The notes under the pieces are model-generated. The model saw only the letters and a list, made by a program, of their open reading frames with translations. It ran no database searches and was not told the origin of the DNA. A DNA stretch of 64,000 nucleotides from Verrucomicrobiia bacterium. Lineage in GTDB: Bacteria; Verrucomicrobiota; Verrucomicrobiia; Limisphaerales; UBA1100. How positions within the stretch are numbered: position 1 is the first letter of the stretch; each line of letters opens with the position of its first letter. The DNA lies in the NCBI GenBank assembly GCA_014239365.1, contig JAAZZB010000006.1:6307-70306 (forward strand), written 5' to 3'. A program made the translations under genes and the position numbers. This document shows, piece after piece, positions 1 to 64,000 of this stretch.

Positions 1-7
1 AAAACTC

Positions 8-3000
8 ATGATGACGGCGGCGTTGTGGTTCGTGTTTTCAGGAAACACGACCGCAGCAGATTGGCCGATGTGGCGCGGGGATGTAACGCGCAGCGGAGCA
101 ACGCGCGAGGCTTTGCCCGCCAAATTGGACTTGCTCTGGACGCGCAAATTGCCTCCGGCCAAGCCGGCTTGGCCAAACGAAGTGCGCTTGCATTTTGATG
201 CCTCGTACGAACCGATCGTTTCCGGAGGGCGTATGATAGTGGGTTCGCCCAATGACGGCAGTGTGACGGCTTACGACACTAACACCGGACGGGAGTTGTG
301 GAAATTTTTCACAGACGGGCCGGTGCGGTTGGCGGCGGTTGCGTGGAAAGAGAAAATTTATTTTGGTTCGGACGATGGCTATTTGTATTGCCTCGATGGG
401 GCGAAGGGTTCGCTGCTTTGGAAAGTGCGCGGGGCACCGAGCGCGCGCCGCGACTATCGGCACTTGGGCAACGGCCGACTGATCTCGGTTTGGCCGGTGC
501 GCGGCGGGCCGGTGCTGGCCGATGGCGTGGTGTATTTTGGCGCGGGCGTGTGGCCGTCGATGGGAGTTTTTGTTCGCGCGGTCGATGCGGCGACGGGCAA
601 GGTGATTTGGACTAACGCCAACAGTCACGCGATTGAGAATGTGCGCATCGATCATAATTATTTGCACGAGTCCGGAATTTCGCCGCAAGGGCATATGTTG
701 ATTTCGGGGGATCTGTTGATCGTACCCAATGGCCGCTCGATGCCTGCGCGGTTGGATCGGAAAACCGGTGAACTTAAATATTTTGTGCAAGGCTACCGCA
801 ATGGCGACAGCCGAGTGATTCTAGGCGGCAAGGTGGCATTGGTCGGCGCCAGCGGCGTGATCAACCTGAAAGACGGCCGCGAGATTGGCAGCCGCTGGGC
901 GACGGCCGGCAAGGATGCCCCTTCGGGGTGGAGCTCGAAAAAGGATCTCTTTGAGGGGCCGATGCATGCTTACAAATTTCTGCCGGGTTGTGATTATCGT
1001 TCGGTCGTTGACGGCTCTGCCTGTTACGGGATGCACAAGGGCGTGCTTTTTGCGTATGATCTCAATCGGGCAATCACCTCGCTTTACAATCTCGATGATC
1101 AAGGGAAAACGCTAAAACCAGTGCGCTGGGATGCGCCGCTCCTTTGGAAACTGGATATTGGAAAGCTGGGAACAACAAATCACAAAACGCTCATCAAAGC
1201 GGGCAAACAACTTTACGGCCATGTCGGCAAGCAACTGTTTTCGATTGGTTTGCCGGTCGCGAAAGTAGTGCCCCCGAAACTAATCTGGTCGAAAAAATTA
1301 AACTCGGAACCGGCAACCATTTTGGCCGCTGACAAAAAATTGTTTGTGGTGGCGACGGACGGAACGATTCAATGTTTCGGCAAGGCAACCGCGGAAGCAA
1401 TAATTCATGAACACCAATTCGGGACCGTTCCAAAGGATGGCGATGCGGCGCAAATCGTGAAACGAGCATTGAAGGGAACGCCACCGCAGCGCGCTTATGC
1501 CGTGGTATTAGGAGTCGCCAACGGGGATCTCGTTCAAGCGTTACTGGATCACACAATCATGAAAGTGATCGTGCTCGACGAAAATCCCAAACGAATCAAT
1601 CAACTGAAACAACGTCTCTCCGCGCACGTTAATTACGACAACTTCCAAGCGATCGTTGGCACGGCGAATACCGTTGAACTCCCGCCTTATCTCGCGAGCC
1701 TGATTGTTTCGGAAACTCCGGATGCCCTGAAGCTCACTGACACAAAATCGGTTGGACAAATTCTCAAGTCTTTGCGGCCGTACGGCGGAACCCTCTGTTT
1801 CCAGCTGATTCGCGACGAACAATATGCCGTTGCGAAAACAGTTGGCAAAACGAAAATGGCCAACCTGCGGATCGAGACAACCCCAGATTTACTTTTCATC
1901 CGTCGTCTGGGCGGTTTGCCTGGCGCGGCTGATTGGACGCACGAAACAGCTGATGCCGCGCGGTCATTTTTCTCCAAGGACGAATTAGTCAAAGCACCGC
2001 TCGGAGTGCTGTGGTACGGCGACGGGCCCGATCATGGTTTTCATAAACGCAAGGACTACGGACACGGTGTTAAGCCGCAGGTTGCCGGCGGTCGGATGTT
2101 TGCCCTGCAAGTTGCTTCTAGCACGCTGCACGCGGTGGATGTGTACACGGGCCAGGTTTTGTGGACGCGCAAAGTTGGCGGCTCGGCTCGGTACGCTTCG
2201 TTTCCCGATGCGGTTTATGTCGCCACCGGACGATCTTGCGAGGTGCTGAATGCCGCGGATGGAAAAACAAAAAACACGTTCAATATGGACATCGGCCAAC
2301 CGGATAACCAACCCGCAAGCGCCTCGGATATTCGAGTAGACGGCGATCTCATTCTGATCGCCATCCGATTCAACAACGAAAACGCAATCAGCAAAGGTCG
2401 CTGGAACAGTCAATTACTCGTCGCGCTGGATCGCAAAACGGGCAAACAACTTTGGGCGCGCAAGGCCGAACATCGATACAACACTGCGTCGATCGCGGTG
2501 GCCGACGGGCGCGTGTTTTGCGTCGACTCCCATTCGCCTGAAGAAATTTCCAAGATGTCCCGCCGCGGCGAACCGACCGATACATTGCCCTCAACCGTCT
2601 TGGCTCTTGAAGCACGCACCGGAAAAGTTCTTTGGACCACCGTGAAAAAAGATCCCGCCGCCGTTCATCACTCGCTACATTTCCTCGGCCTCCGCACCAA
2701 GGACGATTGGCTTACCTACTCGGCCGAGCACAAAATGCTGCTCACGGGCAAATCGGAAAACACCTACGCCTTCAACGCCACCAACGGCCGGCAAATCTGG
2801 CACAAACCCGTCCGTGGAAATCAGCCGCTCATCCTCGGGCCAAACTCGTTTATCAATCAGGCCGGCCATACTTACGAGGTCGCCACCGGCAACATCCTGA
2901 GCAGCGTGCCACTGTTCCGGCGAGGCGGCTGCAACTACGCGGTCGGAAATAAAAATCTGTTATTCCTACGCGCCAACTGTGCCGCTTACGTTGATATCAA

Positions 3001-3205
3001 AAGCCGCCAGCAATACAACCTCCGCAATCTGCGTTCCGGCTGCAGCAACAGTTTGGTCGCCGCCGACGGGTTGTTAAACATCCCGTGCTTTTCCGTCGGC
3101 TGCGTTTGCAACTACCCGATCCAAACCTCCTTCAGCATGTTTCACATGCCCGCCGCCAAACAATGGCACGGCCCCGCCCAGCCGCAGGAAGTCCCAAAGA
3201 ATTAA
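8..3205 (+). CDS. PQQ-like (BamB-type) beta-propeller repeat protein with a central degenerate Rossmann/methyltransferase-like insert. Possibly truncated at the 5' end by the window edge.
   Basis: Long ORF with recurring propeller blade motifs (DWPMWRGD, GRELWKF, GSLLWKV, GKVIWT, GKQLWAR, GKVLWTT, GRQIWHK). Residues ~495-600 (AYAVVLGVANGD...VIVLDEN...ASLIVSE...LRPYGG) look like a class-I MTase fold. Cys-rich C-terminus. The reading frame is still open at position 2. Confidence 0.8.
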   Translation: MMTAALWFVFSGNTTAADWPMWRGDVTRSGATREALPAKLDLLWTRKLPPAKPAWPNEVRLHFDASYEPIVSGGRMIVGSPNDGSVTAYDTNTGRELWKFFTDGPVRLAAVAWKEKIYFGSDDGYLYCLDGAKGSLLWKVRGAPSARRDYRHLGNGRLISVWPVRGGPVLADGVVYFGAGVWPSMGVFVRAVDAATGKVIWTNANSHAIENVRIDHNYLHESGISPQGHMLISGDLLIVPNGRSMPARLDRKTGELKYFVQGYRNGDSRVILGGKVALVGASGVINLKDGREIGSRWATAGKDAPSGWSSKKDLFEGPMHAYKFLPGCDYRSVVDGSACYGMHKGVLFAYDLNRAITSLYNLDDQGKTLKPVRWDAPLLWKLDIGKLGTTNHKTLIKAGKQLYGHVGKQLFSIGLPVAKVVPPKLIWSKKLNSEPATILAADKKLFVVATDGTIQCFGKATAEAIIHEHQFGTVPKDGDAAQIVKRALKGTPPQRAYAVVLGVANGDLVQALLDHTIMKVIVLDENPKRINQLKQRLSAHVNYDNFQAIVGTANTVELPPYLASLIVSETPDALKLTDTKSVGQILKSLRPYGGTLCFQLIRDEQYAVAKTVGKTKMANLRIETTPDLLFIRRLGGLPGAADWTHETADAARSFFSKDELVKAPLGVLWYGDGPDHGFHKRKDYGHGVKPQVAGGRMFALQVASSTLHAVDVYTGQVLWTRKVGGSARYASFPDAVYVATGRSCEVLNAADGKTKNTFNMDIGQPDNQPASASDIRVDGDLILIAIRFNNENAISKGRWNSQLLVALDRKTGKQLWARKAEHRYNTASIAVADGRVFCVDSHSPEEISKMSRRGEPTDTLPSTVLALEARTGKVLWTTVKKDPAAVHHSLHFLGLRTKDDWLTYSAEHKMLLTGKSENTYAFNATNGRQIWHKPVRGNQPLILGPNSFINQAGHTYEVATGNILSSVPLFRRGGCNYAVGNKNLLFLRANCAAYVDIKSRQQYNLRNLRSGCSNSLVAADGLLNIPCFSVGCVCNYPIQTSFSMFHMPAAKQWHGPAQPQEVPKN

Positions 3206-3401
3206 AAAGCGAGAACAAATTTTGGGTGGCGCGGCATCGACATTGGGGGGTTCCTTGGGCCCAATGACCGCCGCTGAAGCGGGGGATGAAATCAAAAACA
3301 GAGCAAACAATGCGAGGGAAACGGTCGTGGCTTTCACGCCTTCAATTTACCACACACTTGCCGGTTGTCAACTGACTGACAACATTTAATGTAAATATAA
3401 T

Positions 3402-3462
3402 CTGATGTTCACAATATACAGGATGAATTTTTATCCTGAATATCGTGGGCATCTGTGTTCAA
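3402..3462. repeat. 61-nt dispersed intergenic repeat, copy 1 (internal hairpin CAGGAT-N8-ATCCTG)
   Basis: Matches 11554..11614 at 54/61 positions by hand alignment. Lies in a convergent intergenic region. Confidence 0.8.
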
Positions 3463-3522
3463 ACAAAACCGCCCCACAGCGCGAGGCTGCGAGGCGGATG
3501 AATTTGAACTGGCGAACAAGTT

Positions 3523-4080
3523 CTATTGTTCGCGGCCGGCCGGGGCGAGCATCATCTGGAGCCACTCAATCATATCCAGAGAGTTATCACTATTTCTGTC
3601 GCCACCGCGGAACTGCGCCGTGCGCCCGGCGTTTGCGCCGCCTTCGAACATTCGGTTCCACTCGGCTTTCGTCACTTTGCCGTCGCCATTTTTATCGTAT
3701 GTGATGAACAAGCGAGCGCGCTTGTCGCCACGAATCCGTGATTGCAGCGAAGGAGCGCGTTCGCCATTTCCCCCACCGAGATGAATGTCACGGCGGACTG
3801 CCTGAAATTCCTTCACCGTAAGCGCATTCCCCCCGCCACTGTGTTTTTCGAAAACTCCAGTCCACTTCTTCACGCCGCCTTCGCCATATAGACTTTTGAA
3901 TTCGGCGAAAGACATTTGGCCGTCGCGATTTTTGTCAAACCCCTTGAAGATGCGCACCTGTTCTTTGTCAAACGACTTGTCGAGCAACGCCAAAAGCTTG
4001 GCGTCATTGTTCTTTGGTTTGGCCGAAGCGATGAACGCGCTCAGCACCAGTGCAAAGGTGAGGATGATCTTTAGTTTCAT
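3523..4080 (-). CDS. Secreted EF-hand calcium-binding protein
   Basis: Signal peptide MKLKIILTFALVLSAFIASA. Three EF-hand loops (DKNRDGQMSFAEF, DKNGDGKVTKAEW, DRNSDNSLDMIEW). Paralogous to the C-terminal domain of the upstream anti-sigma factor. Confidence 0.85.
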   Translation of the reverse strand: MKLKIILTFALVLSAFIASAKPKNNDAKLLALLDKSFDKEQVRIFKGFDKNRDGQMSFAEFKSLYGEGGVKKWTGVFEKHSGGGNALTVKEFQAVRRDIHLGGGNGERAPSLQSRIRGDKRARLFITYDKNGDGKVTKAEWNRMFEGGANAGRTAQFRGGDRNSDNSLDMIEWLQMMLAPAGREQ

Positions 4081-4112
4081 AGTTTTCCTTGGTTGTTGTT
4101 TTTTGGTTTGGT

Positions 4113-4955
4113 TTATTTTTCTTTGCCGCCGGATTTCCGGTTGAGCCAGTTTACAAATTCATCGCGATCCAGCACATCGTCGCCGTTCTGATCGGATTCG
4201 TTGAATTGCCGCTCGCGGGCGGGATGTTGACCGGGACCTTCGAACATTTGTAGGTATTCTGCGCGCGTCACTTTCCCGTCGCCATTCTCGTCGTAGGCAG
4301 CGAACATTTTCCCCGCACGGCTTCGTTCAAATTGCAGTTTGCCGGGCGGACGTTCACCGCTGCCCGCGCCATTGCGGATGGCCGCACGCAGTGCCTGAAA
4401 TTCACTCATCGAAAGCTCTTCGTCGTTGCCTGAATGTTTTTGAAACATTGACTGAAACCGCACCGCGCGCCCGCCGTATAACCCGTCGAATTCCTCAAAA
4501 CTCATCGCCCCATTGCCGTCGCGGTCGTACCGATCAAATATCTTCAATTCCTGACGATCACGATAGCGTTGCTCGTATTTTTCAAATCCAAGCAATCCGA
4601 GTGCATGATCCAGCACCGGCGCATCCGCCGCCGCAAGCATCATCACCGCCACCACCGATGCCGCAATGCCCCACGCCCAACCGGGCAGCCCCGCCCACGC
4701 ACGACGCGGCGCGGCGATCACATTTGCCGGCGCTTTGTTTTCGGCTTCCTCCACCAACGATTCCAGCCAAGCCGCCGTCTGCGCCGAGGAACACGCCAAT
4801 TGCAATTCATCCTCCAATGCTGAAGCGAGGCGCGCCGTTGCCACAAATTCTTCCAACGCGCCCGCGTCAGATCGCAGCGCTTCCTCCAGCTCAGTGGCCT
4901 CCGATGTTTTGCCATCGAAATACTTGCCGAGCTGTCTTTGATAATCGCTGTCCAT
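4113..4955 (-). CDS. Membrane anti-sigma factor with a periplasmic triple EF-hand domain
   Basis: The start ATG overlaps the sigma factor stop codon (TAATG at 4953-4957). Short cytoplasmic N-terminus, one TM segment (GLPGWAWGIAASVVAVMMLAAA), then EF-hand loops DRDGNGAMSFEEF, DENGDGKVTRAEY, DQNGDDVLDRDEF. Confidence 0.75.
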   Translation of the reverse strand: MDSDYQRQLGKYFDGKTSEATELEEALRSDAGALEEFVATARLASALEDELQLACSSAQTAAWLESLVEEAENKAPANVIAAPRRAWAGLPGWAWGIAASVVAVMMLAAADAPVLDHALGLLGFEKYEQRYRDRQELKIFDRYDRDGNGAMSFEEFDGLYGGRAVRFQSMFQKHSGNDEELSMSEFQALRAAIRNGAGSGERPPGKLQFERSRAGKMFAAYDENGDGKVTRAEYLQMFEGPGQHPARERQFNESDQNGDDVLDRDEFVNWLNRKSGGKEK

Positions 4956-5452
4956 TATGCCTCTGCTATGGTTCGTTTTACGCAATCCCGCAACAAGCGC
5001 CGCAGCCGTGAGAGCGTTTGATAAACGGCATCCACCGAACGCTCCGTCTGCTCCGCGATAGCCTCGCAGCGAAGGTCATCCTGATAACGCAACTCCAGCA
5101 ACTCGCGCGAAGGCGCTGGCAATTCGTCCATACAATGCCGCAGTGCCTGAACTTGAAAATCGTGCTCCACCGAATCAAAGGCTTCGAGAATCCGCTCCAT
5201 CGTTTCCGGCTCGAACGCCACTGGGAAACGTCGATCCGCGCGTTGACGATGCAAAATCTTATTCGCCGCAATCCCGCGCGCCCACGCGCCGAAGGATTTC
5301 GTGCGGTCAAAGCGCTCCCATTCCCGCCACAAAATCAGCGCCACCTCCTGAAACACATCCTCCCGCGCCGCCGGCTCCCGCACCAACGAACCGATGAAGG
5401 CCCGCAAATCGCGTTGGTGTTCCAAGAAGTTTTCCAGAAATTCCTCGTGCAT
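4955..5452 (-). CDS. ECF (sigma-70 family, group 4) RNA polymerase sigma factor
   Basis: Region 2 (DVFQEVALILWREWERF) and region 4 (LPAPSRELLELRYQDDLRCEAIAEQTERSVDAVYQTLSRLRRLL) motifs. 165 aa. Confidence 0.9.
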   Translation of the reverse strand: MHEEFLENFLEHQRDLRAFIGSLVREPAAREDVFQEVALILWREWERFDRTKSFGAWARGIAANKILHRQRADRRFPVAFEPETMERILEAFDSVEHDFQVQALRHCMDELPAPSRELLELRYQDDLRCEAIAEQTERSVDAVYQTLSRLRRLLRDCVKRTIAEA

Positions 5453-5591
5453 ATCCTTACCACACCTTCCCCAAAAAGCTGATTTCCTGACAATGTTTTT
5501 TTATAAATTTTCAGCCAAGCCAAGTTTTTCACCACAGAGACACAGAAGGAATAAACAATTTTTTCTCACCCAGCGATCCTCAGGGTTGATT

Positions 5592-6050
5592 TCATTCAGG
5601 CATCGGGCCAAGAGAACCACCCCAAATCATACCGTCATTGGCAAAAATGTTATTAGGATTGAAAGCAATTTCCCACGGGTAGCCATCGGGATCAGCAAAG
5701 TAGCCGTTTTGACCGCCCCACTCAGCCGATTGTGCGGGCTTCAAAATTTTCCCACCAGCCGATTCGGCGAAGGCGAGCACCTCGGTAACTTCCGCCTCGG
5801 TGCGGACATTGTGCGCGAGGGTGATGCCGCCAAAACCGGTGCCGGTTTGTGGATGATCGTCGGCGATATCTTTCGCGAGCAATTTTTTCGGATACAATGC
5901 GAAACGCGTTCCGACAGTGCGGAAGATGGCCCAGTCGGCGGTGGCTTCGGTGATGTCGGTAGGGAAGCCAAGGCCGTCGCGGTAGAAGGCGATGGCCCGC
6001 GCCATATCCGCCACGCCGAGCGTGATGATGCTGATGCGTGGCTCGAACAT
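5592..6050 (-). CDS. VOC (glyoxalase/bleomycin-resistance/dioxygenase) family protein
   Basis: ISIITLGVADMARAIAFYRDGLGF N-terminal VOC motif. ~150 aa. Starts 4 nt after the upstream sulfatase stop codon. Confidence 0.85.
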   Translation of the reverse strand: MFEPRISIITLGVADMARAIAFYRDGLGFPTDITEATADWAIFRTVGTRFALYPKKLLAKDIADDHPQTGTGFGGITLAHNVRTEAEVTEVLAFAESAGGKILKPAQSAEWGGQNGYFADPDGYPWEIAFNPNNIFANDGMIWGGSLGPMPE

Positions 6051-6054
6051 GCCA

Positions 6055-7530
6055 CTACAATTTTGGGAACGACTTTTTTAGGTCGAGCTTGTCGCCCATT
6101 TCTTTTTGGAGTTTGAGCATTCTGGCAAAGAGCTCGCTAATACGTTTTTCCTGTTTGGCGTCGTGGGCGAGGTCGTTCATTTCCAGCGGGTCGGCATCGA
6201 TGTTGTACAAACGCGCTTTGTTGACGGCGGGGTAAAGGATGAGTTTCCAGCCATCGACGGTGACGCTGCGTTGCTTGCCGAGATACGCGCCGTGGATGGC
6301 GTCGTAAGCGTGCTTCTTTGACTTGCCCTTGAGCATCGGCAGGAGGCTGTGGAATTCCACTTTGTCAGCGGGCTTGGCGCCGGCGATTTCGAGCGAAGTG
6401 GGATGGACATCCTGCAAATAAATGGGTGCATCATTTTTCGCGCCCGCTTTGATGCCGGGGCCGGCGGCGATGAAGGGGACGCGCGTGCTGTGCTCGTACA
6501 TATTTTGTTTACCAAACAAACCGTGATGACCGACGGCAAGCCCGTGGTCGGCGCTGAAGAAAATGTAGGTGTTATCGGCTTGGCCGCTTTTGTCGAGTGT
6601 GTCGAGGACGCGCCCCACCTGCGTATCGAGGTGCTCGATGATGGCGTAGTATTCCCGGCGATGCACTTTCACCGAATGCTCCGTGCGCGGCATCGGGCCG
6701 AGGCGTTCATCGCGTAAGCTGTGCGGGTTTCCGATTTGATCTTTGTACGGATACTGCGGCAGGAAATTTTTTGGCAATGCGATGCGCTTGAGCGGGTAGC
6801 GATCGACATATTCCTTGGGCGCCTGTCGCGGGTCGTGCGGGGCATTAAAGGCGATGTACATAAAAAACGGACGCTTGTCCTTCGCCGACATTCCGAGGAA
6901 ATCAACAGCGTCGTCAGCGACGATTTCACTCCAGTGTTTGCCGCCTTCCCAGAAGCCGCCGTATTTTTTATCGAACGGGCTCCACACATCGGGCTTGCCG
7001 GGCAACGGGCGGTTGTATCCTACGCGGCGGCCCAATGCGTTTTGTCTCGGCATCCCGGGCTGGACGTGGCGCGCCACCTCAAACGCTTTCTCGGCGTTGG
7101 CGCGGATGTGCCATTTGCCGGTGAAGAAAGTTTGGTAACCTTGCCGCTTCAAAACCTGCGGCCACAGCCCATCGAACTCTTTTTGTTTTGCCGCCGCATC
7201 GGCCTTGTTGCTGCCCAACAAATTCGAAGCCGCCTGCGCGCGCCAAATGTAGCGCCCCGTGATGAGCATATGCCGACTAGCCACGCACACCGCGCCGCTC
7301 CAGGAACCCATATTGTACGCGCGCGTGAAGGTGGTGCCACGCTTCATCAACCGGTCGAGATTGGGCGTGTCAATATCCGTGAGCCCCATCGCGCCAACTG
7401 CCTCGTAGCACATATCATCGGCGAAGATGAACAGGACATTTGGCTTACCCGCCGCGCGGGAAAGAATCGGTGCCATCAAAAGAATCGCCAGCATCAACCG
7501 GCCCAATGAGTAAATCACAGAACGTTTCAT
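6055..7530 (-). CDS. Sulfatase (formylglycine-dependent, arylsulfatase A family), C-V-A-S-R variant
   Basis: Signal peptide, NVLFIFADDM, active-site CVASRHMLITGR (nt 7273-7287), GKWH. Start placed at the internal ATG at 7530 (MKRSVIYSL...). Confidence 0.9.
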   Translation of the reverse strand: MKRSVIYSLGRLMLAILLMAPILSRAAGKPNVLFIFADDMCYEAVGAMGLTDIDTPNLDRLMKRGTTFTRAYNMGSWSGAVCVASRHMLITGRYIWRAQAASNLLGSNKADAAAKQKEFDGLWPQVLKRQGYQTFFTGKWHIRANAEKAFEVARHVQPGMPRQNALGRRVGYNRPLPGKPDVWSPFDKKYGGFWEGGKHWSEIVADDAVDFLGMSAKDKRPFFMYIAFNAPHDPRQAPKEYVDRYPLKRIALPKNFLPQYPYKDQIGNPHSLRDERLGPMPRTEHSVKVHRREYYAIIEHLDTQVGRVLDTLDKSGQADNTYIFFSADHGLAVGHHGLFGKQNMYEHSTRVPFIAAGPGIKAGAKNDAPIYLQDVHPTSLEIAGAKPADKVEFHSLLPMLKGKSKKHAYDAIHGAYLGKQRSVTVDGWKLILYPAVNKARLYNIDADPLEMNDLAHDAKQEKRISELFARMLKLQKEMGDKLDLKKSFPKL

Positions 7531-7570
7531 AGATGCGCAATGCTCGCGCAATCCACCCGTGCTAGCAAAC

Positions 7571-8989
7571 TTATTTGCGTCCGCGCGTTTTGATTTTCAA
7601 AACCGCCTTCGGATCGTACAACGGATTTTTCCCCGTGGGCACGGGAGCGTTTGTGGCTTTGCGCCATTTTAACATCGCGGCGTGAAGTTCTTTGGTTTTC
7701 GCGGGCATCTTTTTGGCGAGGTCAGTTGTTTCACTGAGATCGTTTTTCAAATTGTACAACTCCAGTTTGCCGTCCTCAAAAAACTCGATGAGTTTCCAAT
7801 CGCCCATCCGGATGGCCGCGGCGGGCGTAGTGCGGAAAGGGCCGTGGCGGGGCGTGTAGCCTTGGAGGTAACACGGGAAATGCCAGTGCAACGCGGCGCG
7901 ATCCAGCGACGCAGAGGCATTGCGCAGCAACGGCGTGAGACTCACGCCATCGAGCAAATAATTTTTTGGGCGCTTGGCTCCGGCGATTTCCAGCAGCGTG
8001 GGATAAAAATCCACGCCGATCACCGGCTCGTGGCACGTACTGCCGGGCTTGATGACGCCCGGCCATTTCACCGCGAGCGGCTCGCGGATGCCGCCTTCGT
8101 ATAGCATTCCCTTGGAGCCACGCAATGGCGCGTTTGAGGTCACACCGGCGTGGCCGCCGTTGTCGGAGAAGAATATCACGATCGTGTTGTCGTCGAGCTT
8201 CAAGCGCTTGAGCGTTGCCTGCACCGCGCCGATGCTGTCATCCATACTTTCAATCATCGCCGCATACGCCGGATTTTTGTGGCCGCCGACGGGTTTCTTT
8301 TTTTTGTATTTCGCCGTGAGATCCGCCTTGCCCTGAATGGGCGTGTGCACGGCGTAATGCGTGAGGTATAAAAAGAATGGCTTGTCCTGATTGGCCTCGA
8401 TGAATTTGCAGGCCTCCGCGCCGAGGCGATCGGTGAGATACTCGCCCTTCTCGCGATTGACGAGGTTCGGATAATTGTACGGACTATGATAACCGCCGCC
8501 GGTGGGACTGCCCCAATGTTTGCCGGCGATGTTTACATCGAAGCCCTGCGTGGTGGGGTCCGCGCCAAGATGCCACTTGCCCATCGTCGCCGTCACGTAA
8601 CCCGCCGCTTTCAATGACTCGGCAATGGTCACGAATTCATCCGCCAGCACGGTTGTATTTTTGATGGGAATCAACTTCCGAAACGCCGCCTTGCCGCGAT
8701 CAGAATTGGCCACCGTAAAAACTCCGTGCCGAGGCCCGTACTGCCCACTCATCAAACACGCACGGCTCGGCGCGCAATTGGGCGCGTTGGAGTACGCGCT
8801 CATAAACTTCATTCCCTCCCGCGCCAGTTGATCCACGTGCGGCGTCTCATAATATTTCGACCCCATAAACGACACATCCGTCCAGCCCAGATCATCGATG
8901 AAATAAAAGACAATGTTCGGCGGCTTGGCAGCAGAAGCCAACGTGGCCAAAGCCAGCCACGCAATGAGTGTGCGGTAAAATGTTTTCAT
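7571..8989 (-). CDS. Sulfatase (formylglycine-dependent)
   Basis: Signal peptide, PNIVFYFIDDLGW, CAPSRACLMSG, GKWHLG, FFSDNGG. Confidence 0.9.
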   Translation of the reverse strand: MKTFYRTLIAWLALATLASAAKPPNIVFYFIDDLGWTDVSFMGSKYYETPHVDQLAREGMKFMSAYSNAPNCAPSRACLMSGQYGPRHGVFTVANSDRGKAAFRKLIPIKNTTVLADEFVTIAESLKAAGYVTATMGKWHLGADPTTQGFDVNIAGKHWGSPTGGGYHSPYNYPNLVNREKGEYLTDRLGAEACKFIEANQDKPFFLYLTHYAVHTPIQGKADLTAKYKKKKPVGGHKNPAYAAMIESMDDSIGAVQATLKRLKLDDNTIVIFFSDNGGHAGVTSNAPLRGSKGMLYEGGIREPLAVKWPGVIKPGSTCHEPVIGVDFYPTLLEIAGAKRPKNYLLDGVSLTPLLRNASASLDRAALHWHFPCYLQGYTPRHGPFRTTPAAAIRMGDWKLIEFFEDGKLELYNLKNDLSETTDLAKKMPAKTKELHAAMLKWRKATNAPVPTGKNPLYDPKAVLKIKTRGRK

Positions 8990-9088
8990 CAATCGGCCCA
9001 AAGGCTAGTGCGACCGTTGCGCAGACAAAAGCCAAAAAAACACCTCCGCGCTTGACGCTTTCCTCGTGCGCCGAAAAGGTGGCGGCGC

Positions 9089-10348
9089 GTGACTGATTCC
9101 CGCAGCAACACCGGTTCCTTTAATGTTTACCTCGACCCCGCCAAGGGGGAGTGGCTCGACAGCTATGAAGGCGTGCCCACGCCGATCGCTGCCGAAGCTC
9201 TCGCAGTGTTGCCCGGCGAAAAGCGACTGACGTTTCGCTGGCAAAAGGCGCTGCACCGCACGCTGCACGCGCTGGGCCAATTGGCGCCGGGGCTGGGCTT
9301 AGCCGTGTGCCTCGCGGTGGCCGGAACTTATTTGTCGGCTTGGATGGGCAGCGCGGTTTTCACAATGGATCGCAGCCCCGTCAGCCCGATTCTCTTAACC
9401 GTGCTGCTCGGGTTGCTCATTCGCAACGTGGCCGGATTGCCGGTTGCGTTTGAGGAAGGCTTGCGGGTTTGTGTGCGCGTGATTCTGCGCGTCGGCGTGG
9501 CGTTGCTTGGCTTGCGGCTCAGCCTCGCGGCGGCGGGGCAGATCGGACTGCACGCGCTGCCGCTGGTTTTTGGCTGCATCGCTGTGGGGATTGCTTCGGT
9601 GCTTTGGCTGGGCAAACGGCTCGGCTTGCCAACGCGTTTGGCAAGCCTCATCGCGGTGGGCACGGGCATCTGCGGCGTGTCGGCCATCGTTGCCACCGCG
9701 CCGGCCATCAAAGCCAAGGACGAAGAGGTCAGCTACGCAGTTTCCGTGATCGCGCTGTTTGGAATGGTGGCGATGTGCGTTTACCCTTTCCTGGCGCATT
9801 TAATTTTTGAGGGCAATCCCACGCTCGCCGGCTACTTCATTGGCACCGCCATTCACGACACGTCGCAAGTGGCCGGCGCGGGGCTGATGTACGGCCAACT
9901 GTACGATGACCCGCGCGCGTTGGAAGTCGCCACCACCACCAAGCTCCTGCGAAACCTTTGCATGGGCGCGGCGATCCCGCTGATGGCGTGGCTGCATTAT
10001 CGCGAAAAATCAGTGCGGCCCACGGGCACCAGCGGTAAACTTAAGTGGAGCCAAACGCTGCCATTTTTTGTGATCGCCTTCATCGCGCTGGCCGGTGCGC
10101 GCACGATGGGCGACCTCAATGGACTGCACGACAATGAAGTTTGGAAATCGTTTCTCACTTGCGCCAACCAAACCAGCGTCTATTGCCTCACCCTCGCGAT
10201 GGGCGCGGTGGGCCTCGGCGCGAGTCTTTCGCAAATGCGCCAGCTCGGTTGGCGCCCGCTTTGCCTTGGCTTTGCCGCTGCGCTGTTGGTCGGCGGCGTA
10301 AGTATTCTTTTGCTAAACCTTCTGGGAAAGGTCATCGCATTTTCTTAA
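9089..10348 (+). CDS. YeiH/UPF0324 family putative sulfate exporter (polytopic membrane protein)
   Basis: Multi-TM protein with the GTGICGVSAIVATAPAI motif typical of the family. GTG start is uncertain. Confidence 0.75.
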   Translation: MTDSRSNTGSFNVYLDPAKGEWLDSYEGVPTPIAAEALAVLPGEKRLTFRWQKALHRTLHALGQLAPGLGLAVCLAVAGTYLSAWMGSAVFTMDRSPVSPILLTVLLGLLIRNVAGLPVAFEEGLRVCVRVILRVGVALLGLRLSLAAAGQIGLHALPLVFGCIAVGIASVLWLGKRLGLPTRLASLIAVGTGICGVSAIVATAPAIKAKDEEVSYAVSVIALFGMVAMCVYPFLAHLIFEGNPTLAGYFIGTAIHDTSQVAGAGLMYGQLYDDPRALEVATTTKLLRNLCMGAAIPLMAWLHYREKSVRPTGTSGKLKWSQTLPFFVIAFIALAGARTMGDLNGLHDNEVWKSFLTCANQTSVYCLTLAMGAVGLGASLSQMRQLGWRPLCLGFAAALLVGGVSILLLNLLGKVIAFS

Positions 10349-10366
10349 GCCTCAGCCTCATTTGAA

Positions 10367-11545
10367 ATGAGCCAACGATACGATGTCATCATCATTGGCG
10401 CGGGCGGCGCGGGATTGCTCTGCGCGATAACCGCCGGCCAACGCGGGCGCACCGTAGCGGTGCTGGAGCACAACAATCGTGTTGGTAAAAAAATTCTAAT
10501 CTCCGGCGGTGGTCGTTGCAATTTCACCAACCTCGATGCGGGGCCGGATAATTATATTTCTAATAACCCGCATTTTTGTCGTTCGGCGCTGTCGCGTTAT
10601 CCATCGAGTGAATTTATTGAGTTAGTTCGCAAACACGGCATTGAATTTTACGAGAAAACGTTGGGTAAACTTTTTTGCACACTCTCATCAAAGAAAATTG
10701 TGGGATTGCTCAATAACGAATGTCGCGATGCGGGCGTGGAAATTGTATCGGATTGCGAGGTGGATTCGCTCGAAGCGGACAATGGATTCCGGCTGCAAAC
10801 ATCGTGTGGCGAGTTTGAATGCGAATCGCTGGTGATCGCTACCGGCGCACTTTCGTTTCCCGCGCTGGGCGCCACGGATTTTGGGTATCGTATTGCGGAG
10901 CAATTCAACGTGCCCATTATTGAGCCGCGCCCCGGTTTGGTGCCCATCATTCCGCGGCTTGATGATGATGCGCCGTGGCCATTCATCAAACTCACCGGCA
11001 TTTCAATCGATTGCATTGCCAGCGCGGGCGGGCAATCTTTTCGCGAAAACCTGCTCTTCACCCATCGCGGCCTAAGCGGCCCGGCGATTTTGCAGGTATC
11101 CAATTACTGCGCGGATGGGGAAACATTCACGCTGAATTTATTGCCGGACATGGACTCTGAAAAATTGCTGGAAGACTCACGGCATTTTCGCCAAACGCCC
11201 GATCGCTGGTTGGAACAATGGTTTCCCAAACGCTTCGCGTATGAATTCGCAAAACAATTTTCGCCGTACAAACCAATGGCGCAAATGAAACAAACCGAAC
11301 GCGAACGATTGATGAACCATCTGTGCGCGTGGAAATTGCTGGCCTCAAAAACCGAAGGCTACGAGAAAGCGGAAGTCACCGTGGGCGGCGTGGACACGGA
11401 TGCGTTGTCCTCCAAAACCATGGAGTGCCACTCGGTGCCCGGTTTGTTTTTCATCGGCGAAGTAGTGGACGTCACCGGCTGGCTCGGCGGCTACAATTTC
11501 CAATGGGCCTGGGCCAGCGGCCACGCGGCCGGGGAAGCGGTTTGA
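10367..11545 (+). CDS. HI0933/YhiN (BaiN-like) NAD(P)/FAD-dependent oxidoreductase
   Basis: YDVIIIGAGGAGLLCA dinucleotide-binding motif followed by GKKILISGGGRCNFTN, which is diagnostic of the family. Confidence 0.9.
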   Translation: MSQRYDVIIIGAGGAGLLCAITAGQRGRTVAVLEHNNRVGKKILISGGGRCNFTNLDAGPDNYISNNPHFCRSALSRYPSSEFIELVRKHGIEFYEKTLGKLFCTLSSKKIVGLLNNECRDAGVEIVSDCEVDSLEADNGFRLQTSCGEFECESLVIATGALSFPALGATDFGYRIAEQFNVPIIEPRPGLVPIIPRLDDDAPWPFIKLTGISIDCIASAGGQSFRENLLFTHRGLSGPAILQVSNYCADGETFTLNLLPDMDSEKLLEDSRHFRQTPDRWLEQWFPKRFAYEFAKQFSPYKPMAQMKQTERERLMNHLCAWKLLASKTEGYEKAEVTVGGVDTDALSSKTMECHSVPGLFFIGEVVDVTGWLGGYNFQWAWASGHAAGEAV

Positions 11546-11553
11546 TTTTAACA

Positions 11554-11614
11554 CTGATGTGCAGGATATACAGGATGGGTTTTTATCCTGAACATCGTGG
11601 GTATCTGTGTTCAA
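11554..11614. repeat. 61-nt dispersed intergenic repeat, copy 2
   Basis: 54/61 identity to 3402..3462. Also lies in a convergent intergenic region. Confidence 0.8.
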
Positions 11615-11624
11615 TACCTCTAGC

Positions 11625-13028
11625 TCAATCCTTGTAATCCCCGCCGGTGTCGCTGTGGCGGCAGGATTTGCGCCATTGCTCAAAAGTCGCGGTCATTTTT
11701 TTGATGAGGTCTGGGTGTTGGTCGGCGAGGTTATTTTTTTCAGCGGGATCTATTTTTAGGTCGAATAGTTTTAACTTGGGCAATCTGTTGGTCTGTTTTT
11801 TTCCGCTGCCATAAATTTTGTACCGATCACCAATGAGCGCCACTTGGCCGGCGGATTGAAATCCGATGGGCTGGCCGCGCTCTTTCATTTTGCCTTTGAA
11901 GAGCGGGAGCAAACTGATGCCGTCCAAAGGGCGCTTGTCAGTTTGTTCAGCACCAATGATTTCTAAAATGGTGGGCAGATAATCACTGGTGACGGCGGGG
12001 ATGTCGGTGTTGGCGGGTTTAATTTTGGCAGGCCATTCGATGAGGCCGGGCACGCGGATGCCGCCTTCGAGTAGTGATCGTTTACGGCCACTTAAATGAC
12101 CGGCACTGCCGGGATCCTTGGCGCTCCCTTCGGGGCCGTTGTCGCTGCAGAAGGCGAGCAGCGTGTTGTCCGCGATGCCAAGCGTGCGGAGTTCTTTGCG
12201 CAAGCGGCCGACTTGTTCATCGAGCGCGGTGATGCAGCCGAAATAGTGTTGTTCGAATTTTCCGTGTTTGGCATAGGGCTTGGTGTATTTCGGCCCGGCA
12301 ACCACGGGGAGATGCGGCGCGTGAAACCACACGATGGTGAAAAAGGGCTGCTCTTTTTTTGCCGCCGCGCGGATGAATGGAATGGCGCGATCCATAATCA
12401 CACGCGAATCATCGCCGCGCAGATTCTCTGTCACGCGCGCGCCTTTTTCATTCCAGTACGCCGTACCGTACGGGCCGTTTTCTTTTGCGGGATCCCACCA
12501 CTTACGGCTGTTGTTGTTTACGGGGCGCAGCATTGGATCCCACGTGGGCACTTTAGATTCGGTGGAAAAACACACGTCGAAGCCATTGGCTTGTGGCGGC
12601 GAAAAATTCTTTGCGCCGCGCGGGCCGCCGCGGTTGGCGTCCATTTCAGTTTTGGTAAGCGTACCGAGATGCCATTTACCAAAGTGGCCGGTGGCGTAGT
12701 CGTGTTTTTGCAATAGCTCGGCCAGCGTCAGCTCTTCCGTTTTCATGTGGCCGGTATTGGCAAAATAAATGCCGTACCGAAAGGGATGGCGCCCCGTGAT
12801 GCAACTGCCGCGCGTGGGGCTGCACACCGGCGCGGCGGCATAAAACCGCTCAAAGCGCAGGCTGTTTTTCGCCATCGCATCGAGGTGCGGCGTTTGGATG
12901 ATTTTGTTTCCGTTAAACCCCACATCGCCCCAGCCGAGGTCGTCGGCCATCACGAGAATAATGTTGGGTTGGGCCGCCGTTGCCAGTATTGGCGCGGCAC
13001 AAATGAACGCGAACAGTATTCTACGCAT
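11625..13028 (-). CDS. Sulfatase (formylglycine-dependent)
   Basis: PNIILVMADDLGWGD, CSPTRGSCITGR, GKWHLG. The start ATG overlaps the upstream gene's stop codon (TAATG at 13026-13030). Confidence 0.9.
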   Translation of the reverse strand: MRRILFAFICAAPILATAAQPNIILVMADDLGWGDVGFNGNKIIQTPHLDAMAKNSLRFERFYAAAPVCSPTRGSCITGRHPFRYGIYFANTGHMKTEELTLAELLQKHDYATGHFGKWHLGTLTKTEMDANRGGPRGAKNFSPPQANGFDVCFSTESKVPTWDPMLRPVNNNSRKWWDPAKENGPYGTAYWNEKGARVTENLRGDDSRVIMDRAIPFIRAAAKKEQPFFTIVWFHAPHLPVVAGPKYTKPYAKHGKFEQHYFGCITALDEQVGRLRKELRTLGIADNTLLAFCSDNGPEGSAKDPGSAGHLSGRKRSLLEGGIRVPGLIEWPAKIKPANTDIPAVTSDYLPTILEIIGAEQTDKRPLDGISLLPLFKGKMKERGQPIGFQSAGQVALIGDRYKIYGSGKKQTNRLPKLKLFDLKIDPAEKNNLADQHPDLIKKMTATFEQWRKSCRHSDTGGDYKD

Positions 13029-15202
13029 TAGGGGTTCCAGTTTAATTTTTCAAGGTCCTCTTCGGACACGCGTTCCACGTGGCCGTCGGCGAAGCCGATG
13101 AGGTAATGATCATTTAGAGTAAATACGTCATTGATGCCACCCGCACCGTTCCAGCCAAGATCGCTTTCGAAAAACACCACGGTGCGCGCGGCCTCGCGCA
13201 AGGCATCGAGCTTGATGCCACTGAGATTTTTGTTGAACGCGTACGAACTGCCATCGGCACCGGGATCGGCAGGCGAAATGAACACCGCTCTTTCGTTGCC
13301 CACGATTGGCAACAGCGCATCGCTCCACTTGGCAGCGTCGGGCAGTTGATCGTTGTCATTATGAAACACGTGAATCGCAACACCGAGTTGTTTGAGGTTG
13401 TTCATACTTTGAGCTTCGCGCGCTTTGGATCGGCCATTTTGAATCGCCGGCAACACCAATGCCGCCACCACCGCCACGGGCACCACGGTGCCCACCGCGA
13501 GCACAGCGGAATCGTAGCCCAACCCTTCGGTGTGTGTGTGCAAGAGGAAGCCCTCGGGCAAAACCTGCAGCACGGTCACCTGTCCGCTCACCTGAAGAGT
13601 CATCAATTGCACGAATATATTTTGCACCGACTCGGGCAGCATTGCCGCTTCGGCGGCCAATCCTTGTTTAATAATTTTGCCGTACAAGTCCGCCACTTGG
13701 CCGCTCATAAACGTGAATTGGTTCCCCTTCAACTCCATGCCTTTGGTGAGTTTTTTAAACTCCGCGGTGCCGCGCAGGCCGGTGTCCGGATCGGCTTGGG
13801 TGGCAATCACTTTGGCCGCCTGCGCGGGGCTGCTGGCGAGGATTAAATAGCCTCCCAATTGGAACACCACCGGCTGCACAATCATCTCCGGCAAACCCGG
13901 AACGGGAATGGGTGCTGGAATTTGAAACGCCTTCACCCCGGCGATATCCACCTCGGCCAACGTCATCCCCATTGATTCAGCAACCCCTTGCAGCATCGCA
14001 AGCAAATCGCCGTTGTTCACTTTAATCGTGAGAACCAATCCGGGTTCGGGAATCTCCATTCCATCCTCCGCTCGTACGATCGGAGCCACGCCTTCGCCGG
14101 GCACGGTGGGGATGGGAGGGGGCCCGCCGGGCAAAGTGGTTTCCACTTCGGGCATTGGGATTTTATGCAATTTTTGAAAATCCAGCGTCACATAAATACC
14201 CACTTCACCGGCGTATGCGCCAAGGGCTTGTTGCACCGGAGGATGGGCGAGCATCGCATCGAATTGCTCCGCGAGCACGGCGGGATAATTGTCGGCCACC
14301 ATAGTTTTGGCCCACGCGAGGATGGCCGCCGCATCGAGATCGCCGTGGAATGCATACGCCGTTTCGGCGGGCATTAGCGTGAGCCCGTCCAACTCATGCG
14401 GCGCAGTGCCGAGGGCTTTCCACAAAATGCCGTCGCCCTTGGCGGGATCGCGATGGAGCATCGCCACGTTACGCTTGAAGCCATCGCCGAGGCTGCGCGT
14501 GCTTGCGCCGATGCCGTCGATGGCGTCCAACCCCACGCCTTTATAAAAAGCCTTGGCGGCTGCGAAACCCATCGCCGCTTGGCCTGCGTTTTCCTCGCCG
14601 AGCATCGGGCCAAATTGCTCCAGCAATTTGCCGCCTTCATCAAAGCCCGACCGCACCCACCCCTGCGCTTCATCGGTGCTAAGATAAAAATAAAAACTGC
14701 CGCCCGTATCGAGGTGTTGGGTGACCGCTTCAAACGAAGTGCTCGAAGGCCCGTTGGGCGCGAGCGGCACGGAAAGCGCATTCGTGTTTCCAACTCGATC
14801 AGGAACGCCCACGGACGGCGCGTTGGTTTTAGGAGTACCGGCAATCTTTTCCGGCTGATTTTCTGAAGGTGGTTTTCCCCCTTGATCGCCAAGAAATCTA
14901 GGAACCAATACCGCCGCCGTCGCGCCCAGCACCACGACCGCGGCCACGCTGGCAACCAGTAATTTTTTACTGCCACCCTTTTTGACAGGGGACGCTTTGG
15001 CGGGTGCGTCCTTCTCTAATGGAGCCGGTGCGTTACCGCCATCCAAGGTGCCCAGCACCTCCGTCACCGGCACCCAATCCGGCAAAGCCGCGTGCCAAGC
15101 GAAATCCGTCTCGATCAACGCTCCGCTCGCAAGGCATTCCTCAATTTGTTCCGGCGAAAATGGCCCGAACTGCCCGTCATCACGTTTGACATAAATTTCC
15201 AT
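13028..15202 (-). CDS. GYF-domain / TM / large extracytoplasmic domain protein ending in a pilin (DUF1559-like) module
   Basis: N-terminal GYF_2-type domain (GQFGPFSPEQIEECLASGALIETDFAWHAALPDWVPV), a TM segment, and a central domain homologous to 15280..17217. The last ~159 aa (nt ~13031-13507) are a hydrophobic helix plus LPAIQNGRSKAREAQSMNNLKQLG...H-X9-DG (HYLIGFADGH). Confidence 0.8.
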   Translation of the reverse strand: MEIYVKRDDGQFGPFSPEQIEECLASGALIETDFAWHAALPDWVPVTEVLGTLDGGNAPAPLEKDAPAKASPVKKGGSKKLLVASVAAVVVLGATAAVLVPRFLGDQGGKPPSENQPEKIAGTPKTNAPSVGVPDRVGNTNALSVPLAPNGPSSTSFEAVTQHLDTGGSFYFYLSTDEAQGWVRSGFDEGGKLLEQFGPMLGEENAGQAAMGFAAAKAFYKGVGLDAIDGIGASTRSLGDGFKRNVAMLHRDPAKGDGILWKALGTAPHELDGLTLMPAETAYAFHGDLDAAAILAWAKTMVADNYPAVLAEQFDAMLAHPPVQQALGAYAGEVGIYVTLDFQKLHKIPMPEVETTLPGGPPPIPTVPGEGVAPIVRAEDGMEIPEPGLVLTIKVNNGDLLAMLQGVAESMGMTLAEVDIAGVKAFQIPAPIPVPGLPEMIVQPVVFQLGGYLILASSPAQAAKVIATQADPDTGLRGTAEFKKLTKGMELKGNQFTFMSGQVADLYGKIIKQGLAAEAAMLPESVQNIFVQLMTLQVSGQVTVLQVLPEGFLLHTHTEGLGYDSAVLAVGTVVPVAVVAALVLPAIQNGRSKAREAQSMNNLKQLGVAIHVFHNDNDQLPDAAKWSDALLPIVGNERAVFISPADPGADGSSYAFNKNLSGIKLDALREAARTVVFFESDLGWNGAGGINDVFTLNDHYLIGFADGHVERVSEEDLEKLNWNP

Positions 15203-15232
15203 GGGTGGAGGCGATCACCCTGACAGGCCGAC

Positions 15233-15266
15233 AAAAAAAATGCCAGCGGGAAAAATTCCCGCTGGC
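15233..15266 (-). terminator. Rho-independent terminator after gene 15280..17217
   Basis: Perfect 10-bp stem GCCAGCGGGA / TCCCGCTGGC (15242-15251 / 15257-15266) with a 5-nt loop, followed on the minus strand by a run of 8 T (15233-15240). Confidence 0.65.
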
Positions 15267-15279
15267 GGTGAAGTTTAAC

Positions 15280-17217
15280 TTAGCGCCGCTTTTGGCCGGT
15301 CCAGTTGAGCCCGTTGGATTCGGTGAATCTCACCTGCCGCGCAGAGCCATCGGCCAAAACCACCGCGATCGTTTGCAACGAGCCATAAAGCGGATTTCGC
15401 GCACGCATGCCATGAATATCCGCCGCGCCCCCTGAGCCGTTCCAGCCTAACGGACACTCGAAAACCAGCACGGTGTCCGGTGCCAGATCAAAGTAACCCT
15501 TACCCGCCACCGCGGCATTGAGCGCATACGAGCTGAAATCCTGCCCCGCCTCTGCTCGAACGGAAGCGGAAGGGTCTTGTGGAGAAACGTAAATCTTTCG
15601 TGTTTGCGCTTCACGCAGAATGTCATCACACCAGCGCGCGCCTGCGGGCAGTTTATTCCCGTTATCCTGCGAATACCCCAGCAGAGCCTTGCCCAATGAC
15701 GCAGCATTATTCACGCTCTTGATAGCATTCGCCTTTGCCTTGGCCTTAGCCAGCGCGGGGAGCAGCATACTGGCGAGCACGCCCACCGTGGCCACAGTGC
15801 CTGCGCCCCCTCCGCCGCCGGCCATCAAGCCGCCGCCGGTGGCGCGGTTGTCCACCAGCAAGCCATCGGGCAACCGCTTGACGAGGATGACTTGGTGCGA
15901 AACATAGTTAGCGAACATGCCGATGAGCTGCATCATTGCCGCGCGTGCATTGGGGTCTCGGAATTCCCGTTCGCCGGCCAAGGCTTCCTCCACAAGTTTC
16001 AAGCCCATCGTTTTCACAGCCGGGCTGAGGTAAAACAAATGGTTACCCTTCAGCTCCATGCCGGCGGTGACTTTTTGGAATTCCGCCGTGCCTGCCAGCC
16101 CCTTTGATTTGCCCGACTGAATGGATGCCAATTCGCCGGCCAATTCCTTGGTGCTGGCCAACACCAGATAATCGCTCAGCTTCAGCAGGGTTGGGCTCAG
16201 CGGAAAGGGAATCTCCTCCCCGGGCGGGGGCATAAGGGTGAATGCCTTCACCCCGTCAATGCTGGTTTCCTCAGCGCCTTGCGCCTGCAGCATGCCGCCG
16301 AGCATTTGCATGAGCAGCGTATTTTTTACCTTCACCGCCAACACGAAGCCCGGCTCAGGGATGGTGATGGTTTCCTGCACAAACCGATCGTTGCCTTTGG
16401 CGTCCACCTCCCATTTGCCGCCGTTGGGGAATTCAACCGTCTTGGTGGGATGCAACAGCACAGACACACCCGCCTCGCCTCCAAGTGACTGGAGCAGTTC
16501 TTCCACCGGCACATTGTTGTTGGCCATTTGCGAGAGCATGGCGTTGAATTCCCGCGCCATTGCCGGGTCCTGCTTCGCCATGAATGCCTTGATCCACGCC
16601 CAACCAGCCGCCACGTCGAGATCACCGTGCATCGCCAACGCGGTGTTGGCGGGCATCAACTTCAGCCCGTCCAGCTCGTGCGCCGGGCCGCCCAGTAATT
16701 TCCACAACAATCCTTTATCCTGCCCCGGCCAATGATGAGCCATCATCGCATTGCGCCGAATGCCGTTTTCGGTGATGAAACTGCTCGAGCCCGTGCCGCT
16801 GATGTCGTTCAAGCCTGATTCCTCGTAGGCGCTGCGTAGCACCTTCAACACAGCCAACGCCTTCGGGTCGCCCTCCGCTTTCAGCATCGTTTCAATGAAG
16901 GAAAGCATCCCTTCCATCATCGTCCCCATCCCTTCGTTGCTTTGGTAGGAAAACGCGCTGCCGCCGAAGTCCAAGTGCTTGGCCACCTCCGCCATACTCG
17001 ATTTCTGCGGCGAAGCTTTGGCCGCGGGAGTTTCCGCCCGTTGATGGGGCGACAAGGGCACGGAACCGCCCCCACCTTCGCCCGCGCCGGCACCATTGTC
17101 TTTGGGCGGCGGCGTGGTGTTATCGTTGGAATCGCCCTTGCCACAACCAGCCACAAGCCCGATGGCAAACAAGACGATGGGGAGAATATTGAATTTCTTC
17201 ACAATGGTTTCTTTCAT
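15280..17217 (-). CDS. Lipoprotein paralog of 13028..15202 ending in a pilin (DUF1559-like) module
   Basis: Lipobox LVAGC. The central domain aligns with its neighbour (HLDFGGSAF.., GLLWKLLGGPAHELDGLKLMPANTALAMHGDLD). The last ~175 aa (nt ~15283-15807) contain MLLPALAKAKAKANAIKSVNNAASLG and VVLADGSARQV. Confidence 0.8.
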   Translation of the reverse strand: MKETIVKKFNILPIVLFAIGLVAGCGKGDSNDNTTPPPKDNGAGAGEGGGGSVPLSPHQRAETPAAKASPQKSSMAEVAKHLDFGGSAFSYQSNEGMGTMMEGMLSFIETMLKAEGDPKALAVLKVLRSAYEESGLNDISGTGSSSFITENGIRRNAMMAHHWPGQDKGLLWKLLGGPAHELDGLKLMPANTALAMHGDLDVAAGWAWIKAFMAKQDPAMAREFNAMLSQMANNNVPVEELLQSLGGEAGVSVLLHPTKTVEFPNGGKWEVDAKGNDRFVQETITIPEPGFVLAVKVKNTLLMQMLGGMLQAQGAEETSIDGVKAFTLMPPPGEEIPFPLSPTLLKLSDYLVLASTKELAGELASIQSGKSKGLAGTAEFQKVTAGMELKGNHLFYLSPAVKTMGLKLVEEALAGEREFRDPNARAAMMQLIGMFANYVSHQVILVKRLPDGLLVDNRATGGGLMAGGGGGAGTVATVGVLASMLLPALAKAKAKANAIKSVNNAASLGKALLGYSQDNGNKLPAGARWCDDILREAQTRKIYVSPQDPSASVRAEAGQDFSSYALNAAVAGKGYFDLAPDTVLVFECPLGWNGSGGAADIHGMRARNPLYGSLQTIAVVLADGSARQVRFTESNGLNWTGQKRR

Positions 17218-17398
17218 AATTAATGTTAAAACAACACGGACAGATCAAATTATGAACCCACCCAAAAATTCCGTCCACTACAATAACCAAGAAATTTTAC
17301 AGTGCCCAGATCAGAAGAGAGGGCAAATCTTCCACTAACTTTTAAAAAATTGCGTTGTGGCTTTGACTTTCCATCGGGAAGCTTTTACTTTTGCCGCT

Positions 17399-18106
17399 AT
17401 GAAATCCGCTTTCCTGATTGGTACCCTCATCTTCTCCCTCTCACTTTTTGCTGAGGAAAAACCGGAACTGCATTCCGCCATCAAACCCGTCCCGCGCGCG
17501 GGAGGTTGGATGAAACGCCACGAGTCCTTCAACACCCGCGTGGCCCAAGGCAAAGTGGATCTCGTCTTCATTGGCGACTCCATCACTCAGGGCTGGGAAG
17601 GCAAAGGCAAAAAAGCATGGGCAAAATTTTACGGCAAACGCAACGCCGTCAACCTCGGCATCGGCGGCGACCGCACCCAACACGTCATCTGGCGGCTGGA
17701 CAACGGCAACCTCTACCGCATCAAACCCAAGGCCGCCGTCATCATGATTGGCACCAACAACTCCGGTGCAAACACCTCCAAACAAATCGCTGACGGCGTG
17801 GAAGCCATCGTCAAGCAACTCCGCAACAAAACTCCCAAGACAAAAATCCTCATCCTCGGCGTCTTCCCGCGCGGTGCCACTCCCGCCGACAAACGCCGTA
17901 AGGTCAACGAAGGTGCCAACGCCATCTTCAAAAAACTCGCCGACGGCAAAGCCGTGCACTACCTCGACATCGGCCCCAAGTTCCTTGAGAAAGACGGCAC
18001 CCTCACCCGCAAAATTATGCCCGACCTCCTCCACCTCAGCGAAACCGGCTACACCATCTGGGCCGAATCCATCGAGGCCAAGCTCAAGGAATTGATGGGC
18101 GAATAA
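17399..18106 (+). CDS. SGNH/GDSL hydrolase (PAF-acetylhydrolase-like esterase)
   Basis: Signal peptide, block I FIGDSITQGW, block III GTNN, block V DLLHLSETGY. Confidence 0.85.
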   Translation: MKSAFLIGTLIFSLSLFAEEKPELHSAIKPVPRAGGWMKRHESFNTRVAQGKVDLVFIGDSITQGWEGKGKKAWAKFYGKRNAVNLGIGGDRTQHVIWRLDNGNLYRIKPKAAVIMIGTNNSGANTSKQIADGVEAIVKQLRNKTPKTKILILGVFPRGATPADKRRKVNEGANAIFKKLADGKAVHYLDIGPKFLEKDGTLTRKIMPDLLHLSETGYTIWAESIEAKLKELMGE

Positions 18107-18111
18107 ACAAA

Positions 18112-18210
18112 AGGTAGGGCGAGAAAGGTAGGGCGCGCTGTCCCCAGCGCGCCGCGGCCGGCTCGTTGATTACAGATAACCCGGCGCGCTGAGGACAGCA
18201 CGCCCTACCT
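18112..18210. repeat. REP pair (inverted, BIME-like) upstream of the RAYT gene
   Basis: AGGTAGGGCGCGCTGTCCCCAGCGCGCCGC at 18126-18155 and its reverse complement at 18181-18210 (27/30 match). Each copy has an internal 8-bp GGCGCGCT/AGCGCGCC stem. Confidence 0.85.
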
Positions 18211-18245
18211 GTCGTTGCATTGTATTGGTGAACACGATTTAACCG

Positions 18246-18695
18246 ATGGCCCATCCCGCGCGAAAAATTCTGCCGCATCAAGTCCCGGGATGGGTGCCGG
18301 ACGGTCAGTGGTTTTTCATCACCATCAACTGCCGGGAACAAGGCGCCAACCAACTTTGCCAAGCCAAAACCGCTGGCGCAATTTTCGAGGCGGCAACGCA
18401 CCATCACGAATCGCAGGCTTGGTATTGCAAACTGCTCCTCCTCATGCCCGACCATCTGCATGCGGTCATTGCCTTTTCGCGTCGAGAGTCCATGAAAAAA
18501 TTTGTGACCGAATGGAAACGCTATCTGGCCCGCACAGCCCAAATCAATTGGCAACGGGATTTCTTTGACCACCGCCTCCGCAATGACAATGAGTTGACGG
18601 AGAAAATGCAATACATCCGAATGAACCCCGTGCGAAAAGGCCTGTGCGAACGAATGGAAGAATGGCCATGGATCTACGAGCCTAAAAATAAGTAG
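18246..18695 (+). CDS. REP-associated tyrosine transposase (RAYT, IS200/IS605 Y1 HUH family)
   Basis: HUH motif (MPDHLHAVI) and catalytic-Tyr helix (MQYIRMNPVRKGL). 149 aa. Flanked on both sides by REP palindromes. Confidence 0.85.
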   Translation: MAHPARKILPHQVPGWVPDGQWFFITINCREQGANQLCQAKTAGAIFEAATHHHESQAWYCKLLLLMPDHLHAVIAFSRRESMKKFVTEWKRYLARTAQINWQRDFFDHRLRNDNELTEKMQYIRMNPVRKGLCERMEEWPWIYEPKNK

Positions 18696-18760
18696 GGCGA
18701 AAAAGGTAGGGCGCGCTGTCCCCAGCGCGCCGCGGCGGGGTGAGACACCCCGCCCTACCC
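18690..18760. repeat. Composite REP downstream of RAYT (direct-repeat copy A)
   Basis: GTAGGGCGAAAAAGGTAGGGCGCGCTGTCCCCAGCGCGCCGCGGCGGGGTGAGACACCCCGCCCTACCC. The RAYT stop codon TAG lies inside the first GTAGGGCGA. 18702-18760 matches 19061-19119 at 58/59 positions. Confidence 0.85.
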
Positions 18761-18966
18761 GCCAAACAAATGCTTCATCCCGTCCGCCAAACCCTTCATT
18801 CCGTCCGTCAAACCCTTCATTCCGTCCGCCAAACCTTTCATTCCGTCCGCCAAACCCTTCATTCCGTCCGCCAAACCTTTCATTCCGTCCGCCAAACCTT
18901 TCATTCCGTCCGCCAAACCTTTCATTCCGTCCGCCAAACCTTTCATCCTGCCCGTTAAACCGTTGG
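18761..18966. repeat. 21-bp tandem repeat array, about 9.5 copies (unit GCCAAACCYTTCATTCCGTCC)
   Basis: Eight phased units at 18786-18953 (starts 18786, 18807, 18828, 18849, 18870, 18891, 18912, 18933) plus degenerate flanking units. There are no spacers between units. Confidence 0.9.
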
Positions 18967-19060
18967 ATTTGTTCCCTAAAACGGTGTTTTATGAAAAAAA
19001 CACTCTTTTCCAGTGATTTTCAGCTTTCCACTTCCCAGCGTCCATTAACCTCGGCACCCG

Positions 19061-19120
19061 AAAGGTAAGGCGCGCTGTCCCCAGCGCGCCGCGGCGGGGT
19101 GAGACACCCCGCCCTACCCC
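19061..19120. repeat. Composite REP (direct-repeat copy B)
   Basis: 58/59 identical to 18702-18760. Confidence 0.85.
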
Positions 19121-19260
19121 CACCATAACATCGCCAAGCTCAACTGGGGCAACCCAATGGCCTCTTTTCTCGCCACGTCAAAAAGGGGAGAACTGGCAGG
19201 GCGGACTCCCCGCAGTTGCCTTTTTCGCTTGGGCAGATACAATTGCACCCACACCAAGCC

Positions 19261-20247
19261 ATGAAGAAACTCATTCCATTACTCACACTCGTTTTTGTCA
19301 TTAACCTCGCGGGCGCTGCCGACGACAAGGCGACTTACGCCACGCCGGAGGCGGCGGCGGATAATCCGGACTTTGCCATTCAGGGCGAGTATAAGGGTGA
19401 TGGCGTGGATGGGAATGGAAACAACATTCCGTCCGGCATTCAGATTGTGGCGCTGGGCAAGGGGGAGTTTTCGGCAACAGTCTACCAAGGCGGGCTGCCC
19501 GGGGATGGCTGGGATAAGGATACGAAATGGAACTACACCGGCAAACGCCGCGGTGAGGACAAGGGGGTGTTTAAGAGCGAAGAGACGATGATTGTGCTGT
19601 ATTATAACAACGGCAACATCCTCGCCGCCAAGGGCGATCGCAAGGTGGGGCAGTTCAAAAAAATCACGCGCAAGTCGCCCACGCTCGGCGCGAAACCGCC
19701 CAAGGGTGCGGTGGTGCTTTTCGATGGCAAGGATACCGGCAAGCTCGACAAACCACGCATCACCGACGACGGCCTGCTGATGGAGGGCGTGATGACGAAG
19801 GGCGCGTTTCAGGATTTCAAACTGCACCTTGAATTTCGCCTGCCCTTTATGCCCGCCGCCCGCGGCCAAGCCCGCGCCAACAGCGGCGTGTATTTGCAGC
19901 GGCGGTACGAGACGCAGATTCTCGATTCCTTCGGCCTCGAACAAAAACACAACGACTGCGGCGGCATTTACCGGCAACGCGCCGCCAACTTAAATATGTG
20001 CTTCCCGCCGCTCACGTGGCAGACGTACGACATCGACTTCACCGCCGCGCGTTTCGATGACGACGGCAAAAAAACCAAGGGCGCGCTCATCACCGTGAAG
20101 CACAACGGCGAGCTCATCCACGATTATTACGAGCTGAAAAACAAAACCGGTGCCGGCCAAAAAGAAGGCCCCAATCCCCTGCCCATCCTCCTGCAAAACC
20201 ACGGCAACCCCGTGCGCTTCCGCAACTACTGGATTTTGAAAAAGTAA
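19261..20247 (+). CDS. DUF1080 (3-keto-disaccharide hydrolase-like, concanavalin-fold) secreted protein
   Basis: Signal peptide MKKLIPLLTLVFVINLAGA. FQDFKLHLEFRLP, ANSGVYLQRRYETQILDS, NDCGGIY, LQNHGNPVRFRNYWI. Confidence 0.85.
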   Translation: MKKLIPLLTLVFVINLAGAADDKATYATPEAAADNPDFAIQGEYKGDGVDGNGNNIPSGIQIVALGKGEFSATVYQGGLPGDGWDKDTKWNYTGKRRGEDKGVFKSEETMIVLYYNNGNILAAKGDRKVGQFKKITRKSPTLGAKPPKGAVVLFDGKDTGKLDKPRITDDGLLMEGVMTKGAFQDFKLHLEFRLPFMPAARGQARANSGVYLQRRYETQILDSFGLEQKHNDCGGIYRQRAANLNMCFPPLTWQTYDIDFTAARFDDDGKKTKGALITVKHNGELIHDYYELKNKTGAGQKEGPNPLPILLQNHGNPVRFRNYWILKK

Positions 20248-20249
20248 GA

Positions 20250-21185
20250 ATGGCGCAAACCGTCGCCACATTTTACTGCTTCACCCAACTGCACGATTGC
20301 GAGGACTGGCAAACGCGGCTGGAGGCCGAGTGCAAAACGCACGCGGTGAACGGCACCATCATCCTCGCCACCGAAGGCCTCAACGCCACCATCGCCGGGC
20401 CGAAGGCCGGAGTAGCAGCGGTGCTCGCATTCATCCGCAGCGATGCGCGTTTTGCTAAAATGCCGCATCGCGAATGCGAGACGGAACGCGAAACATTTCA
20501 CCGCTTGCGGATCATCATCCGCCCCGAAATTGTCACGCTCGGTGATCCAACCGTGAATCCCAACGACGCCGCAGGCGAATACGTTGCACCGGAAGATTGG
20601 GACGCGCTCATCAGCGATCCCGATATGCTGTTGATCGATACGCGCAACGATTACGAAGTGGAGCTCGGCACGTTCAAAAACGCCGTCAACCCAAACACCG
20701 CCGCCTTCGGCGAATGGGACGCGTTCGTCCAAAACAATCTCAGCGGTGATAAGCAACAAAAAGTGGCGATGTTTTGCACCGGCGGCATCCGCTGCGAAAA
20801 GGCATCCGCGCATTTGCTCAAGGAAGGATTTGAAAACGTGTATCACCTGCAAGGCGGCATCCTGAAATATTTGCAGGAAACGAAGTCCGACGAAAGTTTA
20901 TGGGAAGGCGAATGTTTTGTATTCGACCACCGCGTCACCGTCGTCCACGGCCTCGAGCGCGGCACCTGCGAAATCTGTTTCGGCTGCCGCTGGCCACTCA
21001 CGCCGGAAGACTTAGCCTCGCCCGCTTACGAGCCGGGCATTTGCTGCCCCCGCTGCAAAGACACCCTCACCCCCAAACTCCGCGCCCGCCGCGAAGAACG
21101 CCAACGCCAACAACTCCTCGCCCGCCAACGCGGCGAAAAACACATCGGCCAACACATCTCCACAACCGAAGGACCCGAGCAATAA
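20250..21185 (+). CDS. trhO: Rhodanese-domain tRNA U34 hydroxylase TrhO (YceA/UPF0176)
   Basis: VATFYCFTQL..., GTIILATEGLNATIAG, rhodanese active-site loop FCTGGIRCEKASAHL, and a C-terminal Cys cluster. Confidence 0.85.
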   Translation: MAQTVATFYCFTQLHDCEDWQTRLEAECKTHAVNGTIILATEGLNATIAGPKAGVAAVLAFIRSDARFAKMPHRECETERETFHRLRIIIRPEIVTLGDPTVNPNDAAGEYVAPEDWDALISDPDMLLIDTRNDYEVELGTFKNAVNPNTAAFGEWDAFVQNNLSGDKQQKVAMFCTGGIRCEKASAHLLKEGFENVYHLQGGILKYLQETKSDESLWEGECFVFDHRVTVVHGLERGTCEICFGCRWPLTPEDLASPAYEPGICCPRCKDTLTPKLRARREERQRQQLLARQRGEKHIGQHISTTEGPEQ

Positions 21186-21188
21186 CGG

Positions 21189-23456
21189 CTACTTCAGCAC
21201 GTTCACCGTGCAGTTGATTTCCGACTTCACAGGTTCACCCTTCGCGCCCTTGAGATTGTACTGAATGCGCAACGTCATGCACTGTTGTAGCTTGGGGATT
21301 TGGAGGAGCACCGTGCGGCCGTCGGCACTGAGTTTGGCGTTGGTGATTTCCAGTTTGTCGCGGCCCTGTTTTTTGGGATCGCTGACGAGGAAATCGCGCG
21401 ATCCATAGCCGGCGGTGCGGCGGTAGTTACACATCTCGGCGGCGTAACTTTCCGCATCCGCCGCAGTCTCGCGGTCGAGCGGTTCGCTGAAAGTGAGGCG
21501 CACACCTTTTTTGCTGACGGAATATTTTACCGGCACGTGCAGCGGTTTGCCGGTGTAACGGAAACGATAAAAGCCACCAGCCAAATGCTTGTTGCCCGCC
21601 CAGCCAAAAAGGCCACACGCATAAAGCTGGCCATCAACGGGATGGAAGCGCCCACGCATCACGCCAGTGGGAGTCTCGGCAATGGGCAACCGCGCCACGC
21701 CGCCCTGCGGGATGCCATCAACCATCTCGTACGGTACAGTAAACAGTCGACCGGTGCCGTAGCTTAAATTAATCAGCGAACCGTTCAGCGGCCCCCACTT
21801 ATCGCTGGTCACCCAAAGTTGCTGCGCGGGCGAGCGGTCGACGCTGTTGTGAATCCACACCACCGGCGGGTCGTATTTCGAGGGGTCGCGCCCGGGAACG
21901 TACGAGCCCATGTAGCCGTAAAAACCATCCTTGCGGACAAGGTTGATGCGGTTCTTCGGCGTCCAGTGGCCCTCTTGATCGCTGGCAAAAAAGGTGCCGT
22001 CGCCGTTCACGGTCACGCCGTTGGGCGCGCGGAAACCGTTGGCGATGCGCCAGCTTTTGGAACCGTCCTTGCTCACCTTGATGATGGAACCGTGATGCGG
22101 CACCAGCCCGCTCTTCGCGTGACGCGCGGCCTTGGCGAAATAAAAATTACCCGCCGCGTCCGTCTGCAAATCCATCGCGAACTCGTGGAAGTGCTCGGTC
22201 ACTTGATGGTCGTTATTGAAGCTCTCGTAAAAATCCATTTCGCCATCGCCATTCAAATCGTGCAACCGCGTGATCTGGTCACGGCAGCAAACATAAATCG
22301 TCTCATCGACAATCTTGAGCCCGAGCGGCTGGAACATCCCCGCCGCCACCCGCCGCCAAGTCAGCTTGCCCTTCGGTTGGTCGAGCCCGCTGACAATCCA
22401 AACATCGCCCTGCCAAGTGCACACCGCCGCCCGCTTGTTGTCCTTAAAAAAATCAAACCCACCGAGCCGCATCCACGACTTCCACGGATTCTTTTCCGGC
22501 AACTGAAACGTATCCGTCGCAAACGGCCCCGTGGCCAAGCCGGGCTGGATTTTCGTCTCCACCGTCTGCTTCCACTTTGCCAACCCGCCGCTGCTCAGTG
22601 CCAACAAGTTAGGCGGTGCGCCAGCCTTGTTCACAGCGGCGATTGCCTTTTCAAAAGCGTCCATCTCGCCGCGCTTGCCGCGCCAAATAATCACCTGCAA
22701 CTTGAGCGCCTTGTTCGCCGCCGGAATGCGGAGCCGAAGATTTTTGCCATCGCTCAAATCCCATAACCCCGAACCGCCCAACACCGCCGCGCAGACGACC
22801 GCGTCCTTCTTGGTTTTTACAAAAACAACATCCTTATTGCCGGCCAAATGCATCGCACCACCTTCGCCGCGCGCCACTTGCATTACGATTTGGCTCGGGC
22901 TCGGCGCCACGTGCAGGTTTCGAATGAACACATCATTGCCGTGTAACGAGGGCGACTCAAACACGCCGCGCGCGCCGATGGTGTACGAAAGCACCACGCG
23001 GCTTCCGTTCACATACAGCCCCTTGTAATGCGCCCAATCGCGCGGGAGCGGCCCGTACGGTTTTTTATCCAGTCCCTTCACGCGCACGGCATCAGCCCAC
23101 TCGCCCTTGGGACTGCGCCAGCCGAGGCCAACCGGATTCGTAAACACCTGCGCGCCGATAATCGAAGCGTGAGCGTTGTGGCGGCCGTCGAAAGCGATGC
23201 CGCGCCAGTCGATGAAGCCGCCGGTCCAGCCCACCGCGCAGTTCATCAAATCCGTGTCGTACAACATGAATGCGCCGCCTTTGGAAACCCCGCCCGCGCC
23301 GGCATCGAGCCGAATGGCGATGCCCTTGTTGACAATCCCCGCGCCCGGCACTTCCAGCGAAGTTGAAAGGTACGGCCCGTAATTCATCTCATCCCATTTG
23401 CCCGCAAAGGCATTCAGGGAAATGAGCGCGGCAAGAAAAAGCGTGATGCGTTTCAT
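21189..23456 (-). CDS. PVC-type 'membrane-bound dehydrogenase domain'-like beta-propeller protein (no heme-binding motif seen)
   Basis: Signal peptide. NGDGEMDFYESFNNDH and FGWAGNKHLAGGFYRFRYTGKP motifs, recalled from that family. The assignment is tentative. Confidence 0.6.
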   Translation of the reverse strand: MKRITLFLAALISLNAFAGKWDEMNYGPYLSTSLEVPGAGIVNKGIAIRLDAGAGGVSKGGAFMLYDTDLMNCAVGWTGGFIDWRGIAFDGRHNAHASIIGAQVFTNPVGLGWRSPKGEWADAVRVKGLDKKPYGPLPRDWAHYKGLYVNGSRVVLSYTIGARGVFESPSLHGNDVFIRNLHVAPSPSQIVMQVARGEGGAMHLAGNKDVVFVKTKKDAVVCAAVLGGSGLWDLSDGKNLRLRIPAANKALKLQVIIWRGKRGEMDAFEKAIAAVNKAGAPPNLLALSSGGLAKWKQTVETKIQPGLATGPFATDTFQLPEKNPWKSWMRLGGFDFFKDNKRAAVCTWQGDVWIVSGLDQPKGKLTWRRVAAGMFQPLGLKIVDETIYVCCRDQITRLHDLNGDGEMDFYESFNNDHQVTEHFHEFAMDLQTDAAGNFYFAKAARHAKSGLVPHHGSIIKVSKDGSKSWRIANGFRAPNGVTVNGDGTFFASDQEGHWTPKNRINLVRKDGFYGYMGSYVPGRDPSKYDPPVVWIHNSVDRSPAQQLWVTSDKWGPLNGSLINLSYGTGRLFTVPYEMVDGIPQGGVARLPIAETPTGVMRGRFHPVDGQLYACGLFGWAGNKHLAGGFYRFRYTGKPLHVPVKYSVSKKGVRLTFSEPLDRETAADAESYAAEMCNYRRTAGYGSRDFLVSDPKKQGRDKLEITNAKLSADGRTVLLQIPKLQQCMTLRIQYNLKGAKGEPVKSEINCTVNVLK

Positions 23457-23564
23457 AAGTGATCGACGGCGATTGTGGAGCAGCAACGGGCAGTGTCAAT
23501 AAAGACCGTTTTCATTTTCACCGTAATGGCTTGAGCCGGAACAGTAACGGATACTTCTGTGCAT

Positions 23565-25238
23565 TCACCGTGCAGTTGATTTCACCGGCTCGGGCTTCTT
23601 CGCGGGCGGCTTGGGCGGGAGCACGGTGAGCCAAAGGTGGGACGAGGTGGGGATGATAAAATCGGGGAAGCCTTGAGGGACGCCGTTGTTCACGCTGGCG
23701 CTGGTGAGGGCGACGGTGGCGGGCGCGGCGGGTTTACCTTCGGGCGTGATGGTAATGGCCAACGGGGCGTTGTGGGGCAGCGCGTCTTTGGCAGCGATGA
23801 GTTTTAGGGTGGCGGTGCCTTTCTTTTCCATGATGACGTGCGCGGCGCTCACCCCTTTGGGCAACTCTTTTGCGGCGACGGTGAGTTTGCCTTTGTAGCC
23901 GTCTAGGTAATTGATGGTCACCTTTACTTCGTTGGTGTCACCGGCATTTATGGCGAATTGCGGCGCGGCGACGGTAGCGCTGAAGCTGGGTTCGGGCTGG
24001 TGAATTTTCAGCGTATAAAAATATTCGCCGCCACCTTTGTGCAACAAACTGCGAACGACCGCGCAATAGCGGCCATCGGCGGGAGCCGTCCAGTTGAGCA
24101 ACGGGTCGCGGATTTTATTGGCGTCGTCGTTGTTGGTGAGTTCTTTGCCATCGGAATTCTCGACCGACACCCGCGCGTCCAGCAGGAAGCCAAGCGCAAA
24201 CGAATCGATATCCAGCCGATAGCGCGCGCCTTTCTTGGCGGTGAAAGCAAAGCGATCGATGTCGCCGGGCTTATCGATGCGGCCGGAAAGCGTCGCGGGC
24301 GCGGCGAAAGATTGCGCGGTCGCGTTGGTGTCGTTCGGCTCGCGCTCGGCAATTTGTGGCCACGGCGTCACCGGCAAACGCAGCGGGCCATTTGCGGCAT
24401 CTACCGCTAAAACGGTTTCGCGGTTGGAATTTTCGGGCGTGGCGGCGGAGGTATTTTTTAAGTTCCAGCCAATCAATCCAACGCTGCCTTTCGTGCCGGA
24501 CGTCGCTCCGTGCGGCCATCCGTGGCGGATCCACGGACCGTTGGTAAGAGTGATGCGGTAAACATGATTTGCGCCGCCGCTAAAACTCGAGGTGCTGTTC
24601 GCGGGGAATTTGAATGCGGCGACTTGCAACACATATTCGCCATCGCGATCGCATTTCCAAACGAGTCGCGGGTCGAGTGAGTGGGCGTCGTGATTAAAGG
24701 CAAGCTTCACGCCGCGTGGGTCGCGCAGCATCATCAGCGCATCCATCGAAACTCCGGCGGTGTACGCGTCTAGCTGCGCGATGAAAAACTGGCCGGCCTT
24801 GAGCTTGACGCGGTAGCTGTCCACATCGCCGCCGCTTTGCAGTTTGCCGTGGACGACCACTGGCAGCGCGTCCACCGCCTGCGGCGAGCGCATCTCGTTG
24901 TTCGGCTCCTTCTCCGGCACATCGGGCGCTTTGCTTACAAAAAAAACACGCGGCGGCGCGGTGCCGTTGCCGTCAAAAAAACGCACGAGATGAGGCCCGG
25001 GCGTGACGCCTTTGGCGACGGTGATTTTGAAGAACCCTTTTTTCTTCGCATCGGCTGTGATCGCAATTCCGGGATCGTCCGCCCAGGTTTTTATGGGCCA
25101 CTGAAACTTGCCGCCAATTTGCGCGAGCGCCTCGCTGCCGCGCTGGGCACCGATGGGAAAGAGCCATTCCACCTGCGGCGGCGCAGCGACTGCCGTGAGT
25201 GAAAATAGAATTGCCGCGATGGCCGCGCGGATCATCAC
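23565..25238 (-). CDS. Secreted protein with pre-peptidase C-terminal (PPC) type domains
   Basis: Signal peptide. Two EPN(N/D)...G.I...GD(V/I)D.(Y/F) modules (EKEPNNEMRSPQ...GGDVDSYRV and EREPNDTNATAQ...PGDIDRFAF). ATGA start/stop overlap with the upstream gene at 25235-25238. Confidence 0.7.
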   Translation of the reverse strand: MMIRAAIAAILFSLTAVAAPPQVEWLFPIGAQRGSEALAQIGGKFQWPIKTWADDPGIAITADAKKKGFFKITVAKGVTPGPHLVRFFDGNGTAPPRVFFVSKAPDVPEKEPNNEMRSPQAVDALPVVVHGKLQSGGDVDSYRVKLKAGQFFIAQLDAYTAGVSMDALMMLRDPRGVKLAFNHDAHSLDPRLVWKCDRDGEYVLQVAAFKFPANSTSSFSGGANHVYRITLTNGPWIRHGWPHGATSGTKGSVGLIGWNLKNTSAATPENSNRETVLAVDAANGPLRLPVTPWPQIAEREPNDTNATAQSFAAPATLSGRIDKPGDIDRFAFTAKKGARYRLDIDSFALGFLLDARVSVENSDGKELTNNDDANKIRDPLLNWTAPADGRYCAVVRSLLHKGGGEYFYTLKIHQPEPSFSATVAAPQFAINAGDTNEVKVTINYLDGYKGKLTVAAKELPKGVSAAHVIMEKKGTATLKLIAAKDALPHNAPLAITITPEGKPAAPATVALTSASVNNGVPQGFPDFIIPTSSHLWLTVLPPKPPAKKPEPVKSTAR

Positions 25239-26554
25239 GCGAAGAGTTCCTTGATGCGCGCGCCGCCGTCCACCAGTTGCACCGGCCGACCGGTGGCAGT
25301 GTGCAGCACCTGATGCGGATCGATGCCCAGCTTGCGGTAAAGCGACGCGGCAAAGTCTTCCGGCGTGTAAACATTCTCGGCGGCGTAGTAGCCCTTTGCG
25401 TCAGTGGCCCCGACGATTTGCCCACGCGGAATGCCCGCCCCGGCCATTAGCACGCTCATCGCGCCGGGCCAGTGATCGCGCCCGCCTCGCTTGTTTACTT
25501 TGGGAGTCCGACCAAATTCGCCGAGACAAACAACCATCGTGTCGTCCAATTGCCCACGCACATCGAGGTCATTGATCAACGCCGCGAGGCCCTGATCCCA
25601 GCTGGTCATAAACTTGCCGTTGAGCGTTTTGAAAATATTCGTGTGATGATCCCAGCCGCCGTAATAAACCGTGACGAACGACACGCCCACCTCCGTCAAG
25701 CGCCGCGCGAGTAACATCCGTTGGCCAAGCGAGTTGCGACCGTAAGCGTCGCGCACTTTATCGTCTTCCTTCGAAATATCAAACGCCTTTTGCGCGGCGG
25801 TCGAGGTGACAAGGTCGACGCCCTGCGCGTTGAAGCGGTCGAAACTCACCGCCGGATCCTTCGCCACCTTATCGGTGATGCGCAACAGGTTATCCAGTTC
25901 ACGGCGCAACACTTGTCGATTCTCCGCGCGACCCTCGCTGATGCCCTGCGGCAACACCACATCGCGCACCTTAAAACTTTTGTTGTTGGGATCGCCCGAG
26001 ATGACAAACGGCGCGTGCTCCGCACCCAGAAAATTCGGCCCGCCCGAACGGGTCATCCGGCCAAGGCTCATGTAAGGCGGCAACCCCTTGATCACGCCGC
26101 GCTCGTAACTGGTCATCGATCCAAATGACGGATGGAAGGTCACGAACGCGCCACAATTCACCGGCACCGGCGTCGGCCGACCGGTCATCATATAGTGATT
26201 GCCGCCCCCGTGATTCGGATCCTTATGCCAGATCGACCGCACGATCGTCACCTTGTCCGCCACCTTCGCCAAGTGCGGCACCTTGTCGCAAAAATTCACC
26301 CCCGGCACTCTCGTCTTCATCGCGCCAAACTCGCCGCGAATCTCTTTCGGCGCATCCGGTTTCGGATCGAACGTCTCATAATGTGACGGCCCGCCATCGA
26401 GCCAAACCAGTATGCAATTAATCTTCTTTCCCGCCTGCGCCTCCCGCGCCCGCAATAAATCCGCCAACCCCAGGCCCATCATCCCGCCCAAGCCCACCTG
26501 CAAAAAGTCCCGGCGACCCATTCCCGCGCAATTGTATTTTCTCCGGTTCATCAA
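25235..26554 (-). CDS. DUF1501 (sulfatase-fold) protein with Tat signal
   Basis: RRDFLQVGLGG twin-arginine motif and the GGRDHWP signature. Confidence 0.85.
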   Translation of the reverse strand: MMNRRKYNCAGMGRRDFLQVGLGGMMGLGLADLLRAREAQAGKKINCILVWLDGGPSHYETFDPKPDAPKEIRGEFGAMKTRVPGVNFCDKVPHLAKVADKVTIVRSIWHKDPNHGGGNHYMMTGRPTPVPVNCGAFVTFHPSFGSMTSYERGVIKGLPPYMSLGRMTRSGGPNFLGAEHAPFVISGDPNNKSFKVRDVVLPQGISEGRAENRQVLRRELDNLLRITDKVAKDPAVSFDRFNAQGVDLVTSTAAQKAFDISKEDDKVRDAYGRNSLGQRMLLARRLTEVGVSFVTVYYGGWDHHTNIFKTLNGKFMTSWDQGLAALINDLDVRGQLDDTMVVCLGEFGRTPKVNKRGGRDHWPGAMSVLMAGAGIPRGQIVGATDAKGYYAAENVYTPEDFAASLYRKLGIDPHQVLHTATGRPVQLVDGGARIKELFA

Positions 26555-26642
26555 AAAATTCAGCCCCCCTCAAGGCAGGCCATTTCGACGGATTAAAAGT
26601 GACACGAATTCATCACAGCCGACTATCGTAAATCACAAATGG

Positions 26643-29600
26643 TTAATGGTTAAAAACAAACTCCGCCGAGTTGATGATCGCCCAGATAAAATCTTCGGTG
26701 GCAGTGCGGTGGGCATCTTTTTTATCCTTGATGGTTTCGTAGAATTTTTCGACTTGGGCGCGTTCGGCTTGGGTGGGGCGGCGACTGAGGGTGGCAAGGT
26801 AAACTTCATCGGCGATTTCGGCCACGGTCATTTTACTGTCGGCCAGGCGGCGGGCGCGGCCTTTCTCGTGGGTAATTTTTTTCTGCAACCCGTCACCGTG
26901 CATCAGGTGCAGCGCCTGGACGATGGTGCCGGAGGTGTTGCGTTCGCAGGGCGGATCGCTGCTGGAGTTGGGCCGACCAAAGGCGTCCAGGAATTCGCTG
27001 CTGATTTTGAAATTCCACGTCTCAATCGCCCGTGCGCCGGGCCACGTGGCGCCAAAGCTCGATGGCACACCGGTCACGTCGTTGATAGCGTCCATGAGCA
27101 CCTCGGCGCGAAGGCGGCGCAAATACATCCGCGAAAAATTTAGCGTGTCCGCGATATTAGATTCATTCGGAGTGTGGCTGAGTTGGTATAAACGGCTTTG
27201 CATCACGGTGCGAATGAGCGCCTTTTGATCGAATTTAATTTTGACAAAATGCGTTGCCAGCGCATCGAGCAACGCGGCGTTCATCGCTGGATTGGAAGCG
27301 CGAAGGTCGTCCACCGGATTCACCAAGCCGCGTCCGAAATAAACACCCCAAACCCGGTTCACCATGGCGCGCGCGAAAAATGGATTGTCCGGCCGTATGA
27401 TCCAATCCACCAACGCCGCGCGCGGATCCGCACCAATCGCAACCTGAGCAGGCGGACCGGCCGGCGGCTTGGGCGCTAGGGTTTTACCGGTGACCGGATG
27501 TTTCACACTGCCACTACCTCCGTGATAAAAAAATTCTGTGCCGCCAGAAATAGGCGGCGAAACACCCGAACCCTTGCGCTTCACCTGCGCGAAATAGGCG
27601 GCGAGAGAATAGAAATCCGACTGTGTCCATTTTTCGTTTGGATGATTGTGGCAGCGCGCGCACTCCAGCCGCGTGCCGAGAAAGGCCTGGCTGAAAATTT
27701 TAGCCATCTCGTCGGGTGTGCGCTTGTCACGATAAACGACCGCTGGCCCGAAGCGATGCGTGCTGCCGCTGGCGGTGATCATCGCGCGCGCAAATTGGTC
27801 CATCGGTTGATTGGCACGGAACGCCTCGCGCAGCCATTGGTCCAGAACGTACACACTCTTGAGCCCGGCACGATCCGGGTTGGGGCGCACAAGGTCCGCC
27901 CATTTATTCGCCCAATAATCGCCATACGCGGGATGCTTCAGCAACCGCTCGATGAGGGCGCGCCGTTTGGCGGGCGACTTGGTTTTGTCATCAAGAAATG
28001 TGCGCGCTTCCTCGACCGTCGGCAGCCGGCCAATGGTATCCAGCGAAGCGCGCCGGAGAAATTCCGCGTCCGAACACAACTCGCTAGGCAACAGCCCGAG
28101 CCGCTGAAACTGCGCGTAGGCCAGTTCATCAATAAAATTATTCGCCGGCAGCGCGGCGTATTTTGCCGCCGGAATTTTCTTGGCCGCCGGCACCGTCACG
28201 CGTGCGATGGCGACCTGCCCCATGTACCGCACCACCAACGTGCCTTCGCCGTTCATGCGGCCCACCGTCACGCGCCCGGCCTCGTCCACAACGGCCATCT
28301 CGGTGTCATTGGAAACGAACTTCGTCAGCGCCGTCACGTCGCGGCGACTGTCATTTGAAAAATGCGCGGTGACCTTCAGGTGTTGCGTTTGCCCCATCCG
28401 ATAAATCCGCGCGGCCGGTTCCACGGTCAAGTGCGTGAGCAGCGGTTCGCCTTCGTGTTGATACGCCATGCCATCGCGAATCCATTGCCGCAGCACGCGA
28501 TCAGAATTTGAGCCGGGTTTAATGCGCTGCCCGCCCTCGTGCGGCATGGCGAGGGTGGCTTTTTTTACGATCAGACTTTCCGAAGGGTACGCCGGAAACA
28601 CGCGGCGCCCGTGGGCATCGGCCGTGATTTCGCGCCAGTCCTTATGGGTATCGTAGGCAAACACCGAGAGTTGGAAGCCCTGTTGCCCTCCCGCCTTGGC
28701 GTGGCATGAGCCCGCGCTGCAGCCGGCCTTGCTGAGAATCGGCAGCACGTCCTTGATGAAACTGATTTTGCCGTTCGGTTCAACTGCAGCTTCTGCCTTG
28801 AGCGTGGCGGTGAGGCGATTGTTTTGCCAAATGAACACGTCGCCCGCGTGGTTGCCAGCGACGACCGTCTTGGTATCGACCGAGGTCGCGATGCTGTGCA
28901 GCCTTCCACTTGCGCCGGCAAGTTTGCGTTCCTTTGCCGTGCCCGAGCGTTGCGCGCCGTCGTGGGGTTTGATGTCTGTAAAAATCCGTGCAACTCCATC
29001 CTCGCAAGAGGTCACCAGCGCCTTATCGTCGGGCGTCCAACGCAGCGCCGTCACGCCGCCCTTGTGGTTACGCACTTCTGTCAGCTTTTGTTTCGACTGC
29101 AAATCCCAAACCAACATTTCGTGATCCGCGCTGCCCGTGGCCAACTGCTTGCCGTCGCTCTTAAACGCCACTGCGTACACCGCGCCGTGATGCCCCTCCA
29201 GCGTGACCGTGGCGTTTTGGTCCGCGATACTCCACACCTTTGCCGTTTCGTCCGCACTGGCGGTGGCGATTTGTTTTCCATCCCGGCTCAGCGCGAGCCC
29301 GTAAACCGTGTCTTGGTGCACCTGCCAATTGCTGACCGGTTTGCCATCGGCAACCGACCACATTCGCACGTGTCCGTCGTCCGCCGTGAAGAGGGACGTG
29401 TTGTCCGGTGAAAAAACAATTGCCGTTACGCGACCCGCAAAGCCGGCCAACTCGCGGGCGAGTTTCCATTCCGTATTCCACAAACGCACCGAACGATAGC
29501 CTCCGCTGGCCAGCCATTTGCCATCGGCACTCCACGCTAGCGACTGCACCGCATCGCGATGGCCGGTGAGCGTGGCAATGCGTTTGTTTTTGGCCGTGAG

Positions 29601-30071
29601 ATCGTGAATGAAAATCGTGTTGGCCCGCGCCAGCGCCAGTCGTTTACCATCGGGGGCCAGTGCCACGGCCAGTGCCGGGGTGTAACTGGGGGGTAATTTG
29701 CTAAGCTTCGCGGGAGCTGGACGCGGTTTATCCTTCAACGCAGCGGCGTCCCACGGGGCGCCGGCATTTACCCAACTCTCCAGCATGCCAATCGCCCGCG
29801 GCGTCAGCTGCCCCTTCGGCGGCATGTGCGGATCCGAGCCGGTTTGGATGACTTGGATGAGCCGACTGGCCGGGGCCTTGCCGGGAATAACCGCCTTGCC
29901 CTCATCGCTGCCGCGCAATAATCCCGCACGCGTGGTGAGGTCCAGCCCGCCTTTTTCCTTGTCCGGATTATGGCACGCAAAGCAATTTGCCTTCAGCAAC
30001 ATCATCGCCTCCGGCGTGCCGGCAAACGCGGACGCCGCCAACAACACGCTAATGAAAATAGACCTTAGCAT
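26643..30071 (-). CDS. Cytochrome-c (PSCyt1) / WD40 / DUF1549 (PSCyt2) / DUF1553 (PSD1) fusion protein
   Basis: Signal peptide from the ATG at 30071. CFACH heme motif (nt 29970-29984). About 6 WD40 blades (GHRDAVQSLAWSADG..., VWD). CARCHNHPNEKW DUF1549 motif. DUF1553-like C-terminus ending AIINSAEFVFNH. Confidence 0.85.
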   Translation of the reverse strand: MLRSIFISVLLAASAFAGTPEAMMLLKANCFACHNPDKEKGGLDLTTRAGLLRGSDEGKAVIPGKAPASRLIQVIQTGSDPHMPPKGQLTPRAIGMLESWVNAGAPWDAAALKDKPRPAPAKLSKLPPSYTPALAVALAPDGKRLALARANTIFIHDLTAKNKRIATLTGHRDAVQSLAWSADGKWLASGGYRSVRLWNTEWKLARELAGFAGRVTAIVFSPDNTSLFTADDGHVRMWSVADGKPVSNWQVHQDTVYGLALSRDGKQIATASADETAKVWSIADQNATVTLEGHHGAVYAVAFKSDGKQLATGSADHEMLVWDLQSKQKLTEVRNHKGGVTALRWTPDDKALVTSCEDGVARIFTDIKPHDGAQRSGTAKERKLAGASGRLHSIATSVDTKTVVAGNHAGDVFIWQNNRLTATLKAEAAVEPNGKISFIKDVLPILSKAGCSAGSCHAKAGGQQGFQLSVFAYDTHKDWREITADAHGRRVFPAYPSESLIVKKATLAMPHEGGQRIKPGSNSDRVLRQWIRDGMAYQHEGEPLLTHLTVEPAARIYRMGQTQHLKVTAHFSNDSRRDVTALTKFVSNDTEMAVVDEAGRVTVGRMNGEGTLVVRYMGQVAIARVTVPAAKKIPAAKYAALPANNFIDELAYAQFQRLGLLPSELCSDAEFLRRASLDTIGRLPTVEEARTFLDDKTKSPAKRRALIERLLKHPAYGDYWANKWADLVRPNPDRAGLKSVYVLDQWLREAFRANQPMDQFARAMITASGSTHRFGPAVVYRDKRTPDEMAKIFSQAFLGTRLECARCHNHPNEKWTQSDFYSLAAYFAQVKRKGSGVSPPISGGTEFFYHGGSGSVKHPVTGKTLAPKPPAGPPAQVAIGADPRAALVDWIIRPDNPFFARAMVNRVWGVYFGRGLVNPVDDLRASNPAMNAALLDALATHFVKIKFDQKALIRTVMQSRLYQLSHTPNESNIADTLNFSRMYLRRLRAEVLMDAINDVTGVPSSFGATWPGARAIETWNFKISSEFLDAFGRPNSSSDPPCERNTSGTIVQALHLMHGDGLQKKITHEKGRARRLADSKMTVAEIADEVYLATLSRRPTQAERAQVEKFYETIKDKKDAHRTATEDFIWAIINSAEFVFNH

Positions 30072-30141
30072 TTTCCTACCACAAAGACACAGGGGACACA
30101 GAGATTGTTCAATGTTTTTGCAAGGATGCAGCAATCCGACT

Positions 30142-31899
30142 TTATCGGCGCCCCCCCATCCGCCGAAGCATCAACAACCGAAACTCCAGCGCCTCGTCGC
30201 CGGGAATTTTCAGCGCGCGCAGCGTGAGCTCGCCTTTGCCTTTTTTCAATGCAATCACGCCCATGTTTACCGCCTTAAAATCCTTCACGTACGATTCCGC
30301 GCGCGGCACGCGATCGTGTTCCTGCCCGCGCGCGGGAGCTTCGTGCGGCTGCGCAATCGTGTGGCGCAGACGGTTGCCGTTGTGGCTTAGCTCCAGCACC
30401 GCGCCTTCGCTGCCCTTGGGCACGGCGTAGTGCAGCGTCACTTCAAACCGTCCATCAGCGCCCACCTCCGCGAGCCACGTGAGTTGATCATCGAGCTTTG
30501 TCCAGTTTGTAAAATAAGTGCAATTGGGAAAACGATTGGATCGCTTGAGGCCGCCGTGGGCGGTGGCGTCGCGCGCGGGGATTTGGGTCCATTCAAAATC
30601 CGGATGGCCAATCACGAAGGGTCGTGTGTCCTCGCCCAATTCCACCGCCACAGTTTTTTTCCAACGCGCCACCTCCTCGCGCAATCGAGTGGCGAGGGCC
30701 GGATTGGTTTTGCTGATGTCAATACGTTGGCCGGGGTCAGCCGTCATATCAAAAAGTTTCCCCGTGTGATCCAGCCGATGCGTTTGTGTGCGCGCGCTCA
30801 CGCGGCCTTTCCAGTGCGAAAAAATGATGCGCTCCGGCCATCGCCCTTTCTGCCCAAGCAACAAAGGCTTGAGGCTGCGGCCATCGAGGGGCTTTTTGCT
30901 GGCGACCGGAATGCCCGCGCAATCGGCCAGCGTCGGCAACAAATCCAGCACGGCGGCGATGGGCTTGATGCGGGTGGCCTTCGGAATGGCTTTGGGCCAG
31001 CGCACGAGCAATGGCGATCGCACGCCGCCTTCGTCAGTGGAGCCTTTGCGGCCTTTCATTCCACCGTTCCAACGCCAGCCATTCGGACCGTTATCGTGGA
31101 AGAAGACCACGATGGTGTCGTCGGCAATTTTTAGTGCATCGAGTTTTTTGAGAATGCGGCCCACGTTCCAGTCGATATTTTCGCACATCGCCAGAGCGCA
31201 ACGCAGATGCGGCGGATTTTCCCGCTTGGCATCGCGAAAGTGCATTGCGATTTTTTTGTCTTTGAATTTATCCCACCAACGATCCGGCACTTGCATCGGG
31301 CTGTGCGGTGTGTTGTACGGCAAATAGGCAAAGAATGGTTTTCCGTCCGTGTTAGCTTTTTCCATAAACGCCATCGCTTTGTTTGTGAAGTCGTCGATGC
31401 AAAATCCTTTGCCCTGCACCAATTGCCCATTGCGCTCCAGCGGCGGGCTGAAATAATTGCCCCAGTGGCCGGAGCAAAACCCATAAAATTCGTCAAAGCC
31501 GCGGCCATTCGGGTGATACGGATATTGCATTCCATTGTGCCATTTGCCGAAAGCACCGGTCGCATAACCGGCGGCCTTGAAGGTGTCGGCGATGGTTTGC
31601 TCATCAAGATCCAACCGCTCGCCGCCGGCGGAAGTGCTGTAAACGCCGCCGCGCACGTGATAACGACCGGTCAAAAATTCAGCGCGCGTGGGTGAGCAAA
31701 CGGGGCAAACAAAAAAGCGATCAACGCTCGCGCCATCGCGGGCAAGCGAATCGATGTTTGGCGTTGAGAGATTTTTGTTTCCGCTCAAGCTCAAGTCGCC
31801 CCAGCCTTGGTCGTCGGTGAGGATGACCACAATGTTGGGCGGGTTCGCGGAAGCCAATCCACAGAGGAAAAATGAAAGAAAAAGAATGGTGCGTTTCAC
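30142..31899 (-). CDS. Sulfatase (formylglycine-dependent) with C-terminal extension
   Basis: [33 protein letters not shown]. About 130 extra aa at the C-terminus. Confidence 0.9.
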
Positions 31900-31953
31900 G
31901 CGCCAAGAGTCGCGCAGGAATCACAAAGGAGCAAAGAAAAAGGCAAAGGAAAA

Positions 31954-32652
31954 TTACTGATTATCCCAGAGCGCTCGGGCATCGCCGGCTTCGTGTTGGA
32001 AACCGATGTGACTCACCGGTAGCCGCCCGGCATTGCCATCGGCAAAGATGGTGCTGGCGCGGCCGCGATGGCGATTGATCATTCGCACCGGGGCTTGCTT
32101 GGATGGCTTCCACGAGGGAGCCGTGGGCACTGCGAAACGCGCGCGCGTGGAGTTGTCCATTTTACTGGAAACATCTTCGCGCCACAAATCGGGGTTCGTC
32201 TCATCGGAGTTCGCCACGGGCCCGGCATCGCCGATCACCACCGTTTGCGCTGGCTTCAGCACCTGCCCGATTGTGATGCCGCGACTGGCGAGCAGGCGAT
32301 TGTACGCTAAACCACCGTGCGTGCCCGTGCGGCATTCGGGACAATGCCACGGTTGATGTTCATCGGAATACTTGCCCAGCAATTCGGTCCACAACAATTT
32401 GCCCGATGATTTTTTTTTAACTTTGCCCGGGCGCGGCTGGCTGAAGGGCACGAGCCGCCCTTCGTTATCCTGCGAGTACTGGAGAAACGCTTCGCCCAAC
32501 GCGCGGCAATTATCGAGGCATTGCGTGGCGGCCGCTTGAGTGCGCGCTTTGAGAATTGAAGGAATAATCAGCCCGGCCAGCAGTCCGACCACTGTTAAAA
32601 CAATAACCAATTCCACCATGGTAAATCCATGGCGCGCACGGGAGGTTGGCAT
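31954..32652 (-). CDS. Prepilin-type N-terminal cleavage/methylation protein with DUF1559 (H-X9-DG) domain
   Basis: Leader MPTSRARHG followed by the cleavage motif G|FTMVELVIVLTVVGLL. C-terminal HRGRASTIFADGNAG. Confidence 0.85.
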   Translation of the reverse strand: MPTSRARHGFTMVELVIVLTVVGLLAGLIIPSILKARTQAAATQCLDNCRALGEAFLQYSQDNEGRLVPFSQPRPGKVKKKSSGKLLWTELLGKYSDEHQPWHCPECRTGTHGGLAYNRLLASRGITIGQVLKPAQTVVIGDAGPVANSDETNPDLWREDVSSKMDNSTRARFAVPTAPSWKPSKQAPVRMINRHRGRASTIFADGNAGRLPVSHIGFQHEAGDARALWDNQ

Positions 32653-32811
32653 GCAGCGCAGGCTGGGTGGCATTGGGAAAAGCGTACATCACTATTTTAG
32701 TTAGTCAACCCTAACGATTCAAGTTAGTGAAAAAATCCTGCCAATTCCGATGAATTTTGGCAGATTCAAGATGAAACACGCTTTTTGGACCCAATTGAAA
32801 ATGAGGAGAAA

Positions 32812-33591
32812 CTAGTCTTCTTCTTTTTCAATCTTGATCTCCAGCCCCGGCATCACCCTTGGCATCAGCCAATTGCTTACTTTGCCCACCATTGCGGGGA
32901 GCGCATCGGGATCAGTTTCGGCATCGAAAACGTGGTCGCAGTTTTCGATCACAAAAAGTTCCTTCGGATCATTCGCTTGCTCGAACAGCTCGCGCGATTC
33001 CTCAATCGGCACCACATCATCCGCCGTGCCGTGCACCATTAACCACGGCACCTTCACGCTGGCGGCAAGACCGACGACTGTGCCCACGCTGTTCATGTCA
33101 TCCACAAACGATTGCGAAAGCGGGCAGTCCTCTTTGCCCCACATGTGGCCGGTGCCCGGTGTTTCATCACCAAATTCGGTCTCCGCAAATTTCTTGGTGT
33201 GTACCATGCCGGCCAGCGACACGAGCAACTCAATGCGCTCATCCGCGACCGCGCGTTTGACGCCCACCGCGCCGCCGAGGCTGTGGCCCACGTACGCGAT
33301 CTGCCGACCTTGCGCGTGCAGCGCGTCGATCACTGCGCCGAGATCCTCCACCTCTTTGGTGATGCACGAATCTTCAAAGCGTCCCTCGGAACCGCCATTG
33401 CCGGAAAAAGAAAAACGCAGTGCCGAAATGCCCGCCATCGCGAGGCTCGCCGCCAACGCGGTCACAAAAGGGCGATCCATGTTCGCCGTCACACCATGGC
33501 CAATGACCACGGTGAACGGGCTGTGAGATTTTGCTGCGTGAAAAGCGTAGTCCAGCCGCTCTCCCTGCGCGTTGCGAATTTCCGCGTCCAT
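32812..33591 (-). CDS. Alpha/beta-fold hydrolase
   Basis: Nucleophile elbow GHSLGG, plus downstream D and H (HGTADDVV, CDHVF). Confidence 0.8.
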   Translation of the reverse strand: MDAEIRNAQGERLDYAFHAAKSHSPFTVVIGHGVTANMDRPFVTALAASLAMAGISALRFSFSGNGGSEGRFEDSCITKEVEDLGAVIDALHAQGRQIAYVGHSLGGAVGVKRAVADERIELLVSLAGMVHTKKFAETEFGDETPGTGHMWGKEDCPLSQSFVDDMNSVGTVVGLAASVKVPWLMVHGTADDVVPIEESRELFEQANDPKELFVIENCDHVFDAETDPDALPAMVGKVSNWLMPRVMPGLEIKIEKEED

Positions 33592-33610
33592 CGGCGCGGG
33601 TTATATAAAA

Positions 33611-34357
33611 CTATCCGCTGTTTTGCGAGTTTATTCGGGCAACCTTCCAACGGGTGGCGGCCATCAAATCCCAACGGCGCGTCATGCGATCGGAGCAAGC
33701 AAAGTTGAGCCGTGCCATTTCGAGTTCCCAATCCGGTAACCGCCTCGCCTCGAGACGCGTCGCGAGACGGAAGAAAAAATACATCACCGCCAGGCATCCC
33801 CGCGCATGCCACGCCGGCCAACCGCGCGAGGGTTGGCCGAATTCCGCCACCAACCATTGCCCCTCCGGGCGCACGCTAGCCGCCATTCGCGGCATCAAAT
33901 CAGCCAGCGTTTTCTCGGAAAAACAATCGAGAAAAAAACATGTCACCACCGCATCAAATTCAGCCTTCGGAAAATCCAATTCTCGCGCATCCGCGTGATG
34001 AAACGTCACCGTTGCTCCAGCAGGCAAACGCGCTTCCGCGCGGGCAATCATTGCCGCGCTTGCCTCCACGCAATCCACCTGAAGTTTTGGAAATCGCCGC
34101 ACCAATTCCGCCACAAACCGGCCATCGCCCTCGCCCACTGTGAGCACCCGCTTCGCATCCGCCAGCCACGGCAATAAATCAAACCGACACCGCAACAGCC
34201 CCCGCCCAAACGCCGCATACTCCAGCCACCGATACGGCCGCGCGAGGCGGTCAAACGTGCTGCCGGCATCTTGCCGGCAGATCGGGGACGCAACTTCTGC
34301 CGGCAAGATGCCAGCAGCACGAGATGCCACCCTTTCAATTTGTTGCGTCCGTTCCAT
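33611..34357 (-). CDS. Class I SAM-dependent methyltransferase
   Basis: Motif I VLTVGEGDGRF and an acidic motif II (VDCVEAS). Confidence 0.75.
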   Translation of the reverse strand: MERTQQIERVASRAAGILPAEVASPICRQDAGSTFDRLARPYRWLEYAAFGRGLLRCRFDLLPWLADAKRVLTVGEGDGRFVAELVRRFPKLQVDCVEASAAMIARAEARLPAGATVTFHHADARELDFPKAEFDAVVTCFFLDCFSEKTLADLMPRMAASVRPEGQWLVAEFGQPSRGWPAWHARGCLAVMYFFFRLATRLEARRLPDWELEMARLNFACSDRMTRRWDLMAATRWKVARINSQNSG

Positions 34358-34360
34358 GTT

Positions 34361-35263
34361 TCAAATCAACACCAACAACGGCGTTAGCAAAATTGCATCC
34401 GCCCACACCCGCCGGGCTTCCGCCGAACACCATTTCGGATGGCGCGCCAATTCCAGCAACGCCAACGCGCTCGCCGCCAAGGCCAGCGCCAAAGGCAACC
34501 ACCGATCGTCCAACACCGCCGCGCCCAAAACTAAACCCACCAAACCCAACGCCATTATCGGCAAGGCGCGTTCCATCCCCGCCCAGCGCCGCGCCAGTGA
34601 AGGCTGCGCCATCGCCGCATCGCACTTGCGATCCCACCCGGCAATTAGCAAGCAATTCATCACGCACAAACCGCCCCAAGCGAGCGCCACCAAAACGAAC
34701 GGCAAAGTGATTTGCAAATTTAGTGTTACAAAAAAAAGTGTGCCCGCTGCAAACGCCCCGCCCGCCATCAGTTCCTTCCAACGCCCCGCCCGCTCGCGGG
34801 AGGTTTGCAAATGATGCAGCAAAAAATAAACGCCCAATCCCGCCAATAACACCCCCCCCGCCAGCACGGTGCGCATCGGCAGTTGCAAAGCCAATGCCGA
34901 TGCCAACACGACACCGATGCACCACGCCACGGCCAGTGATCCGGCGTGGTCGCGCGCGAAGGCGTGCCGCGCAGAATCCAGCGGCCCATCCGGCAGCCGC
35001 CGCGCATCCAGCAAACGATCGCCGCAATACGCCAGCCAAACGCACACTGCCAGCAACGCGCGTTCTGCCACGCCCAACTCCACGGCCAACACGCGCGCGA
35101 ATGCCTCTTGCCACACGAGCGCCACGCACGGCGCGTCGAGGCTCAGCACATTAGGCCACAGCCACCACGCGCGCGGCGGTGCTTCGGTCAACGGGATGGC
35201 GGAGATTGCCGGTTTCATTGGGCGGGCAGGATTGCAGATTTTTTGGAAAGTCCCAATGACCAA
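34361..35263 (-). CDS. UbiA-superfamily-like polytopic membrane protein (putative prenyltransferase)
   Basis: About 8 TM segments and two Asp-rich motifs spaced as in UbiA enzymes (YCGDRLLD and GWDRKCD). The call is tentative. An alternative start is at 35218. Confidence 0.5.
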   Translation of the reverse strand: MVIGTFQKICNPARPMKPAISAIPLTEAPPRAWWLWPNVLSLDAPCVALVWQEAFARVLAVELGVAERALLAVCVWLAYCGDRLLDARRLPDGPLDSARHAFARDHAGSLAVAWCIGVVLASALALQLPMRTVLAGGVLLAGLGVYFLLHHLQTSRERAGRWKELMAGGAFAAGTLFFVTLNLQITLPFVLVALAWGGLCVMNCLLIAGWDRKCDAAMAQPSLARRWAGMERALPIMALGLVGLVLGAAVLDDRWLPLALALAASALALLELARHPKWCSAEARRVWADAILLTPLLVLI

Positions 35264-35558
35264 TCAGAAGGAGGGGGAATGGAGAGCCAAAAAAACGACG
35301 CCCCCCGAAGGGGACGCCGCTACTTTTGCACAACCCAATTGCACACGGAACCTCAACCGTGCGGGAAGACATAGCGCCCTCCATATATATATTCGCTAAA
35401 CGGAGGCCATTTCTTTCAAAAATTTTCATTTATTTTCACACGGCCACAGGCTGTTTTTGCCAAAAAACCACTAAACCTGCCCGTATTGGCAAGTTTTTTG
35501 CGAATACCGGCCTTTTTCGGGTTGATGTAGTTTTTGAAAAAAAATAGACTTTCGCGTG

Positions 35559-36032
35559 ATGAACGAAAATGAAACCGGCTGTTGCCCCCGTTTTGACCCC
35601 GCGCCGTGGGACAATCAAATCCTCGAGTGGGAAGGCAAACCCTTCGTGCGCGACACGGTGCGCTGCCTGTTTCACATCCCGCTAAACTTCGGCGGCGTGA
35701 TGGTGCGCAACATGGAACGCATCGAGGCGGCGGGGGTGAAGGATCCGAATGTGATCGTGCTGTCGGACGAATGTTCGTTGTGGAAATCGGTGGTGTACAT
35801 TTCCGTGACCGACGATTTGCCCGGCGCGGATAATGTGAAATTGAGCGGACGGTTTATGGCGCGCGTTTTCGAAGGGCACTATCGCCACGCCGGCAAATGG
35901 GCGAAGGAGATGACCGCGCACGTGGCCGAAAAAAACGAGACGCTCAAGCGGCAATTATTTTATTACACCACCTGCCCCAAGTGCGCCGAGGCGTACGGGA
36001 AAAATTACGTCGTGCTGCTGGCCGAGATTTAA
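35559..36032 (+). CDS. Conserved hypothetical Cys-containing protein (GCCPRFDP ... CPKC)
   Basis: Clean 157-aa ORF with N-terminal CC and C-terminal CxxC motifs. No assignable family. Confidence 0.6.
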   Translation: MNENETGCCPRFDPAPWDNQILEWEGKPFVRDTVRCLFHIPLNFGGVMVRNMERIEAAGVKDPNVIVLSDECSLWKSVVYISVTDDLPGADNVKLSGRFMARVFEGHYRHAGKWAKEMTAHVAEKNETLKRQLFYYTTCPKCAEAYGKNYVVLLAEI

Positions 36033-36784
36033 GGCAGCTCGCGAATGCGCAGATTTTTGAATTCGATGGGAGAGCCTTCGCTTTCCAAACACAAAAAACC
36101 CGTGGCCGGTTTGCAGTCTTTGCCACTGGTGACCATCACGCCATTCACCCACAGCTTCACTTCGCCATCCACCGCGCGAATGTGGTAGTGGTTCCATTTG
36201 CCGACGCCGTGCGTGAGACGCTGCGTGGGGAAGCTGCGACTGCTCTTTGGATTTCCAACGACATACTCTGAGCCATCCGATCGCTTGTAAGTGATCTGCG
36301 GTGTCGCGGCCTTCATCCGCGCTTTGCCGGTGGGAAACACATCGCCGTGCGAGGTAAACCAGTGCGACGGTTTGCCTTTACTCTTCTCCCAATTCGTCTC
36401 GTAGCCCAAATCCAAAACCTGCACCTCGATGCCCCACGGCAAACGCCCTTTGCCCGCCTCAAGATTTTTGATGCTCTCGGGCATCGCCCACAGAAACACG
36501 CCGCTGTTGCCCGCGTGCTTGAGATGCCGCCATTGCACCACCAACTCGAAATTGGTGATTTGTTTCTTCGTGCGAATGACGCCCACCGGTTTTCCAGTAC
36601 ATTGGATGAGGCCGTCTTTGCCCCACTTCCACGTGTCCGGCTTGCAATTCACGTTGGTAAAATCCGCCTCCGTCATCGCCCGCCAACCGGGGCCGGTGCC
36701 TTTGTGCAGCGGCTTGGCATCAGCTGCGCCGGCGATGGAATTAGAAAGGGAAAGAACGAGTAACAGCGGCAGAAATGATTTCAT
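36029..36784 (-). CDS. DUF1080 (3-keto-disaccharide hydrolase-like) secreted protein
   Basis: Signal peptide MKSFLPLLLVLSLSNSIAGA. FELVVQWRHLKHAGNSGVFLW, IEVQVLD, LCLESEGSPIEFKNLRIREL. Confidence 0.85.
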   Translation of the reverse strand: MKSFLPLLLVLSLSNSIAGAADAKPLHKGTGPGWRAMTEADFTNVNCKPDTWKWGKDGLIQCTGKPVGVIRTKKQITNFELVVQWRHLKHAGNSGVFLWAMPESIKNLEAGKGRLPWGIEVQVLDLGYETNWEKSKGKPSHWFTSHGDVFPTGKARMKAATPQITYKRSDGSEYVVGNPKSSRSFPTQRLTHGVGKWNHYHIRAVDGEVKLWVNGVMVTSGKDCKPATGFLCLESEGSPIEFKNLRIRELP

Positions 36785-36891
36785 GCGAAAAGTGTACAGG
36801 GAAAAGGCCCATCCTCCAATGACGAATTCCGACCCTTCGCGCACGGGGACCACATCCACAAACAGGAAACGGAACGCCATGTGGCTTGGTG

Positions 36892-37176
36892 TCAACCAAC
36901 GATGCGTTTCAATTCTTTGACGTGCACAGTATATGCCTCAAGCCCTTTAGGCGTTAAAGAAAGCCATGTGCGTTGACGCCCAAAATCTGTCCTTTTGGCG
37001 GGGGCAACATAGCCGGCTTCTTCAAGCGATTTAAGGTGCTTGGAGAGCACCGAATCACTGACATCAAGCCGCTCGCGAAGCAGTTTGAATTCGATCGCAG
37101 CCGTGGTGGATAATATCGCACAAATATGCAACCGATTGGGGGCGTGAATTAATGAATTAAAATGCGAATGATTCAT
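36892..37176 (-). CDS. Small winged-helix (ArsR/MarR-like) transcriptional regulator
   Basis: HAPNRLHICAILS...FKLLRERLDVSDSVLSKHLKSLEEAGYV...WLSLTPKG. ATGA overlap with the upstream membrane gene at 37173-37176. Confidence 0.75.
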   Translation of the reverse strand: MNHSHFNSLIHAPNRLHICAILSTTAAIEFKLLRERLDVSDSVLSKHLKSLEEAGYVAPAKRTDFGRQRTWLSLTPKGLEAYTVHVKELKRIVG

Positions 37177-37691
37177 TTTGAAGCATCCTCCTTTACCCAT
37201 TCATTGGTCGGGTACTTATAGGTCAGAAATCCGACGGACACACTGAAAATGATGGCCGCGATATAAGGGGCCAAAGGAAGATCAGCTATCGGAAAAGTAC
37301 CTTCAATACGGATTTCAGCTCTACCCGATTCCGTAGCCCATCTTCCCACGAGCAACACAATGGAAAAGTAGAGCACCTGTAACCCAACAAAAACTTTCCC
37401 TGAACCTGAAGTGGGCATGGGTTTTACTCTTACCCCCAGCAACAGCTCGCTGTACTTCCAAAAAAGAACCCACAAAAATATTGAGATGCCTGATATCCAC
37501 ATCCCCAACCCCCACATGTTCTCATGCACTGCTGCTGCCATTGAGAATGTGAATATGCCACTCAACAAAGACAAAATAATGATTTGCCAGAGTGGCGGCC
37601 TTGATAATGATATTGTCTCATTTCCTATCTTGTTCAATGACTCAAGTGCTGATTGAGCCTCTGCAGTTGTAACCTGATTTTCTTTAGTCAT
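37173..37691 (-). CDS. Hypothetical 4-TM membrane protein, co-operonic with the wHTH regulator
   Basis: Hydrophobic segments. Low-GC codon usage compared with the surrounding genes. Confidence 0.6.
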   Translation of the reverse strand: MTKENQVTTAEAQSALESLNKIGNETISLSRPPLWQIIILSLLSGIFTFSMAAAVHENMWGLGMWISGISIFLWVLFWKYSELLLGVRVKPMPTSGSGKVFVGLQVLYFSIVLLVGRWATESGRAEIRIEGTFPIADLPLAPYIAAIIFSVSVGFLTYKYPTNEWVKEDASK

Positions 37692-37706
37692 GATTGCTGT
37701 ATTCCT

Positions 37707-37786
37707 AAGTTAGTTTCCGTTGCGGAAAGCAACTTAACGCTCACTTTTCCATATTGGCAAGCTTTTACTTTCCAAATCGGAAAGTA
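37707..37786. promoter_or_regulatory. Two palindromic operator candidates sharing a TTTCC-N-GGAAA core
   Basis: AAGTTAGTTTCCGTTGCGGAAAGCAACTT (37707-37735) and the perfect TACTTTCC-AAATC-GGAAAGTA (37766-37786). Both lie in the divergent region between 37691(-) and 37994(+). Confidence 0.5.
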
Positions 37787-37993
37787 ATGGTGACTATACT
37801 CCTTAAATGCCTAAAAAGCCTGTGTTTGTGTGGTTTTTGCGCGCCAAATAAGAGGCTTTGCCCGCGAGAAGTTTGGCTGAAATCCATGACAATGTTTGGT
37901 GGATGTTTCCCAAACGGATCCTCCGCAAGAATCACGGAAGGAACGTATGTGTCCGGGAAATTGCTCCACAACAAATCAGTCAGTTGATAGGTT

Positions 37994-38371
37994 GTGCGCG
38001 TAATGCCAGATTCAGATGTCGTCAACATTCAAGAAAAGTTCGGGCTCTTTTCAGATCACTGGTCGCCAAAGAGAATCGGTGTGCTGAACGGGCAGCAAAT
38101 TATTTTAGCCAAGGTTCAGGGGGAATTTGTTTTTCACAAGCACGATGATGAAGACGAATTGTTTTGGGTGATGAAAGGCCAACTCAAAATGGAGCTGCCT
38201 AATCGAACGGTGGTAATCAATCCCGGTGAGTTTTTTGTCGTTCCAAAAGGGGTTGAACACAGACCTTCAGCAACTGAAGAAACGCATCTTCTTTTATTTG
38301 AACCACTCAGCACAAAACACACCGGCGACGTGATGGCAGAAATCACGGTGGAAACTTACGAGGAAATTTGA
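37994..38371 (+). CDS. Cupin domain protein
   Basis: FHKHDDEDELFWVMKG ... VVPKGVEHRP two-motif cupin signature. Confidence 0.8.
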   Translation: MRVMPDSDVVNIQEKFGLFSDHWSPKRIGVLNGQQIILAKVQGEFVFHKHDDEDELFWVMKGQLKMELPNRTVVINPGEFFVVPKGVEHRPSATEETHLLLFEPLSTKHTGDVMAEITVETYEEI

Positions 38372-38424
38372 TCCTTCTATCAACGATGAATAATCCGGTG
38401 CCCGAAAATAAAAAACGGGATTCG

Positions 38425-39459
38425 TCAGTTGCTCTTGCTTCCGTATGCCTGGAAAATCTCCGAAAATCCAAATACCTCCTGCCGGATCCCCGTGTGCTTC
38501 GGGCTGACCCAGTTGGCGGATGGCTTTGAGGGTGGGCGGTCGCGGTTGGCGGACCAGCACGAGAGCATTCCGATTTTTTTCTGGCGGGCGAAGGCGAGCA
38601 CTTCGCGGGCGTTTCCCAATGTAAATGTTTCGGGCTTCACGTCGTTGTGGCCGAGCATCGGGGTGAGGCCGACCATTGCCCAAAGTTGGGCGTCGGTTTT
38701 AGGGACGCCCGCTACGCGGTGCAGTGTTTTTAATTGGGCGTGCAAACTGGTGGCGGCTTGGATGGCGTACGCGCCCATATGCGTGGTGGGCTTGGGCGCG
38801 TGGGCTTTACCGTAATTCATTGCCATAATGTTCACGCCGGCGATGTCCACGCGATGACGGAGCGCCGAGCGCAGCACGCCCAAGCCTTCGCGCGTGAGGC
38901 CGCTGGGCAGAACGGGCAGTGTGTACCAAACTTTCAGTGTGCGCTTTGCGTGACGTGCCGCCGATTGCAAACCGGCAATCGCCCGCGACCGGCGCTCGAT
39001 GGATTTCGCCTCGGCCAGCCAATGACCTTCCACATCGAAATCAATGTGAGTGAGCCCGTAAGTATCAATCACGGTTTGATAAGCTGCCTGCAATTGCGCG
39101 GGTGTTTTGCACGCGGCCGCGAGTCCCGTGCCCGCCGCGCCGCCGAAGGAGACTAATACCTCGCCGCCCGCCGCGCGGATGGCGTTGATCTCCGGCAACA
39201 GCCAACGCTTCGCCACGGGATGATATCCGCCCCAACTCGGCGCAGGATCATTCGGCCCTTTCGCCACAATGAAGGCGAGCGTGAAAAATTTAATCCCGTG
39301 CTTTTGAGTCGCCGCTGCAAAATCAAAAGGCGGCCACAGCGTGGTGTCCACATACGGCGCGAATGCCTGCGCGGGCCAATGATTGGCCTTACGCGGCGCG
39401 ATCGGTGGCGCGGCGAGAACGCAGTTAGCTGTAAAAATGAACGCAATAACCCATCGCAT
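38425..39459 (-). CDS. Glycoside hydrolase family 18 (chitinase / endo-beta-N-acetylglucosaminidase-like)
   Basis: Signal peptide. Catalytic LTHIDFDVEG (DxDxE) motif. Overall (beta/alpha)8-like pattern. Confidence 0.8.
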   Translation of the reverse strand: MRWVIAFIFTANCVLAAPPIAPRKANHWPAQAFAPYVDTTLWPPFDFAAATQKHGIKFFTLAFIVAKGPNDPAPSWGGYHPVAKRWLLPEINAIRAAGGEVLVSFGGAAGTGLAAACKTPAQLQAAYQTVIDTYGLTHIDFDVEGHWLAEAKSIERRSRAIAGLQSAARHAKRTLKVWYTLPVLPSGLTREGLGVLRSALRHRVDIAGVNIMAMNYGKAHAPKPTTHMGAYAIQAATSLHAQLKTLHRVAGVPKTDAQLWAMVGLTPMLGHNDVKPETFTLGNAREVLAFARQKKIGMLSCWSANRDRPPSKPSANWVSPKHTGIRQEVFGFSEIFQAYGSKSN

Positions 39460-39566
39460 TTGTGGAGTATATCGCAAGGCTCCCGAATAAAAAATCAGAA
39501 TCACTCGCCAGCGTAATCCTTTGAACATCCAAGCAAACGAGTAAGTCCAAACGACATCATCTCGTT

Positions 39567-41198
39567 ATGAAAACACACTCGCTCGCCGCTTCTTTTTTCA
39601 TTTCCCTCCTGCACCTCAATCCCACCGCATGGGCGGCGGTGTTGCATGTGCCGAAGGATTTCAAAACCATCCAAGCCGCAATCGACGCGACTCGGGCGGG
39701 TGATTCAATTTTGGTCCGAGCCGGCAAATACAACGAGTGTATTCGGCTCCAGCCCGGACTCACCGTTCGCAGCGTGGGAAATGACACGAAAGGGAAACTC
39801 GGACTCCGGCGGGCGGAGGCGACGATTATCGACGGCTCCGGCTGCAAAGGGCCCGGCGTAACGATGGCGGCGGGGGCGACCCTTGATGGCTTCACGATAA
39901 CGGGCGTTGGGAAATACGACGAGGCACTTTGGCAAAAGCACCACGCCACGCAGGGCAACCAGCAGCAGCACGAGCACATTGGAGCGGAAGGCACACCCGG
40001 CGTTGCGGTACGGCACGATTGCACGGTGGCGAACAACATCATCCACCACATTGGCTACACCGGCATTGCCATCACGGGCGCGGAAGACCGCCGCGTATCG
40101 CCGCGCATTATTGGCAACGTCACGTACCGCAATATGGGCGGCGGCATCGGCTCGATGAAAAAATCGACAGCCCGCATCGAAGGCAACCTTTGCTTCGAGA
40201 ATTTTTACGCAGGCATCGGCCACAACGACGCCAGCCCGATTGTCATCGACAACAGTTGCTACCGCAACATCCGTGCCGGCATTGGCATCAGCGAAGGCTC
40301 TCGGCCAATTGTACGCGGCAATCGCTGCCATCACAACCGACGCGCTGGCATCGGCATCCGTACCGGCGCGAATACCCAACCGGTAGTGGAAGACAATGAT
40401 TGCCACGAAAACGACATGGCCGGCATCGGCACCAAGGAGGGCGCGCGGCCCATCGTGCGTGGCAACCGTTGCTGGAAAAACAAACTCGCCGGCATCGGAG
40501 CACGTGATAAGGCGCAGCCTATCATTGTTGAAAACGAATGTTTCGAAAACACACTCGCCGGCATCGGCATCGAGCACGAGGCGCGCGCGTTGATTTCCAG
40601 AAATCTCTGCCGCAAAAACAAAACCACCGGCATCGGCGTACAACACGGGGCCGAAGCCACACTGATCGGCAACCGCTGCCTCGAGAACGCAAAGGTGGCC
40701 ATTGGCGTGGGCAACGGCGCCAGCGCGCACATCGCCGGCAACCAACTCACGCGCACCGGCGGAATGCCCCCGCTCATCGCCATCCTCAAAGGCTCGAGCG
40801 CCGTCATCACCGGCAATACTTTCACCGGCGGCGGCGTGGCCGGCGTACTCGTGCAGGGCCGCGCGCGCATCAGCAAAAACCGTTTTGAAGGCAACGGCCC
40901 GCGCCGCGGCGGTCCGCCCAATTTTGCCGTGTGGGCTCACGCCGGCTCGGAAGTGGAGTTTCACCATAACGAAATCAACCGCTGGCGCCACGCCCTCTTC
41001 ACCTCCGATGCCAAATCCATCGCAGCCCACCACAACCGCACCAGCCAATTTCTCGGCACCGCCATCTTCATCCAAAAAACCGCCACCCCCGCCCACGCCA
41101 CCTACAACACCGCCCTCACCGCCAACGCCCAAGACAAGTCCGTCACCCTAACCGGCCCCCGCGGCGTGGTAGAGGGGAATGTGTGCAAGGCGAAATGA
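39567..41198 (+). CDS. Right-handed parallel beta-helix repeat protein (pectin-lyase fold, NosD-like)
   Basis: Signal peptide. More than 10 tandem ~23-aa repeats of the type N.C..N..AGIGI......P.I..N.C. Confidence 0.8.
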   Translation: MKTHSLAASFFISLLHLNPTAWAAVLHVPKDFKTIQAAIDATRAGDSILVRAGKYNECIRLQPGLTVRSVGNDTKGKLGLRRAEATIIDGSGCKGPGVTMAAGATLDGFTITGVGKYDEALWQKHHATQGNQQQHEHIGAEGTPGVAVRHDCTVANNIIHHIGYTGIAITGAEDRRVSPRIIGNVTYRNMGGGIGSMKKSTARIEGNLCFENFYAGIGHNDASPIVIDNSCYRNIRAGIGISEGSRPIVRGNRCHHNRRAGIGIRTGANTQPVVEDNDCHENDMAGIGTKEGARPIVRGNRCWKNKLAGIGARDKAQPIIVENECFENTLAGIGIEHEARALISRNLCRKNKTTGIGVQHGAEATLIGNRCLENAKVAIGVGNGASAHIAGNQLTRTGGMPPLIAILKGSSAVITGNTFTGGGVAGVLVQGRARISKNRFEGNGPRRGGPPNFAVWAHAGSEVEFHHNEINRWRHALFTSDAKSIAAHHNRTSQFLGTAIFIQKTATPAHATYNTALTANAQDKSVTLTGPRGVVEGNVCKAK

Positions 41199-41329
41199 AC
41201 TAATTTTGCCAGCCGCTCGAGTAGCGCAGATGAGTGGGCGACCTGCTACCTGACCCCCCGCAAGGTTTCAAGCTTGCCCACCTCTTTATCCGGATCCAAC
41301 ACCGGAACGAAATTCTTCTAAAGCCCATT

Positions 41330-42577
41330 TCAAAACGGACTCGGCACGAGGAAGGCGTGTTGTTCGAGGAGGCTGAGGGTTCCGTTCCAGGAAATGTATT
41401 GAGTGAAAAACAGGATGACGACGTAGCTGAAGATGAAGGGCACGGCTAACCCCAAGGCTGTTAATCGGCAGAACCAGCGCACGAGAAAATTGGGGGAGGG
41501 CTCGCGTTGTTCGGCGCGGCCCAATGCCCAGCCGGTGATCAATCGGGCGGGGAGGCCGAAGACGACGAAGAAGAGCGCGGGAAGCCACGTGATTTCGGCT
41601 GGGGTGAGTTCTATTTTTAAGAGGAACAACGGCACGGCGAGCATGAGGGTGAGCGTGAGCGCGAACCAAAATTTAAATGGCGAGCGTCCGGCAAGGCGGC
41701 ACACGGGGCCAATCTCGATGAAGGCACGGAAGCGGTTTTCGCGCGCGAATCGTACTTGCAGGAAGGGAAGAAAAAGCAACACGCCCATCAGTAAAACCCC
41801 GCCCAAAACCGAAACGAGAATACCGGCGTTGTGGGCAATTTTGGAGGCGAGGATCATCAGGGTCACGGGGATGAGTAGCCACAGCACCGTGCCGGCAAAG
41901 CCGCGGGTGCCGAGCCAGAATAATTTTGGCAGATGCAATCCGTCTGCGGTTTCCCAAACGGCATCGCGGGCGGTATTGAATTTATCGGGTGTGCCCAGCC
42001 AACGAAAAAACCGAATGGGTGCGGGCCAAAAAAAGTGACGCAGTTTGCCGCCGCGCAGCAGCGCCCAGATAATGTGCAGGGTCGTCAGTGCGGTGACGAT
42101 CCACATCCCAACGCTCCAGCCGCCGGCGTGTTGGGGATCCACGATAACGGCGGAGTCGCGCAGCAATGCAATGAAGCGCGCGGGCCAAAGCACGAGCCAA
42201 ATGCCGAGGACAATGCCGCCGAGCTGTCCGGCTTTGCGCACGCCGATGAAGCCATCGCGCAAGCGGCCGGTGCGGGCGATGGTGCCGCTGACGTGCAACA
42301 GATAGCCGAGGCTGATTAGGTTAATGATGGGGATCACCGAGATGACCGATAGTCCGCCAATCAAACTCAGCATCCCGAAGCACCAACCGACGGCGGAATA
42401 AATCCCGTGGCCGATTCGATGTATCAACGGCTTGATCGCCGGCAATTCAGGCAACATCTCAACCACCGGCGAGGCCTCAAGCAACGGCGGCAGTTCTCCG
42501 ACGTGTTTCCCAAGCACCGGCGGCACGGCTTTTTGCTCGTCCGGTTGAAACCCTTCATCTTGCCCTTGCGTATTCAT
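41330..42577 (-). CDS. Polytopic membrane protein (possibly DUF4013-like)
   Basis: About 8 TM segments. Start placed at the internal ATG at 42577 (MNTQGQDE...), because the longer ORF would overlap the divergent gene starting at 42600. Confidence 0.6.
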   Translation of the reverse strand: MNTQGQDEGFQPDEQKAVPPVLGKHVGELPPLLEASPVVEMLPELPAIKPLIHRIGHGIYSAVGWCFGMLSLIGGLSVISVIPIINLISLGYLLHVSGTIARTGRLRDGFIGVRKAGQLGGIVLGIWLVLWPARFIALLRDSAVIVDPQHAGGWSVGMWIVTALTTLHIIWALLRGGKLRHFFWPAPIRFFRWLGTPDKFNTARDAVWETADGLHLPKLFWLGTRGFAGTVLWLLIPVTLMILASKIAHNAGILVSVLGGVLLMGVLLFLPFLQVRFARENRFRAFIEIGPVCRLAGRSPFKFWFALTLTLMLAVPLFLLKIELTPAEITWLPALFFVVFGLPARLITGWALGRAEQREPSPNFLVRWFCRLTALGLAVPFIFSYVVILFFTQYISWNGTLSLLEQHAFLVPSPF

Positions 42578-42599
42578 TGATGTATATTCACTGACAACG

Positions 42600-44264
42600 A
42601 TGCCCTCGGAAAAGATAACCCCGCCGCTTTGGCAACGCAACCTGCTCTTCGCGGTGGTGTGCGTGGCGGGCGCGGGTGCGGTGATTTCAAATCTGCTCAA
42701 ATCCGACACGATGGCCGCGCCCAAGCATCAGGCGAGCCGTTATGAAAAACCGGTGTTTCGGACGGCGGTCGATTTTGTGGATGAGGCATTTGCCGCCAAC
42801 TGGAAAAAAAACGGACTGGAACCCACACCCCCCGCTGATGAGTTGACGCAAATCCGCCGACTCTCGCTGGGGCTCACCGGCACGATTCCTTCGCTGCAGG
42901 AAATCCGCGCGCTCGAGGCCCAGCCGGACGGCGAACGCATCCAGTGGTGGCTCAGCCATCTCTTTGAAGATCGGCGCACGAGCGAGTATCTTGCCGAACG
43001 GTTTGCCCGCGCTTATGTCGGCGTGGAGAACGGGCCTTTTTTGATTTACCGCCGTCGACGATTTGTCAGTTGGCTCGCCGATGAGATTGAGGCTAACCGT
43101 CCTTACGATAAAATTGTGCGCTCACTCATTACCGCCGAAGGACTTTGGACGACCAACCCGGAAGTCAATTTTGTCACCGTCACCGTCGACCAAAACGAAG
43201 ACAAAAAAGGCCCCAACGAAGTGAAGCTCGCCGCACGAGTGACGCGGGCGTTTCTCGGCGTGCGTATCGACTGCGTCCAATGCCACGACGATCATCTTGG
43301 CGAGGACTGGTTGCAAAAAGATTTCCATCAACTCGCCGCCTTTTTTGGCAAAGCCGATATGGCCATCTCCGGCATTCGCGAAACCGGCAAGCCGTACGAA
43401 TTCAAATACCGCCGCCAACGCGAGCCGGTGAAGGTGCCCACGATTGTCCCCTTCCAACCCGAGCTACTGCCCGAGCGCGGCCGCCCCCGCCAGCGCCTCG
43501 CCGCTTGGGTCACGCATTCGGAAAACCGCGCCTTCGCCCGCGCCACCGTCAACCGCGTGTGGGCGCTGATGTTCGGCCGGCCTTTGGTTGAGCCGGTGGA
43601 TGAAATTCCGTTGAAGGATTCAGTGGAAAACCCCTACCCGCCCGGGCTGGAAATTTTGGCCGACGATTTCATCATTCACAAATTCAATCTCCAACGCCTC
43701 ATCCGCGTCATCGCCGCCACGCGCGTCTTCGGCCTCGACAGCAAAATGCCCGCCGACCATCCCCCGCCCACGCTCCAGCACGATAAACATTGGGCCGCCT
43801 TCCCGCTCTCGCGATTGCGCCCTGAGCAAGTCGCCGGCAGCATCATCCAATCCGCATCGCTCACCGCCATCGACGCCGACTCGCACATTCTCTTCCAGCT
43901 AAACCGCTCGATTCAACAGGGAGAATTCGTCAAGCGCTACGGCGACATTGGTGAGGACGAATTTTATATTCAAGGCGGCACCATCCCGCAGCGCCTGCTG
44001 ATGATGAATGGAAACCTCGTTCACGAGCGCATCAAAAACGACCTCGTCACCAACGCCGCTTCACGCATTTTGGCCACCGCGCCCAATGACCAAAAAGTGG
44101 TGGAGGCCACTTACCTCGCCGTGCTCAGCCGCCGACCCAGCACGGAGGAAGCCCAATACTTTGTCGACGCGCTTTCGCAAAAAGGCTTCCTCGGCCGCAA
44201 AGCAAAACAAGCGGATTTGTATTGGGCGCTCATCAACTCAACCGAGTTTTCCTGGAATCATTAA
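42600..44264 (+). CDS. DUF1549 (PSCyt2) / DUF1553 (PSD1) protein without a cytochrome-c head
   Basis: CVQCHDDHLGEDWLQKDFHQLAAFF motif. C-terminus ends ALINSTEFSWNH, like 26643..30071. Confidence 0.85.
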   Translation: MPSEKITPPLWQRNLLFAVVCVAGAGAVISNLLKSDTMAAPKHQASRYEKPVFRTAVDFVDEAFAANWKKNGLEPTPPADELTQIRRLSLGLTGTIPSLQEIRALEAQPDGERIQWWLSHLFEDRRTSEYLAERFARAYVGVENGPFLIYRRRRFVSWLADEIEANRPYDKIVRSLITAEGLWTTNPEVNFVTVTVDQNEDKKGPNEVKLAARVTRAFLGVRIDCVQCHDDHLGEDWLQKDFHQLAAFFGKADMAISGIRETGKPYEFKYRRQREPVKVPTIVPFQPELLPERGRPRQRLAAWVTHSENRAFARATVNRVWALMFGRPLVEPVDEIPLKDSVENPYPPGLEILADDFIIHKFNLQRLIRVIAATRVFGLDSKMPADHPPPTLQHDKHWAAFPLSRLRPEQVAGSIIQSASLTAIDADSHILFQLNRSIQQGEFVKRYGDIGEDEFYIQGGTIPQRLLMMNGNLVHERIKNDLVTNAASRILATAPNDQKVVEATYLAVLSRRPSTEEAQYFVDALSQKGFLGRKAKQADLYWALINSTEFSWNH

Positions 44265-44265
44265 A

Positions 44266-45573
44266 ATGAAAAATTCCTCCAACCCCTGCAACAACGCCAG
44301 CCACATCACCCGCCGCACGATGCTCCAAGCCACCGGCCTCGGCGGGCTCGCGTGGCTCACGCCGGTTGCTCATTTACTTGGGCGCGCGCAGGAAAAAGCT
44401 CCCGCCCACGCGCCCGCCAAATCAATCATTATGCTGTGGATGGCCGGCGGCCCAAGCCAGTTGGAAACCTTTGACCCGCACGCGGGAAAAAAAATCGCCG
44501 GCGACACCCGCGCCATCAACACCTCCGTCAAAGGCGTGCAATTCGCCCACGGCCTCCCGCAAGTCGCCGAAGTGATGAACGAGCTCACCCTTGTGCGCTC
44601 GATGAACAGCAAAGAAGGCGACCACGAACGCGCCACGTACAACGTCAAAACCGGCTACCGGCCCGACCCCACGCTGATTCATCCCTCCATCGGTGCCGTT
44701 CTCTGTCACGAACTGCCCGATGCCGAAATGGACATCCCGCGCCACATCTCCATTCTCCCCGGCCAATGGCCCGCGCGTGGCGGCTACCTCGGCGCGCAGT
44801 ACGACGCCTTCAAACTTTACAACACTAACGGCCGCGCCGGAAACATCACCGCCCGCGTGCCACCCAAACGATTGGACAACCGGCTCGCCGCCTTGAAACA
44901 AGTCGAACAATCCTTCGCCCGCGGCCGCCGCGCCGACCTCGATGCAACATCCACGATGCACAACGCCACCATCCAAAAAGCCCTGCGGATGATGAACTCT
45001 GATCAACTCAGCGCCTTCGACATCACCCAAGCCCCCGCCAAAACCCGCGCCGCATTTGGCGACACCCAATTTGGCCGCGGCTGCCTCGCCGCCATTCAGC
45101 TCATCGGCGCCGGCGTCCGCTGCGTTGAAGTCACCCTCAACGGTTGGGACACTCACGCCAATAACCACAAAGCCCACGTCGCGCAAAACGCCATTCTCGA
45201 TCCCGCATTCGCCTCGCTCATCCGCGAACTACGCACCCGCAAACTGCTCGACCAAACCATCGTCATCTGCGCCGGCGAATTTGGCCGCACCCCCAAGATC
45301 AATCCCGCCGACGGCCGCGACCATTGGCCCACCGGCTTCTCCATCGCCCTCGCCGGTGGCGGCTTCCGCGCCGGCCACGTCCACGGTGCCACCGACCCCG
45401 ACGGCAAGAAAATCGTAGCCACCGACAAAGACACCATCCGAGTCGCCGACATCCACACCACCATCCAACACGCCCTCGGCATCGAATACGCCAAAGAACT
45501 CATGACCCCCATCCTCCGCCCCATGGCCCTCAGCGACGGCCGCGTCATCCAGACTTTGCTGAAGCAATCATAG
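44266..45573 (+). CDS. DUF1501 protein with Tat signal
   Basis: ATG 2 nt after the upstream stop codon. RRTMLQATGLGG and DGRDHWP. Confidence 0.85.
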   Translation: MKNSSNPCNNASHITRRTMLQATGLGGLAWLTPVAHLLGRAQEKAPAHAPAKSIIMLWMAGGPSQLETFDPHAGKKIAGDTRAINTSVKGVQFAHGLPQVAEVMNELTLVRSMNSKEGDHERATYNVKTGYRPDPTLIHPSIGAVLCHELPDAEMDIPRHISILPGQWPARGGYLGAQYDAFKLYNTNGRAGNITARVPPKRLDNRLAALKQVEQSFARGRRADLDATSTMHNATIQKALRMMNSDQLSAFDITQAPAKTRAAFGDTQFGRGCLAAIQLIGAGVRCVEVTLNGWDTHANNHKAHVAQNAILDPAFASLIRELRTRKLLDQTIVICAGEFGRTPKINPADGRDHWPTGFSIALAGGGFRAGHVHGATDPDGKKIVATDKDTIRVADIHTTIQHALGIEYAKELMTPILRPMALSDGRVIQTLLKQS

Positions 45574-45658
45574 CTTCCAGATTTCCTTCAACTTGGAGTT
45601 GCGTCTTCTGGCGATGGGCGCATACTGGATTTATCGTTTCACCTTACCACGGATTATT

Positions 45659-48619
45659 ATGAAAAAAATTCTTCTCTCTTTGTTGTTTTCACTCCTCGCA
45701 ATTTTCACCACAACGGCGGTCGCGCAACCGGCGGCGGATCTTGCATTGACCAAACAAACCCGGGGCATCGCCGTGGTCACCGGGCAAGGTGGGCGTGTGA
45801 TGGCGCAGAACGTTTTCGAATTGGCAAACAGCAGCGCGTACACGATTTATTTTCAGTCGCCCGATGCCGCCACGGTGCTCGCTGTGCGCAAGGCGGCGGA
45901 TGGCGCGGGGCTTTTGGGGCAGCGCGTGTTTGTGGAACAAAGCGAGCTGGACCGGATTTGCCTTGGGGATAATATGGCGGATGTGGCGTTCGTGAATGGA
46001 GTTAAAGAAAAAGAAATCCTGCGCGTGCTGCGGCCCGGTGCCGTGGCAACGATGGGCGACCGACGCATCACCAAGCCCGCTTCTAAAAAAACCGACGCGT
46101 GGAGCCATCCGTTTCACGGGCCGGATAATAATCCACAGTCCACCGACGCCGTGGCGCGCGCGCCGTATCTCACGCAGTTTATTCAAGCGCCGAAATTTAG
46201 CCCAATGCCGCAGATCACCGTCGCGGCGGGTGGCCGCGTGTACCGCGCCTTCGGCCACATCGCGCACAAGGCGAACCAAAACGAAATGCTCAACACGCTC
46301 ATTTGCGCCAGCGCGCACAACGGCATCATCCACTGGAAACGCAAGCTCACGCCGGGCTTTATGATTCACCGCAACACAATGGTGGCCACGGACGATGCCT
46401 TGTTTATGGCGGACAACGTATCGTGCAAAATCATCGACGCGCGCACGGGCAAAGTGCGCGATGAAATCATCATCCCCAAAGGCGTGGGCGACGGCCCAAC
46501 GTGGAAATGGATGGCGATGGTCGATGGCACGCTGTACGCCTTGATTGGCGCGAAGGAAATTTCTGTGAAAACCGTCCCCTCCGGCAAACCCGGCCTCGGG
46601 CATTGGCCGTGGGGAATGTGGGAAGGGCACGATTACAAAAATCCGAAAACCAATTTTGGTTATGGCCGCACGTTTGTGGCGATTGATTTGAAGACCAAAA
46701 AAATCAAATGGCAGCATTCGGAACAGGAATACATCGACGCGCGCGGGGTGTGTTTGCGCGATGGGAAAATTTATTTTTACAGCCCCAAGAAATTCCTCGC
46801 CGCGATCGGCACCAACGGCAAACCGGCTTGGCGCAACTCGGACCAAGATTTGCTCGAGGCCATTGCGCCCCACGCGCGCGCGCAGCATTATATCACCGGC
46901 TACGCAACGACCGCGTACATCAAGTGCACGAAGGACGAGATTTTCTTTTCCGGCCCCACACGGCCAAATCTAGTTTCCGCTTCCACGAAAGATGGCCGAT
47001 TGTTGTGGCACAAGAAAGGCGGCGGCAACGTGCAGCTCGTGTTGCGCGAGGAAGGAATTTTTGCCGCAGGCGCGCAGCGCAGCAACGGCGGGATGGTTCT
47101 CGAATACAAAACCGGCAAAGTGAAAAGCGAAATGCCGTGGCGCCGCGCGTGCACGCGCGCCACCGGCAGCATCGACAGCGTTTTCTTCCGCGCCAGTGGC
47201 GGCACGGTGCGGATGGATGTGCCAAGCAACACCGCCCAACACATCGCGCCGATGCGGCCGCCGTGCCAGGATGGCGTCATCATTTCCGACGGCAATCTTT
47301 TCTGGGGCCCGTGGATGTGCGGCTGCCAACTTTCGCTCTACGGCCACATCAGCCTCACCGCCGCCGGCAACCAACTCGCCAGCCCCGGCGAAGCGCGCTC
47401 ACAATTTGAACCCGGAGAAGGAAATCTCAAAAACGTTCGCCCACTCGCCGCCCACAAAAATGATTGGTCAGTGTACCAAGGCAACAACCGCCGCACGTCC
47501 ACGACCGCGTTGCCTTTGCCCACCCAGTTAAAGGAGCGCTGGAAATTTCTCGCCCCCACCGCCGCGCTGCCCACTGCGCCGGTCACCGCGGGCGGGATGA
47601 CCTTCATCGCCAATCGCAGCGGCGTGATCCGCGCGTTCGGTGCCAACGGCAAAATGATGTGGGAAACGTACACCGGCGGCGCGATTTATTTCCCGCCAGC
47701 GGTCGCTCAAAACCGTGTGTATTCCGGCAGCGCGGATGGCCGCGTGTATTGCCACGAAGCCGCCACGGGCCGCAAGTTGTGGAGCTATCGCGTGGCGCCC
47801 ACGGAGCGTTGGATCGCGGTGTTCGGTAAACTCATTTCCACTTGGCCGGTCGCCGGCGGTGTGTTGGTGGAAGATGGCACGGTCTATGCCTCGGCTGGCA
47901 TCGCGCATTACGACGGCACGCACGTGGTCGCGCTCGACGCCATCACCGGCAAACTCAAATGGCACAACGACAGCAGCGGATCGCTCAACAAAAAAGTGAA
48001 CAGCGGCGTGAGTATGCAGGGCAGTTTATTTATGGAAAACGGCAAGCTCTGTTTCCTCGGCGGCGGCGTGCAGGAAGTGGCGCAGTTCAACCTCGCCGAC
48101 GGCAAGTGCGTGAACACGCCGGTTAACAATCCGCAATCCGGATATCGCACCGCGTTTTATCCGTACTACCCCGAGTACGGCAACTACGTTTCGCTCGCGC
48201 ACACACTGGCCGATGGACGCGAATTGGTTTTCGACGCCAGCTATGAGGGCAACAAATTCAACTACCTCCACGCACTGGCCGCGCTGCCTCCCGGCGCGCC
48301 GAAGCTCACCAAAGAACGCGCCCGCTGGAACGCCCGCCGTGGCGCGCCCCAACGCAAAGTGCTATGGCGCGACGCCCGCAGCCGCCGCTTCGCCGGATTC
48401 ATCGTCGGCAAAACCCGCCTCCTCGGCGTCGGCGATCAAGGCGCGGAGAAGGACCCCTTCATCACCCTCATCAACCTCAAAACCGGCAATGACGAATGGA
48501 TCGCCAAACTCCCCGCCCAACCGATCAAAGGCGGCGCAAGCATCGACAGCGCCGGAAGGATTTTGGTGACGTTGGTGGACGGACGGGTGATGTGTTTTGA
48601 AAGTCCCAAGGCCCAATGA
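45659..48619 (+). CDS. PQQ-like beta-propeller repeat protein with an N-terminal degenerate methyltransferase-like domain (paralog of 8..3205)
   Basis: Signal peptide MKKILLSLLFSLLAIFTTTAVA. Rossmann-like IAVVTGQGG...TIYFQSPD...LRVLRPGA. Propeller blades (GRLLWHK, GKMMWET, GRKLWSY, GKLKWHN). Cys-rich module shared with 8..3205. Confidence 0.8.
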   Translation: MKKILLSLLFSLLAIFTTTAVAQPAADLALTKQTRGIAVVTGQGGRVMAQNVFELANSSAYTIYFQSPDAATVLAVRKAADGAGLLGQRVFVEQSELDRICLGDNMADVAFVNGVKEKEILRVLRPGAVATMGDRRITKPASKKTDAWSHPFHGPDNNPQSTDAVARAPYLTQFIQAPKFSPMPQITVAAGGRVYRAFGHIAHKANQNEMLNTLICASAHNGIIHWKRKLTPGFMIHRNTMVATDDALFMADNVSCKIIDARTGKVRDEIIIPKGVGDGPTWKWMAMVDGTLYALIGAKEISVKTVPSGKPGLGHWPWGMWEGHDYKNPKTNFGYGRTFVAIDLKTKKIKWQHSEQEYIDARGVCLRDGKIYFYSPKKFLAAIGTNGKPAWRNSDQDLLEAIAPHARAQHYITGYATTAYIKCTKDEIFFSGPTRPNLVSASTKDGRLLWHKKGGGNVQLVLREEGIFAAGAQRSNGGMVLEYKTGKVKSEMPWRRACTRATGSIDSVFFRASGGTVRMDVPSNTAQHIAPMRPPCQDGVIISDGNLFWGPWMCGCQLSLYGHISLTAAGNQLASPGEARSQFEPGEGNLKNVRPLAAHKNDWSVYQGNNRRTSTTALPLPTQLKERWKFLAPTAALPTAPVTAGGMTFIANRSGVIRAFGANGKMMWETYTGGAIYFPPAVAQNRVYSGSADGRVYCHEAATGRKLWSYRVAPTERWIAVFGKLISTWPVAGGVLVEDGTVYASAGIAHYDGTHVVALDAITGKLKWHNDSSGSLNKKVNSGVSMQGSLFMENGKLCFLGGGVQEVAQFNLADGKCVNTPVNNPQSGYRTAFYPYYPEYGNYVSLAHTLADGRELVFDASYEGNKFNYLHALAALPPGAPKLTKERARWNARRGAPQRKVLWRDARSRRFAGFIVGKTRLLGVGDQGAEKDPFITLINLKTGNDEWIAKLPAQPIKGGASIDSAGRILVTLVDGRVMCFESPKAQ

Positions 48620-48743
48620 CCAAAATCCAAGGAATGACAAAATCTCAAATCCAAAATGAGTGCAGCATTTTCCCTTAGTCTCTTTGGGAATTGATGATTG
48701 GGATTTCCTTGGGGGTTTGGAAATTGGTCATTGGGATTTCCTT
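48612..48743. repeat. Imperfect long inverted repeat plus a 14-nt direct repeat in a convergent intergenic region
   Basis: CCCAATGACC (48612-48621) pairs with GGTCATTGGG (48726-48735). ATTGGGATTTCCTT occurs at 48697-48710 and 48730-48743. Confidence 0.7.
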
Positions 48744-48747
48744 CCAT

Positions 48748-50610
48748 TCAGGATGCACTCATCGTCGGCACGTCCTCGGGCGCGTCAGCGGGCGATCCAC
48801 TCCAAGCCCATTTGGCAGCGGTGCCGATGAGGAGGAAAGCGGCGGCAAGGATGATGATGAGACTTCCCCAGCGGACTTGGAGGCCGGATTTTTCGGGGTT
48901 GAGCACGGGCTGAAATTTGCGGCGGCTGGAGGGGGTGATGAGCAGCCAGCCGCTGACGGTTTTGCGGTTTTCGGTAAGGCAATTGCCGAGGGCAAACAGG
49001 CCGGCTAACGCGCCCAGAACGAGCCAGAAATTTCCCCGCCAAACAAACACATCGCAAATGATGGCGACGACGGCTGGGAAAAATAAAATCTCAACCCAAT
49101 GGCGCAGTAAACGCGGGAGGCTTCTCAGTGCGGCGAGCGCCACGGTGACGCCGAGGCCGGTGAGGGGGGCGATCCACCAGAGGTGCAGCCAATGGATTTG
49201 CCAAAGATGCATCACGCCTGCGGCGGCGAGCAGCGTGGCGGCGGTGAGCAGCGGCACGTTGTAAAAGGGCAGCGCACGGAATTGGCCGGGGCGCGTGCGC
49301 GGGAGCGGTTTGATGTCTTTTTCTTTGGGGATGAGCTTCGCGCCATTCCAAAAAAACGCCACCACCATTCCGATGCTGAGCGACCATTTGAGCCAAAGAT
49401 GCCACCACTCGCGAATCGGTTCAACGAGTGACACAGAAACAACCGCTCCAAAAATTAACCCCATCAGGATGACGTGCCAGATTTTGCGCAGGGCAAAACG
49501 CGCAGCGGCTGAGTTTGTGGTTGAGGAATGCACGGTGCGGTCCAGCGCGGGCATTAGGTTTACCCCCGCCGCGCCGAGCGCCATCACGAGTGCAGCGGCC
49601 AAGCCGATTCCAGCAAATGCCCATAGCATTGAAGCCTTCAAGGTTTCGATATTGACGCTGTTCCCAATCAGCATCACCGCGCCGGTGGCCAACGCCACGA
49701 GCACGAAGCCGCCTTGGGCGGCGAGGAAATGGCGAAAGCCGTGCCAGAAATCGATGTAGCCGATTTTAGCGGCGGCAGCTTTGGCTTCGGGCGTTGGGAA
49801 AAATGAATCCTCCACGCGGCGCATTTGCAACCCGCCAAGGCCAAGCGCGCAGCCGATGGAGAACACGACCATCAAACGCCCGGTGAATCCGTCGGCGGGT
49901 TTGAATGTGTCTGCTGTTTCTGCCGGAGGTGTGACCGGTGGCTTTGGCGTAACAGGCGGAGTTGGAGTGATGATTTTGGGCGTCGTGGGGCCTTTGGCGA
50001 TTTCGTCCGGCTTGGGTTTGGCGGATTGAGATTGAACGATGGCGGCGATCCATAAGCCGAGCACCACCAACGTAGCCATACCGAGGCCGGTTCCGATGAC
50101 GATTTTTTTGTGCTGCTTGATCCAATCCAAAAAAGTAGTAACGGTGGCAACTTCCGGCGTGGATTTGCGTTCGCGTTTGAAAACAAAACCGAAACTGACA
50201 ATGAGCGTGCCCAAACCCAACACAAACAGCCAACCGACCGTGCCGCTTGTGGCTCCGCCGCCGGCTTTTTGGGCGATGAGGACGATGCCCATCACAAAGG
50301 CCAACAGCGCGGAGGCGAGTGCGGTGGTGAAGAACGGTCGGGCTTTGATCCATGCCCACGTGGCGGAGGGGGCGCGTTCTGGCTTCAACTGCGGCTCGGG
50401 TTGAACGGTGACCGGCTCGGGTTCGACTACGGGGATTTCCTCCGCCACGGGCTGGCGGTTTTTCTCGAGCTGTGCCTCGAGGGCGGCGCGGAGTTTGTCG
50501 AGATCCACCGAGCCATCGGTGGGCAGGCGCAGCCGCAACTTCACATCACCCGCGCCCGTCGCTTTGGAAGGGGACGCGGGGACGCGAGGTTGATGACGGG
50601 GCTTAGACAT
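48748..50610 (-). CDS. Hypothetical 620-aa polytopic membrane protein (about 95-aa Pro/Glu-rich cytoplasmic head, then ~14 TM)
   Basis: Long ORF starting 3 nt after the PLD gene's stop codon. Many hydrophobic segments. No recognisable family. Confidence 0.7.
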   Translation of the reverse strand: MSKPRHQPRVPASPSKATGAGDVKLRLRLPTDGSVDLDKLRAALEAQLEKNRQPVAEEIPVVEPEPVTVQPEPQLKPERAPSATWAWIKARPFFTTALASALLAFVMGIVLIAQKAGGGATSGTVGWLFVLGLGTLIVSFGFVFKRERKSTPEVATVTTFLDWIKQHKKIVIGTGLGMATLVVLGLWIAAIVQSQSAKPKPDEIAKGPTTPKIITPTPPVTPKPPVTPPAETADTFKPADGFTGRLMVVFSIGCALGLGGLQMRRVEDSFFPTPEAKAAAAKIGYIDFWHGFRHFLAAQGGFVLVALATGAVMLIGNSVNIETLKASMLWAFAGIGLAAALVMALGAAGVNLMPALDRTVHSSTTNSAAARFALRKIWHVILMGLIFGAVVSVSLVEPIREWWHLWLKWSLSIGMVVAFFWNGAKLIPKEKDIKPLPRTRPGQFRALPFYNVPLLTAATLLAAAGVMHLWQIHWLHLWWIAPLTGLGVTVALAALRSLPRLLRHWVEILFFPAVVAIICDVFVWRGNFWLVLGALAGLFALGNCLTENRKTVSGWLLITPSSRRKFQPVLNPEKSGLQVRWGSLIIILAAAFLLIGTAAKWAWSGSPADAPEDVPTMSAS

Positions 50611-50613
50611 TTG

Positions 50614-51318
50614 CTAACTGAAGTTGCGCCAAAGCTGATCAAACATTCGGGTAAACGACTTGAGTAAATCAGCATCGCCGGTGATGAGAAAATTTTCGTC
50701 GTTGTGCAACGAGGCGGAGCGGGTCCAATTATAACTGCCGGTGAGCAAACGGGTTTTATCAAAGATGGCGAATTTGTGATGCATGTGATGTTCGGAGCGA
50801 TCCATGCGCACGGCGATGCCGGCGCGCTCGAGGCGTTTGATGTCCGAGCCGGCGTCCATCGATTTATCGTCATCGCTGATGACGCGGATTTGCACGCGGC
50901 GGCGGTGCGCTTTTTCGATAGCGTCGGCGATGCGATTATCGGTGATGGTGAACACGCAAATATCCACCGAGGCGCGGGCTTGCGCCAAGCAATCGATGAT
51001 TTTGCCCACGCAATTATCGTCGGGGCTGAAGAAAGCGGCGGCCACTTCGGCTTTGCCGGTATTGGGAAGATTCTCGGCGGGGTGCAGCGTTTTCACCGTG
51101 TTTTCCAACCACTCCAAAACCTGATGGCGCTGGCCGTTATCGGCGCTGGCGAGGGCCTCGCGGGCGGCATCAAAGGCCATGCTGCGGTAAAGGGCGCGGC
51201 GTTGTTCGTTGCCCTTGATGGAATCGGTGAGCGCGCGGATCTCGCTGCGTTCACTGCGTGAGAGCTGGAAATCCTCCAGCGTCGATTGGAAGAGGGCTTT
51301 GACCTCGTGATCTTTCAT
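50614..51318 (-). CDS. Single-HKD phospholipase D superfamily protein (Nuc/Zucchini-like) with a ~90-aa N-terminal helical domain
   Basis: HKD motif HHKFAIFDKTRLLTGSYNWTRSAS, present once. No signal peptide. Confidence 0.8.
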   Translation of the reverse strand: MKDHEVKALFQSTLEDFQLSRSERSEIRALTDSIKGNEQRRALYRSMAFDAAREALASADNGQRHQVLEWLENTVKTLHPAENLPNTGKAEVAAAFFSPDDNCVGKIIDCLAQARASVDICVFTITDNRIADAIEKAHRRRVQIRVISDDDKSMDAGSDIKRLERAGIAVRMDRSEHHMHHKFAIFDKTRLLTGSYNWTRSASLHNDENFLITGDADLLKSFTRMFDQLWRNFS

Positions 51319-51505
51319 AGCAGATATTTTCCCCCATTTTGTTCGATTGGGGCGTTTGGCGCTGGGATGAATACTTTAGCGCGTGAGCCCGATTTCGCCA
51401 ATGAAAAAGCGCCCACGAAAAAGGTTTCCCGATTGGGGTTTATTTCGTAGAATTCCCTCACCCACGCGACGACTCAAACCGTCAACCACAACGAAAGGCA
51501 ATCTT

Positions 51506-52300
51506 ATGGCCAAGTTCATTAAAAACCTGAAATCAAAAGTCGAACATTACAAAACCAAGGCGGAGGAAATTCGCGCGATGGTTGAAGAAGGCGCTGAGAC
51601 GATTCGCGAGATTCGCAGCGATGTGGAAAGCACCGTGGAGGATTTGAAGGCGGACAGCGAAGAAAAGATGATGGAGAGTCTGGAAAAAATCCAGGACTCG
51701 GAGCGTGTTTTCAAAGAGGCGGGTTATTCATTGCACGCGGTACGGCTGGAGGTGGGGTTCAACCCGAAGGTGGTTTCGGTGCTGCGGCGCGAATCGAAAA
51801 TCAACGCGCGCAAGCAGGAACGCCTGCTCCAACAGCACGCGGACAACAAGCTGTTGAGCAGTATGCTGAAATCGCTTTTCAAAGCCGAAGCGTTGGAGGA
51901 CAAAGTGCATCTGCGGCGGTTGACGTTTCACGAAGTTCAAATCGAGGTGGGCGTGGTGCCGGCGGTGCACGTGGTTTGGGAGGACAAAAACAGTGTGACG
52001 CTAACGCCGATTGCGGCTCCGGAAAAGGAGGCCGCGTACAGCAGCCCGTTCGCAAGCCGAAGTTCATTCACGAGCGGCAGTTCGTCGTTCCCGCGCAGTT
52101 CGTTTGCGGAAGATGTGGAGGTTGAAGAAGAAACCATGGAGCCTGAGCCAATGCCTCAGCCCGACCCCGCCGAGGCCGCAGTAGAAGTTGCTGCGGCGGA
52201 GGAAGATTTTACCGCGCCGAGGGTATCCGCTTCCGCGCGGGATCCGGAGGATGACAAGTGGACGAGTTTCCCGGACATTTCATTTCCGGGAAGTAAGTAA
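51506..52300 (+). CDS. Hypothetical protein: helical N-terminus, duplicated (L/I)EVG..P.V motif, acidic disordered tail
   Basis: ORF from the internal ATG at 51506 with GAAAGG 8-13 nt upstream. No family recognised. Confidence 0.5.
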   Translation: MAKFIKNLKSKVEHYKTKAEEIRAMVEEGAETIREIRSDVESTVEDLKADSEEKMMESLEKIQDSERVFKEAGYSLHAVRLEVGFNPKVVSVLRRESKINARKQERLLQQHADNKLLSSMLKSLFKAEALEDKVHLRRLTFHEVQIEVGVVPAVHVVWEDKNSVTLTPIAAPEKEAAYSSPFASRSSFTSGSSSFPRSSFAEDVEVEEETMEPEPMPQPDPAEAAVEVAAAEEDFTAPRVSASARDPEDDKWTSFPDISFPGSK

Positions 52301-52303
52301 GAT

Positions 52304-52353
52304 GGTAGGGACGCGCTATGCGCGTCCGTGGACACGCGCAGCGTGTCCCTACC
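52304..52353. terminator. REP-like double hairpin (GGTAGGG ... CCCTACC), probable bidirectional terminator
   Basis: GGACGCGC-TAT-GCGCGTCC (52309-52327) and GGACACGC-GCA-GCGTGTCC (52330-52348), inside the outer GGTAGG/CCTACC arms. The ATPase stop codon (52349-52351) lies in the outer arm. Confidence 0.6.
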
Positions 52354-55300
52354 CTTCTTCTTTGTCATCTGCGGGCGGTTGCGGTTGCTGCGCTTCTTGC
52401 AGTTGGGCGAGGAGTTGTTGGATGAGGGCGTCGCTGTCCTGCACCATATCCTGGCTGACATCCACAACCACTTCAGTGGGCTGAGCGGCGTCGAGACGTT
52501 CGCGCAGTTCGCGATGGCGTTCCTGATAATTCGCAAAGAGCACGCCAATGTTCGACAGCGCCGCCTGCATTTGGTTGGCCTGCGTTTGGGATTGTGAATC
52601 GCGGATGGTATCGGCGAGCGTGGCGTTGCTTTGCTCAATAAATTCGGCGAGTGCCATTTGGCGGTCGGCAAGTCCGGATTGGCTTTGCTGGGCAGCCGCG
52701 GCGGCGGTGCTGGATTGCTCCAAATATTTTTCAAACGCCCCGCGCAAGGCGGCAAGGTTTTCGTTGGTTGCATCGCTCGGCGCCGTGCCCTCGGGAGTGG
52801 GCGCGGCGGTTTGCTGACTGGCGAGGTGTTGAGAAATCGTGTCGCGAAGGGCGTCGAGGCTTTCGTTCATCCCGCCGAGGTCAAGCTGGGTGGTGCGAGG
52901 TTTGGAGAGCTCTTCCTTGAGCGTGCCCTGAATGGAATCGAGACCGCCGGTGAATAGCGACAATTGACTGACCACGCGGCTGACAGGATCGCCTTGATCG
53001 CCGCCCTGCAAAAATTGATTCCGGCCATAGGTTTTTTTGATGTCCTCCCAGCGCGCTTCCTCTTCTTCGGTCATCACGCCGATGAGCTGCTTGAACTTCA
53101 GGAAGTTGGCCTCCGCGCCGGTGGTGAGTGTTTGACTTTCGCCTTTGTAATGATCAAGCACAAGATTCATCAGCTCGCGCTTATTCATAATCGGCAACAC
53201 CTTTTCGGCGAGGCGATTCATATTGCGATAGGAGCCCTGCATTTTGAAGGCCGGTTCCGTGCGAAACTCATCCGCTTGCCCGGCGCTCTCGATGTACAAC
53301 TGATTTACTTTCAAAACCACATCGCGCAGCACGGCGAGCTTTTTGAGGACGTTGAGTAATTCCTCCGTTTCATTCGCGGAATAATTTCCCTGCAACTCGA
53401 TGCCCTCGCGTTGGTCAGTCTCGGCCATCCGAATGAACGCTTGAATATCTTTTTGTGCCGCCTTAGCGAGCGGCTGTAAAACGGGATTGGAGGTGATGGC
53501 GTTTTCGATGTAACTGCCGTTAAACGCTTCCTCGCGGCCTTTCATGTCGTCGCCGAGATTGTAAGTGTCGGCGCGGTTAGCGAGCATATCGGGGATGCGA
53601 AATTTTTCACCGCTCTCGGTATAAGGGTTGCCGGCCATCACAACGACGACGCGGCGGCCGCGCATATCGTAAGTTTTGGGTTGGCCGCGCCAGACGCCTT
53701 CGATCTTGCGTTGGGCGTCGCAGAGCGAAATGAATTTTTGCAAAAACTCAGGGTTGCAATGCTGGATGTCGTCCACGTAAATCATCACGTTATCGCCCAT
53801 CTCCAACGCGAGATTGAGTTTGTTGACCTCCGCGCGCGCACCGGCATTTGGGGCATCCTCGGGATCCAACGAAGACACTTCGTGGCCCAACGCGGGGCCA
53901 TTGATTTTCATAAAAATCAGGCCCATCCGATTGGCGAGATATTCCATCAACGTCGTTTTGCCGTAGCCCGGTGGGGAGATGAGCAGCAGCAAGCCCATTA
54001 AATCCGTGCGCTTGCCTTCGCCGGTGGCGCCGATTTGCTTGGCGAGGTTATCGCCCACGATGGGCAAATAAACCGTGTCCACCAATTGATTGCGCACAAA
54101 AGACGACAACACGCGCGGCTCGAATTCGTGGAGTCGCAGCAATTCTTTTTCGTCCTCAATGAGTGTTTGTTTTAACTCCTGATATTGCTCAAAGCGCGGC
54201 ACCGATTCGCGCGCGAAACGGCCGAGCTTTTCCTGAAACGCAAGGTAGTCGAAATCGTAGCTGCCTTCCTGCACGGCGTCGTGCGCGCCTTGCAATCCGG
54301 TAACGGCTTGGGCGGTAGCGGCTTTTACGACGGCTTGTTTGTGATGATGGCCGCAGAAAATCAGCGCGGCAACTTCCTCGAGATATTTATTTTCGCCATT
54401 GCGTGAGAGCAGAAAGCCGCGCACCCAGTCGCGGACGAGTTGATAATGGCTGTGCGGATTTGCCTTGAGCGGCTTCTGCGCCTTTGAAAATTCTGATTCA
54501 CTACCTTTCTTGACAAGATGACGCTCGAACTCCGTGAGTAATTTATCCGCTTCCTGACTGACGGCCCAATCATTGCCATTCGTAATCTCGTAAAATAAAT
54601 ACTCACCCGCCGGCACTGCGTCACCTTCGGGAAACAAACCCGTCTCATTTACAAAACCCGTGACCAATTCCTGCAACGCCGCGATGTATTCACGCTGAGT
54701 AGGATCGCCGGGAAACAGCTCGTTGCGTTTGGCGAAGCCCTCAAGCTGAGCGGCCCACAGTTTACGCGTATCTTCAGGACAAAAATGATGCCAATACACC
54801 GCACCACACGCCCGCACACGGGGATGGTAGCGCGCCAGCTGCAATGCGGCATGAGTGTTGAGCAGCGCGGCAAGGATCTTACCTGCATCTTGGTCATGGA
54901 TCCCTTTGGTATAGGCTTCGGCATAGCGATCGCCCATGAACTCCTGTATAATTTTGAGGCGATCGGCTGCCTTCATGGCGGCCACCTCGGCAAGACGTTC
55001 GCCGCCTTCGTGCTCAAGTTTTTGCCAGAGCAAATAAGCGAGGTATTCAGCGCGGTAAACTTCTTTATCCTCACTGATAACCTGCTGATCCCAAACTGCG
55101 CGCGTGGCGAGGAAAGTTTCGTCCTCGATGGGATCGAAATACTGAGTGCCGGTGAGATGCAAATTCTGCTCGTCGCCGCGGCGCACGATCGTGAGGTCGA
55201 GCGGTTGGGTGTTAACGGCGAACTTGTGTTTGCCAAACTGAATGACGTTTTGGCCGTCGACGTAGAGTTCCTTTTTGTCTTTGAGCTGGCGGACGGCTTC

Positions 55301-57853
55301 TTCGTGAATGGTTTTGAGTTGGGACTGGATGCCCTCCGCTTCGCCGGCTTTTTCGAGTGCGGTGAGTTCCTCCACGCGTTCGCGAATGGAATCGATAATC
55401 CGATCGGCGGCCATATAGCCGTTGATGTCGTTGACATCGTCGAAGGTGCCGAGCTTGTGCTCCACGCTTTTGAGCATTCGCTCAGCGGAAGACGTCAGCG
55501 CGGTGGCTTTGCGGTTTCGGATTTCCTCGAGCTGCAGCCGTTTCTGCTCGAAGGCGGCTTCGAGTTCGCCGCGCTTTTCATCAAGCTGCTCGATGTACTC
55601 CGGGAAATCCGCGAAGTCGCCGCCTAAATCCTCCAGTTGATTGATGACGTTATTAAAATATCCGTCGCACTTCTCCGGCGAATCGGACATATCCAAATAA
55701 TTTACCGCCGTTTGGCTGAGCAATAAAATCTGGGCATTAAACTGCGCCGCACCCTCGGCACTCATCAACGTGCGCGATTTATTTTTGAGCGCTTCTTTTA
55801 CCTGATTCACCACCTGATAAATTGCGGTGATGGATTCGATGATTCGGGTTTGCTCGGTGGTGTCATCGATTTGCAAACTGCGCACAATGTCGATGAGCAT
55901 CTCGAGGTCTTCACCGGCTTGGGTGATTTCCGCATTCAACTCTTTGGCCTCGGCCATTTTGGTGACGCCCTCGACTTGGCTGCGCTGGGCATCGGCGCGA
56001 TCGCGATAGGGATCCAGCGCCTCGGGTTGAAGCAGAAATTGAACGCACGATTGCGAAAGCGTTTCCACTTGCTCCTTCACCTCCGCCTCAAGGGCGTCCA
56101 TCGCGGCGGTGTCGATGAAGCGCACCTCGTCTTTGAGCGTGATGATTTCCCCGCGCATTCGGCGCAGTCCGCCGAGGTTAGCCACGAAATCATCAACCGA
56201 CCGGAAGTCCGCGCGGAGGACTTGATTGAACAACGTCTTGGCGCGCTTTTGGATTTCATCGGTCTTTTCTTTGGCGTCAAGGCGGAGGCGTCGCACTTTG
56301 TCAAACTCGGCAATTGCCTTTTCGGCAGAGCTGCCGATCTCTTTTAGAATTTCCACCACGCTGCCGCCATCGCCGGAGGTCAGCCACGCGTATGAATTGG
56401 GAATGCTTTCGCACCGGCGCGCCACGTCGGCGTAAAGGTCTGCGTAAGGCGATTCTTTTTGGATGAGGATGAGCACCTCATTGCACTCGGCCATCGCGCG
56501 CACCACGGATTTATTGCCCACTTGGTACAGGAACGATTCGCGGTTGCCGCTTTCCGGTTCGAAACCGGGTTGATAAAATGGCGTTTGGCGCAGTTGAATC
56601 GTGTGATGTTTGATGGCCTCTTCCTCGGCGCGGAAGCTCACAAGATCGCCATTGGGGAACAGCGAAAACCCGTGGCACGTAATGCGCTCGGTAACTTCCT
56701 GTTCGATGAGGCGATAGGGCAACAGCGCGTACAGCCCGCTCATCCGGTTGAAAAAGACATACAGAAAATCTTCGCCATTGGGCGAGGGCACCGTGCGTTC
56801 GAGCACCATTTCGCCCAGCTCGCCTTCGTAGCGTTTCAGTTCGCCGGTTTGCAGGTAGTAGCCATCGGGGAAAATCAGCCCGTGCTCCTCGGGCAACATC
56901 ACGCACGATTGGCCCAGCGTATCCACGCGATGCACGGCCTGAAGTTTTTCGTTGAAAATAAAATAGCGCGTTTGCTTTTCGCGATAGGGCGTCATCTTCA
57001 GCAAAATCAACGAGCCTTGGATGGCGTATTGGATTTCGGCATCGCCCACTTTTTGATTCGCGTCCACCACCTCCTCGGCGTAGATGCCTTCGCCGGTGGC
57101 GGTGTTGTCCTCCACTTTGATCGTGAGATCGCCGCCGACGCATTCCACAAACACGCGGTCCTCGATGGATACGTGCGGGTTGTCGCCGTGCCGAACCGCA
57201 CTGCTCGCCGGAGTTTTCCACTGAAAATTATACTGGCCGGGAAAGCCTTGGCGAAGATAGTCCGGCGCGCTGCGGTCATCCTCGTAAACCAGCTCGCCAT
57301 CTTTGTAGAGCCACTTGAACACCGTCACATCATCCACCATTTTGCCGGTGCGAAACACCATGTACAGGTGAACGCCAATTATGGCGAACCGGTGGAACGT
57401 GGCGGATTGATCGATTTTGAAAAGACGCGAGAACGATTCTTTGAAATGTTCGTCCTGTAACAACGTGAGGTCGCCCTCGTGGAACGTCTGCGCCTCGGCG
57501 TCATATTCAAACACGCTGAAGACATCACTCAACTGCCCTTGCTTGAGGCCGAGGTTTACGTTGAAGCCAAAAAGAAAACGATTGTGGCCGAGCTGAATCA
57601 TATCGCGCGGCTCGCAATTGAGCTGCGTGGACACGCGATCCATTTTCTTCAGCTCCAGCTTGCGCGTGCCAAAGACTTCCGCGCGTTGCTCGTCGAGCGT
57701 GCCCAATCCCTCGCGCAATACCTTGGCCTGATCGGTCAGGCGTTGCTTGATGAGATCGTACGCGCCGCCTTCCAGCGCGGTTGATGCGCCTTCCGCGGGG
57801 GTGCCGCTGTCGCCACTGTCAGGAGGTTCCGCCATCGGGAATTTGGAATCCAA
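52349..57853 (-). CDS. Giant (1,834 aa) single-module AAA+ ATPase with a beta-rich N-terminal domain and long coiled-coil region
   Basis: Walker A SPPGYGKTT (GYGKT at nt 53954-53968). Walker B VMIYVDDIQ (DD at nt 53768-53773). MAGNPYTESGEKFRIPDMLANRA resembles the MoxR/AAA_5 NP..G..(L/I)P...(D/N)R segment. An alternative start is at 57835. Confidence 0.85.
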   Translation of the reverse strand: MDSKFPMAEPPDSGDSGTPAEGASTALEGGAYDLIKQRLTDQAKVLREGLGTLDEQRAEVFGTRKLELKKMDRVSTQLNCEPRDMIQLGHNRFLFGFNVNLGLKQGQLSDVFSVFEYDAEAQTFHEGDLTLLQDEHFKESFSRLFKIDQSATFHRFAIIGVHLYMVFRTGKMVDDVTVFKWLYKDGELVYEDDRSAPDYLRQGFPGQYNFQWKTPASSAVRHGDNPHVSIEDRVFVECVGGDLTIKVEDNTATGEGIYAEEVVDANQKVGDAEIQYAIQGSLILLKMTPYREKQTRYFIFNEKLQAVHRVDTLGQSCVMLPEEHGLIFPDGYYLQTGELKRYEGELGEMVLERTVPSPNGEDFLYVFFNRMSGLYALLPYRLIEQEVTERITCHGFSLFPNGDLVSFRAEEEAIKHHTIQLRQTPFYQPGFEPESGNRESFLYQVGNKSVVRAMAECNEVLILIQKESPYADLYADVARRCESIPNSYAWLTSGDGGSVVEILKEIGSSAEKAIAEFDKVRRLRLDAKEKTDEIQKRAKTLFNQVLRADFRSVDDFVANLGGLRRMRGEIITLKDEVRFIDTAAMDALEAEVKEQVETLSQSCVQFLLQPEALDPYRDRADAQRSQVEGVTKMAEAKELNAEITQAGEDLEMLIDIVRSLQIDDTTEQTRIIESITAIYQVVNQVKEALKNKSRTLMSAEGAAQFNAQILLLSQTAVNYLDMSDSPEKCDGYFNNVINQLEDLGGDFADFPEYIEQLDEKRGELEAAFEQKRLQLEEIRNRKATALTSSAERMLKSVEHKLGTFDDVNDINGYMAADRIIDSIRERVEELTALEKAGEAEGIQSQLKTIHEEAVRQLKDKKELYVDGQNVIQFGKHKFAVNTQPLDLTIVRRGDEQNLHLTGTQYFDPIEDETFLATRAVWDQQVISEDKEVYRAEYLAYLLWQKLEHEGGERLAEVAAMKAADRLKIIQEFMGDRYAEAYTKGIHDQDAGKILAALLNTHAALQLARYHPRVRACGAVYWHHFCPEDTRKLWAAQLEGFAKRNELFPGDPTQREYIAALQELVTGFVNETGLFPEGDAVPAGEYLFYEITNGNDWAVSQEADKLLTEFERHLVKKGSESEFSKAQKPLKANPHSHYQLVRDWVRGFLLSRNGENKYLEEVAALIFCGHHHKQAVVKAATAQAVTGLQGAHDAVQEGSYDFDYLAFQEKLGRFARESVPRFEQYQELKQTLIEDEKELLRLHEFEPRVLSSFVRNQLVDTVYLPIVGDNLAKQIGATGEGKRTDLMGLLLLISPPGYGKTTLMEYLANRMGLIFMKINGPALGHEVSSLDPEDAPNAGARAEVNKLNLALEMGDNVMIYVDDIQHCNPEFLQKFISLCDAQRKIEGVWRGQPKTYDMRGRRVVVVMAGNPYTESGEKFRIPDMLANRADTYNLGDDMKGREEAFNGSYIENAITSNPVLQPLAKAAQKDIQAFIRMAETDQREGIELQGNYSANETEELLNVLKKLAVLRDVVLKVNQLYIESAGQADEFRTEPAFKMQGSYRNMNRLAEKVLPIMNKRELMNLVLDHYKGESQTLTTGAEANFLKFKQLIGVMTEEEEARWEDIKKTYGRNQFLQGGDQGDPVSRVVSQLSLFTGGLDSIQGTLKEELSKPRTTQLDLGGMNESLDALRDTISQHLASQQTAAPTPEGTAPSDATNENLAALRGAFEKYLEQSSTAAAAAQQSQSGLADRQMALAEFIEQSNATLADTIRDSQSQTQANQMQAALSNIGVLFANYQERHRELRERLDAAQPTEVVVDVSQDMVQDSDALIQQLLAQLQEAQQPQPPADDKEEG

Positions 57854-57886
57854 TCCATCCGGCCGAAGCCGGAATGGGAAATGGAT

Positions 57887-60097
57887 TTATTTCGCCGCCT
57901 TATCGCCCAGCAACACGCCGGAGATCATATCGCCGATGCCGGATTCTTTCACCGCCTTTTGCGCCTGACGGATCACCGATTTCGTGCCGCCGTCATCCGC
58001 TTGGCTCACCAACTTGGTGAGCAGCGCCGAGATGGTAAGGTTTTTCACGTCCTCGCTGGAGACACCCAGATCCTTCACCCAACCGCGAAGTTGGGTTTTG
58101 AAATAATCGGGGTCGCCGTTGAAGAAGGTGTTCTTCACATCGGTGATGGATTGGCTGTTGTTCACCAAACGATCGACCGATTTGCCGTAGCTGACCGAGC
58201 GCACGACCTTCTCGAAGAAGTCGTTCTCGCCGCCCACGATGTCGATGTTCGCGCTCTTGAGGGCTTCGCCCACCACGCGCGCCTGCGCCTCGGCCACATC
58301 TTTTTGGATTTGGATCTCGGCCAAATCCACGTCGCGATCCTTGTTGAGTTGCAGTCGGAATTCTTCGTGATCCTGCGAGGCTTTGTTGAAGATCTCGATG
58401 GCCTTGGCCATTTCGGTTTTGGACACCGCCTGAGCGAGGCCCATCTTTTCCGTACCGGCGGCTTCGGCAGCTTTCACCGCGTCAATCGCTTCACCTTCGC
58501 CCTTGCCTTCCGCCGCTTTGGCAAGGCCGCTCGCCTCGCCTTGCTTGGCGATCACCGTGGCCTCGGCCACGCCGAGCGCTTCCTCGGCTTGAGCGTCCGC
58601 CTTCTTCGCATCCGCCTTGGCGGTGATCACGCGGGCCTCGGCCAAACCATCGGCGCTTCGCATCGCTGCGGTGCCTTCGGCTTCCTGTTGCATGGCGTGG
58701 TTGCGTTTCTCGCTGGCCTTGGCTTCCGCCTCGGCGATGGTGATGACCTCGTCGGCTTTCTTTTCCGCCGCTTGTTTGGATGCCTCGGCGCCGGTGACTT
58801 CGAGGTACAAATCTTTGTTGGCAATTTCCTTTTGCGCTTGGTGCAGTGCCTCGGCTTGTTTCACTTCTTCCACCAATGACGCTTCGGCTTTGGCGGTGGC
58901 TTCCACCATCAGCACGCGCTTGGCGCGGTCGGCCGACATATCGGCTTCCACATCCAACCGGCCTTGGTGTTGGGTGGTGACTTCTTTTTCCTTGGACTCC
59001 AAACCGGCCTGGCTCTCGGCCACTTCAAAGGCGGCCGCGATGATTTTGGCTTCCTTCTCCTGTTGCATCAGGCCGATGCGCCGCAGGCGATCCACTTCGG
59101 CTTGTTCGCCGGATTCAATTTTCTCCTGCTCCAAACGCAGCAAATCCTGATCCTTCGCGTACGTGGCACTCATCACCACGCGATCCTGCTCCACCTTGCG
59201 TTCCTCAATGTGTTGGCTGGCCTCGATCTCGGCCCTCTCGGAGACCTCGCGATTTTTCTGCACTTCCACCTGCGCCGCCGCGCCTTCGCGGGCCTTGGCC
59301 TCTTCCACGGCGCGGGTTTGTTTGGCTAAATCTTCTTCGTTTTGTTTGTCCAACTCGCGCTTCTCCATTTCGGCGCGGATGTTGTCGTTTTTAATTTCAA
59401 CATCCTTTTCCTGCGTACGCTTGTTGGTCTCCTCTTCCTTTTGGGCCGTGATGCGGTTGATTTTTTCAATGCCCTGCGCGTCGAGCACATTGGCGGGGTC
59501 GTGATCTTCGCGGGAAGTTTGTTCCAGATAATCAATCGCCACGTCCTCCAGTTTGTAGCCATTGAGATCCTCGCCAATTTCATTCACGATCATTTCGCGA
59601 AACTGGGAACGCTGAACATAAAGCTGACTGAAATCCATTTGCTTACCGGCCGCTTTCAAGGCATCGGAGAATTTTGCCTCAAACAAATTACGCAGCAGTT
59701 CGATTTCCGAGGCGCGCTCGCAACCCACCGCTTCGGCCACTTCCTTAATATTTTCCACCTCCGGCGCCACGCGCACATAAAACGCCACCTCGATGTCCGC
59801 CCGAATGTTGTCCTGACAAATCAGGCCGTCCTTGCCTTTCCGCGCCACCTCCAGTTTTTTCACCTGAATATCCATGATATCCCAGCGATTCAAAAAGGGA
59901 AACCGGAACATCCAATCCTTGGTGACCTTGAGCCCACCAACACCCGTCCGCACACCGGCCTCGCCGGCCCGGACTTTTTTCAGGCAAAACATTGAAAGAA
60001 AGGCAAGGATAAGCAGGGCTAAGCCAATGACAATGGCCGCCACCACACCGGCGGCAAGACCGCCAAGACTGATAAAACTAAGAACAGGTTGGATCAT
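57887..60097 (-). CDS. Long flotillin / SPFH (band-7) family membrane protein
   Basis: ATG at 60097 preceded by GGAGA. TM segment ISLGGLAAGVVAAIVIGLALLILAFL. SPFH core (GEAGVRTGVGGLKV...RFPFLNRWDIMDIQV). About 400-aa E/A/K-rich coiled coil and a globular C-terminal tail. Confidence 0.85.
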   Translation of the reverse strand: MIQPVLSFISLGGLAAGVVAAIVIGLALLILAFLSMFCLKKVRAGEAGVRTGVGGLKVTKDWMFRFPFLNRWDIMDIQVKKLEVARKGKDGLICQDNIRADIEVAFYVRVAPEVENIKEVAEAVGCERASEIELLRNLFEAKFSDALKAAGKQMDFSQLYVQRSQFREMIVNEIGEDLNGYKLEDVAIDYLEQTSREDHDPANVLDAQGIEKINRITAQKEEETNKRTQEKDVEIKNDNIRAEMEKRELDKQNEEDLAKQTRAVEEAKAREGAAAQVEVQKNREVSERAEIEASQHIEERKVEQDRVVMSATYAKDQDLLRLEQEKIESGEQAEVDRLRRIGLMQQEKEAKIIAAAFEVAESQAGLESKEKEVTTQHQGRLDVEADMSADRAKRVLMVEATAKAEASLVEEVKQAEALHQAQKEIANKDLYLEVTGAEASKQAAEKKADEVITIAEAEAKASEKRNHAMQQEAEGTAAMRSADGLAEARVITAKADAKKADAQAEEALGVAEATVIAKQGEASGLAKAAEGKGEGEAIDAVKAAEAAGTEKMGLAQAVSKTEMAKAIEIFNKASQDHEEFRLQLNKDRDVDLAEIQIQKDVAEAQARVVGEALKSANIDIVGGENDFFEKVVRSVSYGKSVDRLVNNSQSITDVKNTFFNGDPDYFKTQLRGWVKDLGVSSEDVKNLTISALLTKLVSQADDGGTKSVIRQAQKAVKESGIGDMISGVLLGDKAAK

Positions 60098-60327
60098 AAT
60101 TTTCTCCGAAACAGTTGAGTTGTTAATTGCACAAACATATTGCGACACAGGACACCGCGCACGTTGGAGTACCGCCCGAGGGAAGCAATGCGTGGTGTCG
60201 GGGAGAGAGTACACAAAACTCCCAAAGGCGCGCCACTACAATCTTGAAGAAAGTTTATAATCGCTCAAACCCAAAAAAGCCGAAAAAACCGGTGGCACAT
60301 TGCCCGAGGGCGAGTTAAATTCTCCCA

Positions 60328-61647
60328 ATGAAGACCACACTGCTTTCTCTCACCCTTATTTTTGCCTTCACCTCCACCCTCGCAATTGCCGCCGATCCGC
60401 TGAGCAATTCGCCTTCGCTCCTCAACCGCCTCAAAGACGAAAACGCCCGCGGGCAGGATCAATGGATTTACAACGACCTCAAAAAAGCCATGGCCGAAGC
60501 CAAGCGCACCGGCAAGCCCATCTTCGTCACCTTTCGCTGCGTGCCGTGCCACGCCTGCAAAGCCTTTGATGCCGAGGTGGCCAAAGACAACCAAGCCATC
60601 CGCGCGCTCGCCGAAAAACAATTCATCTCCCTCCGCCAAGTGGAAATGAAAGGCGTGGACCTCAGCCTCTTCCAATTCGATTACGATCTCAACTGGGCCG
60701 CCATGTTCATCAACGCCGATGGCGTCGTGTACGGCCGCTACGGAACCCAATCCGCCGATGGCCCCGATGCCTTCAACTCCATCGGCAGCCTCGAGAAAGC
60801 CATGCGCCGCGTGCTTGCGCTGCACGCCGGTTATCCGAAAAACAAAACCACCCTCGCCGCCAAAAGTGGCGCACCCAAGCCGTACCGCACCGCGATGGAA
60901 ATGCCCGGCCTCGAAAACAAAAACAATTACCGCAAAACCACCGAACGCAATAACTGCATTCATTGCCACAACATCCACGACGCCGAAAACCACAAGCTCC
61001 ATCTCGAAAAAAAGATGACCCACGAAACACTTTGGCGCTATCCATTCCCCGATAACCTCGGCCTCAGCATCGATCCCAAAGACGGCCAGCGCATCGCAAA
61101 AGTTTCCCCCAACAGCGCCGCCGCCCGCGCCGGATTGCGCCCCGGCCAAACGCTCACCCACGTCAACAGCCAACCCATCATCTCCATCGCCGACATCCAA
61201 TGGGTGCTGCACAATCTGTCCAACGACGCCGAACTCATCCGCATCAACATCGCCGGCAGCTCCCGCCAACATCTCATCCGCACCGCACCCGGCTGGAAGA
61301 AAACCGATATTTCCTGGCGCGGCTCATTGTGGAATCTGCACCCGCGCCTGCGCGTGTGGACGCCCGAGGTGAAGGATGACGAACTCAAGCGCCTCCGCCT
61401 CCCCGCCGGGCACCAAGCCCTTAAAGTCAAATGGATCAACCAAAATAGCCCCGAAGGCAAAGCCGCCTCCCGCGCCGGACTTCGCCTCAACGATTACATC
61501 ATCGCCATCAACGGCAAACCACTCGCCAAAATGGGCCATCGCGAATTCAACACCCACGTCAAACTCAACTATAAATCCGGCCAAAAACTCCCACTCACTT
61601 TGATCCGCAATGGCAAACGCATCCAGTTCGAGTGGCCGCTGCAATAA
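60328..61647 (+). CDS. Secreted thioredoxin-fold protein with two PDZ domains
   Basis: Signal peptide. GKPIFVTFRCVPCHACK thioredoxin-like CxxC region. Two PDZ-like segments (AKVSPNSAAARAGLRPGQTLTHVN and QNSPEGKAASRAGLRLNDYIIAING). A second CxxCH motif (CIHCH). Confidence 0.75.
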   Translation: MKTTLLSLTLIFAFTSTLAIAADPLSNSPSLLNRLKDENARGQDQWIYNDLKKAMAEAKRTGKPIFVTFRCVPCHACKAFDAEVAKDNQAIRALAEKQFISLRQVEMKGVDLSLFQFDYDLNWAAMFINADGVVYGRYGTQSADGPDAFNSIGSLEKAMRRVLALHAGYPKNKTTLAAKSGAPKPYRTAMEMPGLENKNNYRKTTERNNCIHCHNIHDAENHKLHLEKKMTHETLWRYPFPDNLGLSIDPKDGQRIAKVSPNSAAARAGLRPGQTLTHVNSQPIISIADIQWVLHNLSNDAELIRINIAGSSRQHLIRTAPGWKKTDISWRGSLWNLHPRLRVWTPEVKDDELKRLRLPAGHQALKVKWINQNSPEGKAASRAGLRLNDYIIAINGKPLAKMGHREFNTHVKLNYKSGQKLPLTLIRNGKRIQFEWPLQ

Positions 61648-62520
61648 TTGATGAAAAAAATCCTCCTCACCACCGCGCTGCTATTTGCGGCCAATACAAA
61701 TGCCGCCGAGCCGCTCTTCCGCTTTGGCGCGGTGGCCGATTGCCAGTATTGCAAGCAAACCAGCGCCGTCCGTAAATACAGCCAATCTCCCGAAAAACTC
61801 ACCGCGTGCGTCGCGCACTATAATCAGCTCAACCTCGCCTTCGTCGTGCATCTCGGCGATTTTATTGACCGCGATTTCGAAAGCTTCGCCAAAGTGGTGC
61901 CCATTTATAACCGCCTCAAAGCGCCGCATTATCACGTGCTGGGCAATCACGATTTTTCCGTGGCCGATGAAATGAAATCGAAAGTCCCCGCCCAACTCGG
62001 CCTCAAAAATCGCTACTACGATTTCGCCCACAAAGGCTGGCGCTTCATTGTGTTGGACGGCAACGACGTGAGCCTCTACGCCTATCCCAAAAATGATCCG
62101 CGCACCAAAGCCGCCACCGCCTTTCACCGCCGCCTCAAAGCCGGCACCCCCGTTTGGAACGGCGGTGTGAGCAGCAAACAACTCGCGTGGATTGAATCCA
62201 AATTAAAAGCCGCCACAAAAGCGAACGAACGCGTGATCCTCTTCTGCCATTTCCCCGTGCACCCCGCCAATATTCACAACCTTTGGAATGCCGAGGCGGT
62301 CACCAAACTACTCGCCAACTATCCCTGCGTAGCCGCCTACCTCAACGGCCACAATCACGCCGGCAATTACGGAGAAAAAAACGGCACCCATTATCTCACA
62401 CTAAAAGGAATGGTGGACACCACCACCTCGGCGTACTCCGTAGTAGAAGTCCACAAAGATCGTCTGGAAATAAAAGGCTTCGGCCGCCAAAAAAACCGCA
62501 CCATGAAACTGGCTCGGTAG
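61648..62520 (+). CDS. Calcineurin-like metallophosphoesterase (ADPRibase-Mn/CpdA-like)
   Basis: Signal peptide. Metal-ligand blocks AVADCQY, HLGDFIDRD, GNHD, FCHFP, GHNHAG. Confidence 0.8.
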   Translation: MMKKILLTTALLFAANTNAAEPLFRFGAVADCQYCKQTSAVRKYSQSPEKLTACVAHYNQLNLAFVVHLGDFIDRDFESFAKVVPIYNRLKAPHYHVLGNHDFSVADEMKSKVPAQLGLKNRYYDFAHKGWRFIVLDGNDVSLYAYPKNDPRTKAATAFHRRLKAGTPVWNGGVSSKQLAWIESKLKAATKANERVILFCHFPVHPANIHNLWNAEAVTKLLANYPCVAAYLNGHNHAGNYGEKNGTHYLTLKGMVDTTTSAYSVVEVHKDRLEIKGFGRQKNRTMKLAR

Positions 62521-62566
62521 GGACAGGCTTCCGCCTGTCCAAGACGCGCGAAGCGCGTCTCTACCC
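62516..62566. terminator. REP-like double hairpin (GGTAGGG ... CTACCC), probable bidirectional terminator
   Basis: GGACAGGC-TTCC-GCCTGTCC (62521-62540) and AGACGCGC-GAA-GCGCGTCT (62542-62560). The stop codon TAG of the plus-strand gene (62518-62520) lies inside GGTAGGG. Confidence 0.6.
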
Positions 62567-64000
62567 TCACCGCCATTCCGGCTTGTGAATGTGCGCGCGG
62601 AGGCGCCAGTAAAACAGCCCCACGGTAAACAGCGCGATGGCGGCAGTGGCAAAGAAAATTTCCTGTGACCCCACCCCCAATTGGCGCATCAGAAAAAACA
62701 ATCCCGTGCCGACTATTTCGAACACCGCATCAATCGCGTTAGACGCACCGATGAATTGCCCGCGCGAATCGGTGGGCGAAAGTTTTTGAATCAGCGCCTG
62801 CAGCGGAATGACATATAACCCCGCGCACACGCCCACGATGAACAAATACCCCACCACCCGCCAAATATCCGCATCGCGCGCCTCCACCGCCGTGGCCACG
62901 AAGCCGGTGGGTTTGCCGTCGCGTTGCAGTTCATAGTAGCCGATGGTTTTCGTTTGATCATCGAGCTTGCGCGCGCGCTTCTTTTTGTTTTCAAACGTGT
63001 CGAGGTACGAAGACGAAATCACCATCGCCCCCACTTCGCCTTCTTCCACGCGCTTCAACCGCGCGCTCAACGAAATGCCTTCGCGCTTGAATTCCAAATC
63101 CGACCGCAACTCCTTAAGCCGATCCTCCGCGCGATCCAAATAATGACTCACCGTGATCCCCTCCGGCAAACCGGCCAACCCTTTCTCCGCCATCGCGCTA
63201 TCGGCACGATGGATCACCATATAACTCGAAGGCGCCCAAGCCAGCAACAAGCTCGCCACCACCAAGCCAATCGCGCCCGCCGGAATCAGCCGCGGTTGAA
63301 TGCCGTTGCGCGAAATCAACCCCGCCGAAATGCTGCCCACCCCGATCGCCACGCCGATGGTTCCCAACAGGTAAACGCCCACTTTCGTTTCCGGCAAACC
63401 CAACACCACCGTGTAATCCGCCAAAATCAACAGGAACATAAACGCCAGCATTCCGAAGCCCGCTTTGAGCAGGCACACCACGAAGATGGGCGAATTGCCC
63501 TCGCGCATTCTTCGGATGTTGCGCAGGTGCGGCGCGAAAAATTCCCACTTCACTTTCAAGTGCTCCGCGCTCGCCTTGAGCTTGGGCATTTGCAGCGCCG
63601 CGATCAGCCCCACCACCGCCACCGCCAAGAGCGCCACGCCCGGCAACCAAATCAATCCCTCCGGTGCTGTGACATCATCCGGCCCGCGATAGGCCTCATA
63701 AATTGCTCCCGCCACCAACGTCGCCGCGATCACCGCCACGTTGGTCAGCATATTGATGATGCCGTTGGCCATACTGATTTTTGAAGTGTCCACCAGTTCC
63801 GGAATCACCCCGTACTTGGCCGGCCCAAAAAACGCGCTTTGCGTTCCCAACAAAAACATTGCGAAGAGGCACAGATAAACGTTGTTAAAATAGAAGCCCG
63901 CGAATGCCGCCAGCACGATGAGGAACTCCGCCTGCTTCACCCGCACGGCGACGAGTTGTTTGCTGTAGCGATCGCACAACTGGCCCGCCACAGCGGAAAA
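62567..64000 (-). CDS. MFS transporter (LplT-like), 5'-truncated by the window edge, with a ~120-aa hydrophilic insertion
   Basis: Multiple TM segments and an AGQLCDRYSKQ MFS loop motif. The frame is open to position 64000. The insertion is at nt ~62858-63211. Confidence 0.7.
   Translation of the reverse strand, partial: FSAVAGQLCDRYSKQLVAVRVKQAEFLIVLAAFAGFYFNNVYLCLFAMFLLGTQSAFFGPAKYGVIPELVDTSKISMANGIINMLTNVAVIAATLVAGAIYEAYRGPDDVTAPEGLIWLPGVALLAVAVVGLIAALQMPKLKASAEHLKVKWEFFAPHLRNIRRMREGNSPIFVVCLLKAGFGMLAFMFLLILADYTVVLGLPETKVGVYLLGTIGVAIGVGSISAGLISRNGIQPRLIPAGAIGLVVASLLLAWAPSSYMVIHRADSAMAEKGLAGLPEGITVSHYLDRAEDRLKELRSDLEFKREGISLSARLKRVEEGEVGAMVISSSYLDTFENKKKRARKLDDQTKTIGYYELQRDGKPTGFVATAVEARDADIWRVVGYLFIVGVCAGLYVIPLQALIQKLSPTDSRGQFIGASNAIDAVFEIVGTGLFFLMRQLGVGSQEIFFATAAIALFTVGLFYWRLRAHIHKPEWR

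Follow-up and report, generated by a model that had tools for sequence, protein, structure and literature searches.

With roughly even chances, a flotillin gene and the gene for a giant DUF3686-family AAA+ ATPase, adjacent in this Limisphaerales genome, represent the conserved core of a membrane module of wide but patchy distribution, in which ATP drives the remodelling of flotillin assemblies, or of their clients, during membrane maintenance. The two genes are arranged head to tail and read from the minus strand of the window (the whole 64-kb stretch of DNA analysed), and both open reading frames of the first-pass annotation, flotillin then ATPase, were confirmed; coordinates are collected in Table 1.

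Table 1. Features of the flotillin–ATPase locus, in window coordinates.
Feature	Position	Strand	Description
p620 gene	48748..50610	-	polytopic membrane protein, 620 aa (hydropathy)
HKD enzyme gene	50614..51318	-	234 aa, single-HKD phospholipase-D (PLD) family
p264 gene	51506..52300	+	264-aa orphan protein
Palindrome	52304..52353	no strand	between convergent ATPase and p264 genes
ATPase gene	52349..57835	-	DUF3686-family AAA+ ATPase, 1,828 aa
AAA+ module core	53615..53989	-	ATPase residues 1283-1407
G-x-H-D-x-D motif	54887..54904	-	G978, H980, D981, D983
DUF7902	55772..56023	-	within helical/coiled-coil region ~500-850
DUF3686 domain	56390..57718	-	ATPase N-terminus
Flotillin–ATPase spacer	57836..57886	-	51 nt, flotillin stop to ATPase ATG
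Flotillin gene	57887..60097	-	736 aa; ORF and translation
Divergent intergenic region	60098..60327	no strand	230 nt, between flotillin and thioredoxin-PDZ genes

Adjacency of the two genes, whose absence elsewhere would have counted against the first-pass proposal, was conserved across many phyla: a same-strand flotillin homolog lay upstream of the ATPase in 85/94 related loci, and the nine others comprised six loci cut off upstream and three orphans. The pair has been kept together in at least ten bacterial phyla. Among 80 loci scanned, it was found in Bacteroidota (33 loci), Verrucomicrobiota (24), Planctomycetota (11) and Clostridia (6), and also in Desulfobacterota, Lentisphaerota and Fibrobacterota; further searches added Actinomycetota, Deinococcota, Gammaproteobacteria and Acidobacteriota. 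Spacers between the two genes were mostly short (<400 nt in 56/89 loci), and the ORFs inserted there in some loci were small and unrelated, indicating that flotillin and ATPase themselves are the conserved core. Pairwise divergence of the two proteins was correlated (r 0.74, 70 loci), which may reflect only shared phylogeny. Distribution is patchy: of 185,579 species genomes scanned, hundreds contained the module, and carriage on plasmids or megaplasmids is frequent (pQBR103, and plasmids of Hymenobacter, Streptomyces and Deinococcus).

The pairing is not new, and the Limisphaerales locus is a variant of it. Ravi et al. (2024, PMC11237479; preprint 2020) described flotillin together with a ‘novel AAA+ ATPase with beta-propeller and coiled coil’, in neighbourhoods containing a YqiJ/YuaF membrane protein, CesT/Tir-PspA and sometimes, in some Proteobacteria, a PLD; they tied the pair to the phage-shock (PspA) membrane-stress response and proposed sub-membrane assembly and dynamics. 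The earlier view of the pairing as uncharacterised therefore stands as regards experiment, no experimental work on the pair having been found in the literature searched, but not as regards publication. In B. subtilis, PspA is linked with the membrane by an SPFH protein (PMC8581546), and SPFH oligomerisation has been proposed to be promoted by NfeD partners (PMC13086221).

In other lineages the canonical core is one of three genes, encoding a small YqiJ/NfeD-like membrane protein, flotillin and ATPase. A YqiJ-like gene was detected by phmmer immediately upstream of flotillin in 57/89 loci, as well as in all five later loci, and by HMM search in every locus with enough upstream sequence except those of the present clade and L086. 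Moreover, a CesT/Tir-PspA dyad shares the operon with the pair in 17–20 loci, in Bacteroidota and on the Pseudomonas plasmid pQBR103, a repeated embedding that fits the membrane-integrity role suggested in the first-pass annotation. In 17 Bacteroidota loci a LexA-family regulator lies divergently upstream of the operon. No YqiJ/NfeD-like, PspA or CesT gene was found within the 64-kb window, in keeping with the earlier failure to recognise an NfeD, and the link to envelope stress consequently rests on other lineages. In contrast to the canonical system, the Limisphaerales locus lacks the YqiJ-like gene and possesses p264 instead.

The p264 gene is homologous to genes downstream of the ATPase in three further loci (L004, L005 and L006; E 1e-17 to 1e-19). 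It was present in 12/12 loci of this clade and in no other locus, always adjoining the ATPase. Because p264 is thus a conserved partner of the ATPase, and one that had been overlooked, the unit is more than the simple self-contained two-gene operon initially proposed, although the two genes do form a conserved unit. In more distant relatives p264 is co-directional with, and directly downstream of, the ATPase; here it is inverted and, being on the opposite strand, is not co-transcribed with the pair. The family comprises 206 proteins, confined to Verrucomicrobiota and all named ‘hypothetical protein’, in which no Pfam domain was found. The protein is soluble, with a folded N-domain (residues 1-160, AlphaFold2 pLDDT 82–95 over most of its length). 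A low-complexity stretch rich in S and F and a disordered linker, acidic and rich in proline, come next, and the C-terminus holds a conserved peptide motif, D-P-x-x-(K/R)-(W/F)-x-x-(F/M)-P. Its model matched no PDB fold (best E 0.39), and hhalign showed no relationship to YqiJ, CesT, PspA or PLD. p264 may serve the ATPase as adaptor or regulator.

The neighbouring HKD enzyme (Pfam PLDc_2, E 2e-31) had been noted as a possible associate, and it proved to be a recurrent accessory of the system: a PLD gene lies directly after the ATPase or p264 in L006 and in the Vibrio locus L094, and near the ATPase in L033, a recurrence in agreement with the literature, although most loci have no PLD. Its nearest solved relative is MitoPLD/Zucchini (9lkx/4ggj, E 7e-30; Nuc, E 2e-10), which bears the name ‘mitochondrial cardiolipin hydrolase’, and the enzyme may supply a lipid-modifying activity (on cardiolipin or phosphatidic acid). 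The p620 gene, which starts 3 nt after the PLD gene, encodes approximately 10–12 hydrophobic segments, had no Pfam or PADLOC match and is linked to the system in the closest subclade only (L001-L003, L010 and L011). Elsewhere in the window, the genes are of ordinary housekeeping or PVC-typical kinds and form no defence island.

The flotillin has a hydrophobic N-terminal anchor (residues 1-44, by hydropathy), a Band_7/SPFH domain (residues 41-189, Pfam E 7e-13) and an E/A/K-rich region of approximately 400 aa followed by a C-terminal tail. Contigs of 96% identity, with genes called independently, gave the same start and length for it. For the ATPase, the ORF from the first TTG (52349-57853) had given a protein of 1,834 aa and a gap of 33 nt; the ATG at 57835 is a better start, the resulting protein is also called on the 96%-identical contigs, and its M1 does not vary across an alignment of 18 sequences from different phyla. 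Both figures were accordingly corrected, the spacer being 51 nt because the ATPase starts at this ATG.

From its N-terminus the ATPase consists of DUF3686 (residues 40-482, Pfam E 7e-153, bearing out the identity previously suggested), a helical region containing DUF7902 (residues 605-688, Pfam E 4e-22), a small beta domain, an all-alpha domain, a single AAA+ module and a low-complexity tail. The DUF3686 region was described as beta-propeller repeats by Ravi et al. (PMC11237479) and is likely a docking platform. In profile comparison the DUF7902 region resembled the syntaxin Habc helical bundle, though weakly (E 0.016). A G-x-H-D-x-D motif, which the model places where a helix of the all-alpha middle domain begins, was invariant in 18 cross-phylum sequences and 20 further ones. 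The AAA+ fold was modelled confidently (AlphaFold2 mean pLDDT 83), with Walker A GPPGYGKT (1289-1294), Walker B D1355-D1356, a pre-sensor-1 beta-hairpin at ~1377-1390 in which basic and aromatic residues abound, sensor-1 N1403 and a candidate arginine finger, R1421; catalytic residues were invariant across phyla in alignments. The ‘MoxR/AAA_5 flavour’ formerly ascribed to the module fared poorly: AAA, AAA_22 and AAA_5 matched residues 1281-1407 equally well (26–28 bits each), no helix-2 insert was clearly seen in the model, and the best Foldseek matches were RuvB, MCM, Rix7, FtsH, ClpX (E ~5e-6), with RuvB and MCM foremost. As counter-points to a remodelling activity, the module is at least as similar to RuvB/MCM as to protein-remodelling AAA+ proteins, and Walker B reads DD instead of DE. 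Neither a protease domain nor a transmembrane segment was detected by Pfam and hydropathy, and no flotillin-binding domain or membrane anchor was recognised. There is no solved structure for any member of the family, which extends to >4,000 matching clusters at 90% identity (820 representatives of 50%-identity clusters matched the N-terminal 700 aa; the nearest relative, P0001, is 96% identical). The database label ‘DNA repair ATPase’ is unsupported, given envelope-type neighbours and no detected DNA-binding or nuclease domain.

The ATPase TAG stop falls, as described, inside a strong, nested palindrome (dG -53.8 kcal/mol, z -8.3 vs shuffles). It occurs once in the window, so the ‘REP-like’ attribution is not supported if repetition is meant; it probably serves to end transcripts from both sides or to stabilise them, and was not called by a terminator scan because it lacks a T-run. 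Within the 51-nt spacer, hairpin potential was at chance level (z -0.76 vs shuffles) and no terminator-like site was found. The divergent intergenic region of about 230 nt upstream of flotillin was present as reported and is the presumed promoter region; only weak sigma-70-like matches were found (60126-60099 and 60033-60006).

SPFH proteins recur as regulators of AAA+ machines, as in HflK/C-FtsH and prohibitin-m-AAA. With such precedents it is conceivable, if rather unlikely, that a flotillin cage recruits, confines or regulates the ATPase at the membrane and is not its substrate (the HflK/C-FtsH logic reversed), the ATPase acting there on other clients, such as membrane proteins that are misfolded or damaged, or polymers of PspA. 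PspA, encoded in the same operon in the 17–20 loci mentioned above, forms polymers of the ESCRT-III family, for which a remodeller would be required, and most of its homologs lack a known ATPase (PMC11237479); several clients could, furthermore, find binding sites on the large propeller and helical regions. However, flotillin adjacency is far more constant than PspA adjacency (~20/94), the window contains no PspA gene, and the ATPase has neither the protease domain nor the transmembrane segment.

We regard as improbable the anti-phage or abortive-infection module raised in the first-pass annotation, in which phage-induced membrane or DNA events would trigger the ATPase, with flotillin and PLD as membrane or nuclease effectors. 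Patchy distribution, plasmid carriage, the divergent LexA-family regulators and the small ORFs resembling nucleases or transposases that separate the two genes in several loci would all suit such a role, and the PLD matches the DrmC and Mokosh PLD models of PADLOC (E 5e-11 for DrmC). The DrmC match, however, reflects the common PLD fold, the enzyme being much nearer MitoPLD than Nuc-type nucleases and found in a minority of loci; no PADLOC model matches flotillin, ATPase or p620 (p264 is marginal: DUF499, E 0.0017), leaving the core genes without positive evidence, the surroundings are no defence island, and the strongest recurring partners are the envelope-stress genes PspA, CesT and YqiJ. 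Still more remote, and very improbable in our estimation, is a DNA-repair or DNA-translocating motor whose flotillin link is incidental or tethers DNA transactions to the membrane. NCBI names and the Pfam description of DUF3686 say as much, the RuvB and MCM folds and the basic, aromatic hairpin are compatible with it, and LexA-family regulators adjoin the Bacteroidota operons; against this, the literature searched does not mention DUF3686, domain searches yielded nothing that binds or cuts DNA, the likeness to RuvB does not go beyond the generic AAA+ core and P-loop (sequence E 2e-3, fold E 5e-6), and all conserved neighbours are membrane or envelope-stress proteins.

From the original interpretation, then, an experimentally uncharacterised conserved pair survives and a membrane-integrity role still fits; an unreported pairing and a simple two-gene operon do not survive, and the MoxR flavour is weak. 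The remodelling module that we favour has precedents in HflK/C cages, which surround the AAA+ protease FtsH, and in Vps4, which takes apart ESCRT-III/PspA-family polymers. In this module flotillin, anchored in the inner membrane, would oligomerise on the cytoplasmic face into a lattice or cage, like other SPFH proteins, and the large, soluble ATPase would dock there by way of the propeller and coiled-coil region at its N-terminus. ATP hydrolysis would then build, dismantle or reshape the flotillin assembly, or extract its clients, in the setting of membrane maintenance or repair.

Conserved adjacency to SPFH genes, singled out beforehand as the point on which the pairing could be refuted, held overwhelmingly: a flotillin homolog lay 5′ of the ATPase gene, on the same strand, in 85/94 related loci (L001–L094), the other nine comprising six loci cut off upstream and three orphan ATPases. 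The loci came from a scan of species genomes (80), annotated plasmid or chromosome records (6: Hymenobacter, P. fluorescens pQBR103, Streptomyces, Proteus mirabilis, Deinococcus grandis and Vibrio campbellii) and contigs encoding exact homologs (8, taking in Gimesia and the acidobacterium Sulfidibacter). The ATPase family is large, with >4,000 matching clusters at 90% identity; the N-terminal 700 residues match 820 representatives of 50%-identity clusters, and one-genome-per-species assemblies gave hundreds of matches, at least 584 stretches being confirmed among 600 listed. A gap of 0.5–2.4 kb separated flotillin and ATPase genes in 24 loci, filled by unrelated small ORFs that differed from locus to locus, which leaves the pair itself as the conserved core. 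Flotillin and ATPase divergences, taken pairwise between loci, were correlated (r = 0.74, 70 loci), which fits inheritance of the two genes as a unit and is no proof of interaction.

The flotillin–ATPase spacer is a recurrent insertion site (L020, L025, L037, L040, L042, L052, L080 and others), inserts being DUF559-like, PD-(D/E)XK GxxExxY-like and IS200/REP-transposase-like genes and small secreted proteins. Four PLSDB ‘plasmids’ carrying the module (NZ_OL790811.1, NZ_OL790812.1, NZ_LT559118.1 and NZ_CP050465.1) are 2–12 Mb long and chromosome- or chromid-like, indicating that plasmid carriage is rarer than the list of matches suggests.

An ORF scan of the window placed the two long ORFs head to tail on the minus strand. 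The flotillin product was identical in gene calls of contigs with a 96%-identical ATPase. The ATPase ORF opens at a TTG, but its start was placed at ATG 57835, because gene calls on the 96%-identical contigs give 1,828 aa and because M1 is invariant in the cross-phylum alignment; the spacer is therefore 51 nt. The co-directional layout described in the first-pass annotation stands, whereas its 33-nt spacer and 1,834-aa ATPase are superseded; the divergent intergenic region of about 230 nt that it placed 5′ of the flotillin gene is real, at 230 nt. A terminator scan found no terminator-like site in the spacer, and a regulatory hairpin there was ruled out (z −0.76, chance level). The palindrome at the 3′ end of the ATPase gene does hold the stop codon, as had been noticed, but it occurs as a single copy in the window and so is no repeated REP-type element. 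Base composition across the locus was unremarkable, and the 64-kb window held no tRNA genes or Rfam features.

Coordinates of genes and features in the window and, where a locus number is given, in related loci.
Feature	Position	Strand	Size or context	Remarks
PSCyt2/PSD1 (DUF1549/DUF1553) gene and DUF1501 gene, then PQQ-like beta-propeller gene	42600-45573 and 45593-48619			first two genes a Planctomycetes/Verrucomicrobia-typical pair
p620, polytopic membrane protein	48748-50610	-	620 aa	
PLD, HKD enzyme	50614-51318	-		Pfam PLDc_2; single HKD
p264, orphan protein	51506-52300	+	264 aa	
Strong nested palindrome	52304-52353		between two convergent genes	dG -53.8 kcal/mol, z -8.3; holds ATPase stop codon
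ATPase	52349-57835	-	1,828 aa	ORF opens at TTG 57853
G-x-H-D-x-D motif of ATPase	54887-54904	-	ATPase residues 978-983	in all-alpha domain 5′ of AAA+ module
Flotillin	57887-60097	-	736 aa	ATG 60097
Thioredoxin-like domain fused to two PDZ domains	60328-61647		divergent from flotillin gene	metallophosphoesterase gene next
Flotillin homolog, L007	6625-8793			no Pfam Band_7 match
Flotillin homolog, L090	4696-6849			no Pfam Band_7 match
LexA-family regulator, L007	3586-4371		divergent from operon	HTH + S24 peptidase-like
yjf-like cluster, pQBR103 (L008)	84437-97641		P. fluorescens SBW25	closed by SPFH–ATPase pair

The 96%-identical ATPase belongs to metagenome-assembled genomes of ‘Verrucomicrobia subdivision 3 / Limisphaerales’, and the genes around the locus (PSCyt2/PSD1, DUF1501) are typical of the PVC superphylum. 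The longest ORFs of these two genes overlap by ~250 nt, so that the true start of one of them is probably further 3′; next after the pair comes a PQQ-like beta-propeller protein of 1,008 aa. On the other side, the thioredoxin–PDZ and metallophosphoesterase neighbours are kept in the 96%-identical contigs and absent from more distant loci.

Residues 41–189 of the flotillin match Band_7/SPFH (Pfam PF01145, E 7e-13, 49.4 bits against a cut-off of 23.6), residues 1–44 are strongly hydrophobic (mean Kyte-Doolittle 2.95 over 19 residues) and form a predicted membrane anchor, and an E/A/K-rich region of ~400 aa is visible in the translation; Pfam Flot (PF15975) gave no match at E≤0.01. NCBI names its homologs ‘flotillin family protein’ or ‘SPFH domain-containing protein’. 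In other phyla, flotillin homologs related to the window protein at phmmer E 1e-100 or better showed no Pfam Band_7 match even at E 0.1 (for example in L007 and L090, and in the Pfam annotations of L004–L006, L090 and L091), so that Pfam-based neighbourhood screens would miss most flotillin–ATPase pairs.

The ATPase carries DUF3686 (residues 40–482, E 7e-153), a family that the first-pass annotation had named, followed by DUF7902 (605–688, E 4e-22) and a single AAA+ module (1281–1407). Walker A (GPPGYGKT), Walker B (1355–1356, where DD stands in place of the usual DE), sensor-1 N1403 and R1421 are invariant across phyla, which makes NTPase activity of the protein very probable. Residues 850–1660 as modelled by AlphaFold2 (20-sequence alignment, mean pLDDT 83) run from a small beta domain through an all-alpha domain of ~230 residues and a long connecting helix to an AAA+ module that is complete, its pre-sensor-1 beta-hairpin and helical lid included; between beta-2 and alpha-2 the model shows a loop with a short helix, and no clear helix-2 insert was seen. 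The hallmarks of the AAA+ superfamily (Walker A/B, sensor 1, arginine finger, alpha-beta-alpha core, helical lid) were all present, and Foldseek related the model to many AAA+ structures at probability 1.00, the best being RuvB, MCM, Rix7, FtsH and ClpX (E ~5e-6). As modelled, the module falls among the pre-sensor-1-hairpin AAA+ proteins as a divergent representative. Its earlier description as MoxR/AAA_5-like survives insofar as the weak AAA_5 match (26.3 bits) exceeds the gathering score of 22 and JGI names some homologs ‘MoxR-like ATPase’, but the assignment is insecure: AAA (28.3 bits) and AAA_22 (27.2 bits) score near equally, the top folds are RuvB and MCM, and the recurrent neighbour families include no VWA partner gene. 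The family is without a solved structure, PDB searches by sequence and by profile having given P-loop similarity only, and NCBIfam returned only sub-threshold matches to RuvB, CDC48 and FabV. The G-x-H-D-x-D motif was invariant in all phyla sampled and was without a match among known families; it may bind metal or take part in catalysis. Foldseek searches with the 811-residue model gave no lead on this motif or on the middle all-alpha domain, the matches being dominated by the AAA+ core.

In almost every lineage but the window's own, a YqiJ/DUF1449-like gene (~210 aa) lay directly 5′ of the flotillin gene. It was found by phmmer in 57 of the first 89 loci and in 5/5 later ones, and by more sensitive HMM was missing only from the upstream-truncated loci, the three orphans, the Lentisphaeria locus L086 and the window clade, 12 loci of this Verrucomicrobiota lineage. 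An HMM built from 58 YqiJ-like neighbours matched nothing in the whole window or in any of the 12 clade loci, bearing out the earlier remark that no NfeD-type gene accompanies the pair. A CesT/Tir (YjfI)–PspA/IM30 dyad preceded YqiJ–flotillin–ATPase in the same operon in 17–20 loci, mostly of Bacteroidota and on pQBR103, and the full five-gene form was recovered in Hymenobacter and many Bacteroidota loci; HMMs built from related loci detected neither PspA nor CesT/Tir genes within the 64-kb window. A LexA-family regulator was divergent from the full operon in 17 Bacteroidota loci (for example L007, L028, L029, L040 and L042), which suggests that the module is induced there by repressor self-cleavage. 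On pQBR103, a tractable model plasmid for the module, the pair closes a long co-directional cluster resembling E. coli yjfIJKLMC, with YjfI, PspA/IM30, rhomboid, DUF2491, DUF350, DUF1190 and glutathionylspermidine-synthase-like members.

The window thus contributes a lineage variant, with no YqiJ, an orphan protein (p264) and a MitoPLD-like enzyme plus polytopic membrane protein. p264 was present in 12/12 window-clade loci and in no other locus, even by iterative search; the first-pass annotation, which had taken the pair for a self-contained two-gene operon, missed this clade-conserved neighbour. It is homologous (E 1e-17 to 1e-19) to the gene directly 3′ of, and co-directional with, the ATPase in the distant Verrucomicrobiota loci L004–L006, and is inverted in the window and its closest relatives, so that it converges on the ATPase gene. 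All 206 proteins of the family are unnamed or ‘hypothetical’, those with a named organism coming from Verrucomicrobiota or Pedosphaera. A conserved N-domain (1–160) is followed by an S/F-rich low-complexity stretch, an acidic/proline-rich linker and a conserved C-terminal motif, D-P-x-x-(K/R)-(W/F)-x-x-(F/M)-P (in the window, DPEDDKWTSFPDISFP). AlphaFold2 modelled the N-domain as a 63-residue helix packed on two beta-hairpins and two helices, at pLDDT 82–95 over most of 1–160 and from a shallow alignment of sequences 60–85% identical to p264, with the remainder disordered. Foldseek found no PDB match (best E 0.39), hhalign no relation to YqiJ, CesT, PspA or PLD, and Pfam no domain. An apparent 25-locus cluster holding p264 proved to be an artefact of shadow ORFs.

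Among solved structures the PLD enzyme is closest to MitoPLD/Zucchini, the ‘mitochondrial cardiolipin hydrolase’ (E 7e-30; Nuc, 2e-10). The HKD enzyme had been pointed out earlier as a neighbour, and it is a recurrent one, with homologs immediately behind the ATPase or p264 gene in L006 and Vibrio campbellii L094 and close to the ATPase in L033. The membrane protein p620 was linked in the nearest subclade only.

The flotillin–ATPase core is not new, since it was predicted by Ravi et al. (2024, mSystems, PMC11237479; preprint 2020), who describe CesT/Tir–PspA in combination with three further genes and propose a chaperone-like role in sub-membrane complex assembly and dynamics. Their flotillin/beta-propeller-AAA+ module is itself a prediction, as is the DUF3686 propeller. 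The window locus has their gene order, flotillin then AAA+ ATPase (example Dokdonia donghaensis ANH61663.1), with the PLD/HKD hydrolase an optional extra. It differs in lacking the 3TM YqiJ/YuaF membrane protein, which is in every form they describe, and the CesT/Tir–PspA dyad, and in adding the Verrucomicrobiota-limited p264 beside the ATPase and p620 after PLD; ‘abbreviated’ operons without PspA are explicit in that paper, and PspA may be encoded elsewhere. The statement that no characterised function was known for the pairing holds, no experimental study of the ATPase having been found, although the pairing itself was already on record. The literature searched yielded no paper on DUF3686, DUF7902 or ‘DNA repair ATPase’ with flotillin, and neither a P. 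aeruginosa SPFH survey (PMC13086221) nor a megaplasmid preprint mentions the DUF3686 ATPase.

Classical flotillin–NfeD pairs (E. coli YqiK–YqiJ, B. subtilis FloT/YuaG–YuaF, S. aureus FloA–NfeD) share the flotillin architecture but have no ATPase. In most lineages a YqiJ-like gene also lies directly 5′ of the ATPase-linked flotillin gene; the window locus has the ATPase and no NfeD/YqiJ gene. The best-understood precedent for coupling a membrane-anchored SPFH scaffold to an AAA+ machine comes from HflK/C–FtsH and related SPFH–AAA+ protease assemblies. The ATPase described here, by contrast, has no transmembrane segment or protease domain, is three times larger than in such systems, with predicted propeller, coiled-coil and all-alpha regions, and is encoded next to its flotillin, whereas ftsH is not adjacent to hflKC. 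Vps4 with ESCRT-III/PspA offers another likeness, in that the ATPase is coupled by neighbourhood to a membrane polymer scaffold and the pair lies within PspA operons in some lineages. Here, however, there is no MIT domain, the scaffold is SPFH rather than ESCRT-III, and the AAA+ module, with its pre-sensor-1 hairpin and best matches to RuvB and MCM, is not of the classical Vps4/katanin type. The layout of p264, a folded domain, disordered linker and C-terminal peptide, is reminiscent of the way in which peptide motifs serve recruitment to AAA+ N-domains.

SPFH proteins assemble into large oligomers attached to the membrane, and their partners include NfeD proteins and AAA+ machines (PMC13086221, in part); in B. 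subtilis an SPFH protein tethers PspA to the membrane (PMC8581546). The flotillin–ATPase pair is probably a membrane module. At the inner face of the membrane the flotillin would build a lattice or cage, on which the ATPase would dock via its predicted propeller and coiled-coil region, spending ATP to assemble, disassemble or reshape the lattice, or to extract clients, in membrane maintenance. A possible role for p264 is that of an adaptor or regulator with the C-terminal peptide as its tether, and PLD may remodel cardiolipin locally. This specific mechanism, a flotillin-docked ATPase remodelling lattice or clients, is put forward tentatively, with somewhat less than an even chance of being right, while the account overall, module and mechanism together, is finely balanced. 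In a bolder version the DUF3686 ATPase would be to a flotillin/SPFH lattice in bacteria what Vps4 is to ESCRT-III, and the first ATP-driven assembly or disassembly factor dedicated to such a lattice. In a distinct Limisphaerales form the soluble adaptor p264 would have replaced the membrane partner NfeD/YqiJ, with its C-terminal peptide holding it to the propeller of the ATPase, and a cardiolipin hydrolase of MitoPLD type would couple lattice remodelling to local lipid remodelling; that whole picture is distinctly unlikely. Rather unlikely, too, is that the flotillin recruits or regulates an ATPase acting on other clients such as PspA. Some of the operons do include PspA; the window has no such gene.

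The ATPase family owes its name ‘DNA repair ATPase’ to a Pfam description, and its best fold matches include RuvB. However, the resemblance to RuvB extends no further than the P-loop and AAA+ core, Pfam and NCBIfam detected no DNA-binding or nuclease domain, and the label has no support from domains, neighbours or literature; a true DNA-related motor is highly improbable. An anti-phage or abortive-infection module, an idea that the first-pass annotation drew from the adjacent HKD enzyme and membrane protein, is quite improbable. No PADLOC-DB v2 model matched the flotillin or ATPase (E≤0.01) or p620, p264 gave only a marginal match (DUF499 model, E 0.0017), and PLD alone matched, to generic PLD models such as DrmC and MkoB.

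What the window adds is the quantified flotillin–ATPase linkage and the YqiJ-less lineage variant with p264; its own value is modest, and a specialist who knows the 2024 paper (PMC11237479) would not be surprised by a module that is widespread, mislabelled and experimentally untouched. Thousands of database entries mislabel the ATPase as ‘DNA repair ATPase’, an annotation that a demonstrated function would correct. The module bears on the assembly and turnover of SPFH/flotillin scaffolds and on their coupling to membrane repair, in bacteria and eukaryotes alike, and we know of no ATPase dedicated to a flotillin. The pair is among the most tightly linked flotillin partnerships that can be found, occurs in tractable hosts (P. 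fluorescens SBW25 pQBR103, Proteus mirabilis, Vibrio campbellii, Streptomyces, Gimesia and Hymenobacter), and could, once its function is shown, point to a step in membrane-microdomain or PspA-type membrane repair that depends on energy.

Follow-up and report, generated by a model that had tools for sequence, protein, structure and literature searches.

What does a giant bacterial protein do with one AAA+ core, placed near its C-terminus, and a Walker B motif that reads Asp-Asp? The question is raised by a gene in the stretch of Verrucomicrobiia DNA analyzed here (64,000 nt, the window). We find that its product is an ordinary member of a widespread and already catalogued family of giant bacterial ATPases, present here in a reduced two-gene form. 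The family has at least 8,000 homologues, and 393 representative 50%-identity clusters match at E<1e-30. For the window itself this outcome is unexceptional, as it adds one more family member. The flotillins and PspA of bacteria have been studied intensively. Across many phyla, the ATPases of this family, mislabelled "DNA repair ATPase", are the only ones with a consistent link to a flotillin gene, and they may bear on how flotillin/PspA assemblies are remodelled.

Table 1. Features of the giant ATPase locus, in window positions
Feature	Position	Strand	Residues	Basis or remark
Giant ATPase gene	52349..57853	-	1,834 aa, counted from TTG 57853	Homologues
Intercistronic spacer, 51 nt, nested hairpin	57836..57886	-		Flotillin stop codon to ATPase ATG; read from sequence
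DUF3686 (PF12458), N-terminal helix and propeller	56390..57718	-	46-488	Pfam E 6.8e-153, full profile coverage
Helical arm, about ten helices, mostly 20-58 residues	55265..56533	-	441-863	Pfam, AF2
Conserved middle domain, small beta unit and helical bundle	54104..55264	-	864-1250	
AAA+ alpha/beta core, AAA_5/MoxR-like	53546..54088	-	1256-1436	Pfam AAA/AAA_5; AF2 pLDDT 87.5; Foldseek; hhalign
Walker A, SPPGYGKTT	53951..53977	-	1293-1301	Regex scan
Walker B, MIYVDDIQH	53759..53785	-	1357-1365	Regex scan, alignment
Sensor-1 Asn (MAGNP)	53627..53629	-	1409	Follows strand 1402-1408, end of beta4; alignment
Candidate Arg finger (PDMLANRAD)	53573..53575	-	1427	After alpha4; aligns with 'dR' of AAA_5 relatives
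Lid and conserved C-terminal helical domain	52904..53545	-	1437-1650	AF2 model, conservation
Candidate sensor-2 Arg (QGSYR)	53225..53227	-	1543	Resemblance to MoxR GxSxR motif
Lineage-specific Q/A/L/D/E/S-rich tail, unconserved	52352..52903	-	1651-1834	184 aa
Flotillin-like SPFH/Band-7 gene, conserved upstream partner	57887..60214	-		Pfam Band_7 E 8e-13; likely start ATG 60097
Single-HKD PLD-family gene, possibly accessory of the module	50614..51318	-		Resembles NucT/DrmC

Domain architecture

The open reading frame begins with TTG 57853; ATG 57835, at residue 7, is the likelier start. Transmembrane (TM) prediction places an N-terminal TM region in the upstream flotillin and no TM segment in the ATPase, which for that reason is predicted to be a soluble protein. 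An N-terminal helix is followed by a β-propeller, a helical arm of ~420 aa, a middle domain, the AAA+ module and a Q/A-rich tail (Table 1). The β-rich N-terminus without nucleotide motifs that was noted in the original prediction is the DUF3686 propeller, whose strands span residues ~67-423 and make roughly 7 blades (AF2 model, pLDDT 85.6); Foldseek matches this model to IFT-A, Vps18, WD40 and prolyl oligopeptidase structures. The helical stretch proposed to come after it is likewise seen, as the long helices of the arm, within which Pfam finds DUF7902 (PF25472; residues 611-694, E 4e-22). The middle domain matches nothing in the PDB at E<=10 and gives only scattered noise against Pfam profiles; its invariant polar residues include the motif YxKGxHDxDA (residues 981-990, window 54884-54913). 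More than 1,200 residues of the chain, among them the propeller, the arm and this unmatched domain, are not part of the AAA+ core. The long-reach mechanochemical or scaffold role put forward in the original prediction is overstated, a conjecture at most.

A regular-expression search of all 1,834 residues gives a single GK[ST] P-loop and a single hhhhD[DE], and no second NTPase module appears by motif scan, in Pfam searches of the other segments or in AlphaFold secondary structure. This agrees with the proposal of one AAA+ core near the C-terminus and answers the concern that further cryptic NTPases might be present. The last ~330 aa had been described as coiled coil or low complexity. That description is half right: low complexity is confined to residues 1651-1834, whereas ~1440-1650 make up a helical lid plus C-terminal domain that are conserved, with cross-phylum identity of 56-66% over residues 1501-1600 and 38% over 1601-1650. 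Identity in the tail is 4-6%, and 34 of 73 homologues have a tail of <15 aa. Tail length shows no co-variation with flotillin length (rho 0.05).

The AAA+ active site

In the hhalign alignment to AAA_5, D1362 occupies the catalytic-Glu position of the AAA_5 'DE', in line with the Asp-Asp Walker B originally reported. The motif is thus hhhhDD, and the AAA+ pattern hhhhDE with a catalytic Glu is absent. DD[IV]QH is present in 393 of 395 sequences of the family, and none of the 395 has DE; among 123 diverse representatives, D1361 is conserved in 122 and D1362 in 121. Judged by these counts, the Asp-Asp motif lies far beyond chance. The suggestion that a Glu might be supplied from a shifted Walker B position finds no support, as no alignment places one there. 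The invariant Q/H pair that follows the two Asp residues, or one of the invariant residues E1304, E1342, E1369 and E1450, could restore fast hydrolysis.

Among 388 family sequences, PPGYGKTT is kept in 384, the sensor-1 Asn in 382, the candidate Arg finger in 379 and the candidate sensor-2 Arg in 379; the AF2 model includes the helical lid. Across phyla, the core is 72-82% identical, versus 25-60% in the other conserved parts of the protein. Because hardly any variation is seen in DDIQH, in the Asn of sensor 1 or in the candidate Arg residues of the finger and of sensor 2, the site is, on conservation grounds, constrained and not decayed, and the earlier phrase "loss of the catalytic Glu" misdescribes it if decay is meant. 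The near-invariant site and the core, which is better conserved than any other part of the protein, point to a working and probably ring-forming ATPase. It is also conceivable that the family consists of pseudo-ATPases, nucleotide-binding scaffolds that bind ATP for assembly and never hydrolyze it, which would fit both the family-wide absence of a canonical catalytic Glu and the large share of the chain beyond the core. Residues with no use except in hydrolysis or γ-phosphate sensing (the sensor-1 Asn and the candidate trans Arg finger and sensor-2 Arg) are, however, kept in about 98% of members, and real decay is exemplified by the degraded Walker B variant NGIEH of P0265. We consider a pseudo-ATPase very unlikely.

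Clade assignment

An hhalign comparison with the AAA_5 set gives a probability of 96.7 (E 3e-10) over 142 columns, from helix α0 to the Arg finger, and Pfam matches AAA_5 in 73 of 73 family members. The probability for AAA_3 (MoxR proper) is 24.9, a value to which crude stop-to-stop ORF alignments may contribute. In the AF2 model, strands 1383-1388 and 1391-1396 form a pre-sensor-1 β-hairpin (residues 1383-1396) between α3 and β4. Foldseek searches with the AAA+ model return MCM, RuvB, NorQ and CbbQ, the best target-normalised TM-score being ~0.5, for NorQ/CbbQ. The module is AAA_5/MoxR-like and lies outside the classical clade, as had been suggested: it has the pre-sensor-1 hairpin, and only AAA_5-type relatives align with it from helix α0 to the Arg finger. 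With MoxR/AAA_5 proteins (NorQ, CbbQ, the dynein-related PF07728) it shares the whole-core alignment, the hairpin and an 'NP...G..hP..h..R' segment. It differs from them in having DDIQH and not DE-x-N-R, in sitting inside a chain of 1,834 aa, and in having no VWA partner gene conspicuous among its conserved neighbours. It also lacks a clear helix-2 β-hairpin insert; an 18-residue conserved loop (1319-1336) lies between β2 and α2, and DSSP shows no hairpin there.

Two other placements were considered and rejected. Sequence matches to p97/VCP would point to the classical clade, but the PDB and FtsH alignments span only β1-α1-β2, and the model has the pre-sensor-1 hairpin. For the DnaA/initiator clade, the hhalign probability is 78.8, with an alignment of 80 columns that stops after Walker B, and Pfam detects no DNA-binding domain. 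The giant ATPase does have the hhhhDD-I/V-Q Walker B of DnaA, and the relatives' DnaA consensus LLIDDiQFL aligns on IYVDDIQHC; with neither an initiator-specific motif nor a DNA-binding domain, the likeness is confined to one motif and does not make it a member of the clade.

DnaA is the classic example of an AAA+ protein whose hydrolysis is slow and controlled by partners, and well-studied Asp-Asp Walker B enzymes of its sort are slow and regulated. Since DnaA shares DDIQ, switch-like slow hydrolysis is plausible for the giant ATPase, and by the same analogy the near-universal Asp-Asp Walker B suggests regulated turnover. Alternatively, the protein may be a processive AAA+ remodeller or unfoldase with full activity, fast and not switch-like, in which DDIQH departs from the AAA_5 'DEINR' by two changes that compensate each other: one side chain is shorter, with Asp for Glu, and the neighbouring one longer, with Gln for Asn. 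DDIQH does align on the 'DEi.ra' of AAA_5 relatives, the hairpin carries conserved aromatics (W/Y/F1388, Y/F1395), and the near-invariance of sensor 1, Arg finger and sensor 2 within an extremely conserved core would suit such an enzyme. However, the segment after β2 (GPALGHxVTSLDP) has no aromatic pore-loop-1 motif, and the behaviour of DnaA and other well-studied Asp-Asp enzymes speaks for slow, regulated turnover. We regard a fast remodeller as possible, though unlikely.

Genomic context

The flotillin-like gene directly upstream encodes, after its TM region, an SPFH domain and a long E/A/K-rich coiled coil. A same-strand flotillin gene occupies this position in 68 of 80 loci, from at least 6 phyla, and 9 of the other 12 loci have no upstream DNA. 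Related loci also carry a YqiJ/NfeD-like gene (in 52), PspA (in 17, 16 of them with the gene upstream on the same strand) and CesT_Tir_1 (in 15). No YqiJ/YuaF (NfeD-like) gene lies upstream of flotillin in the window or in its closest relatives (L002-L007); a YqiJ-like gene is a frequent, not a universal, feature of these operons. The ORF at 60265-61272(-), a candidate for such a gene, was rejected as shadowing the Trx7/PDZ gene. Neither PspA nor a YqiJ-type gene is detectable in this genome, which points to flotillin as the core partner.

Operons of this kind have been described. According to Ravi et al. (2024, mSystems; PMC11237479), an ATPase with β-propeller, coiled coil and AAA+ module occurs in CesT/Tir-PspA-YqiJ/YuaF-Band-7/flotillin operons (example neighbourhood, Dokdonia donghaensis ANH61663.1), PLD is noted in proteobacterial versions, and abbreviated flotillin(+YqiJ)+ATPase operons are widely distributed. 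The ATPase of the window is this partner of YqiJ/flotillin/PspA operons. Domain order, the flotillin immediately upstream and the nearby PLD/HKD gene, as in some versions, all agree, whereas the window lacks YqiJ-like, PspA and CesT/Tir genes and its protein has a 184-aa tail. We found no mention of the Asp-Asp Walker B in the available text of PMC11237479, and the word 'Walker' is absent from its supplementary file as available; a limited literature search found no published report of the near-universal Asp-Asp motif. The decisive context, which is the flotillin operon together with the earlier published account of this family, was omitted from the original prediction.

The arrangement is reminiscent of HflK/C-FtsH and other SPFH-AAA+ pairings, where a scaffold of the SPFH family is functionally linked, at the inner membrane, with an AAA+ machine. 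FtsH, however, is a membrane-anchored protease of the classical clade, whereas the giant ATPase is predicted to be soluble and has no protease domain, and the hhalign match between them is limited to the P-loop (32 columns).

The neighbouring PLD/HKD enzyme raises the possibility of an anti-phage or conflict system in place of membrane housekeeping. This gene resembles NucT/DrmC, PLD genes recur near the locus, and PA3728-PA3732 of P. aeruginosa are induced by phage infection (PMC12041424). The distribution is also patchy: among 60 other high-quality genomes from the phylum the family turns up in 1, yet core identity between phyla is 61-75%, a pattern suggestive of horizontal transfer. On the other hand, just 4 of 80 loci (L002, L003, L030, L080) have a PLD homologue close to the giant gene, PADLOC defence families match neither the ATPase nor the flotillin, the constant partners flotillin, YqiJ and PspA are envelope-stress proteins, and Psp systems owe their very name to phage induction. 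The chance that this is a defence system seems slim.

To a DNA repair function, as the Pfam and NCBI names imply, we give almost no credence. A divergent LexA-like HTH+S24 regulator in Bacteroidota operons and weak P-loop-level RuvB matches would fit it, but the RuvB alignment covers the P-loop alone (49 columns), Pfam scans detect no DNA-binding or nuclease domain, and membrane proteins are present throughout the genomic context. Literature searches for DUF3686, or for 'DNA repair ATPase' with flotillin, found nothing. The label is unsupported, and its refutation is already close.

Proposed role

On balance, and with slightly better than even confidence, we favour the gene product being the cytoplasmic ATPase partner of the flotillin-like scaffold in YqiJ/flotillin envelope-stress operons, with or without CesT-PspA and PLD. 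The AAA+ module would assemble the protein into a ring, as the conserved and presumably trans-acting Arg finger suggests, and the propeller and arm would attach it to flotillin assemblies from the cytoplasmic side. There it would bind ATP and hydrolyze it rather slowly, or under the control of a partner, and thereby build, rearrange or release the scaffold or its clients; slow or gated turnover is proposed since, as in DnaA, Asp stands in for Glu as the general base. Where PspA is present, the ATPase may act on PspA polymers too. A more elaborate version, which we find decidedly doubtful, is that DDIQH marks a distinct AAA+ sub-clade in which flotillin gates hydrolysis as Hda gates DnaA, making the ATPase a nucleotide-timed factor for assembly and disassembly of flotillin cages and, with PspA, a recycler of ESCRT-III-type polymers comparable to Vps4, while the middle domain with its YxKGxHDxDA site would carry a second activity.

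In Pseudomonas aeruginosa, the family member is probably BacE (PA3728/PA14_16190) of the 'biofilm-associated cluster' bacABCDEF (Mace 2008, PMC2587700; Wallart 2024, PMC10948618), to judge from the literature on operon position and from annotation. When a Vibrio family member was used as query, many Gammaproteobacteria (including Vibrio, Proteus and Cellvibrio) and no Pseudomonas appeared among the at least 120 matches listed. BacE is annotated as an ATPase and, like the ATPase of the window, follows a flotillin (BacD/PaFlo3); the short NfeD protein BacC is also encoded ahead of it. BacE shares transcription and regulation with BacB, a PspA-type protein, and the six-gene layout agrees with the operon of Ravi et al. 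The bac operon additionally carries bacA, bacB, bacC and bacF; of these, the window has at most a PLD gene as a possible counterpart. The six bac genes are co-transcribed, and in a bacA mutant BacE protein increases along with BacB-D (PMC10948618). Deletion of the flotillin PaFlo3 lowers biofilm by only about 20% (PMC13086221), so phenotypes in this system may be subtle.

Architecture of the giant ATPase

The original prediction was that the giant ATPase carries a single AAA+ core with an Asp-Asp Walker B motif. Motif scans recover one P-loop and one DD Walker B, and when the other segments were run against Pfam with permissive cut-offs, no additional NTPase was detected; hence, the factual core of that prediction is correct. 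The ATG at 57835 (residue 7), located 51 nt beyond the stop codon of the upstream flotillin-like gene, is more likely to be the start than the TTG from which residues are counted. The 51-nt spacer between this stop and the ATG (57836-57886, minus strand) contains a nested hairpin, ATCCAT...CCGGCTTCGGCCGG...ATGGAT, which might act in intercistronic processing, attenuation or translational coupling.

Features of the giant ATPase and its upstream gene
Feature	Residues	Window positions	Strand	Basis or remarks
Flotillin-like gene		57887-60214	minus	upstream of ATPase gene
Giant ATPase ORF		52349-57853	minus	1,834 aa counted from TTG
N-terminal helix				AlphaFold2; first element
DUF3686	46-488			Pfam, E 7e-153
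Beta-propeller, roughly seven-bladed	~67-423			AlphaFold2
Helical arm	441-863			AlphaFold2; about ten helices, mostly 20-58 residues long
DUF7902	611-694			Pfam
Middle domain (small beta unit and helical bundle)	864-1250	54104-55264		AlphaFold2
AAA+ module	1256-1436			AlphaFold2
AAA, AAA_22, AAA_5	1287-1413			weak Pfam matches
Walker A SPPGYGKTT	1293-1301	53951-53977	minus	motif scan, sole P-loop; confirmed by translation; PPGYGKTT in 384/388 family sequences
Walker B MIYVDDIQH	1357-1365	53759-53785	minus	motif scan, sole hhhhD[DE]; confirmed by translation
Sensor 1	N1409			382/388 family sequences
Arg finger	R1427			379/388 family sequences
Candidate sensor 2, in QGSYR	R1543			379/388 family sequences
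Helical lid and C-terminal domain	up to ~1650			AlphaFold2

AlphaFold2 was run on two pieces, with input alignments of ~70 homologues translated from genome loci, and yielded pLDDT values of 85.6 (residues 7-900) and 87.5 (residues 840-1660). Foldseek matches to the propeller (IFT-A, Vps18, WD40 proteins and prolyl oligopeptidases) are propellers themselves. No TM segment was found in the protein. Q/A richness and lack of conservation (4-6% identity) are confined to the final 184 residues, the lid and C-terminal domain lying before them, so the earlier description of the last ~330 residues as low-complexity is just half right. This tail is shorter than 15 residues in 34 of 73 homologues.

The middle domain, which has zero Pfam or PDB sequence matches, is conserved and includes the motif YxKGxHDxDA. 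Its invariant polar residues (D859, N881, H899, E928, R934, Y981, K983, D987, D989, R1014 and H1191) may mark an undescribed functional site.

Assignment of the AAA+ module

In PDB sequence searches, p97/VCP, RuvB and similar proteins match the giant ATPase only across beta1-alpha1-beta2. The AlphaFold2 model contains a beta-hairpin between alpha3 and beta4 (residues 1383-1396), corresponding to a pre-sensor-1 insert, whereas the classical clade lacks such an insert. Foldseek searches with the AAA+ model returned MCM, RuvB and MoxR-type NorQ/CbbQ, with the best target-normalised TM-scores, about 0.5, for NorQ and CbbQ. We also compared the core, using hhalign, with reference alignments built from AAA+ genes of related genomes. 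The AAA_5 set aligned over 142 columns from alpha0 through the Arg finger (probability 96.7, E 3e-10). RuvB (probability 95.6, 49 columns), FtsH (94.7, 32 columns) and MoxR proper (AAA_3; 24.9, 31 columns) aligned just in the P-loop region, and the DnaA alignment (78.8, 80 columns) stopped after Walker B. The AAA_5 alignment pairs DDIQH with "DEi.ra", MAGNP with "TsN" and PDMLANR with "l.ea..dR", which places D1362 at the catalytic-Glu position and identifies N1409 as sensor 1 and R1427 as the Arg finger. A DNA repair label is without support, and it is scarcely credible that the protein is literally a DNA repair ATPase.

The Asp-Asp motif

In a diverse set of 123 sequences, each representing a 50%-identity cluster, 122 have D1361 and 121 have D1362; none has Glu. 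More broadly, DD[IV]QH is present in 393 of the 395 collected family sequences; the other two are a frameshifted fragment and an NGIEH variant. That variant, P0265 of the representative library (1,312 aa), has a degraded Walker B, NGIEH replacing DDIQH, and may be an inactivated paralogue. Across phyla, identity to the window protein is 72-82% in the AAA core versus 25-60% in the remaining conserved body. Invariant Glu residues elsewhere in the protein are E1304, E1342, E1369 and E1450, one of which might extend into the active site. Judged by this conservation, the active site is constrained, not decayed. A non-hydrolysing scaffold would account for the absence of Glu, and is quite improbable for a site maintained in this way. 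A limited literature search found neither enzymology of any family member nor the DD motif reported. What is new here is the demonstration that Asp-Asp is a near-universal family hallmark: it sits where the catalytic Glu would be, in an AAA_5-like module that keeps its other catalytic residues.

Relative to DE-I-N-R, the DD-I-Q-H sequence has one residue shorter (Glu to Asp) and a neighboring residue longer (Asn to Gln), by one methylene each. We infer that these changes could be compensatory. A fast processive remodeller with a motif compensated in this manner is, in our estimation, unlikely. DnaA proteins of relatives carry LLIDDiQFL, which hhalign aligns on IYVDDIQHC of the giant ATPase; thus, this form of Walker B is common to both. 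Hydrolysis by DnaA is slow and regulated by Hda. By analogy, DnaA would be the best precedent for the switch-like behavior proposed earlier for the giant ATPase.

A flotillin-like partner

The upstream gene is called flotillin-like because its product combines a TM anchor, an SPFH/Band-7 domain and a long coiled coil. We fetched 80 giant-ATPase loci from species-representative genomes of Verrucomicrobiota, Planctomycetota, Bacteroidota, Desulfobacterota, Kiritimatiellota and Clostridia; further searches added Gammaproteobacteria. In 68 of the 80, the gene immediately upstream, on the same strand, is a homologue of the flotillin-like gene, and 9 of the other 12 are without upstream sequence. 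In 52 loci, a gene for a YqiJ/NfeD-like membrane protein (210-270 aa) precedes the flotillin gene. Still further upstream, Bacteroidota loci have PspA (17 loci, in 16 of which it is upstream and co-directional) as well as CesT_Tir_1 (15 loci). The YqiJ-like gene is absent from the window and its nearest relatives, and no PspA/IM30 gene was detected in the window's own genome (93.6% completeness); therefore, the flotillin-ATPase pair represents the core of the module. The family is patchily distributed: of 60 other high-quality genomes from the phylum that were sampled, one has it.

Established are the protein's architecture and solubility, its one constrained AAA_5-like site with DD, and its genomic pairing with a membrane-anchored flotillin. 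Conservation of the Arg finger, which would act in trans, suggests ring assembly, which would occur via the AAA+ module. The propeller and arm would dock the ATPase on flotillin assemblies, and it would carry out ATP-dependent assembly or remodelling, hydrolysis being slow or partner-gated. The observation behind the original prediction is real, and its interpretation, a switch-like mechanochemical or scaffold protein of long reach, is supported only in part.

In Bacteroidota, a divergent LexA/CI-like regulator gene (HTH_19 plus Peptidase_S24; L076:4562-5347, minus strand, and 14 other loci) adjoins CesT_Tir_1-PspA-YqiJ-flotillin-ATPase operons, which hints at induction under cleavage control. 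The window's genome has six more Band_7 matches besides the flotillin (contigs C43, C40 and C3); those on C43 include a stomatin-type gene adjoining an NfeD gene. A 335-aa ORF upstream of the flotillin gene (60265-61272, minus strand) does not belong to the operon; it is a shadow of the gene for a Trx7/PDZ domain-containing (seleno)protein (60328-61647, plus strand; NCBIfam NF041199, E 2e-129).

Known operons and flanking genes

The family is already catalogued, and the giant ATPase is an ordinary example of it. Ravi et al. (2024; PMC11237479) describe shortened flotillin/YqiJ(/ATPase) operons as widespread, and PLD as added in operons of some Proteobacteria. P. aeruginosa has an operon, bacABCDEF, that includes a short NfeD gene, bacC, and the gene of the flotillin PaFlo3, bacD (PMC13086221). 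The bacE gene (PA14_16190) is co-transcribed with the operon, and BacE protein is up 8.9-fold in a bacA mutant (PMC10948618). PA3728, of which we treat PA14_16190 as the PA14 counterpart, is listed as an ATPase (PMC8190622), and phage infection induces PA3728-PA3732 (PMC12041424). BacE is a likely orthologue of the giant ATPase.

A single-HKD PLD gene, NucT/DrmC-like, lies two genes downstream of the giant ATPase, and PLD homologues occur near the giant gene in four of the fetched loci (L002, L003, L030 and L080). A conflict or defence role together with PLD would draw on this proximity, and is very doubtful. In the window (48748-51318, minus strand), the PLD gene is closely followed by one whose 620-aa product has about 11 TM segments. 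A 305-aa acidic helical ORF (51383-52300, plus strand) is convergent to the gene of the ATPase and is conserved in just L002 and L003, the two closest relatives; at locus L006, a weak homologue is co-directional and directly follows the giant gene.
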